Shown: one piece after another, positions 1-64,000 of the stretch
Position numbering within the stretch: the first letter of the stretch is position 1
How the letters are laid out: the number at the start of each line of letters is the position of its first letter
Assembly (NCBI GenBank): GCA_965228895.1
Contig: OZ245842.1
Location: forward strand, 5,216,001 to 5,280,000
Direction of reading: 5' to 3'
From: Alphaproteobacteria bacterium
GTDB lineage: Bacteria; Pseudomonadota; Alphaproteobacteria; SP197
Length of the DNA: 64,000 nucleotides
The notes under the pieces: generated by a model
Seen by the model: only the letters and a program-made list of their open reading frames with translations
Told to the model about the DNA's origin: nothing
Databases searched by the model: none
Position numbers and translations under genes: made by a program

Positions 1-723
1 CGAGAAGATGGCGTGGCCGGCTTTGAGCCAATGTACGTCGACATCGACGAGCCCCGCGTCTTTCAGCCAGGTGAGTTGATCGACCAGCGTTGACGGCTGG
101 TCGACCGGGTCCGGTTCGGGCACGCCATAGTGGTTCCACTCGTCCTCGCGGAAGAAGTCGAGCATCTTCTCGTTGCCGTCGAGCGCCAGGGAACGCTCCC
201 GAACCCCGTCATCCCAATGGCGCGCCCACAGATCCTTGGTTTCCCCGGTGCACGGTTCGAGGAGGTCGCAGATGACAAAGACGCCGCCCGGCGCGAGTGC
301 TGCGGCGATGTCCTTGGAGAGTTGCGCCTTGCCGGGACCGTCAAGGTGATGGATCGCCAGAGACGACACCACCGCGTGGAATGGCTGGTCGAACGTGCGC
401 CATGCCGTATCGGCGATGTCGAACAGCTTGGTCGTATGCTGCCCGCCGTGCTTGGCGAGCTTGTCGGCGGTCGAAGCCAACATGGCTTCCGATCCGTCAT
501 AGGCGTGGACCGTGGCATCCGGAAAGCGGGTCGCCAGAGCCTCGGCCAGCAGACCTTCGCCGCTGCACAGCTCCAGCATGTGCACCACACCGTTTGCCGG
601 CGGGATCACACTGACGATGGTGTCAATCTGCACATCACGTTCCGGCACGAAGTAGGCGCCGTAGTCGATGAAGTGCTGGGAATCGTTTTCGGACCAGACG
701 GTTCCGTCTTTTGTCTCGGCCAT
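1..723 (-). CDS. Class I SAM-dependent methyltransferase (3' end runs off window)
   Basis: Manual translation from ATG at 723: MAETKDGTVWSENDSQHFIDYG...MLELCSGEG (motif I)...YDGSEAML...VVSSLAIHHL...LAPGGVFVICD. No stop before base 1, so it is absent from the ORF track. Confidence 0.85.
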   Translation of the reverse strand, partial: MAETKDGTVWSENDSQHFIDYGAYFVPERDVQIDTIVSVIPPANGVVHMLELCSGEGLLAEALATRFPDATVHAYDGSEAMLASTADKLAKHGGQHTTKLFDIADTAWRTFDQPFHAVVSSLAIHHLDGPGKAQLSKDIAAALAPGGVFVICDLLEPCTGETKDLWARHWDDGVRERSLALDGNEKMLDFFREDEWNHYGVPEPDPVDQPSTLVDQLTWLKDAGLVDVDVHWLKAGHAIFS

Positions 724-988
724 GGTCTTGTCTCCAATGCGTTCGTCTGTCGGTTTCGGATGTTTCCAGCCGACTGACGAGCCAACGCCCCGTCAAGCCA
801 GCTGCGGGCAGATCGCCCAACGGGTTCGTCGTACGGCGTGGCGCCGTCGTCGCATCATAAGATGTCAGGTGGGTTCAGATCGTACTTCGCCAGGTCATGG
901 TTACTCTCCGTTGAGGGTGGAACGGAGCCAATCATGCCGGCTATTGGTCCCGCCTCAAGGTCCATTTGGGGCAAACTAAGGGATCCAA

Positions 989-2386
989 TTAGAGGTTGGG
1001 ATGGCGATGGTAGAGCGGATGGGCGGTTTCGAAGGCCTGCGCGGCTCTTAGCACCAGGGCGTCCTCGTAGCGCCGCCCGACGATCTGCAGGCCGATGGGC
1101 AGGCCGCCGGCGCTGAAGCCGCAGGGGACGGTGATCGCCGGCTGTTTGGTCGCGTTGAACGGGCCGACGAGGACCTCGTAGTTGTCGGTCTCCATGCCCC
1201 AATCCGGCGGATGGTCATGGCCGTTGGGGAAGGGCAGGACGGTGCAGGCGGGCGTCAGCAGGAGATCGAAACGGCGATGGAAGTCGATCATGACGCGCGC
1301 CATCTCGCCGCGCCGGCGGTCGGCGTCCAGCAGATCGCCGGCGGGAAGGTCGCGCCCCATCTCTGCTGACTCGAGCATCTCATGGCCCAGTCTTGCCCGC
1401 TGTTCTGCCGGCATGACATCGACGGACGCGGCGGCCAGACCGTGCCACAAAACGTCGAACCATGGTGTCGGGTCCTCAAACGGCGGATCCGCTTCCTCGA
1501 CGGTCGCGCCGAGGCTCTTGAAGATATCGATCGCCTGACGGCAGGCGGCGGCGATCTCCGGGTCGACCGGCGCAAAGCCCAGATTGCCGCTATAAGCGAT
1601 CTGAAGCCCGGCGACGCCGTCGTCGAGACCGGCGACATAGTCGCAGCCGTCATCGGGCAGCGCGTGCCAATCGGTGGGGTCATAACGCGCGATCAGGTTC
1701 ATGGTCATGGCGGTGTCGCGCACGGTGTGCGAGACCGGGCCGCTCGCCGAGAGCTGGCCGAAGTCGTTGCCGTGATCCTGGGGCACGCGGCCGAAGGTCG
1801 CTTTGATGCCGACCAGACTGCAGAAAGCCGCCGGCGTTCGGATCGAACCGCCGCCGTCGCTGCCGATCGAGATCGGGCCGCAGCCGGCGGCGACCGCCGC
1901 GACGCTGCCGCCGGACGATCCACCGGGCGTGCGCCCGGTATCCCAGGGATTGACGGTGAGCCCGGTCAGCGGGCTGTTGGTGATGCCGGAATTGCCGAAC
2001 TCCGGCGTTGTCGTTTTGCCGATCAGCACCACGCCGCCTTCCCGGAGTCTGGCGACCAGCGGGGCGTCGCGGTCCCATGGACCGGCGGGATCGACCGCCA
2101 AGCTGCCGCACAGCGTCGGCCAGCCCCTGGTCTCGATCAGATCCTTGATGGAGATCGGCACGCCGTCGAGCGGCGACAGCGGCGATCCGGCCGCCCATCG
2201 TTCCTCGGACGCCTTGGCGGCGGCGAGCGCGGCGTCGTCATCGCGCAGACAGAACGCGTTGAGGATCGGGTCGACCTGATCGATCCGGTCCAGTACCGCT
2301 TGTGTCACCTCAACCGGCGACAGTGTTTGCGCGCCATAACCTGCAGCCAGATCAGATGCGCTTTGCCAGATGATGTCGTCGCTCAT
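989..2386 (-). CDS. Amidase signature family protein (GatA-like)
   Basis: GVPISIKD, GKTTTPEFG, PGGSSGGS, GSDGGGSIRTPA amidase-signature motifs. Confidence 0.95.
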   Translation of the reverse strand: MSDDIIWQSASDLAAGYGAQTLSPVEVTQAVLDRIDQVDPILNAFCLRDDDAALAAAKASEERWAAGSPLSPLDGVPISIKDLIETRGWPTLCGSLAVDPAGPWDRDAPLVARLREGGVVLIGKTTTPEFGNSGITNSPLTGLTVNPWDTGRTPGGSSGGSVAAVAAGCGPISIGSDGGGSIRTPAAFCSLVGIKATFGRVPQDHGNDFGQLSASGPVSHTVRDTAMTMNLIARYDPTDWHALPDDGCDYVAGLDDGVAGLQIAYSGNLGFAPVDPEIAAACRQAIDIFKSLGATVEEADPPFEDPTPWFDVLWHGLAAASVDVMPAEQRARLGHEMLESAEMGRDLPAGDLLDADRRRGEMARVMIDFHRRFDLLLTPACTVLPFPNGHDHPPDWGMETDNYEVLVGPFNATKQPAITVPCGFSAGGLPIGLQIVGRRYEDALVLRAAQAFETAHPLYHRHPNL

Positions 2387-3096
2387 ACCCGAAGAGACTG
2401 TGTCATCGCTCCCAGCGATTGTTTCTGGTTGCCCGCGTCATCGAAGTTCGCGCGGTCAAGCCAGGATTCGAAACAATCGCCCACGGCCGGCCACTCCTCG
2501 GCGAGTAACGAAAACCACGCGCTGTCGCGGTTGTGACCATCGACGATCATGTGGCGGAAGAATACGCCTTCGAACGCAAAGCCCAAACGCAAAGCGGCCG
2601 ACCGCGACTTTTTGTTGAGCGCGTTGCACTTCCACTCAAGGCGGCGATAACCCAGATCGTCAAACGCCTGGCGCATGACCAGATAGAGCGCCTCCGTTGC
2701 CGCCGGCGTGCGCTGGAGGAAGGGGGCGAACCAGATATGGCCGATCTCGATCGAGGCGTTGGCCGGCACGATGTTGAGGTAGCTCAAAACGCCGGCCAGC
2801 CGGTCGGGGTTCAACGTGCGCACCGCATAGAAGATCGGATCGAACGAGGTGGCCGCCTGGGTCAGCCAGCGGCCATAATCCGCGCTGTCGGCGAACGGGC
2901 CATAGGGCAGATAGTGCCAGATTTCATCGGCGCCGTCCCCCTCATGCCCGGCCCGATAGAGCCCATCGGCATGATCGCGCGGATTGATCGGCTCAAGGCG
3001 CACCAGCGTGCCCTCGATCGGTGCGCGCGCGGGGATCAGGCATACCTGGTCCGCCACCGCATCGCCGTGTTCCCGGCGGGGTGGAAGTTTTGTCAT
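2383..3096 (-). CDS. GNAT family N-acetyltransferase (RimJ/RimL type)
   Basis: IEIGHIWF, LGYRRLEWKCNALN, AALRLGFAFEG. Start taken at ATG 3096; stop overlaps the amidase start. Confidence 0.9.
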   Translation of the reverse strand: MTKLPPRREHGDAVADQVCLIPARAPIEGTLVRLEPINPRDHADGLYRAGHEGDGADEIWHYLPYGPFADSADYGRWLTQAATSFDPIFYAVRTLNPDRLAGVLSYLNIVPANASIEIGHIWFAPFLQRTPAATEALYLVMRQAFDDLGYRRLEWKCNALNKKSRSAALRLGFAFEGVFFRHMIVDGHNRDSAWFSLLAEEWPAVGDCFESWLDRANFDDAGNQKQSLGAMTQSLRV

Positions 3097-3116
3097 GGGT
3101 CGAAGACTGCTCCGAA

Positions 3117-3165
3117 ATTGGACTTGTCTCAAGGGCCAATAGGCCTAACTAATGGGTGCCAATAG
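3117..3165. promoter_or_regulatory. Putative MocR/GabR-family operator between divergent genes
   Basis: GCCAATAG direct repeat at 3135-3142 and 3158-3165, plus inverted ATTGG at 3117-3121. Direct plus inverted repeats are typical of MocR-family operators. Confidence 0.5.
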
Positions 3166-3177
3166 AGGTCACCTCCC

Positions 3178-4662
3178 ATGGCCAAGACCGCATCCGACAA
3201 CCCCGTCCTGCCGCTTGCCTTCGACAGGTCGTTGCCGGAACCGCTGCACCGCCAGCTTTATGACCAGCTCTGCGCGCTGATCCTGGCCGGCCGCTTGCCG
3301 CCCGGCATTCGCCTGCCGTCGTCGCGCACGTTGGCGGCCGATCACGGGGTGTCTCGCAATACCGTCGTCAGCGCCTACGACCAACTGCTGGCCGAAGGCT
3401 ATGTCTCGGGCACGGTTGGTTCGGGAACCTATGTCTCGACCGTCCTGCCCGATGATCTCTTATCGGCGCGCGCAGCGGAGCCCGCCGGTCATGACGTCAC
3501 GACCGGCGAACCGTCGGCGCGGGGCCGCCGCCTTCAGGCCATGGCGCCATTGCGCAATCGGCGGCACCAGGCTTTTCTGGCCGGGGTCCCCGACCTCGAA
3601 CATTTCCCGTTCGATCAGTGGGCGCGTCTCTTGAACCTGGCCTGGCGCCGGCCCGACAGGGCGCTTCTGGTCGGCAACGATCCCGGTGGCTATGCGCCGC
3701 TGCGCCGCGCCATCGCCGGCTATCTGTGGACGGTGCGCGCCGTGCGCTGCGCGCCCGAGCAGGTCGTCATCGTCGCCGGTGCGCAACAGGGCATTGGCTT
3801 GGCGGCGAACGTGTTGCTTGACCACGGTGACGCCGTCTGGATCGAAGACCCCAGTTACTCGGGCGTACGCAGCGCCCTGGCCGGTGCCGGCGTCAAGACT
3901 GTCGCGGTTCAAATCGACGATCAGGGCATCGACGTTACCGAAGGCGAAAAGCGCTCGCCCGGCGCGCGGTTGGTCTGTGTCACGCCGTCGCATCACTTTC
4001 CTTTGGGTGTCACCATGAGTCTTGGCCGCCGACTGGAACTGCTCGACTGGGCCGAGCGCAACGACGCATGGGTGCTGGAGGACGACTATGACAGCGAGTT
4101 CCGTTACGCCGGCCGGCCGTTGGCCTCGCTGCAGGGGCTCGACCGGTCCGGCCGGGTTATCTATGCCGGCAGTTTTTCCAAGGTGATGTTTCCGTCGCTC
4201 CGTCTTGGTTATCTCGTCGTCCCGACCGGACTGGTCGACGTCTTCCGCCGGGTACGCTCGGCGCTCGACGATCATCCGCCGTCGATCGCGCAGCCGGCGC
4301 TGGCGCGTTTTATCGAGGACGGTCACTTCGCATCTCACATCCGTCGTATGCGTCGCCTCTATGGTGCCCGGCAGGAGGCACTGCTTGACGCTGCCGCCCG
4401 GCATTGGAAGGGGTTGTTGGACGTTCAGTCCGACGACGCCGGCATGCATCTGGTGGCCTGGCTCAGCGAAGAGGTTCGCAAGCGCATGAGCGACCGCGAG
4501 GCGTCCGCCCTGGCCTTTGACCACAACGTGACGACCCAACCGCTTTCCGGGTTCGCGTCGCGCACGGATCTGCGTCAAGGACTGGCGCTGGGCTATGCCG
4601 CGATCCCCGAAGAGGAGATCGAAGCCGGCGCGCTGCGGCTGGCCGAGGCGCTGAGTCCTTAG
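3178..4662 (+). CDS. MocR/GabR family transcriptional regulator (GntR HTH + PLP aminotransferase-like domain)
   Basis: LPSSRTLAADHGVSRNTV HTH; EDDYDSEFRY; GSFSKVMFPSLRLGY. Confidence 0.95.
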   Translation: MAKTASDNPVLPLAFDRSLPEPLHRQLYDQLCALILAGRLPPGIRLPSSRTLAADHGVSRNTVVSAYDQLLAEGYVSGTVGSGTYVSTVLPDDLLSARAAEPAGHDVTTGEPSARGRRLQAMAPLRNRRHQAFLAGVPDLEHFPFDQWARLLNLAWRRPDRALLVGNDPGGYAPLRRAIAGYLWTVRAVRCAPEQVVIVAGAQQGIGLAANVLLDHGDAVWIEDPSYSGVRSALAGAGVKTVAVQIDDQGIDVTEGEKRSPGARLVCVTPSHHFPLGVTMSLGRRLELLDWAERNDAWVLEDDYDSEFRYAGRPLASLQGLDRSGRVIYAGSFSKVMFPSLRLGYLVVPTGLVDVFRRVRSALDDHPPSIAQPALARFIEDGHFASHIRRMRRLYGARQEALLDAAARHWKGLLDVQSDDAGMHLVAWLSEEVRKRMSDREASALAFDHNVTTQPLSGFASRTDLRQGLALGYAAIPEEEIEAGALRLAEALSP

Positions 4663-4681
4663 GCCTGATAAACGTCGAAAC

Positions 4682-5704
4682 TCAACTCATGTAAGCCTCG
4701 GCGTGGATACCAACCCCGTCGGCCGCCTTGACGATGCCGTTCCAGACGCCGTCGACAACCGGCACGCCGGTTTTCTTACGTTCCGCCCGTAAACGGCGCT
4801 CCGGTTCGCCGGGGATCATGACCGCGTCGACACCGGATACCGCCGGTACTGCCTTGACCTTGGCCAGCACGTCTTCGGCATCGCGCTCGTAACCGCCGCC
4901 CGGCCGGACATGGGTGATGTCGATACCGATTATCAGCCAGTTGTATTCCAAGGGGTTTGATAGAAGCGCGTAGCCGACGAGCTCAGCGATCAGCGCCATG
5001 CCGTAACCCTTCGGCCCCGCCGCGGGCAGGATGGCGCCGCCGGCATAGAAGTCCTCGACGTCGGATGTCGGCAGGCCGTCGCGGTCGACAATGTGACCGG
5101 GCGGAACCGCATCGCCCTTGGCCCGCGCGACCGCCAGCTTGCCTTGCGCGGTGGCCGATGTCGCGAAGTCGACGACGACATTGCCGTGTTTGCCGCCCGG
5201 CATGGCAAAGGCGTAGGGATTGGTGCCGAGCAAGCCGCGGGCACCGCCGAAGGGCGTTACGATTGGCCATTCCTGATGACCGCCGCCGCCCAGGATCATC
5301 GCCATCATGTTGTGATCGGCGAGCGCGTCGGCATAGGCGCCGATGCGTCCGGTGTGGCCGCAGTTGGTGACGGCAGCGACAGCAATGCCCGACCCGCCAA
5401 CCGCCGCGACGAGTTGGTCGACGGCCAGTTCCATGGCGGCGATGCCGAAGCCGCCGGCGCCGTTGACCCGCAGCACGTTGCCTTCCTGGCCATGCAGGAC
5501 TGGCTCGGCATTGGCGTCGATAAAGCCCGATGCCATCAAGTCCAGGTAATAGGGGATACGGTTGACGCCGTGGGACTCGACGCCGCGCATGTTGCACTCG
5601 ACCAGATGGCTGGCGACGGAGGCCGCAATTGCCTGGCTGGCGCCTGCGGCACGCAGCGTATCTTCGGTCAGCTGTCGCAGACGATCGGCGGCAACAACGG
5701 GCAT
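4682..5704 (-). CDS. Ldh_2 family (malate/L-lactate/ureidoglycolate-type) oxidoreductase
   Basis: RGVESHGV, HTGRIG, GTNPYAFA, DFATS, GPKGYG, IPGEPE. Confidence 0.9.
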   Translation of the reverse strand: MPVVAADRLRQLTEDTLRAAGASQAIAASVASHLVECNMRGVESHGVNRIPYYLDLMASGFIDANAEPVLHGQEGNVLRVNGAGGFGIAAMELAVDQLVAAVGGSGIAVAAVTNCGHTGRIGAYADALADHNMMAMILGGGGHQEWPIVTPFGGARGLLGTNPYAFAMPGGKHGNVVVDFATSATAQGKLAVARAKGDAVPPGHIVDRDGLPTSDVEDFYAGGAILPAAGPKGYGMALIAELVGYALLSNPLEYNWLIIGIDITHVRPGGGYERDAEDVLAKVKAVPAVSGVDAVMIPGEPERRLRAERKKTGVPVVDGVWNGIVKAADGVGIHAEAYMS

Positions 5705-5854
5705 GGCGAAAACCTTCTTGGTACGGGTGGCGCTGCGAGAACGATGATGCCTTGGGACCGACGCGCGTGCTACCGATCGATGATGACGGCACAACACATT
5801 GGCCGCAGCGACGCGGACCGCTAGAGTCCGGGCGTGTGTGACGGGAGAACCACC

Positions 5855-6829
5855 ATGGTGGAAGACCGCGGCGATTTCACATTCAGGGCGCCATCGCTCT
5901 ATGGCACCGCTGACGACATCACCTATGCCGGCGCTCTGTCGTTTCTCAGGCGCCGCTACACGCGCGATCTGGCGGGTGTTGATGTCGTTGTCTCCGGCAT
6001 TCCCTACGATCTCGGCACGTCGAACCGGCCGGGCAGCCGGTTCGGGCCGCGCGCTATCCGTCAGGCGTCAACCCACATCGCCTGGGGGCCGCAATGGCCC
6101 TATGACTTCGACCCGCTGCATCGTCTCGCCGTCATCGACTGGGGCGATCATGCCTTCGACATCGGCTATCCCGAGCGCATGACGACATCGGTCGAGACGA
6201 GCACGCTAGGTTTTTTCAAGGCCGGCTGCTTCCCGATGACCATGGGTGGCGATCATTTCGTCACCTATCCGCTGTTGCGCGCCGCCGCCAAGCACCACGG
6301 CGAGGGTCTGTCGCTGATTCATTTCGACGCTCATACCGACACGTCGCGCACCGACAACCTGAACCACGGCTCGATGTTCTATCACGGGACCAAGGAGGGG
6401 CTGATCGATCCCGCGCGCTCGATCCACATGGGGATCCGCATGCATGTCAGCTACGACGACGGCTTCAACGTCATCGACGGCTGGCAGATGCAGCAGCGTT
6501 CTGTCGACGACATCGGTGCTCAGATCCGCGACGTCGTGGGCGACAACAAGGCCTATGTCACCTTTGATATCGATTTCCTGGACCCCGCCTACGCGCCGGG
6601 CACCGGGACGCCGGTCGTCGGCGGCCCGACCACGACCGTGGCGCTTGATGTGCTGAGGCACCTTCAGGGCCTTGATCTCATCGGCATGGATCTGGTCGAG
6701 GTCGCGCCGGAATACGATGTCGGCGAATGCACCTCGCTGGCCGGCGCGTCGATCCTGTACCAGATGCTCCACGTCCTGGCCCAAGACCGGCCGGTCATGA
6801 TCGAGCCCGATGGCGAGGGTGGCGGCTGA
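5855..6829 (+). CDS. speB: Agmatinase / ureohydrolase
   Basis: RPGSRFGPRAIR, GGDH, DAHTD, TFDIDFLDPAYAPGTGTP metal-binding motifs. Exact substrate uncertain. Confidence 0.85.
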   Translation: MVEDRGDFTFRAPSLYGTADDITYAGALSFLRRRYTRDLAGVDVVVSGIPYDLGTSNRPGSRFGPRAIRQASTHIAWGPQWPYDFDPLHRLAVIDWGDHAFDIGYPERMTTSVETSTLGFFKAGCFPMTMGGDHFVTYPLLRAAAKHHGEGLSLIHFDAHTDTSRTDNLNHGSMFYHGTKEGLIDPARSIHMGIRMHVSYDDGFNVIDGWQMQQRSVDDIGAQIRDVVGDNKAYVTFDIDFLDPAYAPGTGTPVVGGPTTTVALDVLRHLQGLDLIGMDLVEVAPEYDVGECTSLAGASILYQMLHVLAQDRPVMIEPDGEGGG

Positions 6830-6903
6830 TCGGCGAAAACAATATAGCAATAATTTGCTTTTCAAATTAGCTTGGTCCGACCGACTCAAGAAGGAGACCA
6901 GCC

Positions 6904-7590
6904 ATGATCCACACGGCTCTTGTCACCGGCGCCAATCGTGGAATCGGTTTTGAGATCTGCCGTCAGCTTGGCGCGGCCGGCCACAAGGTGGTCCTGGGCG
7001 CACGCGATCCCAGCCAGGGTGACGCAGCGGCCCAGGAGCTTCGCGATCAAGGTCACGATGTCACGGCGGTGGCGCTGGACGTGGCCGATGAGGCGTCGGT
7101 GGAAGCCTGTGCCTCGGCCCTGACGGCCCAAGGGGCCGAGGTCGACATTCTGATCAACAATGCGGGATTTCTGGCAGAGGGCGACCTGCTCACCGGTCCC
7201 CACGCGATGGAGGAGGCGATTGCCGTCAACCTGATGGGACCGCTCAGGACGGCGCGCGCCTTCATGCCGGCCATGGAGAAACGCGGTTGGGGGCGCGTCG
7301 TCAACGTTTCGTCGGCCTGGGGGTCGTTCGCCCGGGACCTGGAGGGTCCGGCCGCCTATGCCATCACCAAGGCCGCGCTGAACGCGCTGACCGTGCGTCT
7401 GGCGCGCGAGGCCGGCAACGGCGTCAAGGTCAACAGCATCGATCCGGGCTGGGTGCAAACCCGCATGGGCGGCGCGGATGCCCATCGCACGGTCGAGCAG
7501 GGTGCCGATACCGCGGTCTGGCTCGCCACGCTTCCCGATGACGGCCCGACCGGCGGGTTTTTCCACGACCGCAAGCCGGCCGCGTGGTGA
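6904..7590 (+). CDS. Short-chain dehydrogenase/reductase (carbonyl reductase-like)
   Basis: TGANRGIG, NNAG, YxxxK (YAITK), PGWVQTRMG. Confidence 0.92.
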   Translation: MIHTALVTGANRGIGFEICRQLGAAGHKVVLGARDPSQGDAAAQELRDQGHDVTAVALDVADEASVEACASALTAQGAEVDILINNAGFLAEGDLLTGPHAMEEAIAVNLMGPLRTARAFMPAMEKRGWGRVVNVSSAWGSFARDLEGPAAYAITKAALNALTVRLAREAGNGVKVNSIDPGWVQTRMGGADAHRTVEQGADTAVWLATLPDDGPTGGFFHDRKPAAW

Positions 7591-7637
7591 TGGCCGCGCT
7601 GTGCTAGACTAAGCCGGCATTTGGAGGATGGAGAGCC

Positions 7638-8216
7638 ATGAACAAGGTGAGCTTCGCGCACATGGCCGACGGCACGGCCGAGGACTACCAAATCATTGCC
7701 GAGGCGACGGCCAAATCGAGCGAGCCCCTGGCCGACGATCTCCTGGCGCTGCTCCAGGTCAACGAGCGCGTCGACTTCGGTTTCAAGGTGACGCGTCTGG
7801 AACATGCGTTGCAGGCAGCCACCCACGCCTTCCAAGACAATCAAGACGAGGAGATGGTGGTCGCGGCACTGATGCACGATATCGCCGACACCATCGCGCC
7901 GTTCAACCATGCGGAGACGGCCGCGGCTATCCTCAGGCCCTATGTCTCCGAACGCACGGCCTGGGTCGTCGAGCAGCACGGCTTCTTCCAGACCTATTAC
8001 TACAACCACTTCTTCGACCGTGACCGCAACGCGCGCGACTGCCTGAAAGGCCACCCGCACTTTCAGGCCTGCGTCGACTTCTGCGAGAAATACGATCAGA
8101 ACGCGTTCGATCCGAACTTCCAATCGATGCCACTCGAATCATTCGAGCCGATGGTCCGGCGCGTCTTCGCACGCACACCCGACTTCTTCGCCGACGCCAA
8201 CAACAGCGCGGCCTGA
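7638..8216 (+). CDS. HD-domain protein (PhnZ/TmpB-like di-iron family)
   Basis: TRLEHALQAA...VAALMHDI...NHAE...QH...YD motif pattern. Confidence 0.8.
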   Translation: MNKVSFAHMADGTAEDYQIIAEATAKSSEPLADDLLALLQVNERVDFGFKVTRLEHALQAATHAFQDNQDEEMVVAALMHDIADTIAPFNHAETAAAILRPYVSERTAWVVEQHGFFQTYYYNHFFDRDRNARDCLKGHPHFQACVDFCEKYDQNAFDPNFQSMPLESFEPMVRRVFARTPDFFADANNSAA

Positions 8217-8276
8217 CGCACCAGCCGTGATCATGGCCCCGGATCAAGTCCGGAGCGCTGACCTACCAGGGGCGCG

Positions 8277-10217
8277 TCAGCGGTTCTGGCGGTTGTCGAC
8301 GAGGTCGTCGACGACGCCGGGATCGGCCAATGTTGACGTGTCGCCCAGATTGCCGAAATCGTTCTCGGCGATCTTGCGCAGAATGCGCCGCATGATCTTG
8401 CCCGATCGGGTCTTGGGCAGGCCCGGCGCCCATTGCAGCCAGTCGGGCGAGGCGATCGGGCCGATCTCCTTTCTGACCCACTGCACCAGTTCTTTCTGCA
8501 GGTCGTCGGTCGGGTCTTCGCCGACATTCAAGGTGACATAAGCGTAGATGCCCTGGCCCTTGATGTCGTGGGGCGCGCCGACCACGGCGGCTTCGGCGAC
8601 CTTGGGATGGGCGACCAGCGCGCTCTCGACTTCTGCCGTCCCCATGCGGTGACCGGAGACGTTCAACACATCGTCGACGCGGCCGGTGATCCAGTAATAG
8701 CCGTCATCGTCGCGGCGGGCGCCATCGCCGGTGAAATAGCGGCCGGGATAGGTCGCGAAATAGGTCTGAATGAACCGCTCGTGGTCGCCATAAACCGAGC
8801 GCATCTGGCCGGGCCACGAATCGAGGATGACCAGATTGCCTTCGCACGCGCCGACTTGCGCCTCGCCGTCGTTGTTGACGATCGCCGGTTTGACGCCGAA
8901 GAACGGGCGGGTTGCCGAGCCCGGTTTGAGTTTGGTTGCGCCGGGTAACGGCGTGATCAAGATGCCGCCGGTTTCCGTCTGCCACCAGGTGTCGACGATC
9001 GGGCAGCGGCCGTCGCCGACCACGCGGTGGTACCATTCCCAGGCTTCCGGATTGATCGGCTCACCCACGGAGCCAAGCAGACGCAAGGTCGCGCGGCTGG
9101 TCTTCGTGACGGGCTCGTCACCTTCGCGCATCAGCGCGCGGATGGCCGTCGGCGCGGTGTAGTAGATATTGACCTTGTGTTTGTCGATCACCTGCCAGTG
9201 GCGCGAAGCGTCGGGATAGTTCGGCACGCCTTCGAACATCAGCGTGGTCGCGCCGTTGGCGAGCGGCCCGTAGACGATGTAGCTGTGGCCGGTGACCCAG
9301 CCGACATCGGCGGTGCACCAGTAGATATCGCCATCGTGATAATCGAAGACGTACTGATGCGTCATCGACGCATAGACGATGTAGCCGCCGGTGGTGTGCA
9401 GGACGCCCTTCGGCTTGCCGGTCGAGCCCGAGGTATAAAGGATGAAAAGCGGGTCTTCCGCATTCATGACCTCCGCCGCGCATTCGGCATCGACGCGCTC
9501 CTTGATGTCGTGCCACCAGTGATCGCGGCCGTCCATCATGCCGACATCGGCGCCGGTGCGCTTGACCACCAGCGTGTGCATCACCGACGGGCATGCCGTC
9601 AATGCCTCATCGACATTGGCCTTCAGCGCCACCTTGCGGCCGCCGCGCAGGCCCTCGTCGGCGGTGATGACGATGTTGGAATCGCAGTCCTGAATGCGGT
9701 TGGCGAGCGAATCCGGCGAGAAGCCGCCGAACACCACCGAATGGATCGCGCCGATGCGCGTGCAGGCCAGCATGGCATAGGCGGCCTCCGGGATCATCGG
9801 CATGTAGATCGTGATCCGGTCGTCCTTTTTCGCACCCATCTTGGTGAGCGCGTTGGCCATGCGGCAGGTTTCCTCGAACACCTCGCGGTAGGAGATGTAG
9901 CGGGCGTCTTCGTTGGGATCGTCCGGCTCCCAGATGATCGCGGTCTGGTTGGCGCGGTTGGCGAGATGGCGGTCCAGGCAGTTGGCCGAGACATTCAGCT
10001 TGCCGTCCTCGAACCACTTGATCGAGACGTCGCCGTCATAGCTCGTGTTCTTGACCTTGGTGTAGGGCTCAATCCAGTGGACGCGCTCACCGTGTTCGCG
10101 CCAGAACCCCTCGGGATCATCGATCGACCGCTGGTACATCTGCAGATATTTGTCGTTGTCGACCCAGGCGTGTTTCGCCCATGCGTCGGCTACCGGGTAG
10201 ACGTGCTCCTCGGTCAT
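8277..10217 (-). CDS. acs: Acetyl-CoA synthetase
   Basis: [48 protein letters not shown] before ATG 10217. Confidence 0.97.
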
Positions 10218-10363
10218 GCTGCGATCCTCCCTCAAACGGCGTGTTGACCTGCCGTATACACGATTCGTCCTGGCATTGTTGCCACAATGGACGGCGCGGG
10301 CAAGAATCCGCGGCCCCACGACTCACCCCAACAGCCGCCCGATCCGGGCAGGAGTTTCATGCG

Positions 10364-11110
10364 ATGCAGCTTCATTTGAGTACCTGGCAAGAAGTCGAGA
10401 CCTACCTCAAGCGATCGACCGGCATTGTCCTGCCCATCGGCTCGACCGAACAGCATGGTCCCAACGGGCTTGTCGGTACCGATGCGATCTGCCCCGAGGT
10501 GGTCGCCAAGGGCCTTGGTGAGGCGGCTGACGCCATGGTGGCGCCGACCATCAGTGTCGGCATCGCCCAGCATCACCTGGGCTTCGCGGGCTCCATGTGC
10601 CTGCGGCCGTCCACTTTGATCGCTGTCATGCGCGACTACGTGATGTCGCTCGCCAAACACGGCTTCGACCGGTTCTTCTTTCTGAACGGCCACGGCGGCA
10701 ACATCGCGACCATCCACGCCGGGTTCGCGGAAATCCATTCCGACATCAGTCTGGAGGCGTGGCAGAGCAATCGGCCGATCCGCTGTGCGTCGAAAAACTG
10801 GTGGGACGGCGAGGGCGTCAGCAAGCTGGGCGAGGAACTCTATGGCGACGACGAGGGTCAGCACGCGACCTGCAGCGAGGTGTCGCTGACGCAATTCGCC
10901 TATCCCGACTCGATCAAGAACGTGAACTTTGAATCCCGCGCGCCAGCCTATAGCGGCATTCATGACGCCGATGACTACCGGCAGCGCTACCCGGACGGCC
11001 GCATCGGCAGCCTGCCCTCGCTCTCGACGCCGGAACACGGGCGCCAGTTCTACGAACTCGCAGTCGAAGATCTGGCCGTGTCGTATCAGAAGTTTCTCGA
11101 CGAAGCGTGA
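10364..11110 (+). CDS. Creatininase family protein
   Basis: PIGSTEQHGP, NGHGGN, HA..E motifs. Confidence 0.9.
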   Translation: MQLHLSTWQEVETYLKRSTGIVLPIGSTEQHGPNGLVGTDAICPEVVAKGLGEAADAMVAPTISVGIAQHHLGFAGSMCLRPSTLIAVMRDYVMSLAKHGFDRFFFLNGHGGNIATIHAGFAEIHSDISLEAWQSNRPIRCASKNWWDGEGVSKLGEELYGDDEGQHATCSEVSLTQFAYPDSIKNVNFESRAPAYSGIHDADDYRQRYPDGRIGSLPSLSTPEHGRQFYELAVEDLAVSYQKFLDEA

Positions 11111-11162
11111 GTGACCCGGCCGTGTCCCCGACCCTGCCAGCCACAAGAATGGAGAGAGCGCC

Positions 11163-11864
11163 ATGTTGACCCGACGTCATATCTGTTGCGGCCTGCCTGT
11201 GGCCGCTGCCGCCTCGACCCTGGCCCAACCTGTTTATGCGAGCGCCGCTGAGCCTCTTGCATCGGACGATAGTGCATCGCTGACGCCGGCCGACGTTCTC
11301 GCGGAGCTGAAAGCTGGCAACCAGCGTTTTGTCGCAGGCGACGTGCGCAAATGCGATCCCATGAGCCGCATCATCGCGACATCGGAAGGTCAGAACCCCA
11401 CGGCCTCCGTCATTGGTTGCATCGATTCCCGGGTGCCGCACGAGCAGGTTTTCGATCAGCGCATCGGCGACATCTTCAGCGCGCGCATTGCCGGCAACTT
11501 CGTGAATGTCGACATGGCCGGCAGCCTGGAGTTCGCGACCGCGATCGCCGGCGCCAAGCTCGTCGTTGTGCTCGGCCACAACAACTGCGGTGCGGTTAAG
11601 GGCGCCATCGACGGCGTGCAGTTGGGCAACCTCACGGCGACCTTGACCAACATCATGCCGGCGGTTGCCGAAATCGACCCCGACTACAGCGGTAGCTCAT
11701 CCGATGCCGCGCTCGTGCAGGACGTGGCGGTGGCCAACGTGAAACTCAACGTCGCGAAGTTGCTGCGCGACAGCGAGGTCATCCGTGACCTCGCCGAGAG
11801 CGGTGATCTCATGGTTGTCGGCGCCATGTACGACATCTCAACCGGCGTCGTCTCGTTCATGTGA
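11163..11864 (+). CDS. Beta-class carbonic anhydrase, probably Tat-exported
   Basis: CIDSRV and H-x-x-C (GHNNCGAV) Zn ligands; N-terminal TRRHI plus Ala-rich signal. Confidence 0.92.
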   Translation: MLTRRHICCGLPVAAAASTLAQPVYASAAEPLASDDSASLTPADVLAELKAGNQRFVAGDVRKCDPMSRIIATSEGQNPTASVIGCIDSRVPHEQVFDQRIGDIFSARIAGNFVNVDMAGSLEFATAIAGAKLVVVLGHNNCGAVKGAIDGVQLGNLTATLTNIMPAVAEIDPDYSGSSSDAALVQDVAVANVKLNVAKLLRDSEVIRDLAESGDLMVVGAMYDISTGVVSFM

Positions 11865-11936
11865 TGCGATGCGGCACGGGGTTATGAAACGCGCGGCAAA
11901 CGTTCTAAGGTCGCGGCCGACACATAGGGAGGGCCC

Positions 11937-13490
11937 ATGAACGGAGCCGAAAGTCTGGTGCGTACGCTGGTCGAGGGCGACGTCGACGTTTGTTTCACCA
12001 ACCCCGGCACGTCGGAGATGCATTTCTGCGCCGCGCTCGACAAGGTCGACGGCATGCGCTGCATCCTCGGCCTGTTCGAAGGTGTTGTGACCGGGGCGGC
12101 CGACGGTTACGGCCGCATGTTGGACAAGCCGGCGGCGACGCTGCTGCACACCGGTCCCGGTCTCGGCAACGGTCTGGCCAACCTGCATAACGCGAAAAAG
12201 GCGAACACGCCGATCGTCAACATCGTCGGCGAACACGCGACCTATCATATCGAGCACGACGCGCCTTTGACCGCCGATATCGAGGGCATCGCCTGGCCGG
12301 TCTCCCATTGGGTCAAGACATCCAGCGACGCGCCATCGGTCGCCGTCGACGGCGCCCAGGCGATCGCCGAGGCGTCCGCGGCGCCGGGCCGTATCGCGAC
12401 ACTGATCCTGCCGGCCGATACCGCCTGGAACGACGCCAAGGGACCGGCGGCTGTGCCGGAGGTCCTGCCGCCCGAGCCTGTCGACGAGGGCACCATCCGC
12501 AACTGCGCGGACATTCTGCGCTCCGGTGAGCCCGTCATGTTGAAGCTTGGTGGCAAGGCGCTGCGCGCGGATGCGCTCGCGATGGCAAACCGGATCGCCC
12601 AGAAAACCGGTGCTCAAATGCGCACGGAGTTCGGCGCCGCCCGGTGTGAACGCGGCGCCGGGCGGGTTGCCGTGGAACGCATGCCTTACATCGTCGATCA
12701 GGCGCTCGGCGTCACCAACGACATCAAACACATGATCGTCGTCGGCACCAAGAAGCCGGTCGCGTTTTTTGCCTATCCCGGCAAACCAAGCCTGCTCTAC
12801 CCCGAGACCTGCCAGGTCCACACGCTCGCCACGGTCGATCAGGATATTGCGGGCGCGCTGGCCTGGCTCGCCGACGAGCTTGGCGCGGGCGATCTCGATC
12901 CTCTACTGGAACAGCCGGATAAACCGGACCTGATGTCCGGCGACCTGACCTTGGAATCGATCGGTGCGGCGATCGGCCACCTGCTGCCCGACGGCTGCAT
13001 CGTCTCCGACGAGGCGATCACGTCGGGCCGCCATCTGCATCCGCTGACCCGTGGCGCGCCGCCGCACGACTGGTTGTTCGGCACCGGCGGCTCGATCGGC
13101 CGCGGTCTGCCCGAAGCCACCGGCGCCGCTATTGCCTGTCCCGACCGCAAGGTGCTGTCACTGACCGGCGACGGCAGCGCGATGTACACCATTCAGGCCT
13201 TGTGGACCCAGGCTCGCGAGAATTGCGACGTCACCACAGTCATCTTCAACAATGGCGGTTACGCCATCCTGCACGGTGAGCTGTTGAACGTCGGCGCCAA
13301 TCCAGGACCCAAGGCGCATGACATGTTCGACCTGGACCGGCCATCGATCGACTGGGTCGCCATGGCCGCCAGCATGGGTGTCGAGGGCGTGCGCGCCGAG
13401 ACGACCGAACAGTTCAACCGCGCGCTTGCCGCGGCGCTCTCGAACGACGGTCCCAATCTGATCGACGCGGTCCTGCCGGGTGCAGCCTGA
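11937..13490 (+). CDS. Acetolactate synthase large subunit-like ThDP enzyme
   Basis: MNGAESLV, NPGTSEMH, GDGSAMYT...NN ThDP motif. Confidence 0.9.
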   Translation: MNGAESLVRTLVEGDVDVCFTNPGTSEMHFCAALDKVDGMRCILGLFEGVVTGAADGYGRMLDKPAATLLHTGPGLGNGLANLHNAKKANTPIVNIVGEHATYHIEHDAPLTADIEGIAWPVSHWVKTSSDAPSVAVDGAQAIAEASAAPGRIATLILPADTAWNDAKGPAAVPEVLPPEPVDEGTIRNCADILRSGEPVMLKLGGKALRADALAMANRIAQKTGAQMRTEFGAARCERGAGRVAVERMPYIVDQALGVTNDIKHMIVVGTKKPVAFFAYPGKPSLLYPETCQVHTLATVDQDIAGALAWLADELGAGDLDPLLEQPDKPDLMSGDLTLESIGAAIGHLLPDGCIVSDEAITSGRHLHPLTRGAPPHDWLFGTGGSIGRGLPEATGAAIACPDRKVLSLTGDGSAMYTIQALWTQARENCDVTTVIFNNGGYAILHGELLNVGANPGPKAHDMFDLDRPSIDWVAMAASMGVEGVRAETTEQFNRALAAALSNDGPNLIDAVLPGAA

Positions 13491-14268
13491 GATCGTGAGC
13501 CACGACAACGAATACCACGATGCGATGATCGCGGTCCTGGAGCTGGTCTGGGGCGAGGGGTTCATGGCGCCGGGCGGCAAGGGCAATGTCGACCGCATGG
13601 TCGAAGGCTTCGACCTCGACGGCAAACGGGTGCTGGATATCGGCTGCGGTATCGGCGGTCCGGCGATCGTTCTGGCGCGCGACCACGGCGCCCATGTGAC
13701 CGGCACCGATCTTGAAGCGCCGCTCGTCGCGAAAGCCAAGGCCTATGGCAACGCGGCCGGTCTTGACGACAAGCTCGACTTCCAGGTGGTGGAAGCCGGC
13801 CCCTTGCCGTTTGACCACGGCAGTTTTGACATCGTGTTCAGTTCCGGCGCGTTCACCCAGATCGAGGACAAGGAGAGCATGTTCTCCGAATGCTTGCGTG
13901 TCCTCAATCCGGGCGGCTGGGTCACCGTCTACGACTGGCTGAAGTCGCCGGGCGAGTATAGCGACGCCATGCGCTACTGGTTCAAGATGGAGGGCCTGAC
14001 CTATGCCATGCGCACCCTCGAGAAATACCGCGAGGTGTTGCAGGGCGCCGGTCTCGTCGATGTCGTCGTCGAGGACGCATCGCCGTGGTATCGCCAGGAA
14101 GTCCGCCAGGAATACGAAAAGCTCAAGGGCCCGTTCTACGACCGTATGGTCGAGCTGATCGGCAAGGACGACGCCGACTACTTTGTCGAAAACTGGCGCG
14201 CCATGATGACAGTCTGCGAATCCGGCGAGATGCTCCAGGGTTACAGCCGCGGCCGTAAGCCGGGCTGA
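13480..14268 (+). CDS. SAM-dependent methyltransferase (N-methyltransferase-like)
   Basis: WGEGFMAPGG, VLDIGCGIGG, RVLNPGG. Confidence 0.88.
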   Translation: MQPEIVSHDNEYHDAMIAVLELVWGEGFMAPGGKGNVDRMVEGFDLDGKRVLDIGCGIGGPAIVLARDHGAHVTGTDLEAPLVAKAKAYGNAAGLDDKLDFQVVEAGPLPFDHGSFDIVFSSGAFTQIEDKESMFSECLRVLNPGGWVTVYDWLKSPGEYSDAMRYWFKMEGLTYAMRTLEKYREVLQGAGLVDVVVEDASPWYRQEVRQEYEKLKGPFYDRMVELIGKDDADYFVENWRAMMTVCESGEMLQGYSRGRKPG

Positions 14269-14277
14269 ACAAGGCTG

Positions 14278-14694
14278 TTAGGCCTTGATGCCGCACATTT
14301 GGCACAGGTCCTTCCAGTGCTGGTCGGAGACCGGCACGACCGAGAGGCGCGACTGGCGCACCAGGGCCAGATCGTCGAAACGGCCGTCCTGCTTGATCTC
14401 TTTCAGCGTCACCCGGTTCTTGACCGGCTTCAGCGGTTTGACATCGACGACGACCCAACTGGTGTCCGGCTCCGCCGTCGGGTCGTGATAGGCCTCCTTG
14501 GTCACCTGCATGACGCCGACGATCGCCTTCTGATCGACCGAGTGATAGAAAAACGCGCGGTCGCCCTTCTTCATCTTGCGGATATTGGCGGCGGCCTGGT
14601 GGTTGCGCACGCCGTCCCAATAGGTCTCGCCTTCTTTGACAAAGTCATCCCAGCTCCATTCGCTGGGTTCTTGTTTCAAAAGCCAATAGGCCAT
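14278..14694 (-). CDS. EVE domain protein
   Basis: YWLLKQEP, WDGVRNHQA, FFYHS, RQSRLSV. Confidence 0.93.
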   Translation of the reverse strand: MAYWLLKQEPSEWSWDDFVKEGETYWDGVRNHQAAANIRKMKKGDRAFFYHSVDQKAIVGVMQVTKEAYHDPTAEPDTSWVVVDVKPLKPVKNRVTLKEIKQDGRFDDLALVRQSRLSVVPVSDQHWKDLCQMCGIKA

Positions 14695-14707
14695 GACGCG
14701 GCCCTCC

Positions 14708-15001
14708 CTAGCTGACGTCAGTGGTGCCGAGCACGGCCTTCCAGGGTCGGATCTCGACCCGCTCGAAGACACCGTTGATGGCATAGGGGTCCTGGGCCGC
14801 CCATGCCTTGGCGGCGTCGAGATCGTCGGCCTCGATGACCAGCATGGAACCGATCATGGCTTGGCCGTCATCGCCCAGAAGCGGTCCGCCGAGTCGGATC
14901 ATCGCGGCGTGTTCGCCGGCAAACGCCAAATGTGCGTCGCGGTTGGCAAGCCGCGCCGACCCGTCACCGGCCTTGTCGATCGCGTGTATGACAAAAAGCA
15001 T
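14708..15001 (-). CDS. YciI family protein
   Basis: R.AHL, GGPLL, GSMLV, DPY; conserved synteny with gpsA and EVE. Confidence 0.9.
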   Translation of the reverse strand: MLFVIHAIDKAGDGSARLANRDAHLAFAGEHAAMIRLGGPLLGDDGQAMIGSMLVIEADDLDAAKAWAAQDPYAINGVFERVEIRPWKAVLGTTDVS

Positions 15002-15018
15002 GATCGTCTTCCTTTGTT

Positions 15019-16032
15019 TCAACGCTTGTTGGCGGCGACCCCATCAAACTCCGCGCCGGACGGACGCATCATCAAGTTGCCGGCGGCGTCGTCAACCGTC
15101 AGCCGGCCCGCCAGCACGTCGTCGACGGCCGAGCAGATCGGCATTTCGATGCCGTGGCGCTTGGCAAGCGCCAGGACCGCCGGCGCCGCCACCGCGCCTT
15201 CCACGACACTTGCCCGCCCGGCCATGATGTCGGCGAAACTCTCGCCCCGGCCAAGCGCCAAGCCGGTCGAATAGTTGCGCGACTTTTCGCCGGTCGCGGT
15301 CAAGACGAGATCGCCCAGGCCGCTCAAGCCCATCAGCGTTTCCTGGCGCCCGCCGAGCGCCATGCCGAGGCGCACCATTTCGGCCAGACCGCGGCTGATC
15401 AAGGCCGCGCGCGCGTTGTCGCCCAGGCCTCGGCCCATGGCGATACCGCAGGCGATCGCGATGACGTTCTTGACCGCGCCGCCGATCTCGATGCCGTCGA
15501 GATCGTCGCTTTGGTAGATACGGAAGTTGGGCGACGTCAGCGCATCGGCGAGAATCACCGGCACGTCGTCCGCGCCGGCAACCGTCACGGCAGTCGGCAG
15601 GTCGCGCGCGACATCGGCGGCGAAAGATGGCCCGCTCAACGCTGCGATCCGCGCCTCCGGCAGTTCGTCGGCGGCAATGCCGGTCATCAGCTCGCCGGTC
15701 GCCAACTCGATGCCCTTTGTGCAGACGCAGGCGATGGCGCCGGGCTTCAAGGTCTTGGCGAGGTCATGGGCGACGGTGCGGAAGTGGGCCGACGGCATGA
15801 CCAGCAGGACAATGGCGCGATCGGCCAGTCCGCTTAGGTCGGCGGTCGCCCGGATGGCGGGATCGAGCGCGATGCCCGGAAGAAAGACGGGGTTGTCGTG
15901 GTCGGCATTGATGGACGCGACGGTCTCCGCCTCATGGGCCCATAGAAGGACGTCGCAGCCGGCGCGCCGCGCGTTGATGGCAAGGGCGGTACCCCAGGCG
16001 CCACCACCGACGATGCCGACCGATCCCGTCAT
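15019..16032 (-). CDS. gpsA: NAD(P)H-dependent glycerol-3-phosphate dehydrogenase
   Basis: [41 protein letters not shown]. Confidence 0.96.
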
Positions 16033-17078
16033 GCCTTGGCTCCTGCGGATGCCCGAGCCGCCTCGGGGTCGAGCGGCCAGCGGGCCCGCGCCGGGATGTC
16101 GAGCGCATCCGTTTCGCCCAAACGAAAACGCTCCAGACCGGCCCAGGCGATCATGACCGCGTTGTCGGTGCAGAGCCGCGGCGGTGGCGCCACCAGTGTC
16201 ATAGCGTGCGTCTCCGCGGTCACCTCCAGAGCCTGGCGCAGCGCCTTGTTGGCGGCGACCCCGCCGGCGACGACCAGGGTGGACGCCCCTGGATGGACAG
16301 CGTGAAACATCGTGATCGCGTTGGCCGTCCGGTCGGAGATCGTGTCGACCACCGCTTGCTGGAACGAGGCGGCGAGGTCGGCGCGATCGCCATCGTTCAT
16401 GGGCTCTTGGGCCTCCATGACATGGCGCACGGCGGTCTTCAGGCCGGAAAACGAGAAATCGCAGCCGTCGCGTCCAAGCATCGGGCGCGGCAGAGAAAAA
16501 CGTGCGGAATCAGCAGTTTGAGCGGCTCTCTCGACCGCCGGGCCGCCGGGAAACCCCAGCCCCAACAGCTTGGCTGTCTTGTCGAAGGCCTCGCCGACCG
16601 CATCATCGACCGTTGTGCCCAGGCGCTGGTAACGGCCGACGCCGTCGACGATCAAAAGCTGGCAATGGCCGCCGGAAATCAGCAGCAGCAGGTAAGGAAA
16701 GTCAACGCCGTCGGTCAGGCGGGCGGTCAGCGCGTGACCTTCCAGATGGTTGACGGCGACCAGCGGCAAACGGTGGGCCGCGGCGATCGCCTTGGCCTCC
16801 ATCAGACCGACGATGACGCCGCCGACAAGACCCGGGCCGGCGGTGACGGCGATAGCGTCAAGGTCGGACCAAGCCAGATTCGCTTCGTCCATCGCACGGC
16901 GGATCAGCGGGTCCAGGTGATCGATATGGCTGCGCGCGGCGATCTCCGGCACGACGCCGCCATAGGGAGCATGCTCGGCGATCTGCGACAACACGAGGTC
17001 GGCCAGGATATCGCCGTCGCCATTCACGACCGCGACGGCTGTCTCGTCGCAGCTTGTCTCAATACCCAACATGTTCAT
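16029..17078 (-). CDS. tsaD: tRNA N6-threonylcarbamoyladenosine transferase subunit
   Basis: [45 protein letters not shown]. Confidence 0.97.
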
Positions 17079-17173
17079 GGCGCCAATGTAGGGTGCTGGC
17101 CCTGCCTTGCCTACCGCCAGCACGCGATCTGCGGTGTCGACACGGCCCCGACATCGTCCTAAAGCATGCCGCC

Positions 17174-18091
17174 ATGACGGCGATCAAACTCGGCACGCGC
17201 GGCAGCAAGCTCGCGCTCTGGCAGGCTCATGCGGCGCGTGACGCGCTCATGGCTGCCTTCCCCGACGAGCCGGAGCCCGAAATCGTGGTGATCAAGACGA
17301 CCGGCGACCGGGTGCGCGACCGCCTGTTGTCGGAGATCGGCGGCAAGGGCCTGTTCACCAAGGAAATCGACAAGGCGCTGCTTGAAGGCCGTATCGACGC
17401 GGCCGTCCATTCCATGAAGGACGTCGAGACTTGGCTTACAGACGGCACGGCGCTGGTTTCGTTTCTGCCGCGCGAAGATCCGCGCGAGGCTTTCCTTTCC
17501 GCGTCCGCCGCTTCGCTTGACGGTTTGCCGCAAGGTGCCAAGGTTGGCACCGCATCGATCCGGCGGACCGCGCAACTGCTGGCGCGCCGGCCGGATCTGG
17601 AGATCGTCATGCTGCGCGGCAACGTGGATACACGCATCGCCAAACTGGCGGCCGGCGAGATGGCCGCGACCTTGCTGGCGATCGCCGGTCTGAAGCGCTT
17701 GGGCCGCGACGGTGAGGCCGCCGCGGTGCTTGACCCCGCCGACATGCTGCCCGCCGCCGGCCAGGGCGCCATCGGTTTTGTCTGCCGCGCCGATGACGCG
17801 CGAACCCTTGAAAGGCTTGAGGCCATCAACGACATCGCCGCCGCAACCGAAGTCACCGCCGAGCGCGCGGTCCTCGCCCGGCTTGACGGTTCGTGCCACA
17901 CACCGATTGCCGCGCTCGCCCGCGTCAACGGTGATAGCCTCCATCTCGACGCCATGGTGCTGGCGACCGACGGCAGCCAGCAGATCGCAGCGGCGTCCGA
18001 AGGTTCGCTGACCGACCCCGCTGGCCTGGGCGACGCGGTCGGCCTTGACCTGCTTGAGCGCGGCGCGCGGGCTCTCTTGGCCGGCGGCTGA
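17174..18091 (+). CDS. hemC: Hydroxymethylbilane synthase
   Basis: [41 protein letters not shown]. Confidence 0.97.
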
Positions 18092-18808
18092 ATGCGCGTC
18101 CTCATCACGCGGCCTGAGGTGGACGCCCGGTCCTTCGCCGACAAGCTTGCCGAACGCGGTGTCGAAAGCGTCATCGCGCCGGTCATGACCGTGGTCTTCA
18201 ACGAAGGCCTGGATCTGGACCTTGACGATACCCAAGCCGTGCTCCTGACCAGCGCCAACGGGGCGCGGGCCTTGGCGCGCGCCACAGAACGGCGTGATTT
18301 CGATGTTGTGGCCGTCGGGCCCGCCACGGCGGATGAGGCGCGTGAACGAGGGTTTGCCTCGGTCGCGACCGCCGGCGGTGATGTCGAGACATTGGCTGAT
18401 CTCGTCATCGAACGGCTTCAGCCGACCGCCGGAACCCTGCTTCACGTCGCAGGGAGCGTCACGGCCGGCGATCTCGCGGGGCGGCTGAAAACCGCGGGTT
18501 TCTCTGTCAAACGCGCGGTTGCCTACCGTGCGCAGGCGCTGGATACGTTGCCTGCAGCGGCCTGCGACGCGATTACCCACGGCACCGTCCAGGGTGCGGC
18601 ATTTTTCTCGCCGCGTACCGCGGCCGTCTTTGTTAAGCTGGCCCATGCGGCGGGTGTCGAGGACCGGCTACAGGGGCTTCAGGTCTTCTGTTTGAGCGAG
18701 GCGGTGGCCGAGGCGAGCGAAGCGGCCACCTGGCGGGAGATTCTCGTGGCCGCGCAACCTGACGGCGGGGCGCTGATCGATCTGATATGCTCTGCCCTGA
18801 CCGACTAA
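18092..18808 (+). CDS. hemD: Uroporphyrinogen-III synthase
   Basis: VLITRP, TSANG, VGPATA, FFSPRTA; directly follows hemC. Confidence 0.93.
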   Translation: MRVLITRPEVDARSFADKLAERGVESVIAPVMTVVFNEGLDLDLDDTQAVLLTSANGARALARATERRDFDVVAVGPATADEARERGFASVATAGGDVETLADLVIERLQPTAGTLLHVAGSVTAGDLAGRLKTAGFSVKRAVAYRAQALDTLPAAACDAITHGTVQGAAFFSPRTAAVFVKLAHAAGVEDRLQGLQVFCLSEAVAEASEAATWREILVAAQPDGGALIDLICSALTD

Positions 18809-18824
18809 CTGACAGGCGCACGCC

Positions 18825-20279
18825 ATGCAGGACAAGGATAAAGACAAGAAGACCGATAAGCCTGAGACGGACGAGACCAAACGCGACGACGACACGCCAT
18901 GGTCGGCCAAGCCCGAAACGAACGACGAAAAGCCGGCAACCGACGGCGCCGACATAGCCGACGCCGACGACACCGAAGTCGACCCCGCAAGCATGACCGA
19001 CGTGACGGATGTTGCCGAAGAGACCGACGGCAAGGCAGATGACCTTGCCGATGCGGCGGAACCGGTCGATGAAAGCTTGAGCGCGGACGCAGAGACCGCA
19101 ACACAGGATCCTCCGCGCGAGCATAAGCGCGGCTTATCGTTCGGCGGCATTCTTGGCATCATCGTTCTGGTCGTGGTGGTGGCTGGGGCTGTTGCGTGGT
19201 TTGGGCCGCGTCTTTTCCCCAACGAGGCGGCAACGCTGAGTTCCGAGTTTGAGCAGAAACTTGCCGCGCTCGAAGCCGATGTCGGCAATCTTGGCGACCT
19301 CAGCGACCGTGTGTCGAAGCTTGAGTCCGACGTGGCGTCAGCGACGTCGTCGACGGATACGTCGAGCGACCTCACCAATCAGGTCAGCGACCTCGGCGAC
19401 CGCGTCACCAAACTGGAGACGACGGCGAGTACGGCTACGGGCACAACGACGGGCACCGGCGACACGCCAGATATCTCGGCGCTCGAAGATCAGATCAAGA
19501 AACTCGAAGCTTCCGTCGCCGCCCTGTCGTCGGCATCCACGGGTGACAGCACGGGCGATGCCGGCGCGCTCAGCCAATCGGTGACGGCGCTGCAGCAAGA
19601 GGTCGAGGCGACGTCTCAGGCGGTCAGCGACCTGAAAGATGAAATTGCCAAGCTCGACAATCTCTCCGGCGATGTCACCAGCCTCTCTGGCGACGTCACC
19701 AGCCTGACCAGTCAGGTCAACCAGTTGGCGGGCCGCAGTGTCGATCCCAAGGCGGCCTTTGTCGTTGCCATCGGCCAGTTGCGCGAGGCGGCCATGAGCT
19801 CGGGCGCGTTCGATCAGCAGCTTTCCGCAGCCAGCGCCGTCGCCCCCGATGACAGCGATGCCCAGGCCGCGCTCGCCAAGCTTGAGCCGTTGGCAGCGTC
19901 GGGTGTCGCCTCACTCTCCAGCCTGCAGGCCGATTTCGGTGCGACCGCGGATGCGGTGGTGGCGGCTTCAAACGCCGGCAGCGGCTGGATCGATCAGACG
20001 TTGTCGAGCCTGGAGGGCCTGGTCTCGATCCGGCGGGTCGGCAGCGATGTCGAAGGCGATACGCCTGAGGCTGTGGTTGCCCGTGCGGAAGCTGCGCTGG
20101 ATGCCGGTGACCTGAGCACCGCGGTCAACGACGTGTCGAGCCTGACTGGCGACGCGGCGACCGCAGCGGCCGACTGGCTGGCCAAGGCGCGCGACCGGCT
20201 GGACGTCGATCAAGCGCTCGAGACCTTAAGCGCGCGGGCGTCGGGGCTGGTGACCGGCGCTACCGAGAGCGGCAGCTAA
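18825..20279 (+). CDS. COG4223 / mitofilin (Mic60-like) membrane-anchored coiled-coil protein
   Basis: Acidic N-terminus, single TM, long coiled coil, C-terminal LVSIRR...ARAEAAL..GDL..A...W mitofilin-like region; position between hemD and hemY. Confidence 0.85.
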   Translation: MQDKDKDKKTDKPETDETKRDDDTPWSAKPETNDEKPATDGADIADADDTEVDPASMTDVTDVAEETDGKADDLADAAEPVDESLSADAETATQDPPREHKRGLSFGGILGIIVLVVVVAGAVAWFGPRLFPNEAATLSSEFEQKLAALEADVGNLGDLSDRVSKLESDVASATSSTDTSSDLTNQVSDLGDRVTKLETTASTATGTTTGTGDTPDISALEDQIKKLEASVAALSSASTGDSTGDAGALSQSVTALQQEVEATSQAVSDLKDEIAKLDNLSGDVTSLSGDVTSLTSQVNQLAGRSVDPKAAFVVAIGQLREAAMSSGAFDQQLSAASAVAPDDSDAQAALAKLEPLAASGVASLSSLQADFGATADAVVAASNAGSGWIDQTLSSLEGLVSIRRVGSDVEGDTPEAVVARAEAALDAGDLSTAVNDVSSLTGDAATAAADWLAKARDRLDVDQALETLSARASGLVTGATESGS

Positions 20280-20282
20280 GCC

Positions 20283-21614
20283 ATGCGTCGTCTGGTATTT
20301 TATGTTCTCGGCCTGGCGATCCTGATCGCCGTTGCCGTCTGGCTTGCCGACCGCCCCGGCAATGTCGAGATTCAATGGGGTGATTACCTGATCACCACGT
20401 CGGTGGCGGTCCTGGTCTTGATCGTTGTCATCTTGGCGGTGGTCGTTGCGATCCTCTATCGCGGCTGGATCTGGCTCAAGAAAGGGCCCGGTCGGTGGCG
20501 CAAATCGCTGCACCAGAACCGTCGCGAGAAGGGGTACGAGTCCCTGACACGTGGCCTCGTCGCGCTCGCCGCCGGTGATTCCAGCGAGGCCCGCCGCTAT
20601 GCGCGCCGCGCCGACGACATGCTCGACCGGCCGCCGCTGACGCTTTTGCTGTCGGCCCAGGCGGCCCAGCTTGACGGCGACGACAAGGCGGCGACCGAGA
20701 CCTTCGAAGCCATGCTGGAACGACCGGAAACCGAATTCCTGGGTCTGCGCGGCCTGATGGTGGAGGCGCTGCGGCGGGGCGACTATCAGGCGGCCCGTGA
20801 GTATGCCCGGCGCGCCCACCAGTTGCGCCCCGACGCCGCCTGGGCGGCCGAGGCGCTGTTCGAGCTGGAGACCCGCGACGGCGACTGGCAGTCCGCTCAG
20901 CGCACGCTCGAATCCGCTGTCGACCGGCGTGCGCTCGGCAAAACCGCCAGCAAACGCCGTCGCGCCGTCGTCCTGGTCGAGCGCGCCCGCGATGCGCTCA
21001 AGGATCTCAGGCGGTCGGAAGCCATCAAGCTTGCCCGCGAGGCCCATGCGGAGTCGCCGGAGCTGGTACCGGCCGCGGTTCTGCTGGCCGACCTCCTGGT
21101 CGACGAGCAGAAGTTCCGCCCGGCCGCCAAGACAATCGAGCAGACCTGGGTCATCAACCCCCATCCCGATTTGGCTGAGGCCTACCGGCGCGCCGCGCGG
21201 GACGAGGACGCGATCGCCACCTATCGGCGCATGGAAAAACTGGTCAAGGCGGCGCCGAACGCGATTGAATCGCATGTCGCGTCGGCCCGCGCCGCGCTCG
21301 ATGCCGGCCTGACCGGCGAGGCGCGGCGGCACCTGGACGATGCGGCCAAGATCGAGATGAGCCACCGGATCGCCCAGCTCTACGTCGCGCTGGAGGAAAA
21401 GGAAGGCAATGGCGAGGCGGCCCAGGATTGGCTGCGCAAGGCCGCCGATGCGGAGGTCGACGAAGGTTGGCAATGCGAGCGGTGTGGCCATATTGCGGAC
21501 ACCTGGATGCCGGTTTGCCCGCACTGCGGAACCTTCGATTCACTTGCCTGGACCAAACCCCATGCCGTCGCGCCGGCCGTCACAAGCCGCGCTTTGACCC
21601 CCTTGGCGTCATAA
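20283..21614 (+). CDS. HemY-like TPR membrane protein
   Basis: Two N-terminal TMs (WLADRPG), TPR-like helices, C-terminal C-x2-C...C-x2-C knuckle. Confidence 0.88.
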   Translation: MRRLVFYVLGLAILIAVAVWLADRPGNVEIQWGDYLITTSVAVLVLIVVILAVVVAILYRGWIWLKKGPGRWRKSLHQNRREKGYESLTRGLVALAAGDSSEARRYARRADDMLDRPPLTLLLSAQAAQLDGDDKAATETFEAMLERPETEFLGLRGLMVEALRRGDYQAAREYARRAHQLRPDAAWAAEALFELETRDGDWQSAQRTLESAVDRRALGKTASKRRRAVVLVERARDALKDLRRSEAIKLAREAHAESPELVPAAVLLADLLVDEQKFRPAAKTIEQTWVINPHPDLAEAYRRAARDEDAIATYRRMEKLVKAAPNAIESHVASARAALDAGLTGEARRHLDDAAKIEMSHRIAQLYVALEEKEGNGEAAQDWLRKAADAEVDEGWQCERCGHIADTWMPVCPHCGTFDSLAWTKPHAVAPAVTSRALTPLAS

Positions 21615-21673
21615 TTCGGCCCTAGCGTGGGGCCATTCAAACGACCCCCATCGACCTCCAGGAGGCGCTTGTC

Positions 21674-23707
21674 ATGCGCACATTCTCCGTAGTCGCCTGT
21701 TTCGTACTGTTGCTTGCGGCACCCGCCGTGGCGCGTGCCGCCGACGACGCCCTAACGCTGAAACGGGCCGTTCTGTCGACCGGTGGTGTCGGTTACTTCG
21801 AATACGAGGCAACGGTCGATGGCGACCAAACACTGAATTTCGACGTCCGGCTCGACCAGGTCGACGACGTTTTGAAGAGCCTGGTGGTGTTCGATAGCGC
21901 CGGCGGTGTCGGCTCGGTCAGCCTGCCCGGCCGCGCCGGTCTTGCCGACCTGTTCCGCGACCTGCCGTTTGACGGCTCGGCGCTCCAATCGCCGGCGACG
22001 CTGCTGCGCGCGCTGACCGGTTCGGAGGTGACGATCGAGGGACCGTCACGGGTCTCCGGGCGGATCCTGAGCGTCGTCCCCGAAACGCTTCAGCTCGAAG
22101 ATGGCACCACCATCACACGCCACCGCCTGACCGTCATGGGCGAGGACGGCCTGGCCCAGGCAATCCTGGAAGACGCCAACGAGATCACGTTCGCCGATGC
22201 CGAGTTGGAAGAACAGATCGCCGGCGCATTGGCCGATCTGGCCCAGCACCGGGTGCAGGATCGCCGCACGCTGGAGGTTAAGGTTTCCGGCGAGGGCGAG
22301 CGCCTCGTGCGTATCGGCTATGTGGTCGAAGCGCCACTCTGGAAAACCAGCTACCGGCTCGCCCTGGGCGATGACGGCAAGGCGCTGCTGCAGGGCTGGG
22401 CGGTTCTGGAGAACATGAGCGGCCAGGATTGGAACGCCGTCGACCTGACGCTGGTCAGCGGCAATCCCGTGACCTTCCGCCAGTCGCTCTATCAGGCCTA
22501 TTACGTGGCGCGCCAGGAAGTGCCCGTCGATGTCGCTGGCCGTGTCTTGCCGCCGGTCGATACTGGCGCCGTCGGCGGGCTGGCGCGCAGCGAAACCGCT
22601 GAGAACGAAGCAGACTTCGGCGCGGCCCTCTACGCCGCTGAGGAAATGATGATGGAATCGGCCGTCATGGCCGATATGGCTGCACCGGTAGCGCAGGAGC
22701 CGGGCTACGCCAACCTGGCCACGGCGTCGACCGAGGAAGCCGCGACCCAGGTAGTCTTCCGCGTTCCTCAGCCGGTCACCGTCGATCGCGGCCAGTCCCT
22801 GATGGTCCCGCTGGTTGATCAGGACGTTGACGTCGCGCATGTCGCGCTCTATTCGCCAAACGTTCAGGCGCGCCATCCGTTGGCGGCGGTCGAGCTGACC
22901 AACAACACGGATGTCGGCCTGCCCCCGGGCGTTGTGACGATCTATGAGAAGTCGGCGGTCAGCGGCGGCGAGACCTTTGTCGGCGATGCGCGGCTCGGTG
23001 CGCTGCAGGCCGGCGACAGCCGCCTGATCGCCTATGCGGTCGACCAGAAGACCCTGATCGATCGCGAGGACGATTACACGGCGGCGATCACCCGGGCGAC
23101 CATCGACCGTGGTGTTTTGCATGTCTCGCACACGCAAACGCAAACCACGACCTACACCATCGAAGCGCCGGTGGGCGAAGCGCGCGAGGTCATCCTGGAG
23201 CACCTGCGCGTCTTCGGCTGGGACCTCGTCGCGCCCGCCGGCGATGTCGAGAAGACCGACACCGCCTACCGCATTCCGGTCAGCGTGCCGGCCGGCCAGA
23301 CCGTTAAGATCAAGGTGGTGATGGAGCAGCCCCAGGCCGAGAGCATGAACCTCTTGACCATGGCCGATCCGCAGGTTGTCTACTTTGCCGAGAACAGCGA
23401 AGTCCCGGCCGACGTGCGCGACGCCTTCAAACGGCTCGCCGAACTGAAAGGCGCGGTGGCGGATACCGAGTACAAGATCGCCGAGACCGAGCGTGAACGC
23501 CAGGTGCTGCTCGTGGAGCAGGAGCGGTTGCGCGACAACCTGGACACGGTGCCGCGAGAGAGTGATCTCCACACCCGCTACATGACGAAGCTCGGCGAGC
23601 AGGAAGACGCCATCGAAAGTCTGCTGCTGACCATGGACGATCTGCGCAACGAGCTCGCGGCCCGGCGCCAGGCACTCACAGACTATGTCAAGGGATTGAC
23701 GATCTAA
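21674..23707 (+). CDS. DUF4139-domain secreted protein
   Basis: Signal peptide; GVGYFE, DDVLKSL, PLWKTSYRL, ENMSGQDW..V.LTLVSG.P; C-terminal coiled coil. Confidence 0.8.
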   Translation: MRTFSVVACFVLLLAAPAVARAADDALTLKRAVLSTGGVGYFEYEATVDGDQTLNFDVRLDQVDDVLKSLVVFDSAGGVGSVSLPGRAGLADLFRDLPFDGSALQSPATLLRALTGSEVTIEGPSRVSGRILSVVPETLQLEDGTTITRHRLTVMGEDGLAQAILEDANEITFADAELEEQIAGALADLAQHRVQDRRTLEVKVSGEGERLVRIGYVVEAPLWKTSYRLALGDDGKALLQGWAVLENMSGQDWNAVDLTLVSGNPVTFRQSLYQAYYVARQEVPVDVAGRVLPPVDTGAVGGLARSETAENEADFGAALYAAEEMMMESAVMADMAAPVAQEPGYANLATASTEEAATQVVFRVPQPVTVDRGQSLMVPLVDQDVDVAHVALYSPNVQARHPLAAVELTNNTDVGLPPGVVTIYEKSAVSGGETFVGDARLGALQAGDSRLIAYAVDQKTLIDREDDYTAAITRATIDRGVLHVSHTQTQTTTYTIEAPVGEAREVILEHLRVFGWDLVAPAGDVEKTDTAYRIPVSVPAGQTVKIKVVMEQPQAESMNLLTMADPQVVYFAENSEVPADVRDAFKRLAELKGAVADTEYKIAETERERQVLLVEQERLRDNLDTVPRESDLHTRYMTKLGEQEDAIESLLLTMDDLRNELAARRQALTDYVKGLTI

Positions 23708-23764
23708 TTCTATCGGTGACCGGTTGTCTCCCGCGCGCTACCTTTTGCGCGCGGGAGACAGGCG

Positions 23765-25390
23765 ATGACAACAAACGGCAAGGCTGATCTCGTCCTGAAG
23801 GGCGGCCGCGTGTGGTGCGGCCTGGACCTGGGTGCGGCCGAAGCGCTGGCGATTAAGGACGGGTGCGTTTTGGCCACCGGTCCAGCATCCGAAATCGAGG
23901 TGTTGGTGGGTCCGGCGACCCGGACCATCGATTTGCGCGGCCGGCTGGCGATGCCCGGCTTCTATGATGCACACATGCATTTGATGTCGATGGGCCGCGC
24001 AGCCCAGCACATCAACCTGCGCGCATCGGCCGTCAACACGCTTGACGGTCTGCTCGAGCGGGTCGCCGAGCGGGCCGCGCAGACACCGCCGGGCGAATGG
24101 GTCGAGGGGCGGGGCTATGACCACACCGTTTTCGCCGAAAACCGCCATCCACAACGCCACGAGATCGATCAGGTCGCGCCCGACAACCCGGTCTGGCTCG
24201 GCCGCTGCTGCGGGCACATGGGTGTCGCCAATTCGGCGGCGCTCAAGCTCGCGGGCATCGATCGCGATACGCCGCAGCCCGATGGCGGCGTCATTGAAAA
24301 GGTCAACGGCGAGCCGACCGGACTGTTGCAGGAGCGCGCCCAGGTGCTGGTCAGATCGGTCATCCCGACACCCTCCCTGGAAGACCTGATGTCGGCCGTT
24401 CAGTCCGCTGGTGAGCGTTGCCTCTCCTACGGCATCACCTCGGTCATGGACGCCTGTGTCGGCGCCCATGGCGGTTGGCGCGATGTCGAGGCCTATGAGA
24501 CGGCTGCCGTCACCGGCCGGTTGCCGGTCCGCATGTACATGGGCATCGCCGGCGGTCCCGACGGCATCGCCGATGAAGCCTACGCCAAGGGCCGCGTCAC
24601 CGGCATCGGCAACGGCAGACTGACGGTCGGCCCGATCAAGTTCTTTACCGACGGTAGCGCCGGCGGCTGCACGGCGGCCATGCGAAAACCTTACACCAAT
24701 GGCGCCGATGGTGTGCTGATCCTGGAAGACCGCGATCTCGATGAGATGGTGGCGCATTACCACAACCGCGGTTACCAGATCGCCATCCATGCGATCGGCG
24801 ACGCGGCGGTCGACCAGACCATCGAGGCGCTTGATCGCGCGCTCAAGAAACTGCCGCGCGACAACCACCGTCACCGCATCGAGCATTGCGGCTGGGTCGA
24901 CGATGCGAACATCCAGCGCATGATCGACCTTGGTCTGACACCGGCGCCGCAACCGATTTTCATGCGCGATTTCGGCGACAGTTATCTCAATGTCCTGGGC
25001 GAGGAACGTTCGGCCTGGGCCTACCCCATGGCGCACTGGCAACGCGCCGGCCTTAGGCCCGCGATGAGTTCCGACACCCCGGTCTCGGACGTCAACCCGT
25101 TCGTCAATCTCTATGCGGCGGTGACGCGCCAGACATCATCCGGTCACGTCATCGGCGCCGATCAGGCGCTGTCGCTCGACGAGGCCTTGAGCGCCTATAC
25201 CGAAAACGGCGCCTATGCCGGCTTCGCCGAGAACAGTCGCGGGCGATTGGCGCCGGGCATGGCGGCCGACATCGCCATCGTCGACCGGGACATCATCGAA
25301 CGACCGAACGAGGAGCTGCTCGAAACGCAGGTCGACGGCACGTTGATGGACGGCGCCGTCGTCTTCGATCGTCACGAGGAGTTCCGCTAA
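23765..25390 (+). CDS. YtcJ-like amidohydrolase (Amidohydro_3)
   Basis: PGFYDAHMH, HAIGD, RHRIEH, SSD.P, G.LAPGMAAD. Confidence 0.92.
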   Translation: MTTNGKADLVLKGGRVWCGLDLGAAEALAIKDGCVLATGPASEIEVLVGPATRTIDLRGRLAMPGFYDAHMHLMSMGRAAQHINLRASAVNTLDGLLERVAERAAQTPPGEWVEGRGYDHTVFAENRHPQRHEIDQVAPDNPVWLGRCCGHMGVANSAALKLAGIDRDTPQPDGGVIEKVNGEPTGLLQERAQVLVRSVIPTPSLEDLMSAVQSAGERCLSYGITSVMDACVGAHGGWRDVEAYETAAVTGRLPVRMYMGIAGGPDGIADEAYAKGRVTGIGNGRLTVGPIKFFTDGSAGGCTAAMRKPYTNGADGVLILEDRDLDEMVAHYHNRGYQIAIHAIGDAAVDQTIEALDRALKKLPRDNHRHRIEHCGWVDDANIQRMIDLGLTPAPQPIFMRDFGDSYLNVLGEERSAWAYPMAHWQRAGLRPAMSSDTPVSDVNPFVNLYAAVTRQTSSGHVIGADQALSLDEALSAYTENGAYAGFAENSRGRLAPGMAADIAIVDRDIIERPNEELLETQVDGTLMDGAVVFDRHEEFR

Positions 25391-25429
25391 CCCCTTCCGC
25401 ATCCAACCAGGAAAGACGTTCCGCCGCCC

Positions 25430-26293
25430 ATGATCCCCAACGTCACAACCTTTTTCGATCCCCGTACATCGTCGCTGACATATGTCGTCGCCGAGCCCGA
25501 TGGTACGGCCTGTGCGATCATCGATTCGGTGCTGGACTATGACGCGCCTTCCGGTCACACCACGACCGAGAGTGCCGACAAGCTGATCGCCTTCATCGAG
25601 GCGGAGGGGCTGGAAGTCGCCTGGATCCTCGACACCCACACCCATGCCGATCACATGACGGCGATGGCCTACCTGAAGAATCGTTTCGGCGCGCCGACCG
25701 GCATCGGCGCTGATGTGGCGCAGGTTCAGGGCAATTTCGTCAAGCTTTTCAACATCGCCGATGAGGTGGCGACCGACGGCAGCCAGTTCGACCATCTGTT
25801 CGACGATGACGAGACCTTCATGATCGGCGCCATGGAAGCGCGCGTCATGGCGACGCCCGGCCACACGCCGGGCTGCATCACCTATGTGATTGGCGATGCC
25901 GCTTTTATCGGCGACACCATGTTCATGCCCGACAGCGGCACGGCCCGCTGCGACTTCCCCGATGGTGACGCGGCAACACTCTATGCGTCGATCCGGCGCA
26001 TTCTCGATCTGCCGTCTGATACCCGGTTGTTCGTTTGTCACGACTATCAGCCCGACGGGCGCGAGCTGGCCTATGTCGCCTCGGTGGCCGATCACCGCCA
26101 GGGCAACATCCACGTCAACGATGACATCGACGAGGGCGCCTTCGTCACCATGCGCACGACGCGTGACGCGACGCTCGCGGTACCGGCGCTGATCCTGCCG
26201 GCAGTCCAGGTCAACATCCGCGCGGGCCGCGTGCCGGAGCCGGAAGCAAACGGCATCAGCTATCTCAAGATGCCGCTGAACGTCTTTTCGTAG
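25430..26293 (+). CDS. MBL-fold hydrolase (Blh / sulfur dioxygenase-like)
   Basis: THTHADH, TPGHTP, GDTMFMPDSGTARCDFP, CHDY. Confidence 0.92.
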   Translation: MIPNVTTFFDPRTSSLTYVVAEPDGTACAIIDSVLDYDAPSGHTTTESADKLIAFIEAEGLEVAWILDTHTHADHMTAMAYLKNRFGAPTGIGADVAQVQGNFVKLFNIADEVATDGSQFDHLFDDDETFMIGAMEARVMATPGHTPGCITYVIGDAAFIGDTMFMPDSGTARCDFPDGDAATLYASIRRILDLPSDTRLFVCHDYQPDGRELAYVASVADHRQGNIHVNDDIDEGAFVTMRTTRDATLAVPALILPAVQVNIRAGRVPEPEANGISYLKMPLNVFS

Positions 26294-26354
26294 CGCCGCG
26301 ATATGGCGCATTCGGACCATCGATTTGGCGCCACACTTGAAAAGGACGCTTAGG

Positions 26355-26373
26355 CCCGCCGCGCTTCGGCGGG
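26355..26373. terminator. GC hairpin between convergent genes
   Basis: CCCGCCG-CGCTT-CGGCGGG 7-bp stem; no strong U-tract. Confidence 0.4.
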
Positions 26374-26377
26374 TCGT

Positions 26378-28063
26378 CTAACCCAGGCGCGTCGCCTTGT
26401 GGTGAGCGACAAAATGCGGCGGGTAGTCGTGTTTTTCGATGGCGATGTCGAGGAGATAGGGAAGGCCTTTCTTGTTCGCGGCCAGCGCGCGCTGAAGCGC
26501 CGGCTCGACATCGCTGGGATTGTCGACATGCTCGCTCTCACAGCCCTGGGCCGCCGCGATGGCCGTGAGATCGGCGCCGACCAGGAAGTTGGTCGCGACT
26601 TCCTGCTGGCCATTCAGAACCTGAGCATATTGCGGCCAGCCGAACGCCTTGTTGTTCAAGACGACCCAGGTGACGCCCAGTCGCTGCTCGGCGGCGGTGG
26701 CGAGCTCCATCATGGCCATCTGCATGGCGCCGTCGCCGGTGACGCAGACGATGTTCTTGTCGGGTGCTGAGAGTTTGGCGCCGATGGTGCCGATCACGCC
26801 CATGCCCATGGCCGTCTGCTCGCCCATGGGTATCGAGCAGCCGGCATCAAGCACCTTGTAATAGGGCCAGTAGTAGGACCACAGATCGGCGCCGCCGTTC
26901 TCATGCACGATGATGGTGTCGTGGCCGAAGACGTGGTTCAGCGCCTGCATGACCTGGCGGGTGCGGATCGGCGTCTTGGCTTGAGCGCTGTCGGCTTCTG
27001 TCTCGGCCAGATAGGCGGTGCGCGCGGTCTCGATCTTGCCGACCCGCTCCTGGCGATTGGTGTCGTCGATCGTCGGCAGCGCGTCCAGGATATCGGTCAG
27101 GCTCAGCGCCGCGTCGCCGGCGAGCGCGACGTCCGGGCGTTTGTTGAGCGCGATCGCCTCGGGCGCGATATCGAGCTGAACGTGTTTGACGCCATCCGGC
27201 CAATAGAGCCAGGCGCCGGTCGAGAAGTCCTCAAGACGCGTGCCGATGGTGAAGAAGAGATCGGCCTCGTCGTGATAGGCCTTGCCGGCTTCGGTGAAGT
27301 AGAGACCGGTCTGGCCAAGCGCCAGAGGATGGTCCTCGGCGATGATGCCGCGCCCGCCCGGCGTCGTCATGACCGGGGCGCCCAAGGTCTCGGCGAGTGC
27401 CTTGACCTGATCGAAAGCGCCCGACGAGACCGCGCCGCTGCCGCACCAGATAAGCGGGCGCTTTGCCTCGGCCAGCGCGGCCGCCGCTGCCGTGACGTCC
27501 GCGCCGTCGGGCCGGCTCAGATGGCGGCCCAGGGCCTTCTGGTAGGCCGGCATGGGAACAGCCTTGAGGCCGATATCCGACGGTACCTCGATGAAGACCG
27601 GACCGGGTCGGCCGTTGACGGCGAAATCGAAGGCGCGCGCGATGACCCAGGGCGTCGTCTGGGGATCGGTGATGCGAACCGCCCACTTGGTCACCGGCTT
27701 CAGATGGGCAATGGCGTCGAGCTCCTGGAACGCGCCCTGGCCGTCGGTCGCCAGCGGCACGCCGTTGGCCAGCGCGATCACCGGCAGCGACGCCGAATGG
27801 GCCTCGAGCAAGCCGGTCGCCAGATTGGTGATGCCGGGCCCGGGATTGCCGAAGCAGATCTCGGGACTGCCGGTCAGCCGCGCCGCGGCAAACGCGCAGG
27901 CGACGCCGGAGTGTTCATGACGGGTCAGGACGATGTCGATGCCCGTATGCTCGGCGATATCGGCGACCAAATGCAGGGGATTGCCAGGCATGCCATAGAG
28001 CCGCTCGACGCCCTCGGCCGCCAAGGCTTCGGCGATCGCCTGCCACGGGCTTTTGTTTTCCAT
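26378..28063 (-). CDS. Thiamine-diphosphate-binding enzyme (ALS-like)
   Basis: TRHE, GPGITN, GRPGPVFIE, GDGAMQM...NN. Confidence 0.9.
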   Translation of the reverse strand: MENKSPWQAIAEALAAEGVERLYGMPGNPLHLVADIAEHTGIDIVLTRHEHSGVACAFAAARLTGSPEICFGNPGPGITNLATGLLEAHSASLPVIALANGVPLATDGQGAFQELDAIAHLKPVTKWAVRITDPQTTPWVIARAFDFAVNGRPGPVFIEVPSDIGLKAVPMPAYQKALGRHLSRPDGADVTAAAAALAEAKRPLIWCGSGAVSSGAFDQVKALAETLGAPVMTTPGGRGIIAEDHPLALGQTGLYFTEAGKAYHDEADLFFTIGTRLEDFSTGAWLYWPDGVKHVQLDIAPEAIALNKRPDVALAGDAALSLTDILDALPTIDDTNRQERVGKIETARTAYLAETEADSAQAKTPIRTRQVMQALNHVFGHDTIIVHENGGADLWSYYWPYYKVLDAGCSIPMGEQTAMGMGVIGTIGAKLSAPDKNIVCVTGDGAMQMAMMELATAAEQRLGVTWVVLNNKAFGWPQYAQVLNGQQEVATNFLVGADLTAIAAAQGCESEHVDNPSDVEPALQRALAANKKGLPYLLDIAIEKHDYPPHFVAHHKATRLG

Positions 28064-28146
28064 TATCCCCTCCCCGACTGGTTGTGGACCAAAGCCTAGA
28101 GCAGTCGGGCCGCTGGGGCATCCATCTAGGCGCGTGACAGCCGCCA

Positions 28147-28175
28147 TTGACGGGTGCCGGGCGAAACACTAGCTT
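28147..28175 (+). promoter_or_regulatory. sigma70-type promoter of tRNA-Thr
   Basis: TTGACG (28147-52), 17-bp spacer, TAGCTT (28170-75), then GC-rich discriminator CCGCGCC. Confidence 0.75.
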
Positions 28176-28199
28176 CCGCGCCCATCAACGCACGGGTTC

Positions 28200-28274
<75 letters not shown>

Positions 28275-28341
28275 TTTTTTCGTGATAAATCAATGAGATA
28301 TAGACACGCCTCGGTTGGCGCAAAGTCCCTGATCGCCTAGT

Positions 28342-28360
28342 GGGTAACGTTCTGGGTAAC
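28342..28360 (+). promoter_or_regulatory. Putative integrase arm-type sites (left)
   Basis: GGGTAAC x2 (28342-48, 28354-60). The same tandem pair lies near attR at 43653-43670. Confidence 0.65.
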
Positions 28361-28467
28361 ATGAGAAGAAATCGTGGTAAGCGACTGGTCTGGCGCGTCG
28401 AGTGTCAGCTCGCTGGCGAGAATGGAGTAGCCCGTCAGAGATTCACGAGTCGAATCATCGACTTACG

Positions 28468-28480
28468 TAAGTTGTTGATT
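28468..28480 (-). promoter_or_regulatory. IHF consensus site near attL
   Basis: Minus strand AATCAACAACTTA fits WATCAANNNNTTR exactly. Confidence 0.5.
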
Positions 28481-28497
28481 CCGCTCAGAGAATCCGT

Positions 28498-29067
28498 ATG
28501 ATTCTAGGCGCAATGAGCATGGCTAATCAAAATCGCCCGAGGTATATGCCCAACACCAGCAAGGCGTTGGAAGTCATCCTGTGGTTGGGCACACGCCAAC
28601 GCGGTATCGATGTATATCACCTCGTCAAAGCAGCCTTCTTTGCCGATAAGTCCCACATCACTGAGTATGGTCGGCCCATCATTGGGGACGACTACGAGGC
28701 CAAGACGTATGGGCCGCTGCCTCGCGTGATCTATGGGTTGCTGAAACACGATCTGCTGGAGATCCAGGCGGCGGGCACGAACGGCAAGCTTCCGTTCGAA
28801 ATCAAGGACGCGTACTGCGTTTACCCTGACCGTCCACCTAACCTCAGAAGGCTCTCGCAGAGCGATGTCGAGGCGCTGGAGTACGGCTACGACATCGTGA
28901 AGGACAAGTCTTTCGACGAACTGGTTGAGCTAACCCACGACGACCCTGCCTATATCAATGCCGATGGCGGAATGATGGATTATCGAGACTTCATCCCGTC
29001 AGACGACCCCGAACGCGATGAAAAAGCTCAGGACATTCTAGAGGTCGCTAGATACGCAGTAGTATAA
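28498..29067 (+). CDS. Panacea/SocA (DUF4065) antitoxin-like protein
   Basis: LVKAAFFADKSH..EYGRPIIGDDYEAKTYGPLP...L.ELTH pattern. Start could be a downstream in-frame ATG (MSMANQ). Confidence 0.8.
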   Translation: MILGAMSMANQNRPRYMPNTSKALEVILWLGTRQRGIDVYHLVKAAFFADKSHITEYGRPIIGDDYEAKTYGPLPRVIYGLLKHDLLEIQAAGTNGKLPFEIKDAYCVYPDRPPNLRRLSQSDVEALEYGYDIVKDKSFDELVELTHDDPAYINADGGMMDYRDFIPSDDPERDEKAQDILEVARYAVV

Positions 29068-29071
29068 GGCC

Positions 29072-29422
29072 ATGTTTGCGCCTGGCGATGTGGTGTTGGT
29101 TTGGGACGCGTTCGTCCGACCACCCAAAGAGAAGCTGCATATTTGCATCTCTAACGAGAAGCAGCTGTTTCTGCGGATCAATAGCGCGCCTAGATACAAG
29201 CCTCATTTGAAGCTCGACGGATCATCAGACTTTCTCCGCCACGATAGCTACGTCGAGCTTACTCAGCTCGTCCGTCTTCGGCGATATGACATTGACAACG
29301 CTCGAACCTTAGGGCGCGTTTCGAAGCGCCAGGCCGCCGAGATTGTTGCGGCCGCGCAGTCGGCCAAGACACTGACAGCAGACCATGCGGACTTCATCGA
29401 AGAGTGCCTGCGGAGCGTGTAG
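29072..29422 (+). CDS. PemK/MazF-like putative toxin
   Basis: PGDVVLV...PPKEK..ICI...FLRHDSYV....L.......LGRV layout, 116 aa, 4 bp downstream of the Panacea gene. Confidence 0.5.
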   Translation: MFAPGDVVLVWDAFVRPPKEKLHICISNEKQLFLRINSAPRYKPHLKLDGSSDFLRHDSYVELTQLVRLRRYDIDNARTLGRVSKRQAAEIVAAAQSAKTLTADHADFIEECLRSV

Positions 29423-29645
29423 ATCCGCCAGCTACTTCACCGTTGGAAAATCCGTCTCGTTTTCTAATGGACAGCCGCCGATGATCAGCGCAGCATCATA
29501 AAGCGGAGCCCCACAGGTGCGCGAACACCCGTGAGGCCCCTGACCACAACGACCTACTGCACAGGTGCGTCATGGCTGCAAAACCACATACCACAATAGA
29601 GAACTGTTGCACGCCTCCAGTGGGTCTCAACCACGGGAGAAAACA

Positions 29646-30065
29646 ATGCACAGTATTTCACGACGTTCCGCGCTTACCGGTGCCGCTGCGATACCGGTAG
29701 CCGTGGCGGCCCCTGCCGTCGCCGGGGATCATCCAGACGCTGAGCTCATCGCCCTTTGGCATGAGCGGCAGCGCGTTGGCGACCTTCGGGATTGGCACGA
29801 TCACTCTGACGAGGCCCTGGATGCTCGTGGCGAAGCCATCCACGAAATCGGTAGGCGCATCGTGGCGACACCCGCACACACGCTAGAGGGCCTTGCCGTC
29901 AAGGTCCGCCTGTTCGGTGCAAACGAGATGCCCGGCAATCATGTACTCACCCAACCGCTCTATCAGGGCCTACTTGCGGATATCGAACGGCTCAACTGTG
30001 TCGCCTCCGAGCCAATGACAACGCGCGAGGACGAGCTGCTGATGGTTGGAGGTAGCCATGTCTAA
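29646..30065 (+). CDS. Hypothetical protein with twin-arginine-like N-terminus
   Basis: RBS GGGAGA; MHSISRRSALTGAAA...HPDAELIAL...TPAHTLEGLAVK. Confidence 0.7.
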   Translation: MHSISRRSALTGAAAIPVAVAAPAVAGDHPDAELIALWHERQRVGDLRDWHDHSDEALDARGEAIHEIGRRIVATPAHTLEGLAVKVRLFGANEMPGNHVLTQPLYQGLLADIERLNCVASEPMTTREDELLMVGGSHV

Positions 30066-30357
30066 TGAAAACCTAGAACGCGCAGCTGCAATGGCCGCCA
30101 GCACCGCCAATCTCACCGCGTATGCAGCGTCAAGACTTAAAACCTCCGTCTTGGATCTAGAGGCAGACTTAACGGACTTACGCGGGGCGGCGGCGACACT
30201 ACACCAACTTGCCATGAAGCCGTCAGCCACCGGGGGTTCTGACAGTGAACTCGACGATGCCCTAGCATATCTAGCTGGCAATATCGTCAGTTACTCCGAC
30301 AGTCTATGGCATACGTTCGAGGATCTGCTGGCCGCCCAATCGGAACAGCAACCGTGA
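30058..30357 (+). CDS. Hypothetical helical protein
   Basis: GGAGG RBS before ATG 30058; overlaps the upstream stop. Confidence 0.6.
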   Translation: MSNENLERAAAMAASTANLTAYAASRLKTSVLDLEADLTDLRGAAATLHQLAMKPSATGGSDSELDDALAYLAGNIVSYSDSLWHTFEDLLAAQSEQQP

Positions 30358-30636
30358 CTAACCGGGGCCGTCCATCGGGGCGGCCCCATTTTCCAGCCAT
30401 ACCATTGACCGTTCCCAATCGGCGCTGCCAAGCGTAGGTGTTACCTCGGTATAGGGCGCGATGGTAGCCCGGCCCTTGTCTGCCAACTCCTTCCTGTTGA
30501 CGTTGGGCGTGTTCCCAATCGTCCACCAGACACGATGAAGGCGGCAGACACCGTGAAGCTTCGTCGAGGTCATCACAATCTCATCGCAGTTGCCGCAGAA
30601 CGGGCAAGCCGGGAAGCCTCTATGGGCTCTGGTCAT
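30358..30636 (-). CDS. Small putative Zn-binding protein
   Basis: CPFC...C-x-x-H (CRLH)..WW; ATG 4 bp after the fibre gene stop. Confidence 0.55.
   Translation of the reverse strand: MTRAHRGFPACPFCGNCDEIVMTSTKLHGVCRLHRVWWTIGNTPNVNRKELADKGRATIAPYTEVTPTLGSADWERSMVWLENGAAPMDGPG
30364..30392 (+). terminator. Rho-independent terminator-like hairpin
   Basis: GGGGCCGTCC-ATCG-GGGCGGCCCC followed by ATTTT, just after the + strand stop at 30357. Confidence 0.6.
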
Positions 30637-30640
30637 CGCG

Positions 30641-31663
30641 TTACTCGTAATTGATATTGACGCTGCCGCCATCGAAGTTGCCGCCGCCAACAGAGGTCAG
30701 GCGAACCCTGTCCAGCTCGGCTGTCAGTGTCTTCGTGCCCGCCATATAGGCGACGTTGTTCCCATTGTCGGCGGCTATCAGGCTTGTTGCCGCCCAGAGA
30801 TTCGTGGAGGAATTCAGAAGCTCTAGGTGAACCATGCCGTCAAGCTCGGTCGCTGCGCCCTGAAGGTTGAGGAGAATGAAACCGGATGAGTTGGCAACAC
30901 CCGCAGTTTGCGAAGAATCCACGTTGGAACCCGTGTACCCGGATGTCTCGATGCCACCGCTGTCGCCAAGTTGGATGATGATGTCGGACGAACCGCTAAG
31001 GCTGACACCGGCCAGCATAACGGTGATCTTCTTTGTCCCCGAAGGGATCGAGGTGAAGTCCTTTGTGGTGCCAGAAGTCGTCGCCTGTGGTGTCTCTAGC
31101 GTGATGCCGAACGTGGGCAAGTCCTGCATCGTCGGAGTGTTGCCCGCACCGTTCGAAGTCAGAACCTGCCCGGAGGTGCCCTCATCAATAGGCGTAATGC
31201 CGAAGGCAAACCAGTTCGTGCCGTCCGTGGAGATCTGGACGCCTTGCTGATCACCGAGGGTGAGGGTTGTCTCACCGTTGATAGTCTCCGACGCGTTGCC
31301 GTCCAAGGTGATGTCCGAGCCGCCGTCGTTCACAACCGTAAAGACGAACGGGACGCCAACCGTGCCTGCGGCGGGCGTGGTGATCGTGATGCTGCCCGCA
31401 GTGGCGCGAATCAGCTTGCCCTGATCGCTGGTTTGGACGGTGTAGTTGACGCCCGTCGCCGTGACACCCGCGCCGCCAATGACTTTCCCAAAGGCCGAGG
31501 TGATGGCTGTCCAGGTGGCTTCCAGCGCCGTCTTGATGGGGTCGGCAAGCTTGGTCTTGTGCTTTGCCCACGTAACCGTGTTGTCAGCGCCAGACGTACC
31601 GTCATCAGGCGGAGGCGTGGAGTTGTAGCCCGATATTGACGGTGGGGTGAAAGGGTTAGCCAT
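30641..31663 (-). CDS. Phage fibre/spike-like structural protein
   Basis: Thr/Gly/Ser-rich beta-type sequence; NYTVQTSDQGKLI...ITTPAA...ETING module; GTSGQVLTSNG linker; C-terminal ATTSGT..DFTSIPSG.KKI domain of the kind seen in phage fibres. Confidence 0.65.
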   Translation of the reverse strand: MANPFTPPSISGYNSTPPPDDGTSGADNTVTWAKHKTKLADPIKTALEATWTAITSAFGKVIGGAGVTATGVNYTVQTSDQGKLIRATAGSITITTPAAGTVGVPFVFTVVNDGGSDITLDGNASETINGETTLTLGDQQGVQISTDGTNWFAFGITPIDEGTSGQVLTSNGAGNTPTMQDLPTFGITLETPQATTSGTTKDFTSIPSGTKKITVMLAGVSLSGSSDIIIQLGDSGGIETSGYTGSNVDSSQTAGVANSSGFILLNLQGAATELDGMVHLELLNSSTNLWAATSLIAADNGNNVAYMAGTKTLTAELDRVRLTSVGGGNFDGGSVNINYE

Positions 31664-31677
31664 TACTCATTCCTTGT

Positions 31678-32295
31678 TCAAAAGCCGCCATTGTTCCGCT
31701 TCCACTTTGCCATCTCGGAATCACTGGCATTGCGTGCCCACTCATCGAAGGCCTTGCTGTCGTCCTGAGCACCCGGTGTCTGTGCTGCCCTGACAGCTGA
31801 GGTCATAGCCTCCACGTCCGCCGTCACTTCAGGATCGGGCCGTGACGCCAGTTCCTTCTCCAGCGCCTTGGTGGCGCGCTTGAGGGCGCTGCCCCAAACG
31901 TCCGGTGCCTTGTTGCGGGCAGTAAAGGCAGCGGCGAAGCGCGGGTCGGTATAGAACTCTCCCAGCAGAAACTTCTTCACCGAGTCCTCTGATACCGCGC
32001 CCTCGATACCTCGATGAACGTCAGCTACGGCGCTGTCGATATCGGCGTTCTGGACTCTCAGCGCGTCCGCATAGACACGCTTGTCATTCTCGCTTTCAAG
32101 GCGCTCCAGGCGTTGTGTGGTGTCCTCAGGCTCAGTAGGCGTCTCGGGCTGTTCAGCTGGCGTCTCAGGCTCCTTGGGAGGCAGTGACGCATCGAACTCC
32201 GCCAGCAACGCATCCACGTCGTCCATCGTGTTGAGCGGGCGAACCTCTGGCTTCTCAGCCGCCACGCTCTCCTGATTCAGATCACCATCCGCCAT
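31678..32295 (-). CDS. Acidic scaffold-like protein
   Basis: Very acidic Pro/Glu-rich N-terminus, helical core, short aromatic C-terminal motif. Function is inferred. Confidence 0.5.
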   Translation of the reverse strand: MADGDLNQESVAAEKPEVRPLNTMDDVDALLAEFDASLPPKEPETPAEQPETPTEPEDTTQRLERLESENDKRVYADALRVQNADIDSAVADVHRGIEGAVSEDSVKKFLLGEFYTDPRFAAAFTARNKAPDVWGSALKRATKALEKELASRPDPEVTADVEAMTSAVRAAQTPGAQDDSKAFDEWARNASDSEMAKWKRNNGGF

Positions 32296-32473
32296 GGGCC
32301 ATCTTCCAGCGCCTGAGTTCGCCGTCGCTCATCATGCGGATCTTATCGTCGAAGGCCTTACGGGCTTCCTCCGTCTCGCCCTCGGCCTCCAACCGTTTCG
32401 AGGCGGCCTCATGCAGGCGTTTCACCTGTTCGACGGTGAGGTTGTCTGCGATGTCATCCGTGGTGACTGGCAT
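32282..32473 (-). CDS. 63-aa protein sharing the scaffold-like C-terminal motif
   Basis: RBS GGAGGAG; C-terminus KAFDDKIRMMSDGELRRWKMAHGGW. Confidence 0.7.
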   Translation of the reverse strand: MPVTTDDIADNLTVEQVKRLHEAASKRLEAEGETEEARKAFDDKIRMMSDGELRRWKMAHGGW

Positions 32474-32987
32474 TGTCCTTCTCCTCCAGTGTTTCAATTA
32501 GATTGATTGCGCGCTCGATTCCGTCGCGGCTTTGGAGCAACGGAGACTTGTGCTTTCTGAGTTCGCCGGTGGCCTCCGTCATCATGGCCTTGATCCGCGC
32601 TTCGAGCTGATCCAGTTCCCGGTGACGGTTCCGGACCTCGATCTCGCGCTGTTCCATGCTGTCTTCCTTGCGCGCCCACTTCGCCTCTAAATTGGCGATC
32701 CGCTTCTCGCGTCGCTCGTGGTCCTTCTGGCTCGCGGCAAGATACTCGCTCCACTTGCTCAGCTTTTTCTGCGCCCGTTCCAGTTCGCCCTCCGCCTTCG
32801 TAACGGCATCGCGGCGTTCGGTGAACTCCTTGAGCTTCTCCTCAAAAGCCTCGGGATCATTTACCGCGTGAACCAGCGCAATGGCGGCGGCCTCGTTGCC
32901 AGCCAGACCCGGCAGGTGGATGCTGTCGTGGTTCTCGCGTGGCTTGGGCTTCGGCACGTTGACTTGTTCGGGTTTCTCTTGCGTCAT
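32454..32987 (-). CDS. Coiled-coil hypothetical protein
   Basis: Charged heptad-rich 177 aa; ATGA overlap with the upstream gene. Confidence 0.75.
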   Translation of the reverse strand: MTQEKPEQVNVPKPKPRENHDSIHLPGLAGNEAAAIALVHAVNDPEAFEEKLKEFTERRDAVTKAEGELERAQKKLSKWSEYLAASQKDHERREKRIANLEAKWARKEDSMEQREIEVRNRHRELDQLEARIKAMMTEATGELRKHKSPLLQSRDGIERAINLIETLEEKDNASHHG

Positions 32988-35017
32988 TCATCCTCACCTT
33001 GTGCCGCCTGTAGTGCGGCGTCCAAACGTTGCTGCAAGAGTTGCGCGGAGCTGTTCCTGTCCACGTTCACGCCCATCTCGTTTTGCAGGATTTCCTTCAT
33101 CTGCTCGATGACGGGTGCGAGGTTCTGGTTCTGTGACGCGATGACGTTGAGCTGGGCCGCGTGGTTCGCCCACGACACGGTGCCGAAGCTCACGGTGGGT
33201 GCGTCCGCCATCCATCTGACAAGGCGCGGAGACATCAGTATCTTCGCTGCCAAGGTGGAGGCGGCGACAGTGCCGCCGACTGCCGCACCAGTCGCAACGG
33301 GAAGAACACCGGTCGAGAAGAAGTCCACCACCGCACCGGCACCGATAGCGCTGCCGATGAGGACGCGACCGGTACCGGAGTTGTTGTACATCCGCTCCGT
33401 TCGCCGAATGCTCGACAACACCTCGGCAAAGTTATCGAGCTCTTCTCTCAGGCCCGGTGTGGCCTCGAACAGGATGTCCTTGCCGCCATCGGAGAGGCGG
33501 TTGTAGTTGGTGAGAAAGCGGTTCATCGAGAAATCGACTTCCGCAATCTCACCGGCATTGCCTGCCAAAGGACGGCCCATTTCTCTGATGACGCTGGCGG
33601 CGACTTCGTTCCACGTCGCGTCGTCCATCGCGGAGCGGATCTCCTGAAGCTCCCTGAGAGACGCGCCCGCTCGTTCCCCGGCCCGTTTGACCAACAAGTC
33701 ATACGTGGCCTCTCCCGACGCATTGGGATCGAGCAGGCGGTTAAGTGCGTTCTGTATCTTCTCGGCACCAAGACGGTAGAACTCGTCGGCCCGATTGATG
33801 GCCTGCAACGCGTCCGGCCCCAACGTTTCGGCAAACGTCTTCATGTCATCGGTGATGGCACCGTAGAGCTCGCGGAGGGCCTGGGTGTCCAGGTCCGCGC
33901 CCAAGACAACTTGGGGCTTGGCAAGCAGGCGTCCGATTTCCGTTCGGAACGATCGCAGGTCTGAGTAGGTGAGCGCGCCGTCGTTGTTGCGGATGGCGTT
34001 GGCCCAGCGCTCGAAGCGCGGTGACACGAACGCATCACCCAACTCCGCCAGATCGAACTTCGCGGCAGATCCGGAGAGGGCATTGATGGTCTCCGTCATC
34101 TGCACCTGTGCGGTGGGTGAGAAGAGATCATCGACCCGCTGATAGAGCGCTCTTGCCTTGAGCGCGAAGCCTTCGCCCTCCGGCAGGCTCAGATTCCGCG
34201 TGGCTGTTCGGAAGATGTTGCTGATGGCCTCTTCGCTCAGGTCGCCCGCGACATTCACACTGCCACGGAACGCTTCCGCTCCGGCCTGGGCAGCTTCTCC
34301 GCCTGCCAAGCGGGACACCGACGTGCCGCCAGTGGACGCCGCAAGCTCTTCTGCCGCGTCTGCCGCACTCCCAGCCGTGCGCGCCATGCCGCGCTCGATG
34401 ACATTGCCTGCAACCGGCGTCTCGCGAAGGGTGGAGACGACACCACGAACGGTGCGGTTCTCCATGGCCGTCGCCAGCGTCGGCGTTACACCGGCCTGAC
34501 GGAAGCGGCCAACGGTTTGGCCGAGACGCGTAGCCTGGGCAGCGGGTTGGATGACGTTGCGCGACACCAGATTACCGAAACGCGGCACACCGCCCGGCAC
34601 ACTGCCGCCCATGGCTCCGAACGAAAGAACGCGTCCCAAGGCAAGCAAGCGTTCGTCGGTTTCTTCGGAGCGCAGGTACACCGTTCTCTGGCCGGTAGCC
34701 GGGTCGATCAGTTGGACGTGGATTTGTGGGTCGAAGTCAATCCAACTGCCGTCATCACGCAGGGCAATCGGCCCGAAGTCAGCCTCCAACCACTTGCCGA
34801 TGCGTTCGTAGTTGGGCTCGCCTTGAAGGTTGCGGACGATAGGCGAGGTGCCCTGGAATGCCGCCTCCAGTTCCGTCTGGAAACCCTCGGCAACGGCACC
34901 AGCGCCTGACACCTCACGTGTGTTCTCAGGGAACGTCGTCATGGGCTCCGGGATGGGCGGTGCTGTCTCACCGGCGGCACGGCGGACGTCGGCAAGCCTT
35001 TCTTCAAGAGAGGCCAT
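32984..35017 (-). CDS. Putative internal virion / DNA-ejection protein (large)
   Basis: 677 aa, Ala/Gly-rich and helical; LTYSDLRSFRTEIG, NNSGTGR then hydrophobic Gly/Ala segments and LMSPRLVRW, recalling P22-gp16-type transfer proteins. Confidence 0.6.
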   Translation of the reverse strand: MASLEERLADVRRAAGETAPPIPEPMTTFPENTREVSGAGAVAEGFQTELEAAFQGTSPIVRNLQGEPNYERIGKWLEADFGPIALRDDGSWIDFDPQIHVQLIDPATGQRTVYLRSEETDERLLALGRVLSFGAMGGSVPGGVPRFGNLVSRNVIQPAAQATRLGQTVGRFRQAGVTPTLATAMENRTVRGVVSTLRETPVAGNVIERGMARTAGSAADAAEELAASTGGTSVSRLAGGEAAQAGAEAFRGSVNVAGDLSEEAISNIFRTATRNLSLPEGEGFALKARALYQRVDDLFSPTAQVQMTETINALSGSAAKFDLAELGDAFVSPRFERWANAIRNNDGALTYSDLRSFRTEIGRLLAKPQVVLGADLDTQALRELYGAITDDMKTFAETLGPDALQAINRADEFYRLGAEKIQNALNRLLDPNASGEATYDLLVKRAGERAGASLRELQEIRSAMDDATWNEVAASVIREMGRPLAGNAGEIAEVDFSMNRFLTNYNRLSDGGKDILFEATPGLREELDNFAEVLSSIRRTERMYNNSGTGRVLIGSAIGAGAVVDFFSTGVLPVATGAAVGGTVAASTLAAKILMSPRLVRWMADAPTVSFGTVSWANHAAQLNVIASQNQNLAPVIEQMKEILQNEMGVNVDRNSSAQLLQQRLDAALQAAQGEDE

Positions 35018-36228
35018 CAGAACCCCCGCTTTTCGAGTTCAGCGTCGAGCTGTGCCTTCTCATCGGCAGAAAGCGTTGAGAGGTCGATGCTTCCAAGCTC
35101 GGCAAGGCTCATGCTTGAGAAGTCGATTGGCGTGGCTAACCCGCTCTCACGAATACGGCTTCTGACGACGTTGGCAGGTGACACACCGGCCTCGTTCGCG
35201 GCGGTCGTGAAGTGAGATTCAAGGCTGCGCTGGTCGATGAGGAACTGCTCGTAGGAAGCTTGCGCTGCTTGCACCATGGCTTCGCGCATGTCGTCGGGCA
35301 GGATCTCGCCGCTGTCCAAACGTTGCAGGGCCTGCACCAGTTGTGAGCCTAGCCCCATAGCCTGGCCCGTGGTGGCGAACTCACCCTCGGTAACGCGGCT
35401 GCCGGGGTCCAGGACTTTGAAGAACGAGAACGTCAGCGCGACATCGCTCAGGCCCGTCGCATCCCCCGCCAAGTCCTGCATGATGAAGAACTGGCGCTGC
35501 ACCTCTTCAAAGCCCACCGACTGACGGTCGAAGTCGTCACGCAGGTTGTTCTCGACGGTGAGAATCTGGCTCGGGTCCAAACCGCCTTCAGCCCCAGACA
35601 CCAGTGGACTTATCTGGCCCGTCGTCTGGTTCATCTGCACGACGCTACCGGGGGCGAATCCCGACGCTTGAACTTCAGCGGGCGTCAACAGCCTGAAGCT
35701 GTCTGGACGTTTCGGCAGGTCAAAGGCGGACTGTTGCGCCGTTGCCGGATCGATACCCTGCGCAATAAGGGCATCCTCTGTTGCGGCCTGTCCCGCGACA
35801 CTGGCCTCTGCGTCCAGAGTAGCCGTCTGAAGTGTCTCTTCCCGTTTGGTGGGTGTCGCGGCGAACTGCGAAAGAAACGTCTGGAACCGATTCGGCTGTC
35901 CAAGCTGGCCGTAGAGTGTCCCGATCTGAGCAAGCATGCCCCGGATCATGCCAGCGTGCCGGGCGGTAAACTCTGTGGTGTCACCGCCGAGATAACTGGA
36001 CTTCAGGTTAAGCAGCGTTTCCTGCAACGTCGCGATGGCGTTTTCGCCCTCCTGCTGCATCGCGAAAGCTTCTTCTCGTTTGAGCTTGCGCGCCTCCAAG
36101 TCAGCCTGGAACTGCTGCAATCCAAGCTGCTCCTCGGCAAGGCCGATGCGCTGCTCGTCGAGTGCAAGATTTCTGGCGGTCTGCTGCCCACGTGCAAAGC
36201 CGCCGAGTGTGATTCCTGTCAGTGCCAT
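35017..36228 (-). CDS. Putative internal virion / DNA-ejection protein (medium)
   Basis: 403 aa from MALTGITLGGFARG; Gln-rich coiled coil; SDVALTFSFFKVLDPGSRVTEGEF motif recalled from podophage virion proteins; TGATG-coupled to the next gene. Confidence 0.6.
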   Translation of the reverse strand: MALTGITLGGFARGQQTARNLALDEQRIGLAEEQLGLQQFQADLEARKLKREEAFAMQQEGENAIATLQETLLNLKSSYLGGDTTEFTARHAGMIRGMLAQIGTLYGQLGQPNRFQTFLSQFAATPTKREETLQTATLDAEASVAGQAATEDALIAQGIDPATAQQSAFDLPKRPDSFRLLTPAEVQASGFAPGSVVQMNQTTGQISPLVSGAEGGLDPSQILTVENNLRDDFDRQSVGFEEVQRQFFIMQDLAGDATGLSDVALTFSFFKVLDPGSRVTEGEFATTGQAMGLGSQLVQALQRLDSGEILPDDMREAMVQAAQASYEQFLIDQRSLESHFTTAANEAGVSPANVVRSRIRESGLATPIDFSSMSLAELGSIDLSTLSADEKAQLDAELEKRGF

Positions 36229-36443
36229 GTAAGGGCTCCCAGTTCGCGGAGTGTCTCCACCTGAACGCAAGCCAAGAACGTCGCGTTGGCGTCGTCCGTC
36301 ATTTCGCCGTCGTCGTCGAACCACTCCGGCTGCCACACCGCGAGGATGTCGGCTACGTCGTCTTGCAGGACGGGAGACTCACCAGCGCGGTAGCCAGCGG
36401 CGTGTGCTTCGATGATCGCCATGTCGCCAAGGCTAAGTCGCAT
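36219..36443 (-). CDS. Small acidic hypothetical protein (74 aa)
   Basis: GGAGG RBS; overlaps both neighbours. Confidence 0.6.
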   Translation of the reverse strand: MRLSLGDMAIIEAHAAGYRAGESPVLQDDVADILAVWQPEWFDDDGEMTDDANATFLACVQVETLRELGALTWH

Positions 36444-36684
36444 GAATGGCCTCCAACTCCTCGACGATGACGGTACGCTCCTCATGCGGTTGGCCGCTGT
36501 AATAAGCGTCCATCTCAGCACGCAGCTCGAAGGCCGGTTGATCCTGGCTGACCTTCAGGCCGCGCAAGTCAAGCCAGTCATAGAGCTGGCGGCGTCGCAG
36601 TGGGCGCTGTGCATTGCGGTAGCGGGCCAGGAGCTTGTAGTCCGCACCACCCGTGTCGGTCATCGTGACGCCGTCGCTATTCAT
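36433..36684 (-). CDS. Small paralog 3 of tandem triplet
   Basis: GGGAGG RBS; shared C-terminal motif D-x13-Y-x7-R-x2-[LI]V-x2-LEA. Confidence 0.75.
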   Translation of the reverse strand: MNSDGVTMTDTGGADYKLLARYRNAQRPLRRRQLYDWLDLRGLKVSQDQPAFELRAEMDAYYSGQPHEERTVIVEELEAIHAT

Positions 36685-36711
36685 TTCTCGTACCTCCCAT
36701 ACCGAGCGCCA

Positions 36712-37053
36712 TCAGTTGTCCTTGACGGCTTCGAGACGCTGGACGAGATCGACTCGCTCATTGTCCGAGGCGGTTCTGTACCAGTCGCGCAACAGCGCTT
36801 CCGTCACCGCCTTGGGCGTGTCTGTCGAGACATCACGCTCCTCGAAGACAGGGCCTCGAAGGCGGGGATTGTCGGGATCTTCGTGCTTCGCACGCTCAGC
36901 GTCGTCGCCGGTGAACTGTGCCAGCTTGACCGTCTCTTTCAGACCGAGCTGCGCGACGATATCGCTGACGAACTTCCTGCGTGTACCGGAGAGGGCTTCG
37001 TAGAATCTGGCGTCGAGTTTGTCGTTATTGCCGAGTGAGTTGATTTGAGCCAT
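36712..37053 (-). CDS. Small paralog 2 of tandem triplet
   Basis: GGAGG RBS; same C-terminal motif. Confidence 0.75.
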   Translation of the reverse strand: MAQINSLGNNDKLDARFYEALSGTRRKFVSDIVAQLGLKETVKLAQFTGDDAERAKHEDPDNPRLRGPVFEERDVSTDTPKAVTEALLRDWYRTASDNERVDLVQRLEAVKDN

Positions 37054-37312
37054 AGGCGTGAGCCTCCAGGGCGTTCACGATTAGCTCCCGTTTTTCGTTG
37101 TCGCCCGCTTGGTACAGGCTGTTGATTTTTTCGTTCATTTCGTCAGCCGTGGCATCGGGGTGGGCCTCCAGTTCAAGCTCCTTGCATACCCGGCGCTTGG
37201 GACCACGGCGAATGGCATCCAGCGCACGCTTGCGACGGCTATCAAGATGGCGCGCGTCAAAGGCGCTCTGCATCGCCGCTGCCTTTGCTTCTGTCGTCGG
37301 GATGGCCTTCAT
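37025..37312 (-). CDS. Small paralog 1 of tandem triplet (95 aa)
   Basis: GAGGA RBS before ATG 37312 (MKAIPTTEAK); same C-terminal motif. Confidence 0.72.
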   Translation of the reverse strand: MKAIPTTEAKAAAMQSAFDARHLDSRRKRALDAIRRGPKRRVCKELELEAHPDATADEMNEKINSLYQAGDNEKRELIVNALEAHAYGSNQLTRQ

Positions 37313-37317
37313 GTCCT

Positions 37318-37638
37318 CTAGTTCCCATTCGATGCGTCTGTCACAGCCGTGCCATCGGGCATCACACCCGTCACTTCCGACATCCGGCGCGCCATGTCGT
37401 TCAGCGCCGCCAACTGTGCCGCGCGTTTGGCCTCTTCCGCGTTCTCTCTCACGAACCGCGTCATCTCGATCATCCACCTCAGGCTGAAGTCGCCGATCAG
37501 CTTCTGAGCCTCGATGTCCGACTGCGGACCCAACTCCGTCTGCGATGTCCGCTCGTGCAGCATCTCCAGCCCCTCCGACAGCTCCAACAGCGTCGCCAGA
37601 TCGAACCTTGGGCGGTCTTCCGCTTCGGCTAGCGCCAT
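37318..37638 (-). CDS. Hypothetical helical protein (106 aa)
   Basis: GGAGG RBS; acidic amphipathic helices. Confidence 0.7.
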   Translation of the reverse strand: MALAEAEDRPRFDLATLLELSEGLEMLHERTSQTELGPQSDIEAQKLIGDFSLRWMIEMTRFVRENAEEAKRAAQLAALNDMARRMSEVTGVMPDGTAVTDASNGN

Positions 37639-37897
37639 CAGGTTCCTCCAAAAACCTCGTCAGTCTCTCGTTCAGGGCACCCGGCTCCGGCAACGGTGAC
37701 CGCCACCGCAGCCGATCCTGGAGGTGAAGGATGTACGCCCTCGTGCGCTTGTCCTTCAGCGCCTCCGTCGCACGTGTCGTCAACGAACCCCTTGCCATAT
37801 CCGCGACCGCCGCTGCACGAGCACCGTTGCCCAGGACGACAAATGCCTCGGCAAAACGCTTGCGCTTGCGTGTCACGCCAAATGGCCGGGCCTCCAT
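37638..37897 (-). pseudogene. Terminase small subunit-like HTH gene, frame-disturbed
   Basis: VTRKRKRFAEAFVVLGNGARAAAVA...RATEALKD...AYI resembles the TerS N-terminal HTH. The expected AGY motif is out of frame and the main frame lacks a stop at the next gene. Confidence 0.55.
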
Positions 37898-38292
37898 GCG
37901 AGTGCCTCAAAAAGCGTTGTTCTGGCGAAAAGACTACAACAGAAAAAACTATGCAACAAGCGGAAAAGTTCAGTTTTTTTGGGGGCAGAGTTTGGATTTC
38001 GGCTGGGTGTATGAGTGGCGACTACGGCGCGGGGCGAAGGGCATGGGGGTGGCCCGGCATGGGCCTCAAGCGCCAGACTCTGAGTAGCTATCAGGCGTTC
38101 TAGGCCACAGAAGCTAGAGTTTGTGCGGCTTTCGGGCTGTGCTGCTTGGCAACGGGTAACAGTCGGGTAACGGCGAGGGCAAAAAGACTTCCGAGCGTCG
38201 GAAACCTTTCCCGTTTGAAAACGGACACAAACAAGGCCGAACCACCATGCCATTAGCACGCCGTTAGGCCTTACCGTGACCTCACCGTCCCA

Positions 38293-38336
38293 TAGGAGAG
38301 CCTTAGGAGAACCTTGGTATAACCTTGGGGTACCCT
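38293..38336. repeat. Four imperfect tandem 11-mers
   Basis: TAGGAGAGCCT|TAGGAGAACCT|TGGTATAACCT|TGGGGTACCCT. Confidence 0.75.
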
Positions 38337-38342
38337 TATAGC

Positions 38343-38453
38343 CCGGACACGCCGGACAAACCCGGACATTGTCCGGACATGTCCGCAGACACCCAACCCG
38401 GACAGGACAGGACATATCCCTTAAGGGATGTCCGTGTCCGGTCCGGTGTCCGG
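38343..38453. repeat. Iteron cluster, putative replication origin
   Basis: CCGGACA at 38343, 38352, 38362, 38373, 38398; GGACA at 38405, 38410; inverted TGTCC copies; 14-bp palindrome ATCCCTTAAGGGAT at 38416-29. Lies downstream of the helicase gene. Confidence 0.75.
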
Positions 38454-38456
38454 ATG

Positions 38457-38651
38457 TTACCGTTGAAGACATGAAGTTGGTTTGGTTGCGGCCTCGCAGC
38501 GACGGCTGACAAGCTGCCCGGCCTCGTTCTCGGTCGTCGTGATGAACCACGCCCAGACGGTCCCGCAGTCCACGGTGTCGCTGCCCTTGTGTGCGGTGAG
38601 CCGCCAACCAGGCTCGGCAGGCATGAAGACGCTGTAGGTCTGTTGCTTCAC
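38457..38651 (-). CDS. Small hypothetical protein
   Basis: GTG start overlapping the helicase stop (GTGA); PAEPGW...VWAW. Confidence 0.45.
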   Translation of the reverse strand: MKQQTYSVFMPAEPGWRLTAHKGSDTVDCGTVWAWFITTTENEAGQLVSRRCEAATKPTSCLQR

Positions 38652-39712
38652 GCTACCCACACCCATTCATCCCAGACGCCGATCAGCCCACGCTCCTGCA
38701 AGCCCTCAGACGCACGCTTGAACGCCTTTGACCTGGTGTCGGCCTTGTCGCTCGTGGTCACGATTCCGAGGTCGCAGTAGCGCCGCCACAGCGCCACGCT
38801 TACTGCCTGTGTGTTTGGTGGGATGTGGTTGCTAGCTGGAGGCACCTTGCCGCTCTCATCGATGGCCTTCTGGAGCATCTTGAGTGCGTTCTGCTGCTGC
38901 GCAGGTGGCTTCTTGCTCGTCTGGCGTTTGGCGGGCTCATAATCGTCCACTGGATCAACGACGCATGACGTTATCTCGTCACCATCCACGTCCTCACCGA
39001 CGACAACCTGCCTGATGGCGCTGGCCCACTGCGTACCGTCCTCGGTATCACGCATGGCACGCACCTCCGCGATGGTTTGGTTCTGCTTGTCCTTCTGGAC
39101 GGCAATCTCAGCATCCAGAGCGCCCAGGAGCGACGTGTGACCACGGTAGCGGGTTTCATCGAGGCCGCAGTGGTGCACGACGACCGCAGTGCAGTTGAAC
39201 GCGTTTCTGATCATGTCCAGCGCACCGATGTAGGCCGTCATGTCCGTGTCGGAACTCTCGGATCCGGTGAACGTCCTGTTCAACGTATCGACGATGACGA
39301 GAACGGGCGGCTCGTCCATCTGCATGGCGATGCTGTTGATGAGCTCGTCTTTCTGGTGAACGAGTTCCAGGCGAACCGTAATGAGCTTCAGGGGCGTCTC
39401 CGCTGCACCCTCGGCCATCTTCTCCTGGCGAAAGGCTTCAACGCGCTTGGCGAGCCCGCCACCGCCTTCAGCGGCTATGTAAAGGACGGGTCCTTGCACG
39501 ACACGGCGGCCACGGTACTCCCAGCCCAGCGCGACATGCATGCAGAGGTCGAAGGCAAGGAAGGACTTCCCGGACTTCGGCGGTCCCCACCACACGACAA
39601 TACCGTTCTTCGGAACGATGCCCTTGACGATGTAGTCGCGCTCATCGGACAGACGTACGTCGTCGAAATTGACGATTGGGATGGTGGGCAAATCCACTTC
39701 TCGAAGAGTCAT
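38648..39712 (-). CDS. RepA/AAA_25 (RecA-fold, SF4-like) replicative helicase
   Basis: Walker A GPPKSGKS, LYIAAEG, Walker B VIVDT, VVHH, RGHTSL.GA.D. Confidence 0.9.
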   Translation of the reverse strand: MTLREVDLPTIPIVNFDDVRLSDERDYIVKGIVPKNGIVVWWGPPKSGKSFLAFDLCMHVALGWEYRGRRVVQGPVLYIAAEGGGGLAKRVEAFRQEKMAEGAAETPLKLITVRLELVHQKDELINSIAMQMDEPPVLVIVDTLNRTFTGSESSDTDMTAYIGALDMIRNAFNCTAVVVHHCGLDETRYRGHTSLLGALDAEIAVQKDKQNQTIAEVRAMRDTEDGTQWASAIRQVVVGEDVDGDEITSCVVDPVDDYEPAKRQTSKKPPAQQQNALKMLQKAIDESGKVPPASNHIPPNTQAVSVALWRRYCDLGIVTTSDKADTRSKAFKRASEGLQERGLIGVWDEWVWVA

Positions 39713-40209
39713 GCAGCCACCTTCATGGTGTCGTTGAACACCACCTTCGGCACGACGCCAGTCACGCCCTCAAACGCCCTACGTACCGCTCGACCATGCC
39801 CGAAGTGGTCGCACTCCAGCGTCAGGCGCGGCGTGCCACAGAACAGTTCCGCCAGCACCGTAATGTCGACGGCGCAGAGGTCGTCTGTGTTGCGCAGCCA
39901 TGCCGACACGTAGCGGTGCACGCGGACGGTGCCGTGCCTGAACATCGGATTGCCCAGCAGCCGCGCTTGGCCGGTCAGGAGGTGAACATCGGCCGGCCTG
40001 GCAGGGTCGAGGGCGATGCAGTCAACTAGTCGCCCGTCCCAGGGATCGAAGCATGGGACAACGAGGTGACGCTTGCCGTCGCAATCGTCGAGGGCGGCGA
40101 CATGGCCGTCGAGAAACGCGTCCCATAGGTCCAGTGACTTGATGAACGCCGCACCGTTATCGAAGGCCGTGTATTCCTTGGCTGCCAGGATGGAGTCGTG
40201 CGGGGTCAT
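39709..40209 (-). CDS. Hypothetical protein coupled to the helicase
   Basis: ATGA overlaps on both sides; 166 aa. Confidence 0.7.
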   Translation of the reverse strand: MTPHDSILAAKEYTAFDNGAAFIKSLDLWDAFLDGHVAALDDCDGKRHLVVPCFDPWDGRLVDCIALDPARPADVHLLTGQARLLGNPMFRHGTVRVHRYVSAWLRNTDDLCAVDITVLAELFCGTPRLTLECDHFGHGRAVRRAFEGVTGVVPKVVFNDTMKVAA

Positions 40210-41231
40210 GGCTGGGCCTCCATCCGCGACATGACGAAGCCGATATCTTCGAAGGCTTCGGCGAACGTGTGGGGACGACTACCCAAGTACGAAAACGCCT
40301 GTCCCTGTGTCGGAGATCCTGTATGGCCGTCACACCGCACAAATTTGATGCGCCCGCGGGTGAAGCAGATTGCTGATGCCTTTGATGCAATCCGGTGAAA
40401 CCACTCGGTGTCGGTGTAGTTGTGTGTCAACAGCACCGCCTCGGTCGTGTGCCCCGCCTCAAACTCGGCTATCAGTTTGTCGATGAACTGCACAATTGCT
40501 GGCTGAGCGTAGGGCGGATTAAGCCAGACTCGCCCGCGCCATGGTTCGTCCAGGCCGCTATGTTCAGCGGTGAAATAGTCGGTCGCCTTGACCGTCGCCT
40601 GCGCATCGGTGCTGGTCGCGGGATCGAGGTCGATTTCACCCAGAAAGTCACGAACGATCTCTATGTACTCGGCCGGTGTGTACCACTCCGTCTCGCCCGT
40701 GCCGAAGGCGCCGCGAACATGGGGTTCGTCGCGAAGGACGCGTTGAACCGTGCGCTGACTGAGGCCCGTCTCTTCGGCTATCTGGCGAGCAACGCCCGGC
40801 AGCTGCTGCGGCGACTTACTTTGCCCACGCGCATCGACACCTGGGTGCGACATTCTGTCGCGGCCAGCTTCGCGGCGTTTTTCGAGAAGCTCTGCATATC
40901 GTCGGATATGCCGGTCGCGTTCGTCCTTGGTCAAATCGACGCGGTGGAGATTTTCGGCCAACTCCCAGAGTTCGCGCTCGTCCTCATCGATGTCGAGAAA
41001 CCGGACGGGTACGAACTCCCATTCAAGCCTGCGACAAGCCTCTAGGCGATGGTGGCCTGCAACCAGACGTACACCGTCTTCAGCGAGACAAACATCAATG
41101 GGAGTTTGAAGACCAATATCGTCAATCGACTTTGCAATGGCACCGATACGGTCGGGACGAACGGCGCGATGACGGTCGCCAATCTTGATTGCGTCGAGAC
41201 GGATATCGGCGACGCCCTTTTCGATAATCAT
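40206..41231 (-). CDS. ParB/Srx-domain + phage-type DNA N6-adenine methyltransferase fusion
   Basis: IGLQTPI, LVAGHHRLEA, LAENLHR.DLT (ParB); HTH-like linker; EWYTP, DLDPAT, VWLNPPY (Dam-type MTase). Confidence 0.88.
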   Translation of the reverse strand: MIIEKGVADIRLDAIKIGDRHRAVRPDRIGAIAKSIDDIGLQTPIDVCLAEDGVRLVAGHHRLEACRRLEWEFVPVRFLDIDEDERELWELAENLHRVDLTKDERDRHIRRYAELLEKRREAGRDRMSHPGVDARGQSKSPQQLPGVARQIAEETGLSQRTVQRVLRDEPHVRGAFGTGETEWYTPAEYIEIVRDFLGEIDLDPATSTDAQATVKATDYFTAEHSGLDEPWRGRVWLNPPYAQPAIVQFIDKLIAEFEAGHTTEAVLLTHNYTDTEWFHRIASKASAICFTRGRIKFVRCDGHTGSPTQGQAFSYLGSRPHTFAEAFEDIGFVMSRMEAQP

Positions 41232-41416
41232 TACGCCGCCTCCTCGAAGAGAGACCGCGCGAGTTCATCGACTATCGGCCGAATGATGTCGCCGACATGT
41301 TGAAATGAGGTGAGAGGTTCGCTATCTTCAAAACGCTGTAGTTTGCTGTGCTGTACAAAACATTCTGAAGCCCCCGGTGCCTCACCTCGCCGGGGGTTTC
41401 GTGTATCTGGCTCCAT
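41231..41416 (-). CDS. Small hypothetical protein
   Basis: Fills the alpA-ParB gap with a TAATG overlap; C-terminal FQHVGDII..IV. Confidence 0.5.
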   Translation of the reverse strand: MEPDTRNPRRGEAPGASECFVQHSKLQRFEDSEPLTSFQHVGDIIRPIVDELARSLFEEAA

Positions 41417-41419
41417 GGA

Positions 41420-41620
41420 TCATGCTGCCTCGTCGCCGTCGCGTTCAGCGATACGGTCGGCGATCCACCGATCAACCTCGTCTTCGACAAAGCCGATCTT
41501 CGTTGGACTTAAGACAACTGGCTTGGGGAAGCGGCCTTGACGGACCAAGCGCATAATCGATTCCGGATGGTACCCACCCGAACGCTTCGCCGCTTCCTTC
41601 TTGGTTATGATGCACGACAT
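41420..41620 (-). CDS. alpA: AlpA family regulator / excisionase
   Basis: 66 aa; GRFPKPVVLS...GFVEDEVDRWI signature; GGAG RBS. Confidence 0.9.
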   Translation of the reverse strand: MSCIITKKEAAKRSGGYHPESIMRLVRQGRFPKPVVLSPTKIGFVEDEVDRWIADRIAERDGDEAA

Positions 41621-41718
41621 TGTTGAGGTATCTCCCAACAGGTTGAGGGAGACATCCAATTAGCGCCGTAGTCGGGCTCTGTCGTCGAGCTACCCCGGCA
41701 AGTTTTGCAGGGGGTTAA

Positions 41719-42393
41719 TCACGCGTTGTGTCTGCGCTGGTAGCGGTTGGCGATTTCATTGATCTGGTCTGAAATCTCTTGGCGACGTTCGGCAATCTGC
41801 TCCTCGCTGAACTTAGCCCGGATCTCTGGCAACAACAGTTGCGCTAGTTCACGGTTCAGGGGTGTGACTTGCTCAAAGTAGGACCAGTTGCGATCCGAGG
41901 TCTCAGTGCTCTGGTCGATATCCGTCTTTCCGACGGTGTCCTGAACGTGAAACGCTAACTCATCGTAGGCTCGCTTGCGGTCGTCGCCGCGGTAGTGGTC
42001 AACAACCACCTGGTAGCATGTGCGAGCAAGCTGGCTATCGGGTTCATTGAAGTTGAGCCGGAAGGTGTTGCGGGCGACGTTCTCTTTCGGCCACCGGCTC
42101 TCCAGGTCCGCTAGAATCTCTAAGGCGTGTCCAACGGCATAGGCTGCATCGGCGACCGGGTCGTGGATCTGATGAGTGAACCGCACGTTCCTACCGACTT
42201 CTGACAGTTTCGTTTGCGCTTTGGTAAGGCGCTTTCGCTCAGCTGCGAGATCACTGCGAATCTCACTCAGGCGTGGTGAACCCCCATCTGCCGATGACAC
42301 CTCTCGATACATGGCGACAGTCAGTTCGATTGATTTTCGGAACTCCGAAACATCGGCAGGCCCAAAGAGGTCGATAAGCTCGTCAACTGTCAT
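41719..42393 (-). CDS. Hypothetical protein downstream of integrase (224 aa)
   Basis: ATGA overlap with the integrase stop. Confidence 0.7.
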   Translation of the reverse strand: MTVDELIDLFGPADVSEFRKSIELTVAMYREVSSADGGSPRLSEIRSDLAAERKRLTKAQTKLSEVGRNVRFTHQIHDPVADAAYAVGHALEILADLESRWPKENVARNTFRLNFNEPDSQLARTCYQVVVDHYRGDDRKRAYDELAFHVQDTVGKTDIDQSTETSDRNWSYFEQVTPLNRELAQLLLPEIRAKFSEEQIAERRQEISDQINEIANRYQRRHNA

Positions 42394-43628
42394 GCCAGCA
42401 CGCTGACACCATCGCCGACAACGACACCTTCGACATGACCGGCCCAGCGTTCTATCCACTGGCGCTTGAGGTCCAAGCTGTAGCCATGGCTGTATGCGTC
42501 GGTCACGGAACCGGAACCGGCGTGGTTGAGAACAAGTCCGCGCTCGTACTCGGATGCGCCCTCGTTCTGCATCCAGGTGGTGATGGTGCGACGATGGTTG
42601 TGGGGTATCCAGTCCTCAACGCCACTAGCCTTCCGCACCTTGCGCATGAGGGGCGAGCTCGGGTGGATGGGCTTTTTCTTGTGGCGTCCGGGAAACACCA
42701 GTGGTTCGTCGCTATCCTTTTTGCGTAGGGTCTTGAGGACGCGTGCCGCAAGGGGAGGGATAGGGACGAGGTAGACGCGCTCTTTTGCTGTCAGCTTGGA
42801 CTTGGTGCGCTCGAAGGGGATGGTCCAAAGCGTAGGCTTGTCGGGGTCGTCCAGTTCATCCCAGCGCATGCCAGCGAGTTCTAGGCGACGCACACCTAGC
42901 AACGTCACCAGCTTCACGAACCCGCGCTCTTGGGCGTTGAGATCCTCTTGTGCTGTCCACAGCCGCTTGATCTCATCGTCGTCATAGACACGTTCCCGCG
43001 CCTTTTTGGGGATGGCGGGCCGCACGCTGTCCATGATGGGCGCATCGACGATTTCCCGCTCGTAGGCGTACCGCCAGAGCGTCCTGAGCCACGAAAGGGT
43101 GACGCGGGCCTTGCTGGCCTTCTCCTCGTCTATGTAGCCCTCGATCAGCTTGAAGGCGTCGCGCCGGGTGATGGAGTTCATGGGTTTGTCGCCCCACGGG
43201 ACCGTCTCCAGGATCCTCTGCGTCTCTTCCCAGGTTCGCTGACGACGCTTGGCGTGTTTCTCGATGAACTCCTCGACCACAGCCTCGTAGGTATTGCTGC
43301 GCGCTTCAGCGGCGGCCTCTCGTTCGCGTTTGACAGCGTCGCGAGGGTCTAGGCCCTGCTCGGCCTCCCTGGCGAACCCACGGGCCTTCTCGCGGGCCTC
43401 TGCGATCCCGATGGAGGGATAGGACCCAAAGGTCATCTTGTGCTGCCTGCCGTCGAGCCTGAAGAAGTAGACCCAGGATGTCTTGCGCGTGCCGATGCGA
43501 GCACATAACCCCTTCTCAACCTCGTCGAACTTATCAACGCGTCCGGTCTTCGGACGCTTGGCCTCCAGTATCTTCTGGGTCAGGACATAGCTCTTGGGCG
43601 CCTTGCGTTCGCTTTTCTGATTGCCCAT
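42390..43628 (-). CDS. int: Tyrosine recombinase/integrase with N-terminal arm-binding domain
   Basis: GLCARIG..SWVYFFR.DG....TFGSYP.IGIAEAR arm domain; catalytic R (GVRRLE), K (RTK), H-x-x-R (HNHRRT), H (LNH), Y (DAY). Adjacent to attR. Confidence 0.96.
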   Translation of the reverse strand: MGNQKSERKAPKSYVLTQKILEAKRPKTGRVDKFDEVEKGLCARIGTRKTSWVYFFRLDGRQHKMTFGSYPSIGIAEAREKARGFAREAEQGLDPRDAVKREREAAAEARSNTYEAVVEEFIEKHAKRRQRTWEETQRILETVPWGDKPMNSITRRDAFKLIEGYIDEEKASKARVTLSWLRTLWRYAYEREIVDAPIMDSVRPAIPKKARERVYDDDEIKRLWTAQEDLNAQERGFVKLVTLLGVRRLELAGMRWDELDDPDKPTLWTIPFERTKSKLTAKERVYLVPIPPLAARVLKTLRKKDSDEPLVFPGRHKKKPIHPSSPLMRKVRKASGVEDWIPHNHRRTITTWMQNEGASEYERGLVLNHAGSGSVTDAYSHGYSLDLKRQWIERWAGHVEGVVVGDGVSVLA

Positions 43629-43652
43629 CAGTCGCTCACCAAAATCGTGAAT

Positions 43653-43670
43653 GGGTAACAAACGGGTAAC
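43653..43670 (+). promoter_or_regulatory. Putative integrase arm-type sites (right)
   Basis: GGGTAAC x2 (43653-59, 43664-70) between the int start and attR. Confidence 0.65.
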
Positions 43671-43787
43671 AGAATGGTGGTGTAGGCCCGTTTTCGTATG
43701 CTGAGCTATGTTGATATAGGCAGTTGAAAAAGCAAGGTAATCTGGTGATGAGGCTGAGTTGGGTTGAGAATTGTTGAGGGCAAAAAG

Positions 43788-43836
43788 CTGATTCGTAATC
43801 AGTAGGTCGGGAGTTCGAATCTCCCCTTCGGCACCA
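43788..43836 (+). repeat. attR (49-bp duplicate of tRNA-Thr 3' part)
   Basis: Identical to 28226-28274. Confidence 0.97.
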
Positions 43837-44000
43837 CTCGTCGCCTTCATAGAAAGATGCTGTGTGCTGTGCCTCTTTCGTAACCGGCGCTGTGTTGCGC
43901 ATGTTGTCGAGACGCTGTTTGTGCCGGAGATGCGGGCGGTGATCGCCTATGAAATGACGATCGTGGCCACGCTCGGGGATACGGTGGGAACCGCTCCGCC

Positions 44001-44612
44001 ATGGTAACGGCCATCCTCGCAGCCATTGGCTTCTCGGCTCTTCTCGTAACCTTATCCTACGGCGTGCATCATCGGCTGCTCGGTCCCGGCCAGCGCATCC
44101 AGCCCTACGACCTCGCCTTGACAGTCACTGCTGTGTTCCTGCTGGCGATCCTTGGCGAATCCCTCATCAATCCGATCTACGAGTGGTCCGTGGGCCGGAA
44201 GCTGTGGGAGTACCGCATTCTTCCTCTGCATGATGGCAATGTGTCTGCGCTGGCGGTGCTGATTTGGTCCGCCTATGGCATTCATCTCTATTTCATCCAG
44301 CGAACTCTGGATCACCGTTTGCCGCCTCGCTTGCGCAACAGATACGGCAAGGCGTTGATTATCGGGCTGGAGGCACCTCTCGTCTGGGAGGTGAGCGGCA
44401 ACCTCTTCTTCCTGATCGCGGCCCAACAATACTATGCCTACTATAACCCGCCCGACATCTGGCATTTCACCTCTATCCAGGTTGTGCCGGTGTACATCGT
44501 TTGCATTCTTGTCGGCCTTCTTGTGCTGCAGTCGCTTCAGCGTTTGGGCCGTCATTGGGCGTTGCCGTCGGCGCTGCTCATTGCAGGTCTCGGGTACCTT
44601 ATCGCGAGCTGA
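44001..44612 (+). CDS. Multi-pass membrane hypothetical protein
   Basis: About 6 hydrophobic segments, with WEY and YYAYY loops. Confidence 0.75.
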   Translation: MVTAILAAIGFSALLVTLSYGVHHRLLGPGQRIQPYDLALTVTAVFLLAILGESLINPIYEWSVGRKLWEYRILPLHDGNVSALAVLIWSAYGIHLYFIQRTLDHRLPPRLRNRYGKALIIGLEAPLVWEVSGNLFFLIAAQQYYAYYNPPDIWHFTSIQVVPVYIVCILVGLLVLQSLQRLGRHWALPSALLIAGLGYLIAS

Positions 44613-44699
44613 CGTGGTGTGACGTCTGTCCGTTCGGAGGTCTGGCCACTACGTCGGTCGTTGGTTCCTTGGGCGTGGGGGCCGCCGTCTCTTTTTTGC

Positions 44700-45908
44700 T
44701 TACAGCGTTCTCAGATGATCGGGCAGTTCAAAGGCCCGCCCCTGATCGCTCGCGGACAAGGCGGCCAACCTGACCAGCAGGTGGCGCGCGACATACTCGC
44801 AAGCGTGCGGCAGTCGAGCCTGCCCCGCAATTGGTATGCGGTGTTGACGGTTAAGCAGATGGGCCAGCTGGAGCGGCAGTACGTTCCAAAGTCTGGTGAT
44901 CTTGCCGGCCTTGCCCATGCCCAGAAGCTCGCAGTCCTCAGCACCCATCAGGTCGAAGGTGATCTGTCGGGGAATGGAGCGCAGGTACCATGGCAACAGG
45001 CTTTCCGTGAACCGCAGCAGGGCTTGCTCCAACTGCTCGCCGTGCGCGGTCTGCGCGCGCTGTCGATCTTTCAGGAGCGCGAAGAGCGCGCCGGCCTGTT
45101 CGACATCGCGCGGCAGGAGATCGTCGTCCACACCGAGCAGGTGACCCACCACGCTCCAGGTGTGGACGTAGTCGTCCTGTTGTTCTTGGGATAGTTCGAC
45201 ACCAAGCTGGGTCAGACCGCGCACGATCACGTAGGAGAACGTCTGGAGTGTCAGGGCCATGACGCATTGGTTGATGGGACTGGTGTCGCCATAACGCCCG
45301 CCTGCCAAGCGTTGCGCTAGATGATGGCCGGGCTCGGCCTGCTCCGCGCCCTGTCTTGCACGGATCAGATGCCGGATCGCCGCGTGCATCAGCCTGATCT
45401 TGTGGATTCCCAGCACGCCCGACCGTTCAGGACCGGTCAAGCTACCTGGCGACATGACCAGAATGAGGAACTGGAGCGTTTCAACGATGCGGCGATGGGC
45501 ATCGTCCTCCAGCCGGTGAGTAACGCCCAGAATGGAGGCGATGTCGCGGCTGATGTAGCACTCAGGCAAGCTGGCGCCGGCCATGACCACGTAGGTGGTG
45601 AATTGGTGCTCCTGAAACACCGCGGCAGCGTCGTCAAGGCGTGCCTGGTCGGCCCACGCCGGCAGGCGTGCCGCGCGGGCATCCTCAAAATAGGCGTGCA
45701 GTTCGCTCAGCAGGGGTGTGGGAAGATCGCATGTGTTCACCGTCAGACGGGTGATGTCGCCATAGCCGGCGCATGTCTGCAGGATGTGGCTCACCGCGCG
45801 CAGACTGTGGGTCTCGAAAATGCGCGTGATCAAGGCATCGGCCATCGGGTCCACCGGCCAAGCCTGTTCCAGACGATCGAGTGTCTCGGTCGTCGGTAGG
45901 TGCTGCAT
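44700..45908 (-). CDS. Oxygenase MpaB / DUF2236 (Lcp-like) family protein
   Basis: DPMADA, RRIVETLQF, IRLMHAAIRH (heme His), PINQ, WSVVGHLLGV. Confidence 0.85.
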   Translation of the reverse strand: MQHLPTTETLDRLEQAWPVDPMADALITRIFETHSLRAVSHILQTCAGYGDITRLTVNTCDLPTPLLSELHAYFEDARAARLPAWADQARLDDAAAVFQEHQFTTYVVMAGASLPECYISRDIASILGVTHRLEDDAHRRIVETLQFLILVMSPGSLTGPERSGVLGIHKIRLMHAAIRHLIRARQGAEQAEPGHHLAQRLAGGRYGDTSPINQCVMALTLQTFSYVIVRGLTQLGVELSQEQQDDYVHTWSVVGHLLGVDDDLLPRDVEQAGALFALLKDRQRAQTAHGEQLEQALLRFTESLLPWYLRSIPRQITFDLMGAEDCELLGMGKAGKITRLWNVLPLQLAHLLNRQHRIPIAGQARLPHACEYVARHLLVRLAALSASDQGRAFELPDHLRTL

Positions 45909-46083
45909 TGTCGGCGAGAACCTTGGGCGTGTTTCCTACGTGCTCGCGAGGCGTGACGACCAACTCCACGAAACGCCGAGCCACAGGCGATGTCTCACAA
46001 GTGTCCGTCATGCTCAAGCCCCGCTTTGTCGTATCGACCGACGGCGGATGGGACCAAGATTGGCGGGCCACAGCCGCGACATC

Positions 46084-46187
46084 AGCTTCCGCGCCCATCA
46101 ACGCACGGGTTCGTCGACGTCGTTCGGCGATAGACCGATTGAATCTCAATCAATCGGTCGAGTGTTCGAATCGCCCCTTCGGCACCA
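46084..46187 (+). pseudogene. Diverged full-length tRNA-Thr copy with duplicated 5' leader (tRNA-like body 46113-46187, anticodon position CTC)
   Basis: 46084-46113 is identical to 28171-28200. The body aligns without gaps at 57/75 identity and keeps TTCGAAT and the CCA end. Confidence 0.85.
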
Positions 46188-46354
46188 GCGCCCCGGCGGT
46201 CGACCGGCTGCCAGCCGGCCTATCCCAACGTAGAGTTTGACCTATTCCAAAGAGTTAGCCCTTTCGGGAGTGGCGTGATCGCTGTCACAGGGGGTGAGAT
46301 TTACGGTGTCCGGGATTTGACGTAGTCTAAGAAAAATTTCCGGGATGAACAGCC

Positions 46355-46768
46355 ATGACAAATCAGTCAGCACCGGCGCAGCCGGTCAAGAAACCGGAGC
46401 GCAGTTCTACACCTTATCTTATCGGTATATTTGGTGCGGCCATGACAATCCTGATGGTTGTCATGATCGGTTCTATAAAAGACTTAAGGTCGGATCTCAC
46501 AGTCCTCGATACGTCGCTGGTTACTCTTCAAGAGGAGATCGTAGCCAACCGTATTGCTGTGGTGAGCGAGGTCGCCGGCATCGATGATGGTATAGCCAGT
46601 TCGATAGGCGACCTGCGGACGGACGTCGCGGTTACCAACCAGCAGCTTCTGGGCATTGACCTGCATCTGTCGGCCATGCGTCAGGAACTGGCGCCGGCGA
46701 CCGCCGAGTTCTCGCGTGACGTCGAGACGGTCGCGCCGGTCAACGATCGCAACACGCGCGACAAGTAG
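46355..46768 (+). CDS. Membrane-anchored coiled-coil hypothetical protein
   Basis: One TM (YLIGIFGAAMTILMVVMI) followed by heptads. Confidence 0.65.
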   Translation: MTNQSAPAQPVKKPERSSTPYLIGIFGAAMTILMVVMIGSIKDLRSDLTVLDTSLVTLQEEIVANRIAVVSEVAGIDDGIASSIGDLRTDVAVTNQQLLGIDLHLSAMRQELAPATAEFSRDVETVAPVNDRNTRDK

Positions 46769-46807
46769 ACTGAAGTTGAGACGCGCCTGAATCCGAGGCG
46801 CCGCGGG

Positions 46808-47755
46808 TCAGGTCGATGCAGAGGCGTCGCCCAAGACAGGGGCGGCTTCATCATAGGTCCGTTTGATACCCGCCTTCAGCGGGATCTGGGCCTGCCAGCC
46901 CAAGGCGCTCAGGCGTCCGACATCCAAGAGTTTCCGCGGCGTGCCATCCGGTTTGCCGCTGTCGTAAACAATTGTGCCCTCGAACCCCGCGATGTCGCCA
47001 ATCATCGCGGCCAGCTCGGCGATCGAGATATCCTTGCCGGTGCCGATGTTGATGATGTCCGGCTCGTCATAGGCCTGCATCAAGAAGAGGCAAGCGTCGG
47101 CCAGATCGTCGACATGGATGAACTCGCGCTGCGGCCGGCCCGTGCCCCACACCACGACCTCATCGTCGCCGCGCCGGACGGCTTCGTGGAACTTGCGGAT
47201 CAGGGCAGCCAGGACATGGCTGGTCTCCGGATCATAGTTGTCGCCCGGGCCGAACACGTTGGTCGGCTGGGTGCAGATGGCGTTGAAACCGTACTGCTGG
47301 CGATAGGCCTGACACATCTTGATGCCGGCAATCTTGGCGATGGCGTACCACTGGTTGGTCGGCTCCAAGGGGCCGGTCAGCAAATAGTCTTCCTTGATCG
47401 GCTGGGCGGCATCGCGCGGATAGATGCAGGATGAGCCTAGGAACAGCAGCTTCTCAGCCCCGCTGCGCCACGCCGCGTCGATGACGTTGGTCTGGATCGC
47501 CAGGTTGTCGCGGATGAAGTCGGCGGGATAGCTGTCGTTGGCCAGGATGCCGCCGACCTTGGCGGCGGCAAGGAACACGTGGCTCGGCCGCTCGGCCTCG
47601 AAAAAAGCCCGCACGGCCGCCTGGTCGGTCAGGTCGAGTTGACCGTGCGTCCGGGTGATCGGCGCGGCAAAACCTTCCGCCTGAAGGCGGCGAACGATCG
47701 CCTGGCCGACCATGCCGCGATGGCCGGCGACATAGATCCTGGCGTCCTTATCCAT
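46808..47755 (-). CDS. fcl: GDP-L-fucose synthase
   Basis: [38 protein letters not shown]. Confidence 0.95.
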
Positions 47756-48812
47756 GAAGGGCGGTTAGGCCCTCGCCAACGAGACCGGCGTCGACCAGGG
47801 TGCGCTCGCGCCGCGCCAGTTCGTGGTCGGCCTCAGCCATCATGGCGACCAGGGTCTTGAAATCGGTCGTCGCGGTCCAACCCAGCTTGTCCTTGGCCTT
47901 GGCGGCGTCGCCTTCCAGATGATCGACCTCGGTCGGGCGCAGATAACGCTCATCGAACGCGACATAGTCCTGCCAGTCGAGACCGGCCTGCTCAAAGGCT
48001 GCCTCCAGGAAGTCGCGGACCGAATAGGACCGGCCGGTCGCCACGACGAAGTCGTCCGGCGTGTCGTGCTGCAGCATGCGCCACATGGCATCGACATAGT
48101 CGCCGGCAAATCCCCAGTCGCGCCGGGCATCCAGATTGCCGAGGTAGAGTTTTTCCTGCAGCCCTTCGCGAATACGCCCGACCGCCCGGGTGATCTTGCG
48201 GGTGACGAAGGTCGCGCCGCGTCTGGGCGATTCGTGGTTGAACAGAATGCCGTTGGTGACGAACAGGCCATAGGCTTCGCGGTAGTTCCTGGCGTGCTCG
48301 TGCGCCGCGACCTTGGCGGTCGCATAGGGGCTGCGCGGCTGAAAGGGTGTCGCTTCGCTCTGGCGCGCCGGTGCGTCGCCGAACATTTCCGAAGATCCGG
48401 CCTGATAGAGGCGGACATCGCGGCCCGTGCGCCCGACATAGTCGCGCAGGCACTCCAAGAGCCTGAGCGCGCCCATGGCGACCACGTCGACGGTGTATTC
48501 GGGCTCGTCGAACGAGACGCGGACGTGGGACTGGGCGGCCAGGTTGTAGATCTCGTCAGGCTCGACCGCTTCGATGATGCGGCGCAGCGCGGTGCCGTCG
48601 GTCATGTCGCCATAATGGCCGAACAACCGGGCGTCCGGGTCGTGGGGGTCGCGGTAAAGGTGCTCGATACGGCCGGTGTTAAACATGCTGGCGCGCCGGA
48701 TGATGCCGTGGACGTCATACCCCTTGGCGATCAGCAGTTCGCTCAGATAAGAGCCGTCCTGGCCCGTGATCCCGGTAATGAGAGCGCGGCGTCTACGCTC
48801 AGCTGCGGCCAT
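47748..48812 (-). CDS. gmd: GDP-mannose 4,6-dehydratase
   Basis: [40 protein letters not shown]. Confidence 0.97.
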
Positions 48813-49005
48813 GGTCACCCTTCTCCCGGTAATCCCGTCGTTTGGTCCCCTTGCGGAGCCGATGAACGCTGTTTCCTGGCCCTTGTCAAGCGGTCACCGG
48901 GGGAAACGCCCGGCGATTGCGGGCCAGTCCATGGTTACGGGCATCTACCTACCATGGAGGGGGCTGATTGCCCCTCAACGCCGCAGGACTTATATCTCCC
49001 CTGTT

Positions 49006-49770
49006 ATGCTGCGAACCCTGTTTCGATCGACGAGCAAGGCCGTGGAGCCGACCGTCGCGCCCGCCGACACGGTGGTCTACGCGATCGGGGACATTCATGG
49101 CTGCCCGGACCTCTTGGACACCCTGCATGGCCGTATCCTCGATCATGCGGCCGCATTGGGCGTTTCGCGCAAGGTCGTCGTCTATCTGGGCGACTATGTC
49201 GATCGCGGCCAGGATTCGCGCGGCGTCATCGATATGCTGATCAAAGGTCCGCTGCCCGGCTTCGAGAGCGTTTTTCTGAAGGGCAATCATGAAGACGCCA
49301 TGCTGAAGTTCCTCTCCGACAGCTCGATCGGCCCGGGCTGGATGGGTTTCGGCGGTGACATGACCTTGCTCAGCTATGGCGTTGATCCCCAAAGCCTGCC
49401 GGCGGCACAAACCGACGGACTGGCGTTTATGCAAGGCCAGCTGGTGAAGAACCTGCCGACCAGCCACAAGCAGTTCCTCGAGAACCTCGTCTTGAGCCAT
49501 AGCGAAGGCGACTACTTCTTCGCCCATGCCGGGGTCAGGCCCGGCGTGCCGTTGGACGGCCAGCGGCCCGAAGACCTGATCTGGATCCGCGACGCCTTCC
49601 TGGAGTGCGCTCAGCCGTTCGGCAAAGTCGTCGTGCACGGCCATTCCATACGCCTGGAGCCGGAGTTCCGGCGCAACCGCATCGGCATCGATACCGGCGC
49701 GGTCTTTACCGGTGTGCTGACTTGTTTGGCCCTATGGGGCGAAGAACGGGATGTCCTCCAGACCGGCTGA
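49006..49770 (+). CDS. Metallophosphoesterase (Ser/Thr phosphatase-like)
   Basis: GDIHG, GDYVDRG, GNHE, HAG, HGH, IDTGA. Confidence 0.92.
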   Translation: MLRTLFRSTSKAVEPTVAPADTVVYAIGDIHGCPDLLDTLHGRILDHAAALGVSRKVVVYLGDYVDRGQDSRGVIDMLIKGPLPGFESVFLKGNHEDAMLKFLSDSSIGPGWMGFGGDMTLLSYGVDPQSLPAAQTDGLAFMQGQLVKNLPTSHKQFLENLVLSHSEGDYFFAHAGVRPGVPLDGQRPEDLIWIRDAFLECAQPFGKVVVHGHSIRLEPEFRRNRIGIDTGAVFTGVLTCLALWGEERDVLQTG

Positions 49771-50416
49771 CCCACGCGTTGGCGACGACGGTATCTGGCG
49801 CGATTTGCGTGTCGCAGCCGGCAGCTTGCGCGACCGCCCGGTCCTGTTCCTGGATCGCGACGGCGTTATCGTCGAAGAGGTAACCTATCTGCATCGCCCC
49901 GGCGACGTCTGCCTGATCGATGGCGTTGCCAGCTTGATTGCCCACGCCGTGCAGTCTGGGGCCGGCGTTGTGGTCGTCACCAACCAGTCCGGTGTCGGCC
50001 GCGGCCTTTATGGCTGGGCCGATCTGGCGGCGGTCGAAGACGAAATTGCGCGGCGTCTGGCTGAGGACGACGCGGCGGTTCAGGCCGTTTTCGCTTGCCC
50101 GTTCCATACCGACGCCCGTCCACCCTATGACACAGACGATCACCCAGCGCGCAAGCCTAATCCCGGTATGCTGTTGATGGCGGCGGCGTTGTTGGATCTC
50201 GACCTCGCGCGATCGTGGATTATCGGCGATCGCGCGACGGATCTCATGGCTGCCAGCCGGGCAGGCCTGGCCGGTGGTCTGCTGCTGGGCCAAGGCTATG
50301 ACGATGGTGAGGCAGAACGCGCCTTGTCGCTCGATAAAGACGGGTTCCAGGCGCGCCGGATCGACCACTTGGACCAAACGATTGACCACATCGCCTGGTT
50401 GGGCGGGGCAGCTTGA
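49751..50416 (+). CDS. gmhB: D-glycero-D-manno-heptose 1,7-bisphosphate phosphatase
   Basis: FLDRDGV, TNQSG, RKPNPGM, IGDR..D. Confidence 0.88.
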   Translation: MSSRPADPRVGDDGIWRDLRVAAGSLRDRPVLFLDRDGVIVEEVTYLHRPGDVCLIDGVASLIAHAVQSGAGVVVVTNQSGVGRGLYGWADLAAVEDEIARRLAEDDAAVQAVFACPFHTDARPPYDTDDHPARKPNPGMLLMAAALLDLDLARSWIIGDRATDLMAASRAGLAGGLLLGQGYDDGEAERALSLDKDGFQARRIDHLDQTIDHIAWLGGAA

Positions 50417-50467
50417 CCGGGTCCCTTCCGGGGTCTATGCGGGAAGCACCGGGAGGGAAAACGGTTT

Positions 50468-51061
50468 ATGGACATCGAGCGGTTCTTCGACGCCGAGCTG
50501 GCGCAGCATAAGGAAGTCGCCGCGGCGACCGGCGCCGAACTGGCCGCGCCGTTCCGACGATTGGTCGATATCGCCGTCGCCAGTATCAAGGCCGACGGGA
50601 AGCTGCTGTTTTTTGGCAATGGCGGCAGCGCTGCCGACGCCCAGCACCTGGCGACCGAACTCACCGTCCGCTATGTCGACAACCGTACAGCCATTGCTGC
50701 AATCGCGCTGACCACGGACACCTCGGCGTTGACCGCGATCGGCAACGACCTGGGTTTCGAACACCTGTATGCCCGCCAGATCGAAGCGCTGGGCCGTGCC
50801 GGGGACGTCGCCATCGGCATCTCGACATCCGGCCGCAGCGCCAATGTCAAACTGGCGCTGCGCCAAGCCCAGGATATGGGCCTGACCGCGGCCGCCCTGA
50901 CCGGCAGCGGCGGCGGCGAACTGGTCGGCTTGGCCGATCCGCTGCTGATGGTGCCGTCGACGGTCACCGCGCGCATCCAGGAGATGCACATCATGCTCGG
51001 TCAGATGCTGTGCGGTGCGCTGGAGATCGAGCTCGGGCTGGCCGAGGATCCGCACCCGTGA
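50468..51061 (+). CDS. gmhA: Phosphoheptose isomerase
   Basis: GNGGSAADAQH, ND.GF, STSG.S, RIQEMH. Confidence 0.95.
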   Translation: MDIERFFDAELAQHKEVAAATGAELAAPFRRLVDIAVASIKADGKLLFFGNGGSAADAQHLATELTVRYVDNRTAIAAIALTTDTSALTAIGNDLGFEHLYARQIEALGRAGDVAIGISTSGRSANVKLALRQAQDMGLTAAALTGSGGGELVGLADPLLMVPSTVTARIQEMHIMLGQMLCGALEIELGLAEDPHP

Positions 51062-52041
51062 TCTTGGTGACAGGCGGCGCCGGTTTCATCGGCTCGAACA
51101 TCGTTGCGGGCCTCGCGGAGACCACCAACAGTCCGATCACCGTTGCCGACGCCGTCAATGACGATCACCGTCGCGCCAACATCGCCAAGCGCAATATTGC
51201 CGATGTCATTGAACCCGATCAGATCATGCCGTGGCTGAAGGGCCGCGGCGATGTCGAAGCGGTCATTCATATGGGCGCGGTGTCGTCGACAACGGAAACG
51301 GATGTCGATCTGATCCTGCGGTCCAACGTTTGGTTGTCGCTCGCCTTGTGGGACTGGTGCGCCGAGCATGGTGTCCCGTTGATCTATGCGTCATCGGCGC
51401 AGGTCTATGGCGATGGCGAACTGGGTTTTGTCGACGATCAATCGATGGCCGCGCTTGAGCAGCTTCGTGCGATCACGCCCTATGGCGCCAGCAAGTTGTT
51501 GTTCGACCAGCTGGTCATGCGTGAGGTCGGCATGGATCATAAGACGCCGCCGCAATGGGTCGGTCTGCGTTTCTTCAATGTCTACGGTCCCAACGAATAC
51601 CACAAGGGCGACCAGCGCAGCGTCATCGTCAAGGCCTACCCGGACCTGGCGGCAGGCGGCCCGATGCGGCTCTTCAAGTCCTACCGCGACGACTATCCCG
51701 ACGGTGGTCAGACGCGTGACTTCATCCATGTGCAGGACTGCGTCGACGTCGTTGCGTGGTTGCTCAAGCATCCCGACGTCAGCGGCCTCATTAACGTTGG
51801 AACCGGCCAGGCGCGCACGTGGTTGGACCTGGCGCATGCCATGTTTGCCGCGCTCGACCGCGAACCCCGGATCGAGTTCATCGAGATGCCTGATATCCTG
51901 CGCGGCCGCTATCAGTACGCGACCGAGGCGGACATGACGAAACTGCGGGATGCCGGCTACACGAAATCGTTTATCAGTCTCGAAGCCGGTGTCGGCGACT
52001 ACGTCAAAAACTACCTGGCTGCGGACGACGCCTACCGATGA
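51058..52041 (+). CDS. hldD: ADP-L-glycero-D-manno-heptose 6-epimerase
   Basis: GTG start overlapping the gmhA stop; [34 protein letters not shown]. Confidence 0.92.
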
Positions 52042-53525
52042 CGGACACGAGCTACATTCTTGGAATCGATCAGGGCACGACCAGTTCCCGTGCGGTGTTG
52101 TTCGATGCCGAAGCCAGTCCGGTCACCATGGCCCAGATCGAGTTTCCGCAATACTTTCCTGCCGACGGCTGGGTCGAACACGATCCCACCGACCTCTGGC
52201 AATCGGTCACGGCGGTTGCTCGCCAGGCGCTGGAACGCGCGAACGTCGAAGCCGCAGAGGTCGCGACCATCGGCATTACCAACCAGCGCGAAACGACGCT
52301 GGTATGGGATCGAGCATCCGGCAAGGCGATCCATAACGCCATAGTCTGGCAGGACCGGCGCACGGCGGACCGTTGCGCGGAACTGCATGAGGGTGGACAC
52401 AGCCGCCTCGTTCACGACAAGACGGGCCTGGTGATCGACCCCTATTTCTCCGGCACCAAGATTGCGTGGATCCTGGACAACGTGCCGGGCGCCCGCGAAG
52501 CGGGTGAGCGTGGTGATCTGGCGTTCGGCACGGTCGACAGTTTTCTGATCTGGCGGCTGACCGGCGGCGCCGTGCACGCGACCGACGCGACCAACGCCTC
52601 ACGCACCATGCTGTTCAACATCCACGATCAGACATGGGACGATGAGCTGCTTGAATTGATCGGCGTGCCGCGCGCCATGTTGCCGGAGGTCAAGGACTCA
52701 GCCGATAACTTCGGCACGACGCTCCCCGACATCCTGGGCGGCGCCATCGGCATCGGCGGCGTGGCTGGCGACCAGCAGGCGGCGACCGTCGGTCAGGCCT
52801 GTTTTGAGCCGGGCATGGTCAAGAGCACCTATGGCACCGGTTGTTTTGTACTCGCCAACACAGGCCCGGACGCCATGGCCTCGCAGAACCGGCTGTTGAC
52901 CACCGTCGCCTATCGGCTGGCGGGTAAGACGACCTATGCGCTGGAAGGCAGCATCTTTACCGCCGGCGCGGCCGTGCAGTGGATGCGCGACAAGGTCGGT
53001 CTCTTCATAGACGCCAGCGAAACGGCGGCACTCGCCGCATCGGTCGAGAACAGCGGCGGCGTCTATCTGGTGCCCGCATTCACCGGTCTGGGCGCACCGT
53101 TCTGGGATGCGGATGCACGAGGCGCGCTGTTGGGGCTGACGCGTGACGCCAGCATGGCCCATATCGTGCGCGCCGCTCTTGATGCCGTGTGTTACCAAAC
53201 CCGCGACCTGATGGGGGCGATGGCGGCCGATGGCGCGACGCCGGCGGCGCTGCGGGTCGACGGCGGCATGACGGCGAACGATTGGCTGATGCAGCATCTG
53301 GCCGACATGCTCGACCTGCCGGTCGAGCGTCCGACCATTCCCGAGACCACCGTGCTGGGCGCGGCCTATTTGGCGGGACTGCAGTGCGGCATGTTTGCAT
53401 CGCTCGACGATATCGCCGGGCGTTGGCGGCGCGATGCCCGTTATGACCCCGCGCTTGATCCCGACGAACGCGACCGGCTTTACGCCGGCTGGCAGCGTGC
53501 CGTCGAACGTGTGCTGACCAAATGA
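52038..53525 (+). CDS. glpK: Glycerol kinase
   Basis: [42 protein letters not shown]. Confidence 0.96.
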
Positions 53526-53556
53526 TCATCAAAAACACCATCAGGAGAGTGCGACC

Positions 53557-54474
53557 ATGACCCGTCCAGCCCCGGAGAACGTCACCAAGATCACCTGCGT
53601 CGGTTCGGGCACCATCGGCAGTGGCTGGGCCGCGTGGTTTCTGGCTCAGGGCAGGGACGTCACCATGACCGACCCGGCGCCGGACGCCGAAGCCAAGGCG
53701 CGCGTCAACATCGATCAGGCGTGGCCCTATCTTGAGGAACTTGGTCTGAAACCGGGCGCCAGCCGCGATCGGCTTTCGTTCGAACCGGATCTCGCCAAGG
53801 CCGTCGCCGAGGCAGAGTTCATTCAGGAAAGCGCGCCCGATCGCGAACAGCTCAAGATCGATCTGTTCGCCGAAATCGACGCGGCCGCGCCCGACGACAC
53901 GGTGATCGCCAGTTCCAGCTCGGCCTTCCTGCCGACCAGTCTGCAGTCAAAGTGCCGGCATCCGGAGCGCGCCATCATCGGCCACCCATTCGTGCCGTCT
54001 TATCTGGTTCCGTTGGTCGAAGTCGTCGGTGGCGAGAAGACGGCACCGGAGGTGCTGACATGGTCGCACGCCTTCTATGAGGCCGCGGGCAAGAAGGCGA
54101 TGACGTTAAAGAAAGAGATCGAAGCCTATGTCGCCAACCGCCTGCAGCACGTCATTTTCCAGGAAGCATCCAGTCTGGTCGCCCAAGGCATCTGCGGTTT
54201 CGAAGACATTGATACCGCGATGAGCTACGGGCCCGGCATGCGCTGGGCTTTTGCCGGACCGGTGATGTGCTATCACCTGGGCGGTGGCAAGGGCGGCGTG
54301 CGCCACATGATCGATCACTTCGGTTGGACCGGCGAAGAAAAGGACAAGCAGGCGCTGATCGCCTCGGTCGATGCGATGGTGGGTGACGCGTCGGTGCCGA
54401 CCCTGGAGGCTTGGCGCGATGCCAACCTGGTCGCGATGCTGAAGGCCCTTCAGCCGCCGCCTCAATCCGACTGA
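53557..54474 (+). CDS. 3-hydroxyacyl-CoA / L-carnitine dehydrogenase-like
   Basis: GSGTIGSGW, IQESAP, SSSS, GHPF.P.YL.PLVE, ANRLQ, GPGMRW. Confidence 0.85.
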   Translation: MTRPAPENVTKITCVGSGTIGSGWAAWFLAQGRDVTMTDPAPDAEAKARVNIDQAWPYLEELGLKPGASRDRLSFEPDLAKAVAEAEFIQESAPDREQLKIDLFAEIDAAAPDDTVIASSSSAFLPTSLQSKCRHPERAIIGHPFVPSYLVPLVEVVGGEKTAPEVLTWSHAFYEAAGKKAMTLKKEIEAYVANRLQHVIFQEASSLVAQGICGFEDIDTAMSYGPGMRWAFAGPVMCYHLGGGKGGVRHMIDHFGWTGEEKDKQALIASVDAMVGDASVPTLEAWRDANLVAMLKALQPPPQSD

Positions 54475-54485
54475 CCGGCTTCGCT

Positions 54486-55493
54486 TTGACCGACGCCGGC
54501 GAACACGTACTGAGGCAGACGTGGCAGCGCGCTGTGCCGGCGCTCAGTGCTGATCAAGACCGGCTGCGCGATGTGCTGGCTCAGGTCGTTCCAGCCGCGA
54601 CGCTGCGCGATGTCGCTCCCTTGTCCGGCGGTCTGGCCAACACGAACCTGCGTTTGTCGTTGAACGGGGAACCGCGTGATCTGGTTCTGCGCCTCTACCA
54701 ACGCGACCCCCAACAAATGATGAAAGAGGCGGCGATCGCAGCACGCTTGATAGGCCGCGTCCCGGTCGCCGCGTTCCTTCATGTCGAACCGGATCCGCAG
54801 CAGCTTGGCGCGCCCTTTGCGCTGCTCGAATGGGTTGATGGTGTCACGCTGGACAGCGTGTTGCCGGAGCTTGATGCCGAACAACTCGACGCAGTCGGTG
54901 AGACGCTCGGCCGGTTGCTGGCGACGATGCATGGCGAACATTTTTCGGAAGCGGGTTTTCTGGACGGCACGCTCCACGTTTGCGAGCCCATCGAAACCGG
55001 CGGTGCCGGTTTGATCGACTTCTGTACCCATTACATCGCGGATAGCCACGTGCGAACACGTTTGGGCAAAACGCGGTTACGTAGACTCCAAGAGTTTGTC
55101 GAGCAGCACGCCCACAGACTTGATGCATGGCGGGGTAAGCCCTGCCTCACCCATGGTGACTTCGGCGGATCGAACATTCTGGTATCCCTGCACGACAAGC
55201 AGGTTGGTGTCGCGGCGGTCCTTGATTGGGAGTTCGCGTTCGCAGGCTCGCCGTTCTTCGATCTCGGAAATCTGACGCGCGCACCGCTCGGCGACAGCGC
55301 CGAATTCAGTTTGGCCCTGGAACGTGGCTACCGCGATGTCGACAGTGATCTACCCGGGACGTGGCAAGACTTGGCTCGTTTGGTCGATCTCACGGCATGG
55401 ATTGATTTTGCCGCCAGGCCGGCCATCCCAGACTCGGTGCTCGAAACCGCCCACGTTGTCATCGACACAACCATAGGCGATGCGAACGGCTAG
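54486..55493 (+). CDS. Aminoglycoside/choline phosphotransferase (APH) family protein
   Basis: GGLANTN, HGDFGGSN, LDWEFA. Start uncertain. Confidence 0.82.
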   Translation: MTDAGEHVLRQTWQRAVPALSADQDRLRDVLAQVVPAATLRDVAPLSGGLANTNLRLSLNGEPRDLVLRLYQRDPQQMMKEAAIAARLIGRVPVAAFLHVEPDPQQLGAPFALLEWVDGVTLDSVLPELDAEQLDAVGETLGRLLATMHGEHFSEAGFLDGTLHVCEPIETGGAGLIDFCTHYIADSHVRTRLGKTRLRRLQEFVEQHAHRLDAWRGKPCLTHGDFGGSNILVSLHDKQVGVAAVLDWEFAFAGSPFFDLGNLTRAPLGDSAEFSLALERGYRDVDSDLPGTWQDLARLVDLTAWIDFAARPAIPDSVLETAHVVIDTTIGDANG

Positions 55494-55945
55494 CTCGCCG
55501 GGACAATATCGCAAACAAGCGCGGTCGCCGGTTCGTCACCTTTGTTCCAGATCCAGTGAACGGTACTTTCGTCTTCGACGATGCCGTTCGGGTCGTCGGC
55601 GGCATACACGATCTCGCCGTCTGGGCGGCCTTCGGTCCACGCGCCCGACAAGACCTTGACCAGCCCCGGACGGGTCGCATGATCGTGCTGGGCAATCTGG
55701 CCGCCGGGTTCAATGGTGATTTCACGCAGTTGCAGCACGTAACCGCTTAGACCTATCTGCGCGCTCATTGACGTCTCCGAGACAAGGCCAACGGCGTCGA
55801 CGGTGAGACCTATGTGCTCCGTCGGCGGTGCAATTTCGGCAACACCTTTGCCGCCGATAAAGCCGAGTGTAAGACCAAGGGCGGTAGATAGAGCGGCTAT
55901 GACCGCCATGTTCGATCCGCGGTTTCGAGTCCTGGTTGCGATCAT
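55490..55945 (-). CDS. Exported cupin-domain protein
   Basis: N-terminal hydrophobic segment; IEPGG..HDH, E...VHW.WN.G. Confidence 0.75.
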   Translation of the reverse strand: MIATRTRNRGSNMAVIAALSTALGLTLGFIGGKGVAEIAPPTEHIGLTVDAVGLVSETSMSAQIGLSGYVLQLREITIEPGGQIAQHDHATRPGLVKVLSGAWTEGRPDGEIVYAADDPNGIVEDESTVHWIWNKGDEPATALVCDIVPAS

Positions 55946-56050
55946 GAACGCCTCCCCTGCTTGGATTGAACCTGGCAGCAGACTAGGATTGTGGTTCCAC
56001 GAGCGGCAAACGATCATGTTTCATTGCCGCATGAATGGGATTCACGTCTG

Positions 56051-56959
56051 ATGAGACGCAATCTTCCACCATTTGCGGCTATTCGCGCGTTTGAGGCGGC
56101 CGCGCGGCACCAAAGTTTCAAGTCGGCCGCCGAAGAGCTCCATCTCACCCAGTCGGCGATCAGTCACCAGGTGAAGGGGCTCGAGGAGTTCCTTGGCGTT
56201 TCCCTGTTTCACCGGAGTGGGCATGGCGTCGAGCTGACGCCATGCGGTTCCGACTACGTCGCCGAAATCTCGTGTATTCTCGATCGCTTGTCGACGTCCA
56301 CCGAGTGCATCACCGGTGTCTCGACGTCGGGCGTTCTCAAGGTTCGTATGACGCCAGGGTTCGCAAGCCGCTGGCTGACGCCGCGCTTGTCGCGGTTTTC
56401 GGCATCCTACCCGGGTATCATCGTTGAGATCAGCACCACGGCCGAACCATTTCGGTTTCCCGATGATGATACCGACGTGCTGATACAGTACGGCAAAGAG
56501 CCGGCTGACGGTTTTCGGGTCGAACCGTTCATGGCGTCGGGCCGGGTACCCGTCTGCAACCCAAGCATACTGAAGGACGCTCCGACGATCAGAACACCGG
56601 GCGACCTGTTGAAGCTAACACTGCTGCGCGATCTGGTGGGCGATGACTGGTCTGCGTGGTTTGCGTGCGCCAAAGCCAAAATGCCTGCGAACATGGATGG
56701 GCCGCTCTTCGAGCACTGTGAGTTGACGTTGCGTGCCGCTGAGGAGGGGCAAGGTGTCGCCTTGGGGTATACCGCCTTGATTGGCCGAGCGTTGGCCGAC
56801 GGCCGATTGACGCGGTTGTTCGAGTTGGAGACGGCTCCAAAGGTAATCTATTCGCTGACCTGTCCGGAGGCGTGGGTCAATCATCCGCGTATCGCCGCGT
56901 TCCGGAACTGGATCACAGAGGAGGTCTCACGGGAATCCGAGGCCGAGCGGCTCATGTGA
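56051..56959 (+). CDS. LysR family regulator (GcvA-like)
   Basis: FEAAARHQSFKSAAEELHLTQSAISHQVK; WL.PRL..F; GQGVAL. Divergent from the cupin gene. Confidence 0.95.
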   Translation: MRRNLPPFAAIRAFEAAARHQSFKSAAEELHLTQSAISHQVKGLEEFLGVSLFHRSGHGVELTPCGSDYVAEISCILDRLSTSTECITGVSTSGVLKVRMTPGFASRWLTPRLSRFSASYPGIIVEISTTAEPFRFPDDDTDVLIQYGKEPADGFRVEPFMASGRVPVCNPSILKDAPTIRTPGDLLKLTLLRDLVGDDWSAWFACAKAKMPANMDGPLFEHCELTLRAAEEGQGVALGYTALIGRALADGRLTRLFELETAPKVIYSLTCPEAWVNHPRIAAFRNWITEEVSRESEAERLM

Positions 56960-57031
56960 GATAGCGGCCAGCGAGCGGCCATGTCGCTGCCGTGCGATGC
57001 CATTCCAAGACTGGTCGAGAGAAATTCAGCT

Positions 57032-57934
57032 TCAGGTCGGCTGTCGATAGATGGACGTCTCCGTCGGCGGCCCATCAGTCAAAACGCGACCGGTCTCCGT
57101 CATGTGGATCAGGTGAGCCAGCACGGAGCGGCGCGCGGCGGGATGCAGACGCGGATGCACGTCGGCATACATGACCTCTACCATATCCGCGATGGTGTGT
57201 GTGCCTGACCCGATCTGCTGCATGATCTGAGCCTCGCGCGCCAAACGGTGGTCAATCAAGGCACGCACATGGGCCGCCGGATCGGTGATCGCGGGACCGT
57301 GGGTCGGGTAGTAGATGCGATCGTCGCGGGAAAGCAGCAATTCCAAACTTTTCATGTAGGCCGCCATGTCGCCGTCGGGCGGCGAGACGACCGTTGTCGA
57401 CCAGCCCATCACGTGATCACCGCTGAAGAGCGCGCTTTCTTCACGCAAGCCAAAGCATATGTGGTTCGACGTATGGCCGGGTGTGAAAACCGCTTCGACC
57501 GACCATCCGCTACCTTCGATCACATCGCCATGGCGGATCTCGTGGTCGGGCGCGAAATCGTGGTCGGCGCCTTCCTCGACGACGATGCCGGGTTCCGGCC
57601 GGCCGGAACCGTGCGGACCGAAAGCCCATGTTTCGGCGCCTGTCGCCTGCTTCAGCAAGGCCGCACCCGGCGAATGATCCATGTGGGTGTGGGTCACCAG
57701 CTGGTGGGTCACGGTCTCGCCGTCGAGCGCCGCCAGAACGGCATCGATGTGCCGGGGGTCGGCAGGCCCGGCGTCGACGACGGCAACGTCGCCGCGGCCA
57801 ATGATGTAGGTGCCGGTGCCGTGATAGGTGAAGGCCGATGGGTTGTCGGCGACGACACGGCGGACCAGCGGCGAAATCTGCGTCACCTGGCGATAGGCGA
57901 CGCTCTCCTCAAAGACGAAGGGGACAGCGGACAT
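57032..57934 (-). CDS. MBL-fold metallohydrolase (LACTB2-like)
   Basis: THTHMDH, TPGHTSNH, SGDHVMGWST, P.HG. Confidence 0.92.
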   Translation of the reverse strand: MSAVPFVFEESVAYRQVTQISPLVRRVVADNPSAFTYHGTGTYIIGRGDVAVVDAGPADPRHIDAVLAALDGETVTHQLVTHTHMDHSPGAALLKQATGAETWAFGPHGSGRPEPGIVVEEGADHDFAPDHEIRHGDVIEGSGWSVEAVFTPGHTSNHICFGLREESALFSGDHVMGWSTTVVSPPDGDMAAYMKSLELLLSRDDRIYYPTHGPAITDPAAHVRALIDHRLAREAQIMQQIGSGTHTIADMVEVMYADVHPRLHPAARRSVLAHLIHMTETGRVLTDGPPTETSIYRQPT

Positions 57935-57967
57935 GGGCGGCAGCCTAGCGGCTGCCACCCGCATCCG

Positions 57968-58579
57968 TCATCCCATGAAGTGTTTGTTTGCTTCGCCCTG
58001 TTTCGGCCGTTGGGCCTCGACCTGCAGGTCGATCTCCTCAATGTCGCCGACACTGCCGGCGCCATAGGTCATGCCGAAATCGTTGCGATCGATGCTGGTC
58101 GTCGCGAAGTACCCGACGATCTCGACCGTGTCGTCCCAGGGGTAGCTGCCGGTGCCGTTGAACGTGGCATCCAAGGTCACCTCCCTCGTGACGCCCAACA
58201 GGACGAGGACGATGACACCCGTCGGCCATAGCTCGCCGAGTGCCCGCTCGCCGCCGATCCACAATATCGCGGCGACGCCGGCGAGCGCAGCCACAACCCG
58301 CACGGCAGGTGATGGCAGACGGGCCAGGTCAACAACCAACCCGACGACGGCGGCCAGAACGAGGATGTAGAACATCTTGCGGTTCGCGCCGGCAGGCGGA
58401 AAGTCCGGTATGCCAAAGGTCACGCCATAGGCCGCCAACACGCCCAAGGCGATGGCCAACGCAGCAACCTTGCGGCCCCAGTCGGGGCCGCCGATCAGGC
58501 GAATCAATCCCGTGCCGGCCAGACTCACCAGCAGTGGGACGATCGCGGTTTGGACGATCGGATTGGCTAACGAGAACAC
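57968..58579 (-). pseudogene. Chimeric ORF: membrane-protein N-terminus fused to a YceI-family C-terminus
   Basis: About 5 TM helices, then an abrupt LLGVTREVTLDATFNG...ATTSIDRNDFGM...I.LQVEA (YceI C-terminal strands). Confidence 0.6.
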
Positions 58580-58682
58580 GTTCCCCCGACGTTATCGGCT
58601 GCCCCCAGCGCGCAACAAACAAAGTCGCGCTTGGGCGTGGTCGAGTAACATGATGGTGAGACCGCGTGATCGGCGGCTCGGC

Positions 58683-59600
58683 TCAGGGCGCGCTGCGCAC
58701 GGGCTTGTTGTCGATGGGCGGAATGTTGGCGAGGTAGGCGATAAGGGCGGCCGCGTCTTCGTCGCTCAACGCTCTCGTCGAATTGCGCACGACTTCGGCC
58801 ATGCCGCCGCCGACCGCGTCGCCGTCCGGCAACAGCCCGGCACGCAGCAAGAGCATCATGTCGAGTTCGGACCAGGAGCCGATGCCAGTCGCGATGTTGG
58901 GCGTGATGTTGGGCACCAGATCGCCATCAGGCCCTTCTCCGTTGCCTGCCAAGTAGAGATCCGCGTCCGTGCCGCCCAGCCAGGTGCGCGGCGTATGACA
59001 GGCGCCGCAATGGCCAAGCGCGTCGACCAGATAACGTCCGCGGTGCCAGGTCGCGTCGTGCTCGGGATCGGCAGCTTCAGGGCCTGCTTCGAAATAAAGC
59101 ATGCGCCAGAAGAACAGCAGGAAGCGCATGTCGAAGGGGAAGTCTAAATCGTGGTCGGCGACGGCGTTGTCGCTGGCCGGCTGTGCCATGAGGTAGGCAT
59201 AGAGATCGGCAACGTCCTGGTCCGCCATCCGGGTGAAGTAGTCATAAGGAAAGGACGGGTAATAGGCCGTGCCGTCTGGTCCGATGCCGTCACGCAGCGC
59301 GCGGTCGAACTCCGCCGACGTCCAGCCGCCGATACCGTGATCGGGGTCGGGCGTGATGTTCGGCGTGACGAACGCGCCGAAGTCGGTGTTCAGTACCCGT
59401 CCGCCGGCCAGAGGCGCGCCGCCATTGGCCACATCTGTGTGACAGCCAAGGCAGCCGGCGAGCTGAAACACATAGGCACCGCGCTCGGCATCGCCATCGG
59501 GCAGGTCCTGCGCCCAAGCGACCGGACTGGCACATACCAGGGAGATCCAAAAGACGAGAGCGACCCACCGTGGCCGCCCGCGCCGGACGTACTCACTCAA
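58683..59600 (-). CDS. Diheme c-type cytochrome (dehydrogenase cytochrome-subunit-like)
   Basis: CLGCH and CGACH; two PNITP...GIG.W repeats; signal peptide. Start uncertain. Confidence 0.9.
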   Translation of the reverse strand: MSEYVRRGRPRWVALVFWISLVCASPVAWAQDLPDGDAERGAYVFQLAGCLGCHTDVANGGAPLAGGRVLNTDFGAFVTPNITPDPDHGIGGWTSAEFDRALRDGIGPDGTAYYPSFPYDYFTRMADQDVADLYAYLMAQPASDNAVADHDLDFPFDMRFLLFFWRMLYFEAGPEAADPEHDATWHRGRYLVDALGHCGACHTPRTWLGGTDADLYLAGNGEGPDGDLVPNITPNIATGIGSWSELDMMLLLRAGLLPDGDAVGGGMAEVVRNSTRALSDEDAAALIAYLANIPPIDNKPVRSAP

Positions 59601-59607
59601 CGATGAT

Positions 59608-60096
59608 CTAATCCAGCTTCTGGCGGAATGTCTGATGACACCCTCCACAACCTTCGGTACCGACAATCTCGAATTGACCGGCAATAGCATCCGCGTTGCC
59701 GTTATCCGCGAGTTCCTTCAGTTTCAGCGCCTCGAGCTCAAGGGTATCGGCGTCGCCGACAAACTCGTCCCACTTCTCCCAGATCACCGGCTTGGCGCCG
59801 TTCTCGGGATCGGTGACATCGGTCATGCTGGTGCCTTCGGGAAACAGGTCGGGTATTTTCATGGCGTTCTGGGCCAGTGTCGCGGCAGCCGCCGAAACGT
59901 CATCCAGTGTGCCGACGCCGGCCTGCGCGTAGCCGCCGATCGTCTTCATCGCGTTGCCGTTCTCTTTCATCAGTTCCTGGCGCTCTTTGATGATGGCGCC
60001 GGGGTCCTGCGCCTGGGACATCTCCCCGGCCAAGACGAGACCGCCGGCAGCGATTACGGCAGCAGCCGAAAGCATTACAATTGAGCGAAAACGCAT
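59608..60096 (-). CDS. Cytochrome c' / c556
   Basis: Signal peptide, RQELMK, AKPVIW, C-terminal CGGCHQTFR. Confidence 0.92.
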   Translation of the reverse strand: MRFRSIVMLSAAAVIAAGGLVLAGEMSQAQDPGAIIKERQELMKENGNAMKTIGGYAQAGVGTLDDVSAAAATLAQNAMKIPDLFPEGTSMTDVTDPENGAKPVIWEKWDEFVGDADTLELEALKLKELADNGNADAIAGQFEIVGTEGCGGCHQTFRQKLD

Positions 60097-60426
60097 GATG
60101 TCTGATCCCTCCCTTATTGAGCGCTCGTTACCAGAACAAGCTACTCCGCAGGTTACGTATGCCGATGCTTGAAGGCTATCACGTTGGCGTGAAGGCGTTT
60201 GAACGATTGAGTCCCCGTCACCGGCCGCGCGATCGGTTCTGGGAGGTGTGGAGATTAGAAAATCTAGGGATAGTTACGATTATTCCTCATTTGCGGGATT
60301 GCTTGTCGATGCCTAGGTTAAGCGCACTCCGCCGATTCCACGATGTGCTTAGTGCGACCGCGAATGCCGCCTCGCGATGCCTAAGATGAACGAAACTAGG
60401 AAGACGGCTGTCGAGGACACCCAGTT

Positions 60427-60738
60427 ATGACGACGCAGATCGTCACCGCCAACCGTCTAGACGACGGCGCGGTGGTCTATTTGAGCGCTGATGGACATTG
60501 GACCGAAACGGTTGGCTGTGCCCGTCTTAGCAACGAACCGGACGAGGCCGATACCTTGCTTGCCGTTGCCGGCCAGGCAGTCGCCGACGGCTTGATTGTC
60601 GAAGCCTATCTGATTGCGGTCGCGGTCGAGAACGGTGTGGTGCGCCCGGTTCACATCAAGGAAGTGATCCGCGCCACCGGGCCGACGACCCGGTTGGACC
60701 TGGGCAAGCAGGCGAACACGCAAACGGCCGCCGCCTAA
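60427..60738 (+). CDS. DUF2849 protein
   Basis: TANRL.DG.VVYL, E.IRATGPT; usual position before cysI. Confidence 0.88.
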   Translation: MTTQIVTANRLDDGAVVYLSADGHWTETVGCARLSNEPDEADTLLAVAGQAVADGLIVEAYLIAVAVENGVVRPVHIKEVIRATGPTTRLDLGKQANTQTAAA

Positions 60739-60762
60739 AACAACAGAAGACAGGGAGCGGCC

Positions 60763-62418
60763 ATGTACCGCTACGACGAATTCGACCACACACTGGTGGC
60801 GGAACGGGTCAGCCAGTTCCGTGGCCAGGTCGCGCGCCGGGTTGCCGGTGACCTGACGGAGGAGGAGTTCAAGCCGCTCAGGCTGATGAACGGCCTCTAT
60901 CTGCAGCTCCATGCCTATATGCTGCGCGTCGCCATCCCCTATGGCGTTCTGTCATCGCTGCAGATGCGCAAGCTCGCCCATATCGCCCGGGTCTACGACA
61001 AGGGCTACGGCCATTTCACGACGCGCCAGAACATCCAGTACAACTGGCCCAAGCTGCCCGACGTTCCGGACATCCTGGACGAACTGGCCGAGGTCGAGAT
61101 GCACGCCATTCAGACCAGCGGCAACTGCATCCGCAACGTCACGGCCGACCAGTATGCCGGCGTCGCCGGCGACGAGATCGAGGACCCGCGCATTTACGCT
61201 GAGATCATGCGCCAGTGGTCGACCCTGCATCCGGAGTTCTCGTTCCTGCCGCGCAAGTTCAAGATCGCGATCACCGGCGCGCCTAACGACCGGGCCGCGG
61301 TCAAGGTGCACGATATCGGCCTGCGCATGGTGCGCAACGAGGCCGGCGAGCCGGGTTTCGAGGTGCTGGTCGGTGGCGGTCAGGGCCGCACGCCGATGAT
61401 CGCCTACACGGTGCGCGACTTCCTGCCCAGCCGACACCTCTTGAGCTATCTCGAAGCCATTCTGCGTGTCTATAACCAGCTTGGCCGGCGCGACAACAAG
61501 TACAAGGCACGGATCAAGATCCTGGTGCACGAGACCGGCGCCGAGAAGTTCACGGCGCTGGTGGAAGACGAGTGGGCCCAAATCAAGGACACGTCGCTGA
61601 CATTGCCAGAGGCGGAGATCGCGCGCATCGAGGCTTACTTCGCGCCGCCGGACTACGACACGCTGGACGACGTATCGCCGGAGCTGGACGCCTGGCGCGG
61701 CGACGACCGTGACTTCGATCTTTGGGTCCGCGCCAATGTCGCCGAACACAAGGTGCCTGGTTATGCGATCGCCAACATCTCGCTTAAGCCGATCGGCGGC
61801 ACGCCGGGCGACGCGACGGCTGAGCAGATGGACGCCGTGGCGGATCTCGCCGACCGGTTCTCGCTCGGCGAAATCCGTGTCAGCCACGAGCAAAATCTGG
61901 TGCTCGGCGACGTCAAGAAGCGCGACCTCTATGCGCTCTGGCAAGAGCTGAAGGTCCACGATCTGGCGACGGCCAATCTCGGCCTCATCTCCGACATGAT
62001 CACATGCCCCGGTCTCGACTACTGCTCGCTCGCCAACGCGCGTTCGATTCCGATCGCGCAGGAGATCAGCGAGCGCTTTGCAGACCTCGAACGTCAGCAC
62101 GACATCGGCGAACTGAAACTCAAGATCTCCGGCTGCATCAACGCCTGCGGCCATCACCATGTCGGCCACATCGGTATTCTGGGCGTCGACAAAAAGGGCG
62201 TCGAACACTACCAGATCACGCTGGGCGGCAATGCCGACCAGAACGCGGCCATCGGCAAGATCGTCGGACCCGCTTTCTCAGGCGACGATGTCACCGATGC
62301 CGTCGAGACCATTGTCGAGACCTACCTGGACATTCGCGCCGACGGCGAGAGTTTCCTGGAGACCTATCAGCGCGCCGGCCTCGAGCCGTTCAAGGAGAGG
62401 CTCTATGCCGCTCATTAA
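60763..62418 (+). CDS. cysI: Sulfite reductase hemoprotein
   Basis: HFTTRQNIQ, TSGNCIRN, LPRKFK, CPGLDYC, SGCINACGHH. Confidence 0.95.
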   Translation: MYRYDEFDHTLVAERVSQFRGQVARRVAGDLTEEEFKPLRLMNGLYLQLHAYMLRVAIPYGVLSSLQMRKLAHIARVYDKGYGHFTTRQNIQYNWPKLPDVPDILDELAEVEMHAIQTSGNCIRNVTADQYAGVAGDEIEDPRIYAEIMRQWSTLHPEFSFLPRKFKIAITGAPNDRAAVKVHDIGLRMVRNEAGEPGFEVLVGGGQGRTPMIAYTVRDFLPSRHLLSYLEAILRVYNQLGRRDNKYKARIKILVHETGAEKFTALVEDEWAQIKDTSLTLPEAEIARIEAYFAPPDYDTLDDVSPELDAWRGDDRDFDLWVRANVAEHKVPGYAIANISLKPIGGTPGDATAEQMDAVADLADRFSLGEIRVSHEQNLVLGDVKKRDLYALWQELKVHDLATANLGLISDMITCPGLDYCSLANARSIPIAQEISERFADLERQHDIGELKLKISGCINACGHHHVGHIGILGVDKKGVEHYQITLGGNADQNAAIGKIVGPAFSGDDVTDAVETIVETYLDIRADGESFLETYQRAGLEPFKERLYAAH

Positions 62419-62890
62419 GGATGGCGATCTGATCGACGACCCGTGGCTCAGGGTCGCCGACGATCAGGACCTGCCCGACGGTCCCGTGATCATCACGCTC
62501 GAACGTTGGCAGGGAGCCGCCGCCGACGTTGCCGCCCACAACGGACCTCTGGGTGTTGTTCTGTCAAGCGACCAGTCGCCCGACTTGATCGCCGACGACC
62601 TCGGCCGTTTCGATCTCATTGCGCTGGACTTCCCGGCGTTCACGGATGGGCGCGCCTATTCCTATGCCCGCCTGTTGCGCGAACGTTTGGGCTTCAAAGG
62701 CGAAATTCGCGCCGTCGGCAACGTGTTGCGCGATCAGGTCGCATTCATGGTGCGTTGCGGTTTCGATGCGTTCGACATGGCCGATGCCAACGCGGCCGAG
62801 GCTTTCAAACAGGCACTCGCAGAAGTCTCCGTCACCTATCAACCGGCAGGTGACGCACGACGCCCCGCCATGGCGCTTCGTCAGGGGTAA
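62405..62890 (+). CDS. DUF934 protein
   Basis: FPAFTDGRAYS.ARLLRER.GF.GE.RA.G.VL.DQ. Confidence 0.92.
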   Translation: MPLIKDGDLIDDPWLRVADDQDLPDGPVIITLERWQGAAADVAAHNGPLGVVLSSDQSPDLIADDLGRFDLIALDFPAFTDGRAYSYARLLRERLGFKGEIRAVGNVLRDQVAFMVRCGFDAFDMADANAAEAFKQALAEVSVTYQPAGDARRPAMALRQG

Positions 62891-63078
62891 GGGAAAACCG
62901 GCCTCCGACAACTGGCCGGCGAGATGGTTTGCCACTTCGACGGCAACGTGCCGACCGCTCAGAAACGCGCCGTCGCAAGTCTGGACAAACGGACCGGCGA
63001 CGGCCTCGCCTGCAAAGCAGATCCGGTCACCGACCGCGCGCGCAAGTCCGCGCCTCTGTTAACAGACAGCCAGGCGAC

Positions 63079-63840
63079 ATGGCTGTGGCGAAGTTAACGC
63101 TGGGACAGGTTGTCTTCGCGGTGCCCTTTATTCTGTGGCGCTTGTGTCGTGGTGACACAACTGAGCGCGGCGGCTACATCACTTTGGGTCTAGCGTTAAT
63201 CTTTTGCATTGCCGGCGCGCTCTATCAGGTCCGTGCACTGCCCCGTACCGAAATTGTTCTAATTCTCATTTGGTCGGTGGTGATCGTTGCCTTCGTCCGC
63301 TTAGCCGGGCGTCTCGATACCCTATCGAACCGCGTGCTGATAGGCGGGGTCGGCTCGGTCGTTCTATTGTTGGGTCATATCATCGCGGCGATCTTCATGA
63401 TGCTTGCTGATGCAGAGGCAGATGCCGAGACCAGTGTCGATGCTTGTAGCTGACGTTCGGCGGGAGACGTTCCCAGCGATGCCGACATTGATAGCGCGGT
63501 GCTGACCTCTATCTATCCGGATCCTGAGATCGCGTGGCGTACCGGCTATGCCGTTATTGCTGCGCCTAACCACCGCATGGAGCACGGCATCGTCGACGCA
63601 CATCGTGCGTTTCTTGCCGAGCCGTCGATTACCAAGGACATGCTGGCGACGCGCAACGTCGGCCTGGTGATCTTGTTCACGGCATAAAACGGCAAGGGCG
63701 GGCACGACTGGTACATCAAGGAGGGCGGACCACAGAGCCTCTACGGTCGATTGGCCGCCGGCGATCCACCTTCATGGGCCGTGCGGCTTTGCGCCGAGGA
63801 CTCGCGACTCGACCGTTTCCTCGTCTACAGCGCGCCCTAA
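63079..63840 (+). pseudogene. Truncated membrane glycosyltransferase-like gene with two in-frame stops
   Basis: One reading frame with TGA at 63451-53 and TAA at 63685-87. TM helices, then AAPNHR...GI.D and SLYGRLAAGDPPSW. Confidence 0.55.
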
Positions 63841-64000
63841 TGCGCAGGTTGTGCGGTGTTCGTTAACGCCATTAACCAAATCTGTATGTCAATGCTGTGA
63901 CCGCGGTCACTGCGTGAGGGGTCGCGACCCATAAGCGACCGGCGATTGTGTCTCGCGTCACTGTCAGATCACCCGACCCGCTGACATGCTACTGCACGAT

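What the first reader, a model, noticed from the sequence alone, without database searches (positions are those of the whole stretch)
31678..32473. Scaffold-like protein and a 63-aa mini-protein end in the same 25-aa motif
Seen: the C-termini KAFDEWARNASDSEMAKWKRNNGGF and KAFDDKIRMMSDGELRRWKMAHGGW align without gaps at 12/25 identities, and the genes are adjacent and overlapping. Known: phage scaffolds such as P22 gp8 bind coat protein through a short C-terminal helical motif, and SaPI CpmB is a small scaffold mimic that drives small capsids. Inference: a long and a short coat-binding protein could hijack or shrink the helper procapsid to fit 15.6 kb, or block helper assembly.
Basis: partly seen in the sequence, partly recalled or inferred. 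Interest (0 to 1): 0.82.

Follow-up and report, generated by a model that had tools for sequence, protein, structure and literature searches.

The report
Satellite island with scaffold-tail mimic
A 15.6-kb mobile island with no capsid gene of its own carries a copy of a resident phage's head-scaffolding protein plus a tiny protein that keeps only that scaffold's tail, so it probably hijacks the phage's head assembly.

Summary
The 205-aa protein (31678-32295, -) and the overlapping 63-aa protein (32282-32473, -) end in the same 25 residues (12/25 identical). Among the tails of 101,847 open frames of this genome, the only other comparable tail belongs to a 198-aa protein of a 43.3-kb prophage elsewhere in the chromosome.

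That 198-aa protein and the 205-aa protein belong to an unnamed family of about 200 aa (781 clusters). In 43 of 43 phage contexts examined, the family member lies between the portal-position gene and the major capsid gene, which is the scaffolding position. Only the island copy lies elsewhere.

The island is 15,562 bp, sits at tRNA-Thr and is flanked by 49-bp repeats. It has an integrase, an AlpA-like gene, a replication gene, two ejection-protein homologues and a tail-fibre homologue. It has no capsid, portal or large terminase gene. One public assembly holds its circular or concatemer junction.

Best reading: a phage satellite whose scaffold homologue and CpmB-like tail mimic dock on the helper's coat protein. 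Coat binding and capsid shrinkage are inferred, not shown. The 63-aa protein has no relative anywhere, and no sister island was found. I rate it a new variant of a known kind.

The parts
28200..28274 (+). Intact tRNA-Thr(CGU). Its 3' 49 nt (28226-28274) are the left copy of the island's direct repeat (attL core).
   Evidence: ARAGORN; alignment with the right copy; the joint has 49 letters that fit both sides.
28498..29067 (+). Cargo gene at the island's left end: a SocA/Panacea antitoxin-domain protein (189 aa). It is followed by a 116-aa ORF of no family (29072-29422).
   Evidence: PF13274, E = 1.2e-15, above the cut-off.
30641..31663 (-). Tail-fibre-like protein (340 aa), 81% identical to the last structural gene of the resident prophage.
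   Evidence: tblastn 81% over 340 aa. Its C-terminal half matches phage genes annotated as tail fiber, major tropism determinant or tail collar. DNA identity is 88-93% in the first 270 nt and falls to 54-70% at the 3' end.
31678..32295 (-). sc205: a divergent member of a ~200-aa family that occupies the scaffolding-protein position in podophage-type genomes. It ends in the shared 25-aa tail.
   Evidence: E = 6.5e-39 against the family HMM built without it. The AF2 model is all-helical with a C-terminal helix-turn-helix at 180-189 and 192-201.
32282..32473 (-). mini63: a 63-aa protein that aligns only with the last ~30-60 residues of the scaffold family and ends in the shared tail. No relative is known.
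   Evidence: AF2 predicts four helices; the last two (34-47, 50-59) have pLDDT 92-93.
32454..32987 (-). cc177: a 177-aa coiled-coil-like protein of no family, island-specific, translationally coupled to mini63.
   Evidence: Only sub-threshold coiled-coil Pfam matches. No paralogue elsewhere in the genome.
32984..35017 (-). ej677: a homologue of podophage injection, ejection or DNA-transfer proteins, 48-50% identical to the prophage's 670-aa protein.
   Evidence: tblastn to phage genes so annotated; own-genome paralogue E = 4.4e-183; phrog_36512.
35017..36228 (-). ej439: a second virion or ejection-type protein (403 aa from the ATG at 36228; the ORF is open to 36336). Its C-terminal half is 50% identical to the prophage's 462-aa protein.
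   Evidence: matches 'virion structural protein' of Mx8 and CRP-901.
37025..37897 (-). Weak small-terminase-like N-terminus (residues 9-62) in a 290-aa open frame. The middle of that frame shows no coding signal; a 106-aa gene in another frame (37318-37638) does.
   Evidence: PF03592, E = 0.0026, 18.8 bits, under the 26.1 cut-off. GC3 frame plot and translations.
38648..39712 (-). Replication protein (354 aa) with an AAA_25 domain.
   Evidence: PF13481, E = 1.9e-34. phrog_2850 and the phrog_906 'DNA polymerase/primase' C-terminal part.
40206..41231 (-). ParB-N plus Dam-type adenine methyltransferase fusion (341 aa).
   Evidence: PF05869, E = 1.1e-16. PF02195, E = 1.3e-4, below its cut-off.
41420..41659 (-). 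AlpA/excisionase-like regulator (79 aa).
   Evidence: phrog_66, E = 2e-9.
42390..43631 (-). Tyrosine integrase. The probable start is the ATG at 43631; the open frame runs on to 43850.
   Evidence: PF13356, PF00589, PF22022.
43788..43836 (+). Right copy of the 49-nt direct repeat (attR core); a partial tRNA-Thr.
   Evidence: One contig of run X2 joins 43787 to 28226.

Best explanation
The window holds a 15,562-bp integrative island at tRNA-Thr. It behaves like a phage satellite of a podophage-type prophage that lies in the same chromosome (43,338 bp, at tRNA-Glu, with an N4-gp56-type major capsid protein). The island has no coat, portal or large terminase gene. It carries its own set of procapsid-interior and host-contact parts: two ejection-protein homologues, a tail-fibre homologue, a full-length scaffolding-protein homologue (sc205), and a 63-aa protein (mini63) that is little more than the scaffold's C-terminal helix-turn-helix. 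Proposed mechanism (inferred): the shared 25-aa tail is the coat-binding hook of this scaffold family, as in P22 gp8 and 80alpha SP. Through it both island proteins dock on the helper's coat protein. sc205 would replace the helper's scaffold and, as in P22, co-assemble the island's own ejection proteins into the shell. mini63 would compete for the same coat site in the way SaPI1 CpmB does. That would favour smaller shells (about T=4, enough for 15.6 kb, which is 36% of the helper genome) or at least poison helper-sized assembly. Shown: the motif, the family, the family's position next to capsid genes, the island's bounds and gene content, the helper candidate, and a circular or concatemer junction. 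Inferred: coat binding, competition, and size change. My odds: satellite about 0.75; tail is the coat-binding hook about 0.7; size reduction about 0.35.
For: - Shared tail.
- sc205 is homologous to the prophage's 198-aa protein, which lies directly between the 626-aa portal-position protein and the phrog_1357 major head protein.
- The family has 781 clusters at E <= 1e-3, all about 176-266 aa among the 150 listed.
- A capsid homologue starts 20-244 nt downstream of the family member in 39 of 39 IMG/VR loci. A portal-position homologue ends 93-761 nt upstream in 36 of those 39; the other 3 hold under 200 nt upstream. The order is the same in the resident prophage, in MW202713 (hhalign 98%) and in genomes G135 and G297.
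- The tail is predicted as a confident helix-turn-helix in both proteins.
- The island is bounded by 49-nt repeats at a tRNA. It has integrase, AlpA-like, Rep and weak TerS-like genes and no capsid gene. There is exactly one MCP360-type match in the genome, and it is in the prophage.
- Island genes match the prophage at 81% (fibre), 48% (ej677), 50% (ej439, C-terminal half) and 44% (sc205, C-terminal 87 aa).
- Gene order (ej-ej-cc177-mini63-sc205-fibre) differs from the phage order (portal-scaffold-capsid ... ej-ej-fibre), so deletions alone cannot give it.
- One 1,767-nt contig of run X2 runs from the integrase end (43787) into the island's left end (28226), with 49 shared letters and 100 letters on the short side.
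- Helper size: 46-nt repeats 43,338 bp apart beside an integrase-like gene and tRNA-Glu.
- Precedent, passages read: CpmB and the 80alpha SP share a C-terminal motif and bind coat protein alike (PMC5644958). The P22 scaffold hook binds the coat N-arm, and the scaffold co-assembles the ejection proteins (PMC12005531). Abstract read: Rcm of SaPIpT1028 mimics its helper's scaffold (PMC12409344).
Against: - No result here shows coat binding.
- mini63 has no relative among 5.8 billion proteins: 1 hit, itself, among 4 candidates. Nothing speaks for its conservation.
- A whole-length family HMM built without this genome's proteins scores mini63 at only E = 0.85.
- No sister island was found. The scaffold family occurs in 0 of 32 other genomes of the family/order and in 2 of 400 of the class, both in phage contexts. 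ej677 occurs in 0 of 400.
- sc205 is only 30% identical to the helper's scaffold. In the tree it groups with another long branch, P0025, not with the helper's protein. Compatibility with this helper's coat is therefore assumed.
- The TerS-like match is under Pfam's cut-off and its frame is doubtful.
- Satellites typically lack tail genes (PMC10085698, passages). A fibre and ejection proteins fit a phage remnant as well.
- Three island copies (46.7 kb) are close to the helper's 43.3 kb. Packaging of concatemers into full-size heads, as described for marine elements (PMC9618062, passages), would need no size change.
- The junction is one assembled contig in one run. That run comes from the same study as the run that looks like the genome's own source.
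Confidence: 0.5

Rival explanations
1. Interference only. mini63 is a dominant-negative decoy that caps the scaffold-binding site on the helper's coat (or on its portal). This lowers helper yield, as a defence or as a competitive move by the island, without making smaller capsids. The island would be packaged as concatemers in normal-size heads.
For: mini63 keeps the tail but lacks the family's central helical body, so it may bind without building a lattice. Three island copies (46.7 kb) are close to the helper's length of 43.3 kb. Concatemer packaging without size change is described for marine elements (PMC9618062, passages). The island also carries a Panacea-domain cargo gene.
Against: The island's own sc205 carries the same tail and would be blocked too. 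mini63 has about 35 residues of predicted helix ahead of the hook, as the dimerising CpmB does (PMC5644958). Nothing here tests either outcome.
Confidence: 0.2
2. Defective or mosaic prophage remnant. The island is what is left of a relative of the resident phage after deletions and rearrangements. sc205 is a leftover scaffold gene and mini63 is a leftover fragment of a second scaffold gene. Neither has a dedicated role.
For: Four island genes are homologues of the prophage's structural genes. Tail and ejection genes are unusual in satellites (PMC10085698). mini63 is an orphan. No sister islands were found. The TerS-like frame looks disturbed.
Against: All structural frames are open and tightly coupled, with overlaps of 4-20 nt. 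mini63 has its own strong ribosome-binding site and normal codon-position GC. It keeps the family's conserved tail positions and scores higher on the tail profile than the helper's own scaffold. The gene order cannot arise by deletion alone. Exactly the genes a satellite can borrow are missing: coat, portal, TerL and the head-completion genes. The replication module differs from the prophage's. The element still gives a circular or concatemer junction.
Confidence: 0.15
3. The tail is an address label, not a size device. It docks proteins to the procapsid interior (coat, portal or ejection-protein dome) so that they are packaged. mini63 would then be a small cargo protein delivered with the DNA, or a chaperone for the island's ejection proteins.
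For: In P22 the same C-terminal hook also contacts the portal, and the scaffold's inner end docks the ejection proteins (PMC12005531, passages). mini63 and sc205 lie directly after the island's ejection-protein genes in one operon.
Against: Scaffold proteins leave the shell at packaging, according to the same paper. I know of no case of a cargo protein that uses a scaffold hook (recalled, not searched).
Confidence: 0.1

Closest known systems
SaPI1 CpmB versus the phage 80alpha scaffolding protein (PMC5644958; passages read)
   Same: A satellite without its own coat gene encodes a small all-helical protein (CpmB 72 aa; mini63 63 aa). Its C-terminus copies the helper scaffold's C-terminal coat-binding motif. 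The helper scaffold is about 200 aa with the motif at its very end.
   Different: No sequence link is known: the CpmB motif is RIIK in a helix-and-hook, whereas here the tail is a predicted helix-turn-helix ending GG[FW]. The helper is a podophage-type prophage of a Gram-negative-type host, not a staphylococcal siphophage. This island also carries a full-length scaffold homologue, ejection proteins and a fibre, which SaPI1 does not. Binding, dimerisation and small capsids are untested here.
SaPIpT1028 Rcm (PMC12409344; abstract read)
   Same: A satellite protein that matches the topology of its helper's scaffold and is proposed to compete with it at the major capsid protein.
   Different: Rcm is a single multi-helical protein and is shown to be necessary and sufficient. 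Here there are two proteins, one long and one short, and no experiment.
P22 gp8 scaffolding protein (PMC12005531; passages read)
   Same: A predominantly helical protein encoded between the portal and coat genes. Its C-terminal helix-turn-helix hook binds the coat N-arm electrostatically, and the scaffold co-assembles the ejection proteins. The tails here are predicted helix-turn-helix with basic residues in the last helix.
   Different: gp8 has 303 aa, and no sequence or fold match to it was found. The capsid protein here is named N4-gp56 family by its sources, not P22-type.
PICI satellites as defined by five core components (PMC10085698; passages read)
   Same: Integrase, AlpA-like regulator and replication protein in that order, then packaging and capsid-directed genes. 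Integration is at a tRNA, and the size of 15.6 kb lies in their range.
   Different: [quoted passage not shown] The TerS match is sub-threshold. The capsid-directed genes belong to a different family.
External-scaffold satellites: P4 Sid and PLE TcaP (search listing and abstracts)
   Same: A satellite-encoded protein resizes the helper's capsid.
   Different: Those proteins form cages outside the shell and do not resemble the helper's internal scaffold. Here the candidates are homologues or mimics of the internal scaffold.

Membership tests
The ~200-aa scaffold-position family found here (unnamed; not in Pfam or PHROGs) | Significant sequence similarity to the family profile | tested here: met
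   sc205 scores E = 6.5e-39 against an HMM built from 38 members, without it and without the prophage protein. mini63 matches only the tail: E = 0.85 on the whole-length HMM and E = 4.7e-5 on the tail-only HMM.
The ~200-aa scaffold-position family found here (unnamed; not in Pfam or PHROGs) | The gene lies between the portal-position gene and the major capsid gene | tested here: not met
   Met by 43 of 43 other members examined. The island's sc205 lies between mini63 and the fibre gene, with no capsid gene in the island.
Phage internal scaffolding proteins (functional class) | Elongated all-helical protein with a flexible N-terminus and a C-terminal helix-turn-helix or hook | tested here: met
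   AF2 model of sc205: mean pLDDT 82.6, eight helices, no strands, residues 1-23 and 38-57 without structure, C-terminal helices 180-189 and 192-201. This is a prediction only.
Phage internal scaffolding proteins (functional class) | Binds coat protein, is needed for procapsid assembly, and is absent from mature virions | not testable with these tools
   Needs binding and assembly assays and particle proteomics.
P22 gp8-type or any other curated scaffold family | Match to a curated scaffold profile or to a solved scaffold structure | tested here: inconclusive
   sc205 and mini63 match 0 Pfam and 0 PHROG families at E <= 0.01. Of 40 family members, 2 match a PHROG of unknown function, a different one each. 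Fold searches gave nothing above noise.
CpmB-type size-redirecting scaffold mimic (SaPI1) | Encoded by an element that lacks its own major capsid gene | tested here: met
   No capsid, portal or TerL family was found in any of the 20 island ORFs scanned. The genome has a single MCP360-type match, in the prophage.
CpmB-type size-redirecting scaffold mimic (SaPI1) | Small helical protein whose C-terminus copies the helper scaffold's C-terminal motif | tested here: met
   mini63 has 63 aa and four predicted helices. Its tail scores 68 against the prophage scaffold's tail; the next best of 101,847 frames scores 25.
CpmB-type size-redirecting scaffold mimic (SaPI1) | Dimerises, binds the helper's coat protein and causes small capsids | not testable with these tools
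   Needs expression, electron microscopy and binding assays.
CpmB-type size-redirecting scaffold mimic (SaPI1) | Sequence homology to CpmB | not tested
   No CpmB sequence was fetched. The motifs described differ: RIIK in PMC5644958, GG[FW] with an [ST]D-x-E core here.
PICI (five core components, PMC10085698) | Integrase | tested here: met
   PF00589 and PF13356 in 42390-43850.
PICI (five core components, PMC10085698) | Regulator of the alpA, merR or stl type | tested here: met
   phrog_66 'excisionase and transcriptional regulator', E = 2e-9, at 41420-41659.
PICI (five core components, PMC10085698) | Primase-replicase module | tested here: inconclusive
   An AAA_25 domain and matches to the C-terminal parts of primase/helicase PHROGs. 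No primase domain was seen.
PICI (five core components, PMC10085698) | Small terminase subunit | tested here: inconclusive
   PF03592 at 18.8 bits against a 26.1 cut-off. The coding signal leaves the frame after about 85 codons.
PICI (five core components, PMC10085698) | No other phage structural or lysis genes | tested here: not met
   Two ejection-protein homologues and a fibre homologue.
cfPICI (capsid-forming PICI) | Own capsid, portal/connector, head-tail adaptors and TerL | tested here: not met
   None was detected in the island.

The most novel reading that the evidence does not exclude
This would be the first example of a satellite type that steals only the shell, portal, motor and tail hub of a podophage with an N4-gp56-type capsid. 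It would bring its own procapsid interior: a scaffold matched to its own ejection proteins, a scaffold-tail mimic that resizes the shell to T=4, and its own receptor-binding fibre. The mimic would have arisen independently of staphylococcal CpmB and Rcm, which would make scaffold-tail mimicry a general, convergent way for satellites to control capsid size.
Probability: 0.3. Interest if true: 0.8.

Novelty: new variant of a known kind. Interest (0 to 1): 0.64.

Why it matters
Capsid-size piracy by mimicry of the helper's internal scaffold is established only in staphylococcal islands (CpmB, Rcm). A second, unrelated case would show that the trick is convergent. It would sit in a different bacterial lineage, against a podophage, and with helper and satellite in one sequenced genome. 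It would also give a compact, testable pair: a 360-aa coat protein and three proteins that share one 25-aa tail.

The work further gives a likely function (scaffolding protein with a C-terminal coat hook) to an unnamed family of at least 781 protein clusters found next to N4-gp56-type capsid genes in metagenomes. A satellite that carries ejection proteins and a fibre would also widen what automatic satellite finders should accept, since they now treat tail genes as a sign of a phage.

Tried and rejected
- **Complex prediction** of the prophage coat protein (53-row alignment) with mini63 (22-row alignment): verdict 'no answer', score 0.00 in two runs, controls not run. This is no evidence either way.
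- **Fold searches.** sc205 against the PDB by Foldseek gave a best E of 2.8. Against BFVD the best E was 0.31. mini63 against 48,161 PDB representatives by VIA-align gave a best Z of 4.2, with only generic helical matches. No scaffold structure stood out.
- **tblastn against the 50,697 phage records.** sc205 gave no match. Family member P0019 gave no match.
- **Word-based homologue searches.** sc205 found only itself. mini63 found only itself.
- **The search for related loci.**
I then used smaller alignments: A5, A8 and A9.
  - Genome contigs with A5: none.
  - Metagenome contigs with P0025 and with A5: none.
  - Viral contigs with P0025: none. The context of sc205's nearest tree neighbour therefore stays unknown.
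- **Sequencing runs:** no RNA holder is listed, so nothing can be said on expression.
- **Read laying.**
  - A joint '33994 to 39285' has only 24 letters on its short side, and I disregard it.
  - A joint '45500 to 28171, 583 letters between' is the downstream tRNA-Glu gene resembling tRNA-Thr at the 85% threshold. It is not an empty site.
  - Contigs of X2 on the island have higher depth figures (about 3-15) than those on the flanks (about 1-3). The tool warns that these figures are no copy number, so I use them only as a hint.
  - X3 (same species label) holds next to none of the stretch. This is no proof of absence.
- **Iteron-like repeats** in 37880-38660: nothing convincing.
- **Rejected idea: mini63 is a recent duplicate of the 3' end of sc205.** Its tail fits the broad family consensus (M-S-D-x-E-[FL]) better than the N-A-[ST]-D variant shared by sc205 and the helper.
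- **Supplements** of the papers were not opened. Those of PMC10085698 and PMC9618062 list satellite gene repertoires and might already hold similar elements.
- **Print searches.** My claim that no satellite with scaffold, ejection and fibre genes is in print rests only on the searches.
Full report
**The observation.** The window's minus strand holds a 205-aa ORF at 31678-32295 (sc205). A 71-aa ORF lies at 32282-32497; its internal ATG at 32473 gives the 63-aa protein (mini63). BLASTP aligns them without gaps at 12/25 identities and 17/25 positives (pairwise E = 3e-6). mini63 looks like a real gene. GGAGGAG lies 7 nt before its ATG. Its GC content at codon positions 1/2/3 is 0.62/0.42/0.78, like its neighbours. 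It overlaps the upstream 177-aa gene by 20 nt and sc205 by 14 nt.

**Is the similarity more than chance?** I compared the last 25 residues of all 101,847 stop-terminated open frames of 30 aa or more in the whole genome, ungapped and anchored at the end.
- With mini63's tail as query, the two best foreign tails score 68 and 66.
- The next best scores 25; the background is -25.4 +/- 9.9.
- The score of 66 belongs to sc205. The score of 68 belongs to a 198-aa protein 2.66 Mb away in the same chromosome.
- A tail-only profile from 40 family members ranks exactly these three frames first in the genome: E = 1.3e-5, 4.7e-5 and 7.3e-5, with the next at 0.11. That profile includes sc205 and the 198-aa protein among its 40 rows.
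- Less favourable figures: a whole-length profile built without this genome's two proteins gives mini63 only E = 0.85, rank 4. The genome search with sc205 gives it E = 0.246.

**What the 205-aa protein is.** Neither sc205 nor mini63 matches any Pfam or PHROG family.
- A search of the own genome found a paralogue of sc205 (30% identity, E = 2.8e-15) and a paralogue of the neighbouring 677-aa protein (50%, E = 4.4e-183). Both lie in one region at about 2.57-2.62 Mb.
- That region reads, on one strand: large terminase (PF03237, PF17289), a 111-aa gene, a 626-aa portal-position protein (weak 'connector' PHROG), the 198-aa protein, and a 360-aa major head protein (phrog_1357, E = 2.4e-36).
- Seven kilobases downstream come homologues of the island's 439-, 677- and 340-aa proteins.
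- The region is flanked by 46-nt direct repeats 43,338 bp apart. An integrase-like gene and tRNA-Glu(UUC) lie at one end. It also carries ERF and HNH genes and has lower GC than its surroundings. It is a prophage of ordinary size.
- Relatives of its capsid protein are named 'N4-gp56 family major capsid protein' by their sources and occur on contigs of 40-46 kb.

**The family.** A profile of sc205 plus the 198-aa protein, run against 1.84 billion representatives, found 781 proteins at E <= 1e-3 and 173 at E <= 1e-10. The 150 listed are 176-266 aa long. I aligned 40 of those 150. The most conserved parts are a central F-x-x-A-[FW]-x-x-R-x-x-x-P stretch, a D-R-E-A-V-x-x-A-V-R stretch, and the tail M-S-D-x-E-[FL]-(7-9)-G.

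Two of the 40 members match a PHROG of unknown function, a different one each, so the family is unnamed. Its context is uniform.
- In 39 of 39 IMG/VR loci, a homologue of the 360-aa capsid protein starts 20-244 nt after the family match on the same strand.
- A homologue of the portal-position protein ends 93-761 nt before the match in 36 of those 39 loci. The other three hold under 200 nt of upstream DNA.
- The same order holds in the resident prophage and in two genomes of another family, G135 and G297.
- It also holds in the complete 'Podoviridae sp.' genome MW202713, where the 231-aa protein before the capsid gene matches the family profile (hhalign 98%, E = 2.2e-13).

That makes 43 of 43 phage contexts; the island copy is the only one elsewhere. 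Between portal and capsid is where internal scaffolding proteins are encoded in P22-like and many other tailed phages (established knowledge; PMC12005531 for P22).

The AF2 model of sc205 (pLDDT 82.6) is all-helical. It has an unstructured acidic N-terminal region, a long helix, a helical body and, after a linker, a confident helix-turn-helix at 180-189 and 192-201, which is the shared tail. I therefore read the family as scaffolding proteins and the tail as their coat-binding hook. The first step rests on position and predicted shape. The second rests on analogy with P22 gp8 and the 80alpha SP.

**What the 63-aa protein is.** Aligned with 21 family members, mini63 lines up with their last 60 or so residues only. 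Only the last 30 or so are significantly similar.
- Its tail fits the broad family consensus (M-M-S-D-G-E-L) better than the N-A-[ST]-D variant shared by sc205, the helper's protein and P0003. It is therefore not a fresh copy of either.
- AF2 predicts four helices; the last two (34-47, 50-59) have pLDDT 92-93.
- It has no relative in the 5.8-billion-protein collection.
- No open frame under 156 aa in the 41 phage loci carries the tail at E <= 1 (5,860 frames).

It is so far unique to this island.

**The island.**
- tRNA-Thr(CGU) at 28200-28274 is intact, and its last 49 nt recur at 43788-43836.
- Between the repeats, on the minus strand, lie: integrase, a 246-aa ORF, an AlpA/excisionase-like gene, a ParB-Dam fusion, an AAA_25 replication protein, about 700 nt without coding signal, a weak TerS-like N-terminus, several small genes, ej439, ej677, cc177, mini63, sc205 and the fibre-like gene.
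- Four plus-strand cargo ORFs follow, including a Panacea-domain protein.
- None of the 20 ORFs scanned is a capsid, portal, protease, adaptor or large terminase gene. The genome holds one MCP360-type gene, in the prophage.
- ej677 matches genes annotated as injection, ejection or DNA-transfer protein in podophages. In Rhizobium phage RHph_Y1_10 two such genes of similar sizes lie side by side.
- ej439 matches virion structural proteins.
- The fibre's C-terminal half matches genes annotated as tail fiber or tropism determinant.
- Identity to the prophage's counterparts is 81% (fibre), 48% (ej677), 50% (ej439, C-terminal half) and 44% (sc205, C-terminal 87 aa). cc177, mini63 and the replication genes have no counterpart.
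- Fibre DNA identity starts at the start codon at 88-93% and decays to 54-70% at the 3' end. This is the usual pattern for a conserved attachment end and a variable receptor end.

**Mobility.** Two public runs of one study hold the island.
- In run X1 the contigs show the integrated form, broken at the repeats.
- In run X2, one 1,767-nt contig runs from 42121-43787 straight into 28226-28325. That is a 'goes back 15,562' joint, with 49 letters common to both sides and 100 letters on the short side.
- This is the junction expected of an excised circle or a head-to-tail concatemer.
- It is a single assembled contig. The higher depth figures of island contigs over flank contigs in X2 are, by the tool's own warning, only a hint.

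**Interpretation.** The simplest account of all this is a phage satellite whose helper is the resident prophage or a close relative. It lacks what it can borrow: coat, portal, motor and tail hub. It keeps integration, regulation and replication genes, and it carries genes aimed at the helper's head.
- The P22 literature gives a reason for a scaffold gene to travel with ejection-protein genes. The scaffold is needed to bring them into the procapsid, and its inner end is their docking site (PMC12005531).
- The SaPI1 literature gives the precedent for mini63. CpmB, 72 aa, helical and dimeric, shares its C-terminal motif with the 80alpha scaffold, binds coat the same way and redirects assembly to small shells (PMC5644958). 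Rcm of SaPIpT1028 is a second case (PMC12409344, abstract).
- The island is 36% of the helper's length. My own estimate of a T=4 shell's volume is about 43% of T=7, so one copy would fit.

Against this:
- No binding has been shown.
- mini63 is an orphan.
- No sister island was found in 32 relatives or in 400 genomes of the class.
- sc205 is not the helper scaffold's closest relative.
- The TerS call is weak.
- Tail-related genes are untypical of satellites (PMC10085698).
- Three island copies would nearly fill a normal head.

The rivals, with my odds, are interference without resizing (0.2), a decayed mosaic prophage (0.15) and a capsid-targeting label (0.1).

**Comparison and novelty.** In how it would work, the pair resembles CpmB or Rcm set against their helpers' scaffolds. 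By membership it belongs to none of the curated families.
- It meets three of the five PICI core features clearly or partly.
- It fails the PICI 'no other structural genes' feature.
- It is not a cfPICI.

My literature searches turned up no satellite that combines a scaffold homologue, a scaffold-tail mimic, ejection proteins and a fibre, and none for phages with this capsid type. Supplementary tables were not available to me. I therefore rate it a new variant of a known kind. It is of moderate to high interest because helper, satellite and the three tail-bearing proteins are all at hand in one genome for direct tests.

Noticed in passing
window 37025-37897 (-): The 290-aa 'TerS-like' open frame has a coding GC3 signal only in its first ~85 codons and perhaps its last ~95. 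In between, the signal (GC3 0.85-0.90) lies in another frame, in a 106-aa ORF (37318-37638) that has its own GGAGGA ribosome site. The frames change near a T5 run. It may be three genes, a frameshifted small terminase, or a real overlap.
   Followed up: partly
window 36433-37312 (-): Three consecutive small genes (95 aa at 37025-37312, 113 aa at 36712-37053, 83 aa at 36433-36684) share a C-terminal motif (blastp E = 0.002-0.008). This is a second set of adjacent genes in the island with a common tail. No family matched them.
   Followed up: partly
window 28498-30357 (+): Cargo at the island's tRNA-proximal end: a SocA/Panacea antitoxin-domain protein followed 4 nt later by a 116-aa ORF of no family, which could be a toxin-antitoxin or defence pair. 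A 166-aa ORF (29565-30065) has, by eye, a twin-arginine-like signal (SRRSALTGAAA...).
   Followed up: no
window 37900-38640: About 700 nt between the replication gene and the TerS-like gene show no codon-position GC signal in any frame, although a 244-aa ORF is open there. This may be an origin, pac or regulatory region. Only three 10-nt repeats were found.
   Followed up: partly
own genome G000:C1:2573535-2616918 (outside the window; loci L009, L010, L019): A 43,338-bp prophage lies between 46-nt direct repeats at tRNA-Glu(UUC). It has TerL, a portal-position gene, a scaffold-family gene, an N4-gp56-type capsid gene, two ejection-type genes, a fibre, ERF and HNH genes and an integrase-like gene. 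It is the candidate helper.
   Followed up: yes
window 30641-31663 versus L009 12204-13226: DNA homology between island and prophage begins exactly at the fibre start codon and ends at its stop. Identity falls from about 90% at the 5' end to about 55-70% at the 3' end. This suggests a shared tail-attachment end and diverged receptor-binding ends.
   Followed up: yes
window 1079-1169 (+): ARAGORN calls a 91-nt tRNA-Phe(GAA) with the anticodon at position 37. That is unusually long for a bacterial tRNA, and it lies inside long open frames. It may be a false call or an odd tRNA.
   Followed up: no
protein P0025, tree: The nearest tree neighbour of sc205 is a 214-aa metagenomic protein on a similarly long branch (support 99/90). 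Its genomic context could not be recovered, so whether it is another 'orphan' scaffold on a satellite is unknown.
   Followed up: partly

Follow-up and report, generated by a model that had tools for sequence, protein, structure and literature searches.

Two tRNA-like sequences on the forward strand of the 64,000-nt stretch analyzed here (referred to as the window) share an identical leader, and the second of them carries a different anticodon and a perfect stem. This raises the question whether the second sequence (46084-46187) is a functional or remodelled element or whether it is what an older insertion left behind. The window lies within the complete, 5.53-Mb genome of the source organism (G000). 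The base for comparison consisted of two congeners (G001 and G002) and the partial view of one further strain (X2). Additionally, four runs were used (including X1, X2, X3 and X7) in the form of contigs, which show presence and joins only. From these data we consider it likely that 46084-46187 is a non-functional relic of the adjacent tRNA-Thr(CGT) gene and its upstream region.

In total, four tRNA-like genes were called by ARAGORN in the window (1079-1169, 28200-28274, 43763-43836 and 46113-46187). The first call, a 91-nt 'Phe', is doubtful. The second, on the + strand, is the live tRNA-Thr(CGT) gene, which folded into a cloverleaf and scored 79.2 bits with the Rfam tRNA model (RF00005). According to ARAGORN it is the sole functional CGT copy genome-wide, and its sequence is the same in the three species G000, G001 and G002. 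To its left a TPP-enzyme gene, identified by Pfam, is located on the - strand (26378-28147). The upstream region and leader of the live gene (28146-28199, + strand) contain a putative -35 (TTGACG) and a putative -10 (TAGCTT) and form the start of a 129-nt repeat, D1.

Directly behind the live gene a phage-related integrative element of approximately 15.5 kb was found, here named island 1 (28275-43787). It was delimited by GC content (0.55-0.65 vs 0.63-0.68 in the flanks), by Pfam and PHROGs matches and by its absence in relatives, as it is missing from G001 and G002 and the X2 contigs had no coverage of it. Its cargo includes a SocA/Panacea protein, an AAA_25 primase/helicase-like protein and a ParB-N/Dam methyltransferase fusion (Pfam, PHROGs), and a tyrosine integrase gene lies at 42390-43850 on the - strand (Pfam, PHROGs). 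The island is bordered by an exact 49-nt direct repeat, D2. The attL-side core (28226-28274, + strand) begins at tRNA position 27 in the anticodon stem, where the initial annotation had placed the start of the att core, and ends at the 3' end of the tRNA. The attR (43788-43836, + strand) is a displaced 3' fragment of the tRNA and 49/49 identical to the core. ARAGORN called 'Thr(CGT)' here at 43763-43836. With Rfam, a marginal 'tRNA' extending attR and missing the D arm was obtained at 43773-43833 (29.3 bits, gathering score 29). The live tRNA, island 1 and the displaced 3' fragment together are the textbook signature of a tRNA-integrated island.

Island 1 is followed by an old islet of 2.2 kb without an integrase (43837-46058; Pfam, PHROGs). 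It carries a 203-aa membrane ORF (44001-44612, + strand) and an ORF for an MpaB/Lcp-like oxygenase (44700-45908, - strand), both assigned by Pfam. Next to the islet the second tRNA-like copy, here named pseudo-copy, is located on the same strand as the live gene and 17,913 nt downstream of it. It comprises a decayed homologue of the upstream region (46059-46083, + strand, part of D1), in which TTGGCG stands for TTGACG and CAGCTT for TAGCTT, the 30-bp block identical to the live leader (46084-46113, + strand) and the tRNA-like body (46113-46187, + strand). The pseudo-copy sits in a 447-bp spacer between two divergently oriented genes. The right flank (46188-46768, + strand) was conserved in the genome comparison and consists of spacer, the 5' region (46240-46354) of a 137-aa ORF and the ORF itself (46355-46768). 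This ORF is genus-specific, belongs to no family and is followed by genes for a GDP-mannose dehydratase and an epimerase.

Comparison of both copies in register (offset 17913) confirmed the 30/30 identity between 46084-46113 and 28171-28200 that had been described initially. The 75-nt bodies (28200-28274 and 46113-46187) were identical at 57 of 75 positions. As claimed, the 18 substitutions were not accompanied by indels, and ten of them were transitions. With the 49-bp core of island 1 the pseudo-copy agrees at 40/49 positions. Homology reaches further to the left than the earlier description had it, with 17/30 identity at 28141-28170. In the 41 nt upstream of this segment 15/41 positions were identical in register, which is near chance. 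The repeat finder reported the pair as the 129-nt repeat D1 with 78% identity. The base change from TAGCTT to CAGCTT (T in the live gene, C in the pseudo-copy) is present as described, whereas the label '-10 element' for this hexamer stays putative. A sigma-70 consensus scan returned no promoter at the pseudo-copy or at the live gene and is uninformative for this organism.

The structural claims made for the body could be reproduced as well. A perfect 10-bp inverted repeat with a 7-nt loop spans tRNA positions 21-47 (46133-46159, + strand), with CTC at the anticodon position. The compensatory change reported for the anticodon stem corresponds to the pair C27-G41, which is T27-A41 in the pseudo-copy. 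Three non-standard pairs were marked by the Rfam tRNA model. They affect the acceptor, D and T stems once each, where one mismatch per stem had been noted. In the D loop, positions t14, t16 and t18 are changed, in line with the reported loss of D-loop bases.

The sequence 46113-46187 is a tRNA-Thr(CGT) pseudogene, since its stems are damaged, it does not form a cloverleaf, its best match is tRNA-Thr(CGT) and intact Glu and Thr genes are present elsewhere in the genome. With RF00005 it reached 33.2 bits, marginally above the gathering score of 29. Neither the minimum-energy nor the centroid fold was a cloverleaf, the minimum-energy fold being a rod with the hairpin, and only one of the four stems is free of non-standard pairs. 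Among the 49 tRNA calls of the genome the best match of the body was tRNA-Thr(CGT) with 57/75. These calls include a normal tRNA-Glu(CTC) as well as tRNA-Glu(TTC) and tRNA-Thr with the anticodons GGT, TGT and CGT. The CTC 'anticodon' results from two substitutions within a decaying loop, t34 G>T and t35 T>C. An origin from a tRNA-Glu gene was considered and rejected on the basis of the best match, with which leader and position agree.

In its marginal score with the tRNA model, its broken stems and its altered anticodon the pseudo-copy resembles tRNA pseudogenes, and like these it duplicates what intact genes provide and lacks conservation in a congener. Unlike them, its decay is uneven (0/30 changes in the leader vs 18/75 in the body), and five of its changes build a perfect stem.

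To place the locus among its relatives, 40 related genomes were searched for the leader, and only the two congeners G001 and G002 carry it. A degenerate leader pattern gave one match in genome_contigs (L029), 0 in metagenome_contigs and 0 in viral_contigs. The 49-nt att core likewise had 0 matches in viral_contigs. The 137-aa protein of the right flank was found in 3 of 33 genomes of the family, all of the window's own genus, and the 109 pattern matches obtained for it in metagenome_contigs yielded 0 confirmed loci.

From 40 nt upstream of the live tRNA to the tRNA end G000, G001 and G002 are identical. In G002 the live tRNA is directly followed by a homologue of the islet and then by a syntenic pseudo-copy. 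The islet homologue is 71-77% identical to the islet of G000 vs approximately 86% for the flanks. The G002 pseudo-copy differs from the live sequence at 17/75 positions of the body and 9/30 positions of the leader. It retained CGT, not CTC, gave no ARAGORN call and had no Rfam match at E≤1. Its fold was no better than that of shuffled sequences (z = -0.7), while for the pseudo-copy of G000 z = -2.7 was obtained. Three changes are common to both pseudo-copies (t31 T>A, t41 G>A and t51 A>T) vs 1.4 expected by chance. As this is not significantly above chance, the orthology of the two copies rests on their synteny.

Between G000 and G002 the identity was 65% for the pseudo-body, 69% for the leader, 51% for the left spacer and 69% for the right spacer. 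For the 5' region of the 137-aa ORF it was 91%, and for the flanking genes approximately 86%. Because the pseudo-body is 65% identical, like the nearby spacer, no selection was seen on the pseudo-copy, which, judged from these alignments, evolves like spacer DNA.

The islet is absent from G001. Here a different insert of 2.85 kb is present, and only a 27-nt 3' stub is found before the conserved right flank. Two ORFs of this insert were searched: one gave a weak match to an inositol-phosphatase family just below the Pfam cut-off, the other matched no family. The stub has a T arm of the live type with two changes at its extreme end and would be the product of a later insertion followed by a deletion between repeats. 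G001 and G002 share 89-90% identity, slightly more than the 86-89% that either shares with G000. Since the full-length copy is shared by G000 and G002, it was probably ancestral to all three genomes.

The X2 strain, approximately 97.7% identical to the window in the flanks, has the pseudo-copy; island 1 and the islet are missing in it at 85% identity or better. Its 22.7-kb contig is colinear with the window rightwards from exactly 46084. To the left of this point it carries 7760 other letters up to a 57-nt piece of the 3' half of the tRNA (2 differences). Over 46084-47500 the contig showed 33 differences, and the 30 that are listed all lie at or beyond 46298, which leaves at most 3 for the pseudo-copy. 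Among the four genomes or strains compared, the slot between live tRNA and pseudo-copy thus has at least four contents, with nothing but the islet in G002, the other 2.85 kb in G001 and the 7760 other letters in X2. This intervening DNA, different in each of the four, and the position of the pseudo-copy at the distal edge of the tRNA-Thr island array, in the orientation of the live gene, support the initial suggestion that the copy is the scar of an older insertion.

The perfect hairpin builds on a latent palindrome of the tRNA, as positions 21-30 and 38-47 of the live gene already pair at 8/10. The 3' arm of the pseudo-copy has two changes (t41 G>A and t43 A>C). Three changes within 5 nt are found in the 5' arm (t23 G>C, t25 A>G and t27 C>T), and each of them restores complementarity, leading to 10/10. 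The change t41 G>A, which belongs to the donor arm, is common to G002 and is therefore older, the order being read from one outgroup copy, G002. When random decay of the live tRNA was simulated, each time with 18 substitutions, 16 of 30,000 trials ended with a perfect stem at least 10 bp long. This test, like those of the leader given below, was post hoc and was chosen once the pattern had been seen.

The changes are clustered in one arm and each is the reverse complement of the other arm, a pattern characteristic of template switching. Template switching is reported to create perfect stems and multi-base compensatory changes in one event, without selection (PMC8794818). Compared with quasi-palindrome mutations of this kind, the pseudo-copy is similar in that an imperfect 8/10 repeat was perfected by a tight cluster in one arm, with a result resembling multi-base compensatory evolution. 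It differs in that the event is reconstructed from one outgroup copy and the parent gene, and in that it concerns a pseudogene and not a selected RNA. The hairpin may have arisen from one template switch on the latent palindrome, an origin to which we attach slightly less than even confidence. Stepwise selection for pairing would be expected to lead to the same end state.

Such selection, acting in this species only, would have to preserve the leader and perfect the stem if the pseudo-copy were a functional element derived from the tRNA. Candidates would be a protein-binding palindrome, a small hairpin RNA or a portion of the divergent promoter region of the MpaB-like gene. We regard this as improbable. 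That five of the 18 substitutions perfect a single stem, which random decay rarely achieves, speaks in its favor, as do the intact leader, the location in the spacer between divergent genes and the fold z-score of -2.7. However, stem, leader and fold are all unconserved in the syntenic copy of G002, and the divergence of the pseudo-body is that of spacer. The first base of the putative -10 and one base of the -35 are changed, and no consensus promoter or terminator was recognized, in a scan that was blank at the live gene too. No T-run follows the hairpin. The hairpin and its 21-nt core are unique in the genome, so that hairpin and arms form no family of repeated motifs. The 10-nt arms occur 7 and 11 times and, among the listed positions, are placed together only at the hairpin. 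In the genome as a whole 474 perfect hairpins with a stem of at least 10 bp and a loop of 3-9 nt were counted (approximately 86 per Mb). Apart from tRNA no Rfam family matched the pseudo-copy. Since neither a terminator nor a repeated motif, another Rfam family or a counterpart in G002 was found, selection for the hairpin is unsupported.

Two readings offered by the initial annotation, a tRNA-derived ncRNA and a remodelled or decoy integration site, found no support. Against both, the syntenic G002 copy lacks the hairpin and a conserved leader and cannot be recognized as a tRNA, the body diverges like spacer and the hairpin sequence is unique in the genome. The contigs of the RNA run (X7) were confined to 46347-46674 and to tRNA-like pieces near 28207-28261 and are uninformative on transcription of the pseudo-copy.

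The second peculiarity is the leader block. That a conserved leader beside a diverged body reverses normal decay, as stated initially, is true for G000; the leader of G002 decays ordinarily. The difference between the G000 leader and its own body (0/30 vs 18/75) is significant by Fisher's test (p = 0.0014), as is that between the pseudo-leaders of G000 and G002 (0/30 vs 9/30, p = 0.0019). A run of at least 30 identical positions had a permutation p of 0.004 over 134 nt and of 0.02 over 104 nt. The 30-bp block is present at only two places in the genome, the live gene and the pseudo-copy. The identity run is therefore unusually long for the overall divergence and lineage-specific, as is typical of a gene-conversion tract.

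Gene conversion, or concerted evolution, occurs between duplicated RNA genes. As the identical leader is lineage-specific, it points to a recombination patch rather than to conserved function. The leader of G002 is decayed and the G000 DNA on either side of the block is old, aligning with G002; on these grounds the block is best read as a conversion-type patch by which the live gene restored the leader in the G000 lineage, a reading about which we are evenly divided. With known cases of gene conversion it shares a patch of perfect identity between diverged paralogues on one chromosome and in one lineage. Unlike these, it is confined to a very small tract of at most 30 bp with a mismatch on either side, which lies in the leader and not in the gene, and its mechanism is deduced from the pattern.

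A tract of 30 bp is short for copies that are approximately 76% identical and whose flanks have little perfect homology. The conversion would have to stem from a period of greater similarity between the copies and still be so recent that 0/30 changes have accumulated since. Both edges of the patch fall on functional landmarks, namely the putative -10 and base 1 of the tRNA. The breakpoint of X2 coincides with the left edge of the block, and a recombination endpoint has thus been located here at least once. Together, the edges at landmarks and this breakpoint could instead indicate a site-specific or selected feature.

It has also to be considered whether the pseudo-copy, and in particular its leader block, is a live recombination site. 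Island cargo would be exchanged at this secondary docking site by homologous recombination or by an integrase working at the 5' leader, and the block would stay identical because it recombines repeatedly with the live locus. The X2 contig fits such a site, since its colinearity starts exactly where the block begins on the left and is preceded by 7760 other letters. So do the interval between live tRNA and pseudo-copy, which differs in four of four genomes or strains, and the statistically unusual identity of the leader. The G001 stub with its live-type T arm also fits, as it suggests that the older relic was rebuilt by recombination at least once. However, the interval contains a single integrase, the exact 49-bp repeats belonging to it cover the tRNA from the anticodon to the 3' end and not the leader, and the islets of G000 and G002 carry no integrase. 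The pseudo-leader of G002 has decayed (9/30), and the searches of viral and metagenome contigs with the leader pattern revealed no candidate attP. We judge a live site to be very unlikely and retain the conversion-type patch as the reading of the block. If the live site were true, it would be a new sublocation for tDNA-associated recombination at the 5' leader, outside the sublocations described for tDNA-targeting integrases, with the dead tRNA copy as a harmless place to land and cargo being swapped there between strains.

A working tRNA whose identity was switched to Glu(CTC), as the ARAGORN call tRNA-Glu(CTC) and an Rfam score just over the gathering score would have it, has next to no probability in view of the non-standard pairs found in three stems (acceptor, D and T), the altered D loop, the missing cloverleaf, the normal tRNA-Glu(CTC) elsewhere in the genome and the syntenic G002 copy, which has CGT and is undetectable as a tRNA.

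A 30-bp exact repeat beside diverged sequence is also a join that an assembler could make, and the initial annotation had raised the worry of a misassembly. X1 contained the whole stretch with 0 differences, and one of its de Bruijn contigs, 17,088 nt long, covers 43807-47500. Its contigs break at the 49-bp repeats (28244/28245 and 43807-43817) and at 31139-31524 within island 1, and none breaks at the pseudo-copy. In X3, a separate metagenome run from another study, two contigs cover 45943-46399 with 0 differences at depth 2. As these independent contigs span the locus with 0 differences, an assembly chimera or polishing artefact that joined the live leader to unrelated sequence is contradicted as far as contigs show, and with the X2 contig covering the same region from 46084 on at approximately 97.7% identity and the same architecture in G002 we give it hardly any credence.

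Taken together, the observed architecture and synteny of the locus, the decay of the pseudo-copy and its lack of conservation are best explained if this tRNA is a hot spot at which integration recurs and the pseudo-copy delimits an old insertion on its distal, attR-like side. When the species of this genus separated, or earlier, an insertion at the tRNA would have duplicated approximately 129 nt including the upstream region, the leader and the whole tRNA. The likely vehicle would be an element whose attP carried a long homologue of the tRNA locus, and the 2.2-kb islet would be its remnant. This attP origin is a conjecture, as the copy is full-length with approximately 55 nt of upstream sequence and the islet has no integrase; a local duplication followed by an insertion would give the same picture. 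The left copy would have been kept under selection, and the right copy, being redundant, would have decayed at the rate of spacer and separately in each lineage. Two further events can be proposed for the G000 lineage. A short patch of recombination or gene conversion from the live gene may have reset the 30-bp leader. In one template switch during replication the 3' arm may have been copied onto the 5' arm, by which three mismatches would have been fixed at once, resulting in the perfect 10-bp hairpin and the apparent compensatory change. Later, the 15.5-kb integrase island presumably entered the live tRNA via the 49-bp core reaching from the anticodon to the 3' end and pushed the relic 17.9 kb away.

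Some integrative elements possess an attP that shares long homology with the tRNA locus, for example phage HP1 of Haemophilus. An attP of this type would explain why the duplication extends beyond a 3' fragment. In contrast to HP1, no element with such an attP was found here, with 0 matches to the leader or the 49-mer in viral contigs.

The closest known kind is the displaced tDNA fragment at the outer end of a tandem island array. The Islander description gives a displaced 3' fragment of the tDNA together with a regenerated gene as the signature of a tRNA-integrated island, and the anticodon region as the commoner sublocation of the core, with 2083 of 3919 islands (PMC4383910). The locus agrees with this description in that a tRNA is followed by a copy in the same orientation, with foreign and strain-variable DNA in between. 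The intervening DNA is indeed of lower GC, and its content differs in G001, G002 and X2. The array also includes a second, younger island, which has an integrase and an exact 49-bp fragment of its own, and the core of island 1 starts in the anticodon region.

Unlike the fragments described there, the outer copy is not a 3' fragment but the whole gene with approximately 55 nt of upstream sequence (129 nt at 78% identity), and apart from 30 bp outside the tRNA its sequence has decayed heavily. The repeat at 43788-43836, by comparison, is a proper end fragment. The islet (43837-46058) encodes the membrane ORF and the MpaB-like ORF only, its G002 homologue likewise has no integrase of its own, and the integrase filter of Islander would reject it (PMC4383910). 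The pseudo-copy is thus filed as a tRNA pseudogene that behaves as an old att-side duplicate and probably is one by origin, and not as a certified attR.

The locus is mainly of value as a worked example that calls for caution. A tRNA-like call that combines an altered anticodon, a perfected stem and what looks like a compensatory change resembles evidence of selection. In this case the syntenic copy of a sister species shows plain neutral decay, and both odd features have neutral mutational explanations, namely a recombination patch and a template switch. The pseudo-copy is a further instance of an already known kind, and its two curiosities, for which neutral mechanisms are plausible, more likely reflect recombination and replication slips than a new function. 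For annotation, 46113-46187 should be labelled as a pseudogene and not as tRNA-Glu. Additionally, the locus documents a busy integration hot spot at tRNA-Thr(CGT) in a poorly sampled marine alphaproteobacterial genus.

Three overlapping ORFs at the locus (45685-46149 on the - strand, 45784-46233 and 45881-46240 on the + strand) were rejected as spurious, and one of them was tested and gave no Pfam match. The alignment of the G000 and G002 spacers contains gaps of 6, 4 and 2 nt, which bear on the coding constraint of these ORFs.

In the congener G001 the sole tRNA remnant in front of the conserved right flank was a 27-nt 3' stub (5862-5889 of its locus record, L028). The T arm of this stub was of the live type and two changes were found at its 3' end, which suggests that the older tRNA relic had been rebuilt in this species through an insertion and a deletion that came later.

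The live tRNA-Thr(CGT) had a leader that was identical across the three species representatives. The contigs of the related strain X2 carried an A>G exchange within this leader (window position 28187), so the leader sequence does vary within the species. At the left of the window, ARAGORN called a tRNA-Phe(GAA) of 91 nt (1079-1169). This stretch had no match in Rfam at the gathering threshold and resembled ordinary GC-rich coding DNA; a normal tRNA-Phe was present at another place in the genome. The call is probably a false positive.

The right flank carried a genus-specific ORF of 137 aa (46355-46768) without any family in Pfam. It was present in three of 33 genomes of the family, all belonging to the window's own genus, and identities among these three species ranged from 82 to 84%. 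Residues ~20-40 formed a hydrophobic stretch. The 115 nt located 5' of this ORF (46240-46354) shared 91% identity between the window's own genome (G000) and the second congener, G002, compared to 51-69% in the adjoining spacer. No match to this block was found in Rfam. The block probably represents a promoter or 5' leader that has been conserved.

Within the islet next to island 1, the MpaB-like ORF comprised 402 aa in G000 and 431 aa in G002. Since the latter is 29 aa longer, the start or the frame of the G000 ORF may have been misjudged. A block of ~80% conservation was located 5' of the listed start (window 45973-46022, and ~8360-8400 of locus record L027).

The integrase ORF of island 1 was listed with 486 aa (42390-43850) and as such crosses the attR repeat of the island. 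The matches to Pfam and PHROG started only at residue 87-90, from which we infer a true start that probably lies inside the listed ORF, near position 43600. At 40206-41231, island 1 encoded a ParB N-terminal domain fused to a Dam-type N6-adenine methyltransferase. At the left end of the island, a gene for a SocA/Panacea-domain protein of 189 aa was followed after a gap of 4 nt by an ORF of 116 aa, which was assigned to no family (28498-29422). The two could represent a candidate toxin-antitoxin pair.
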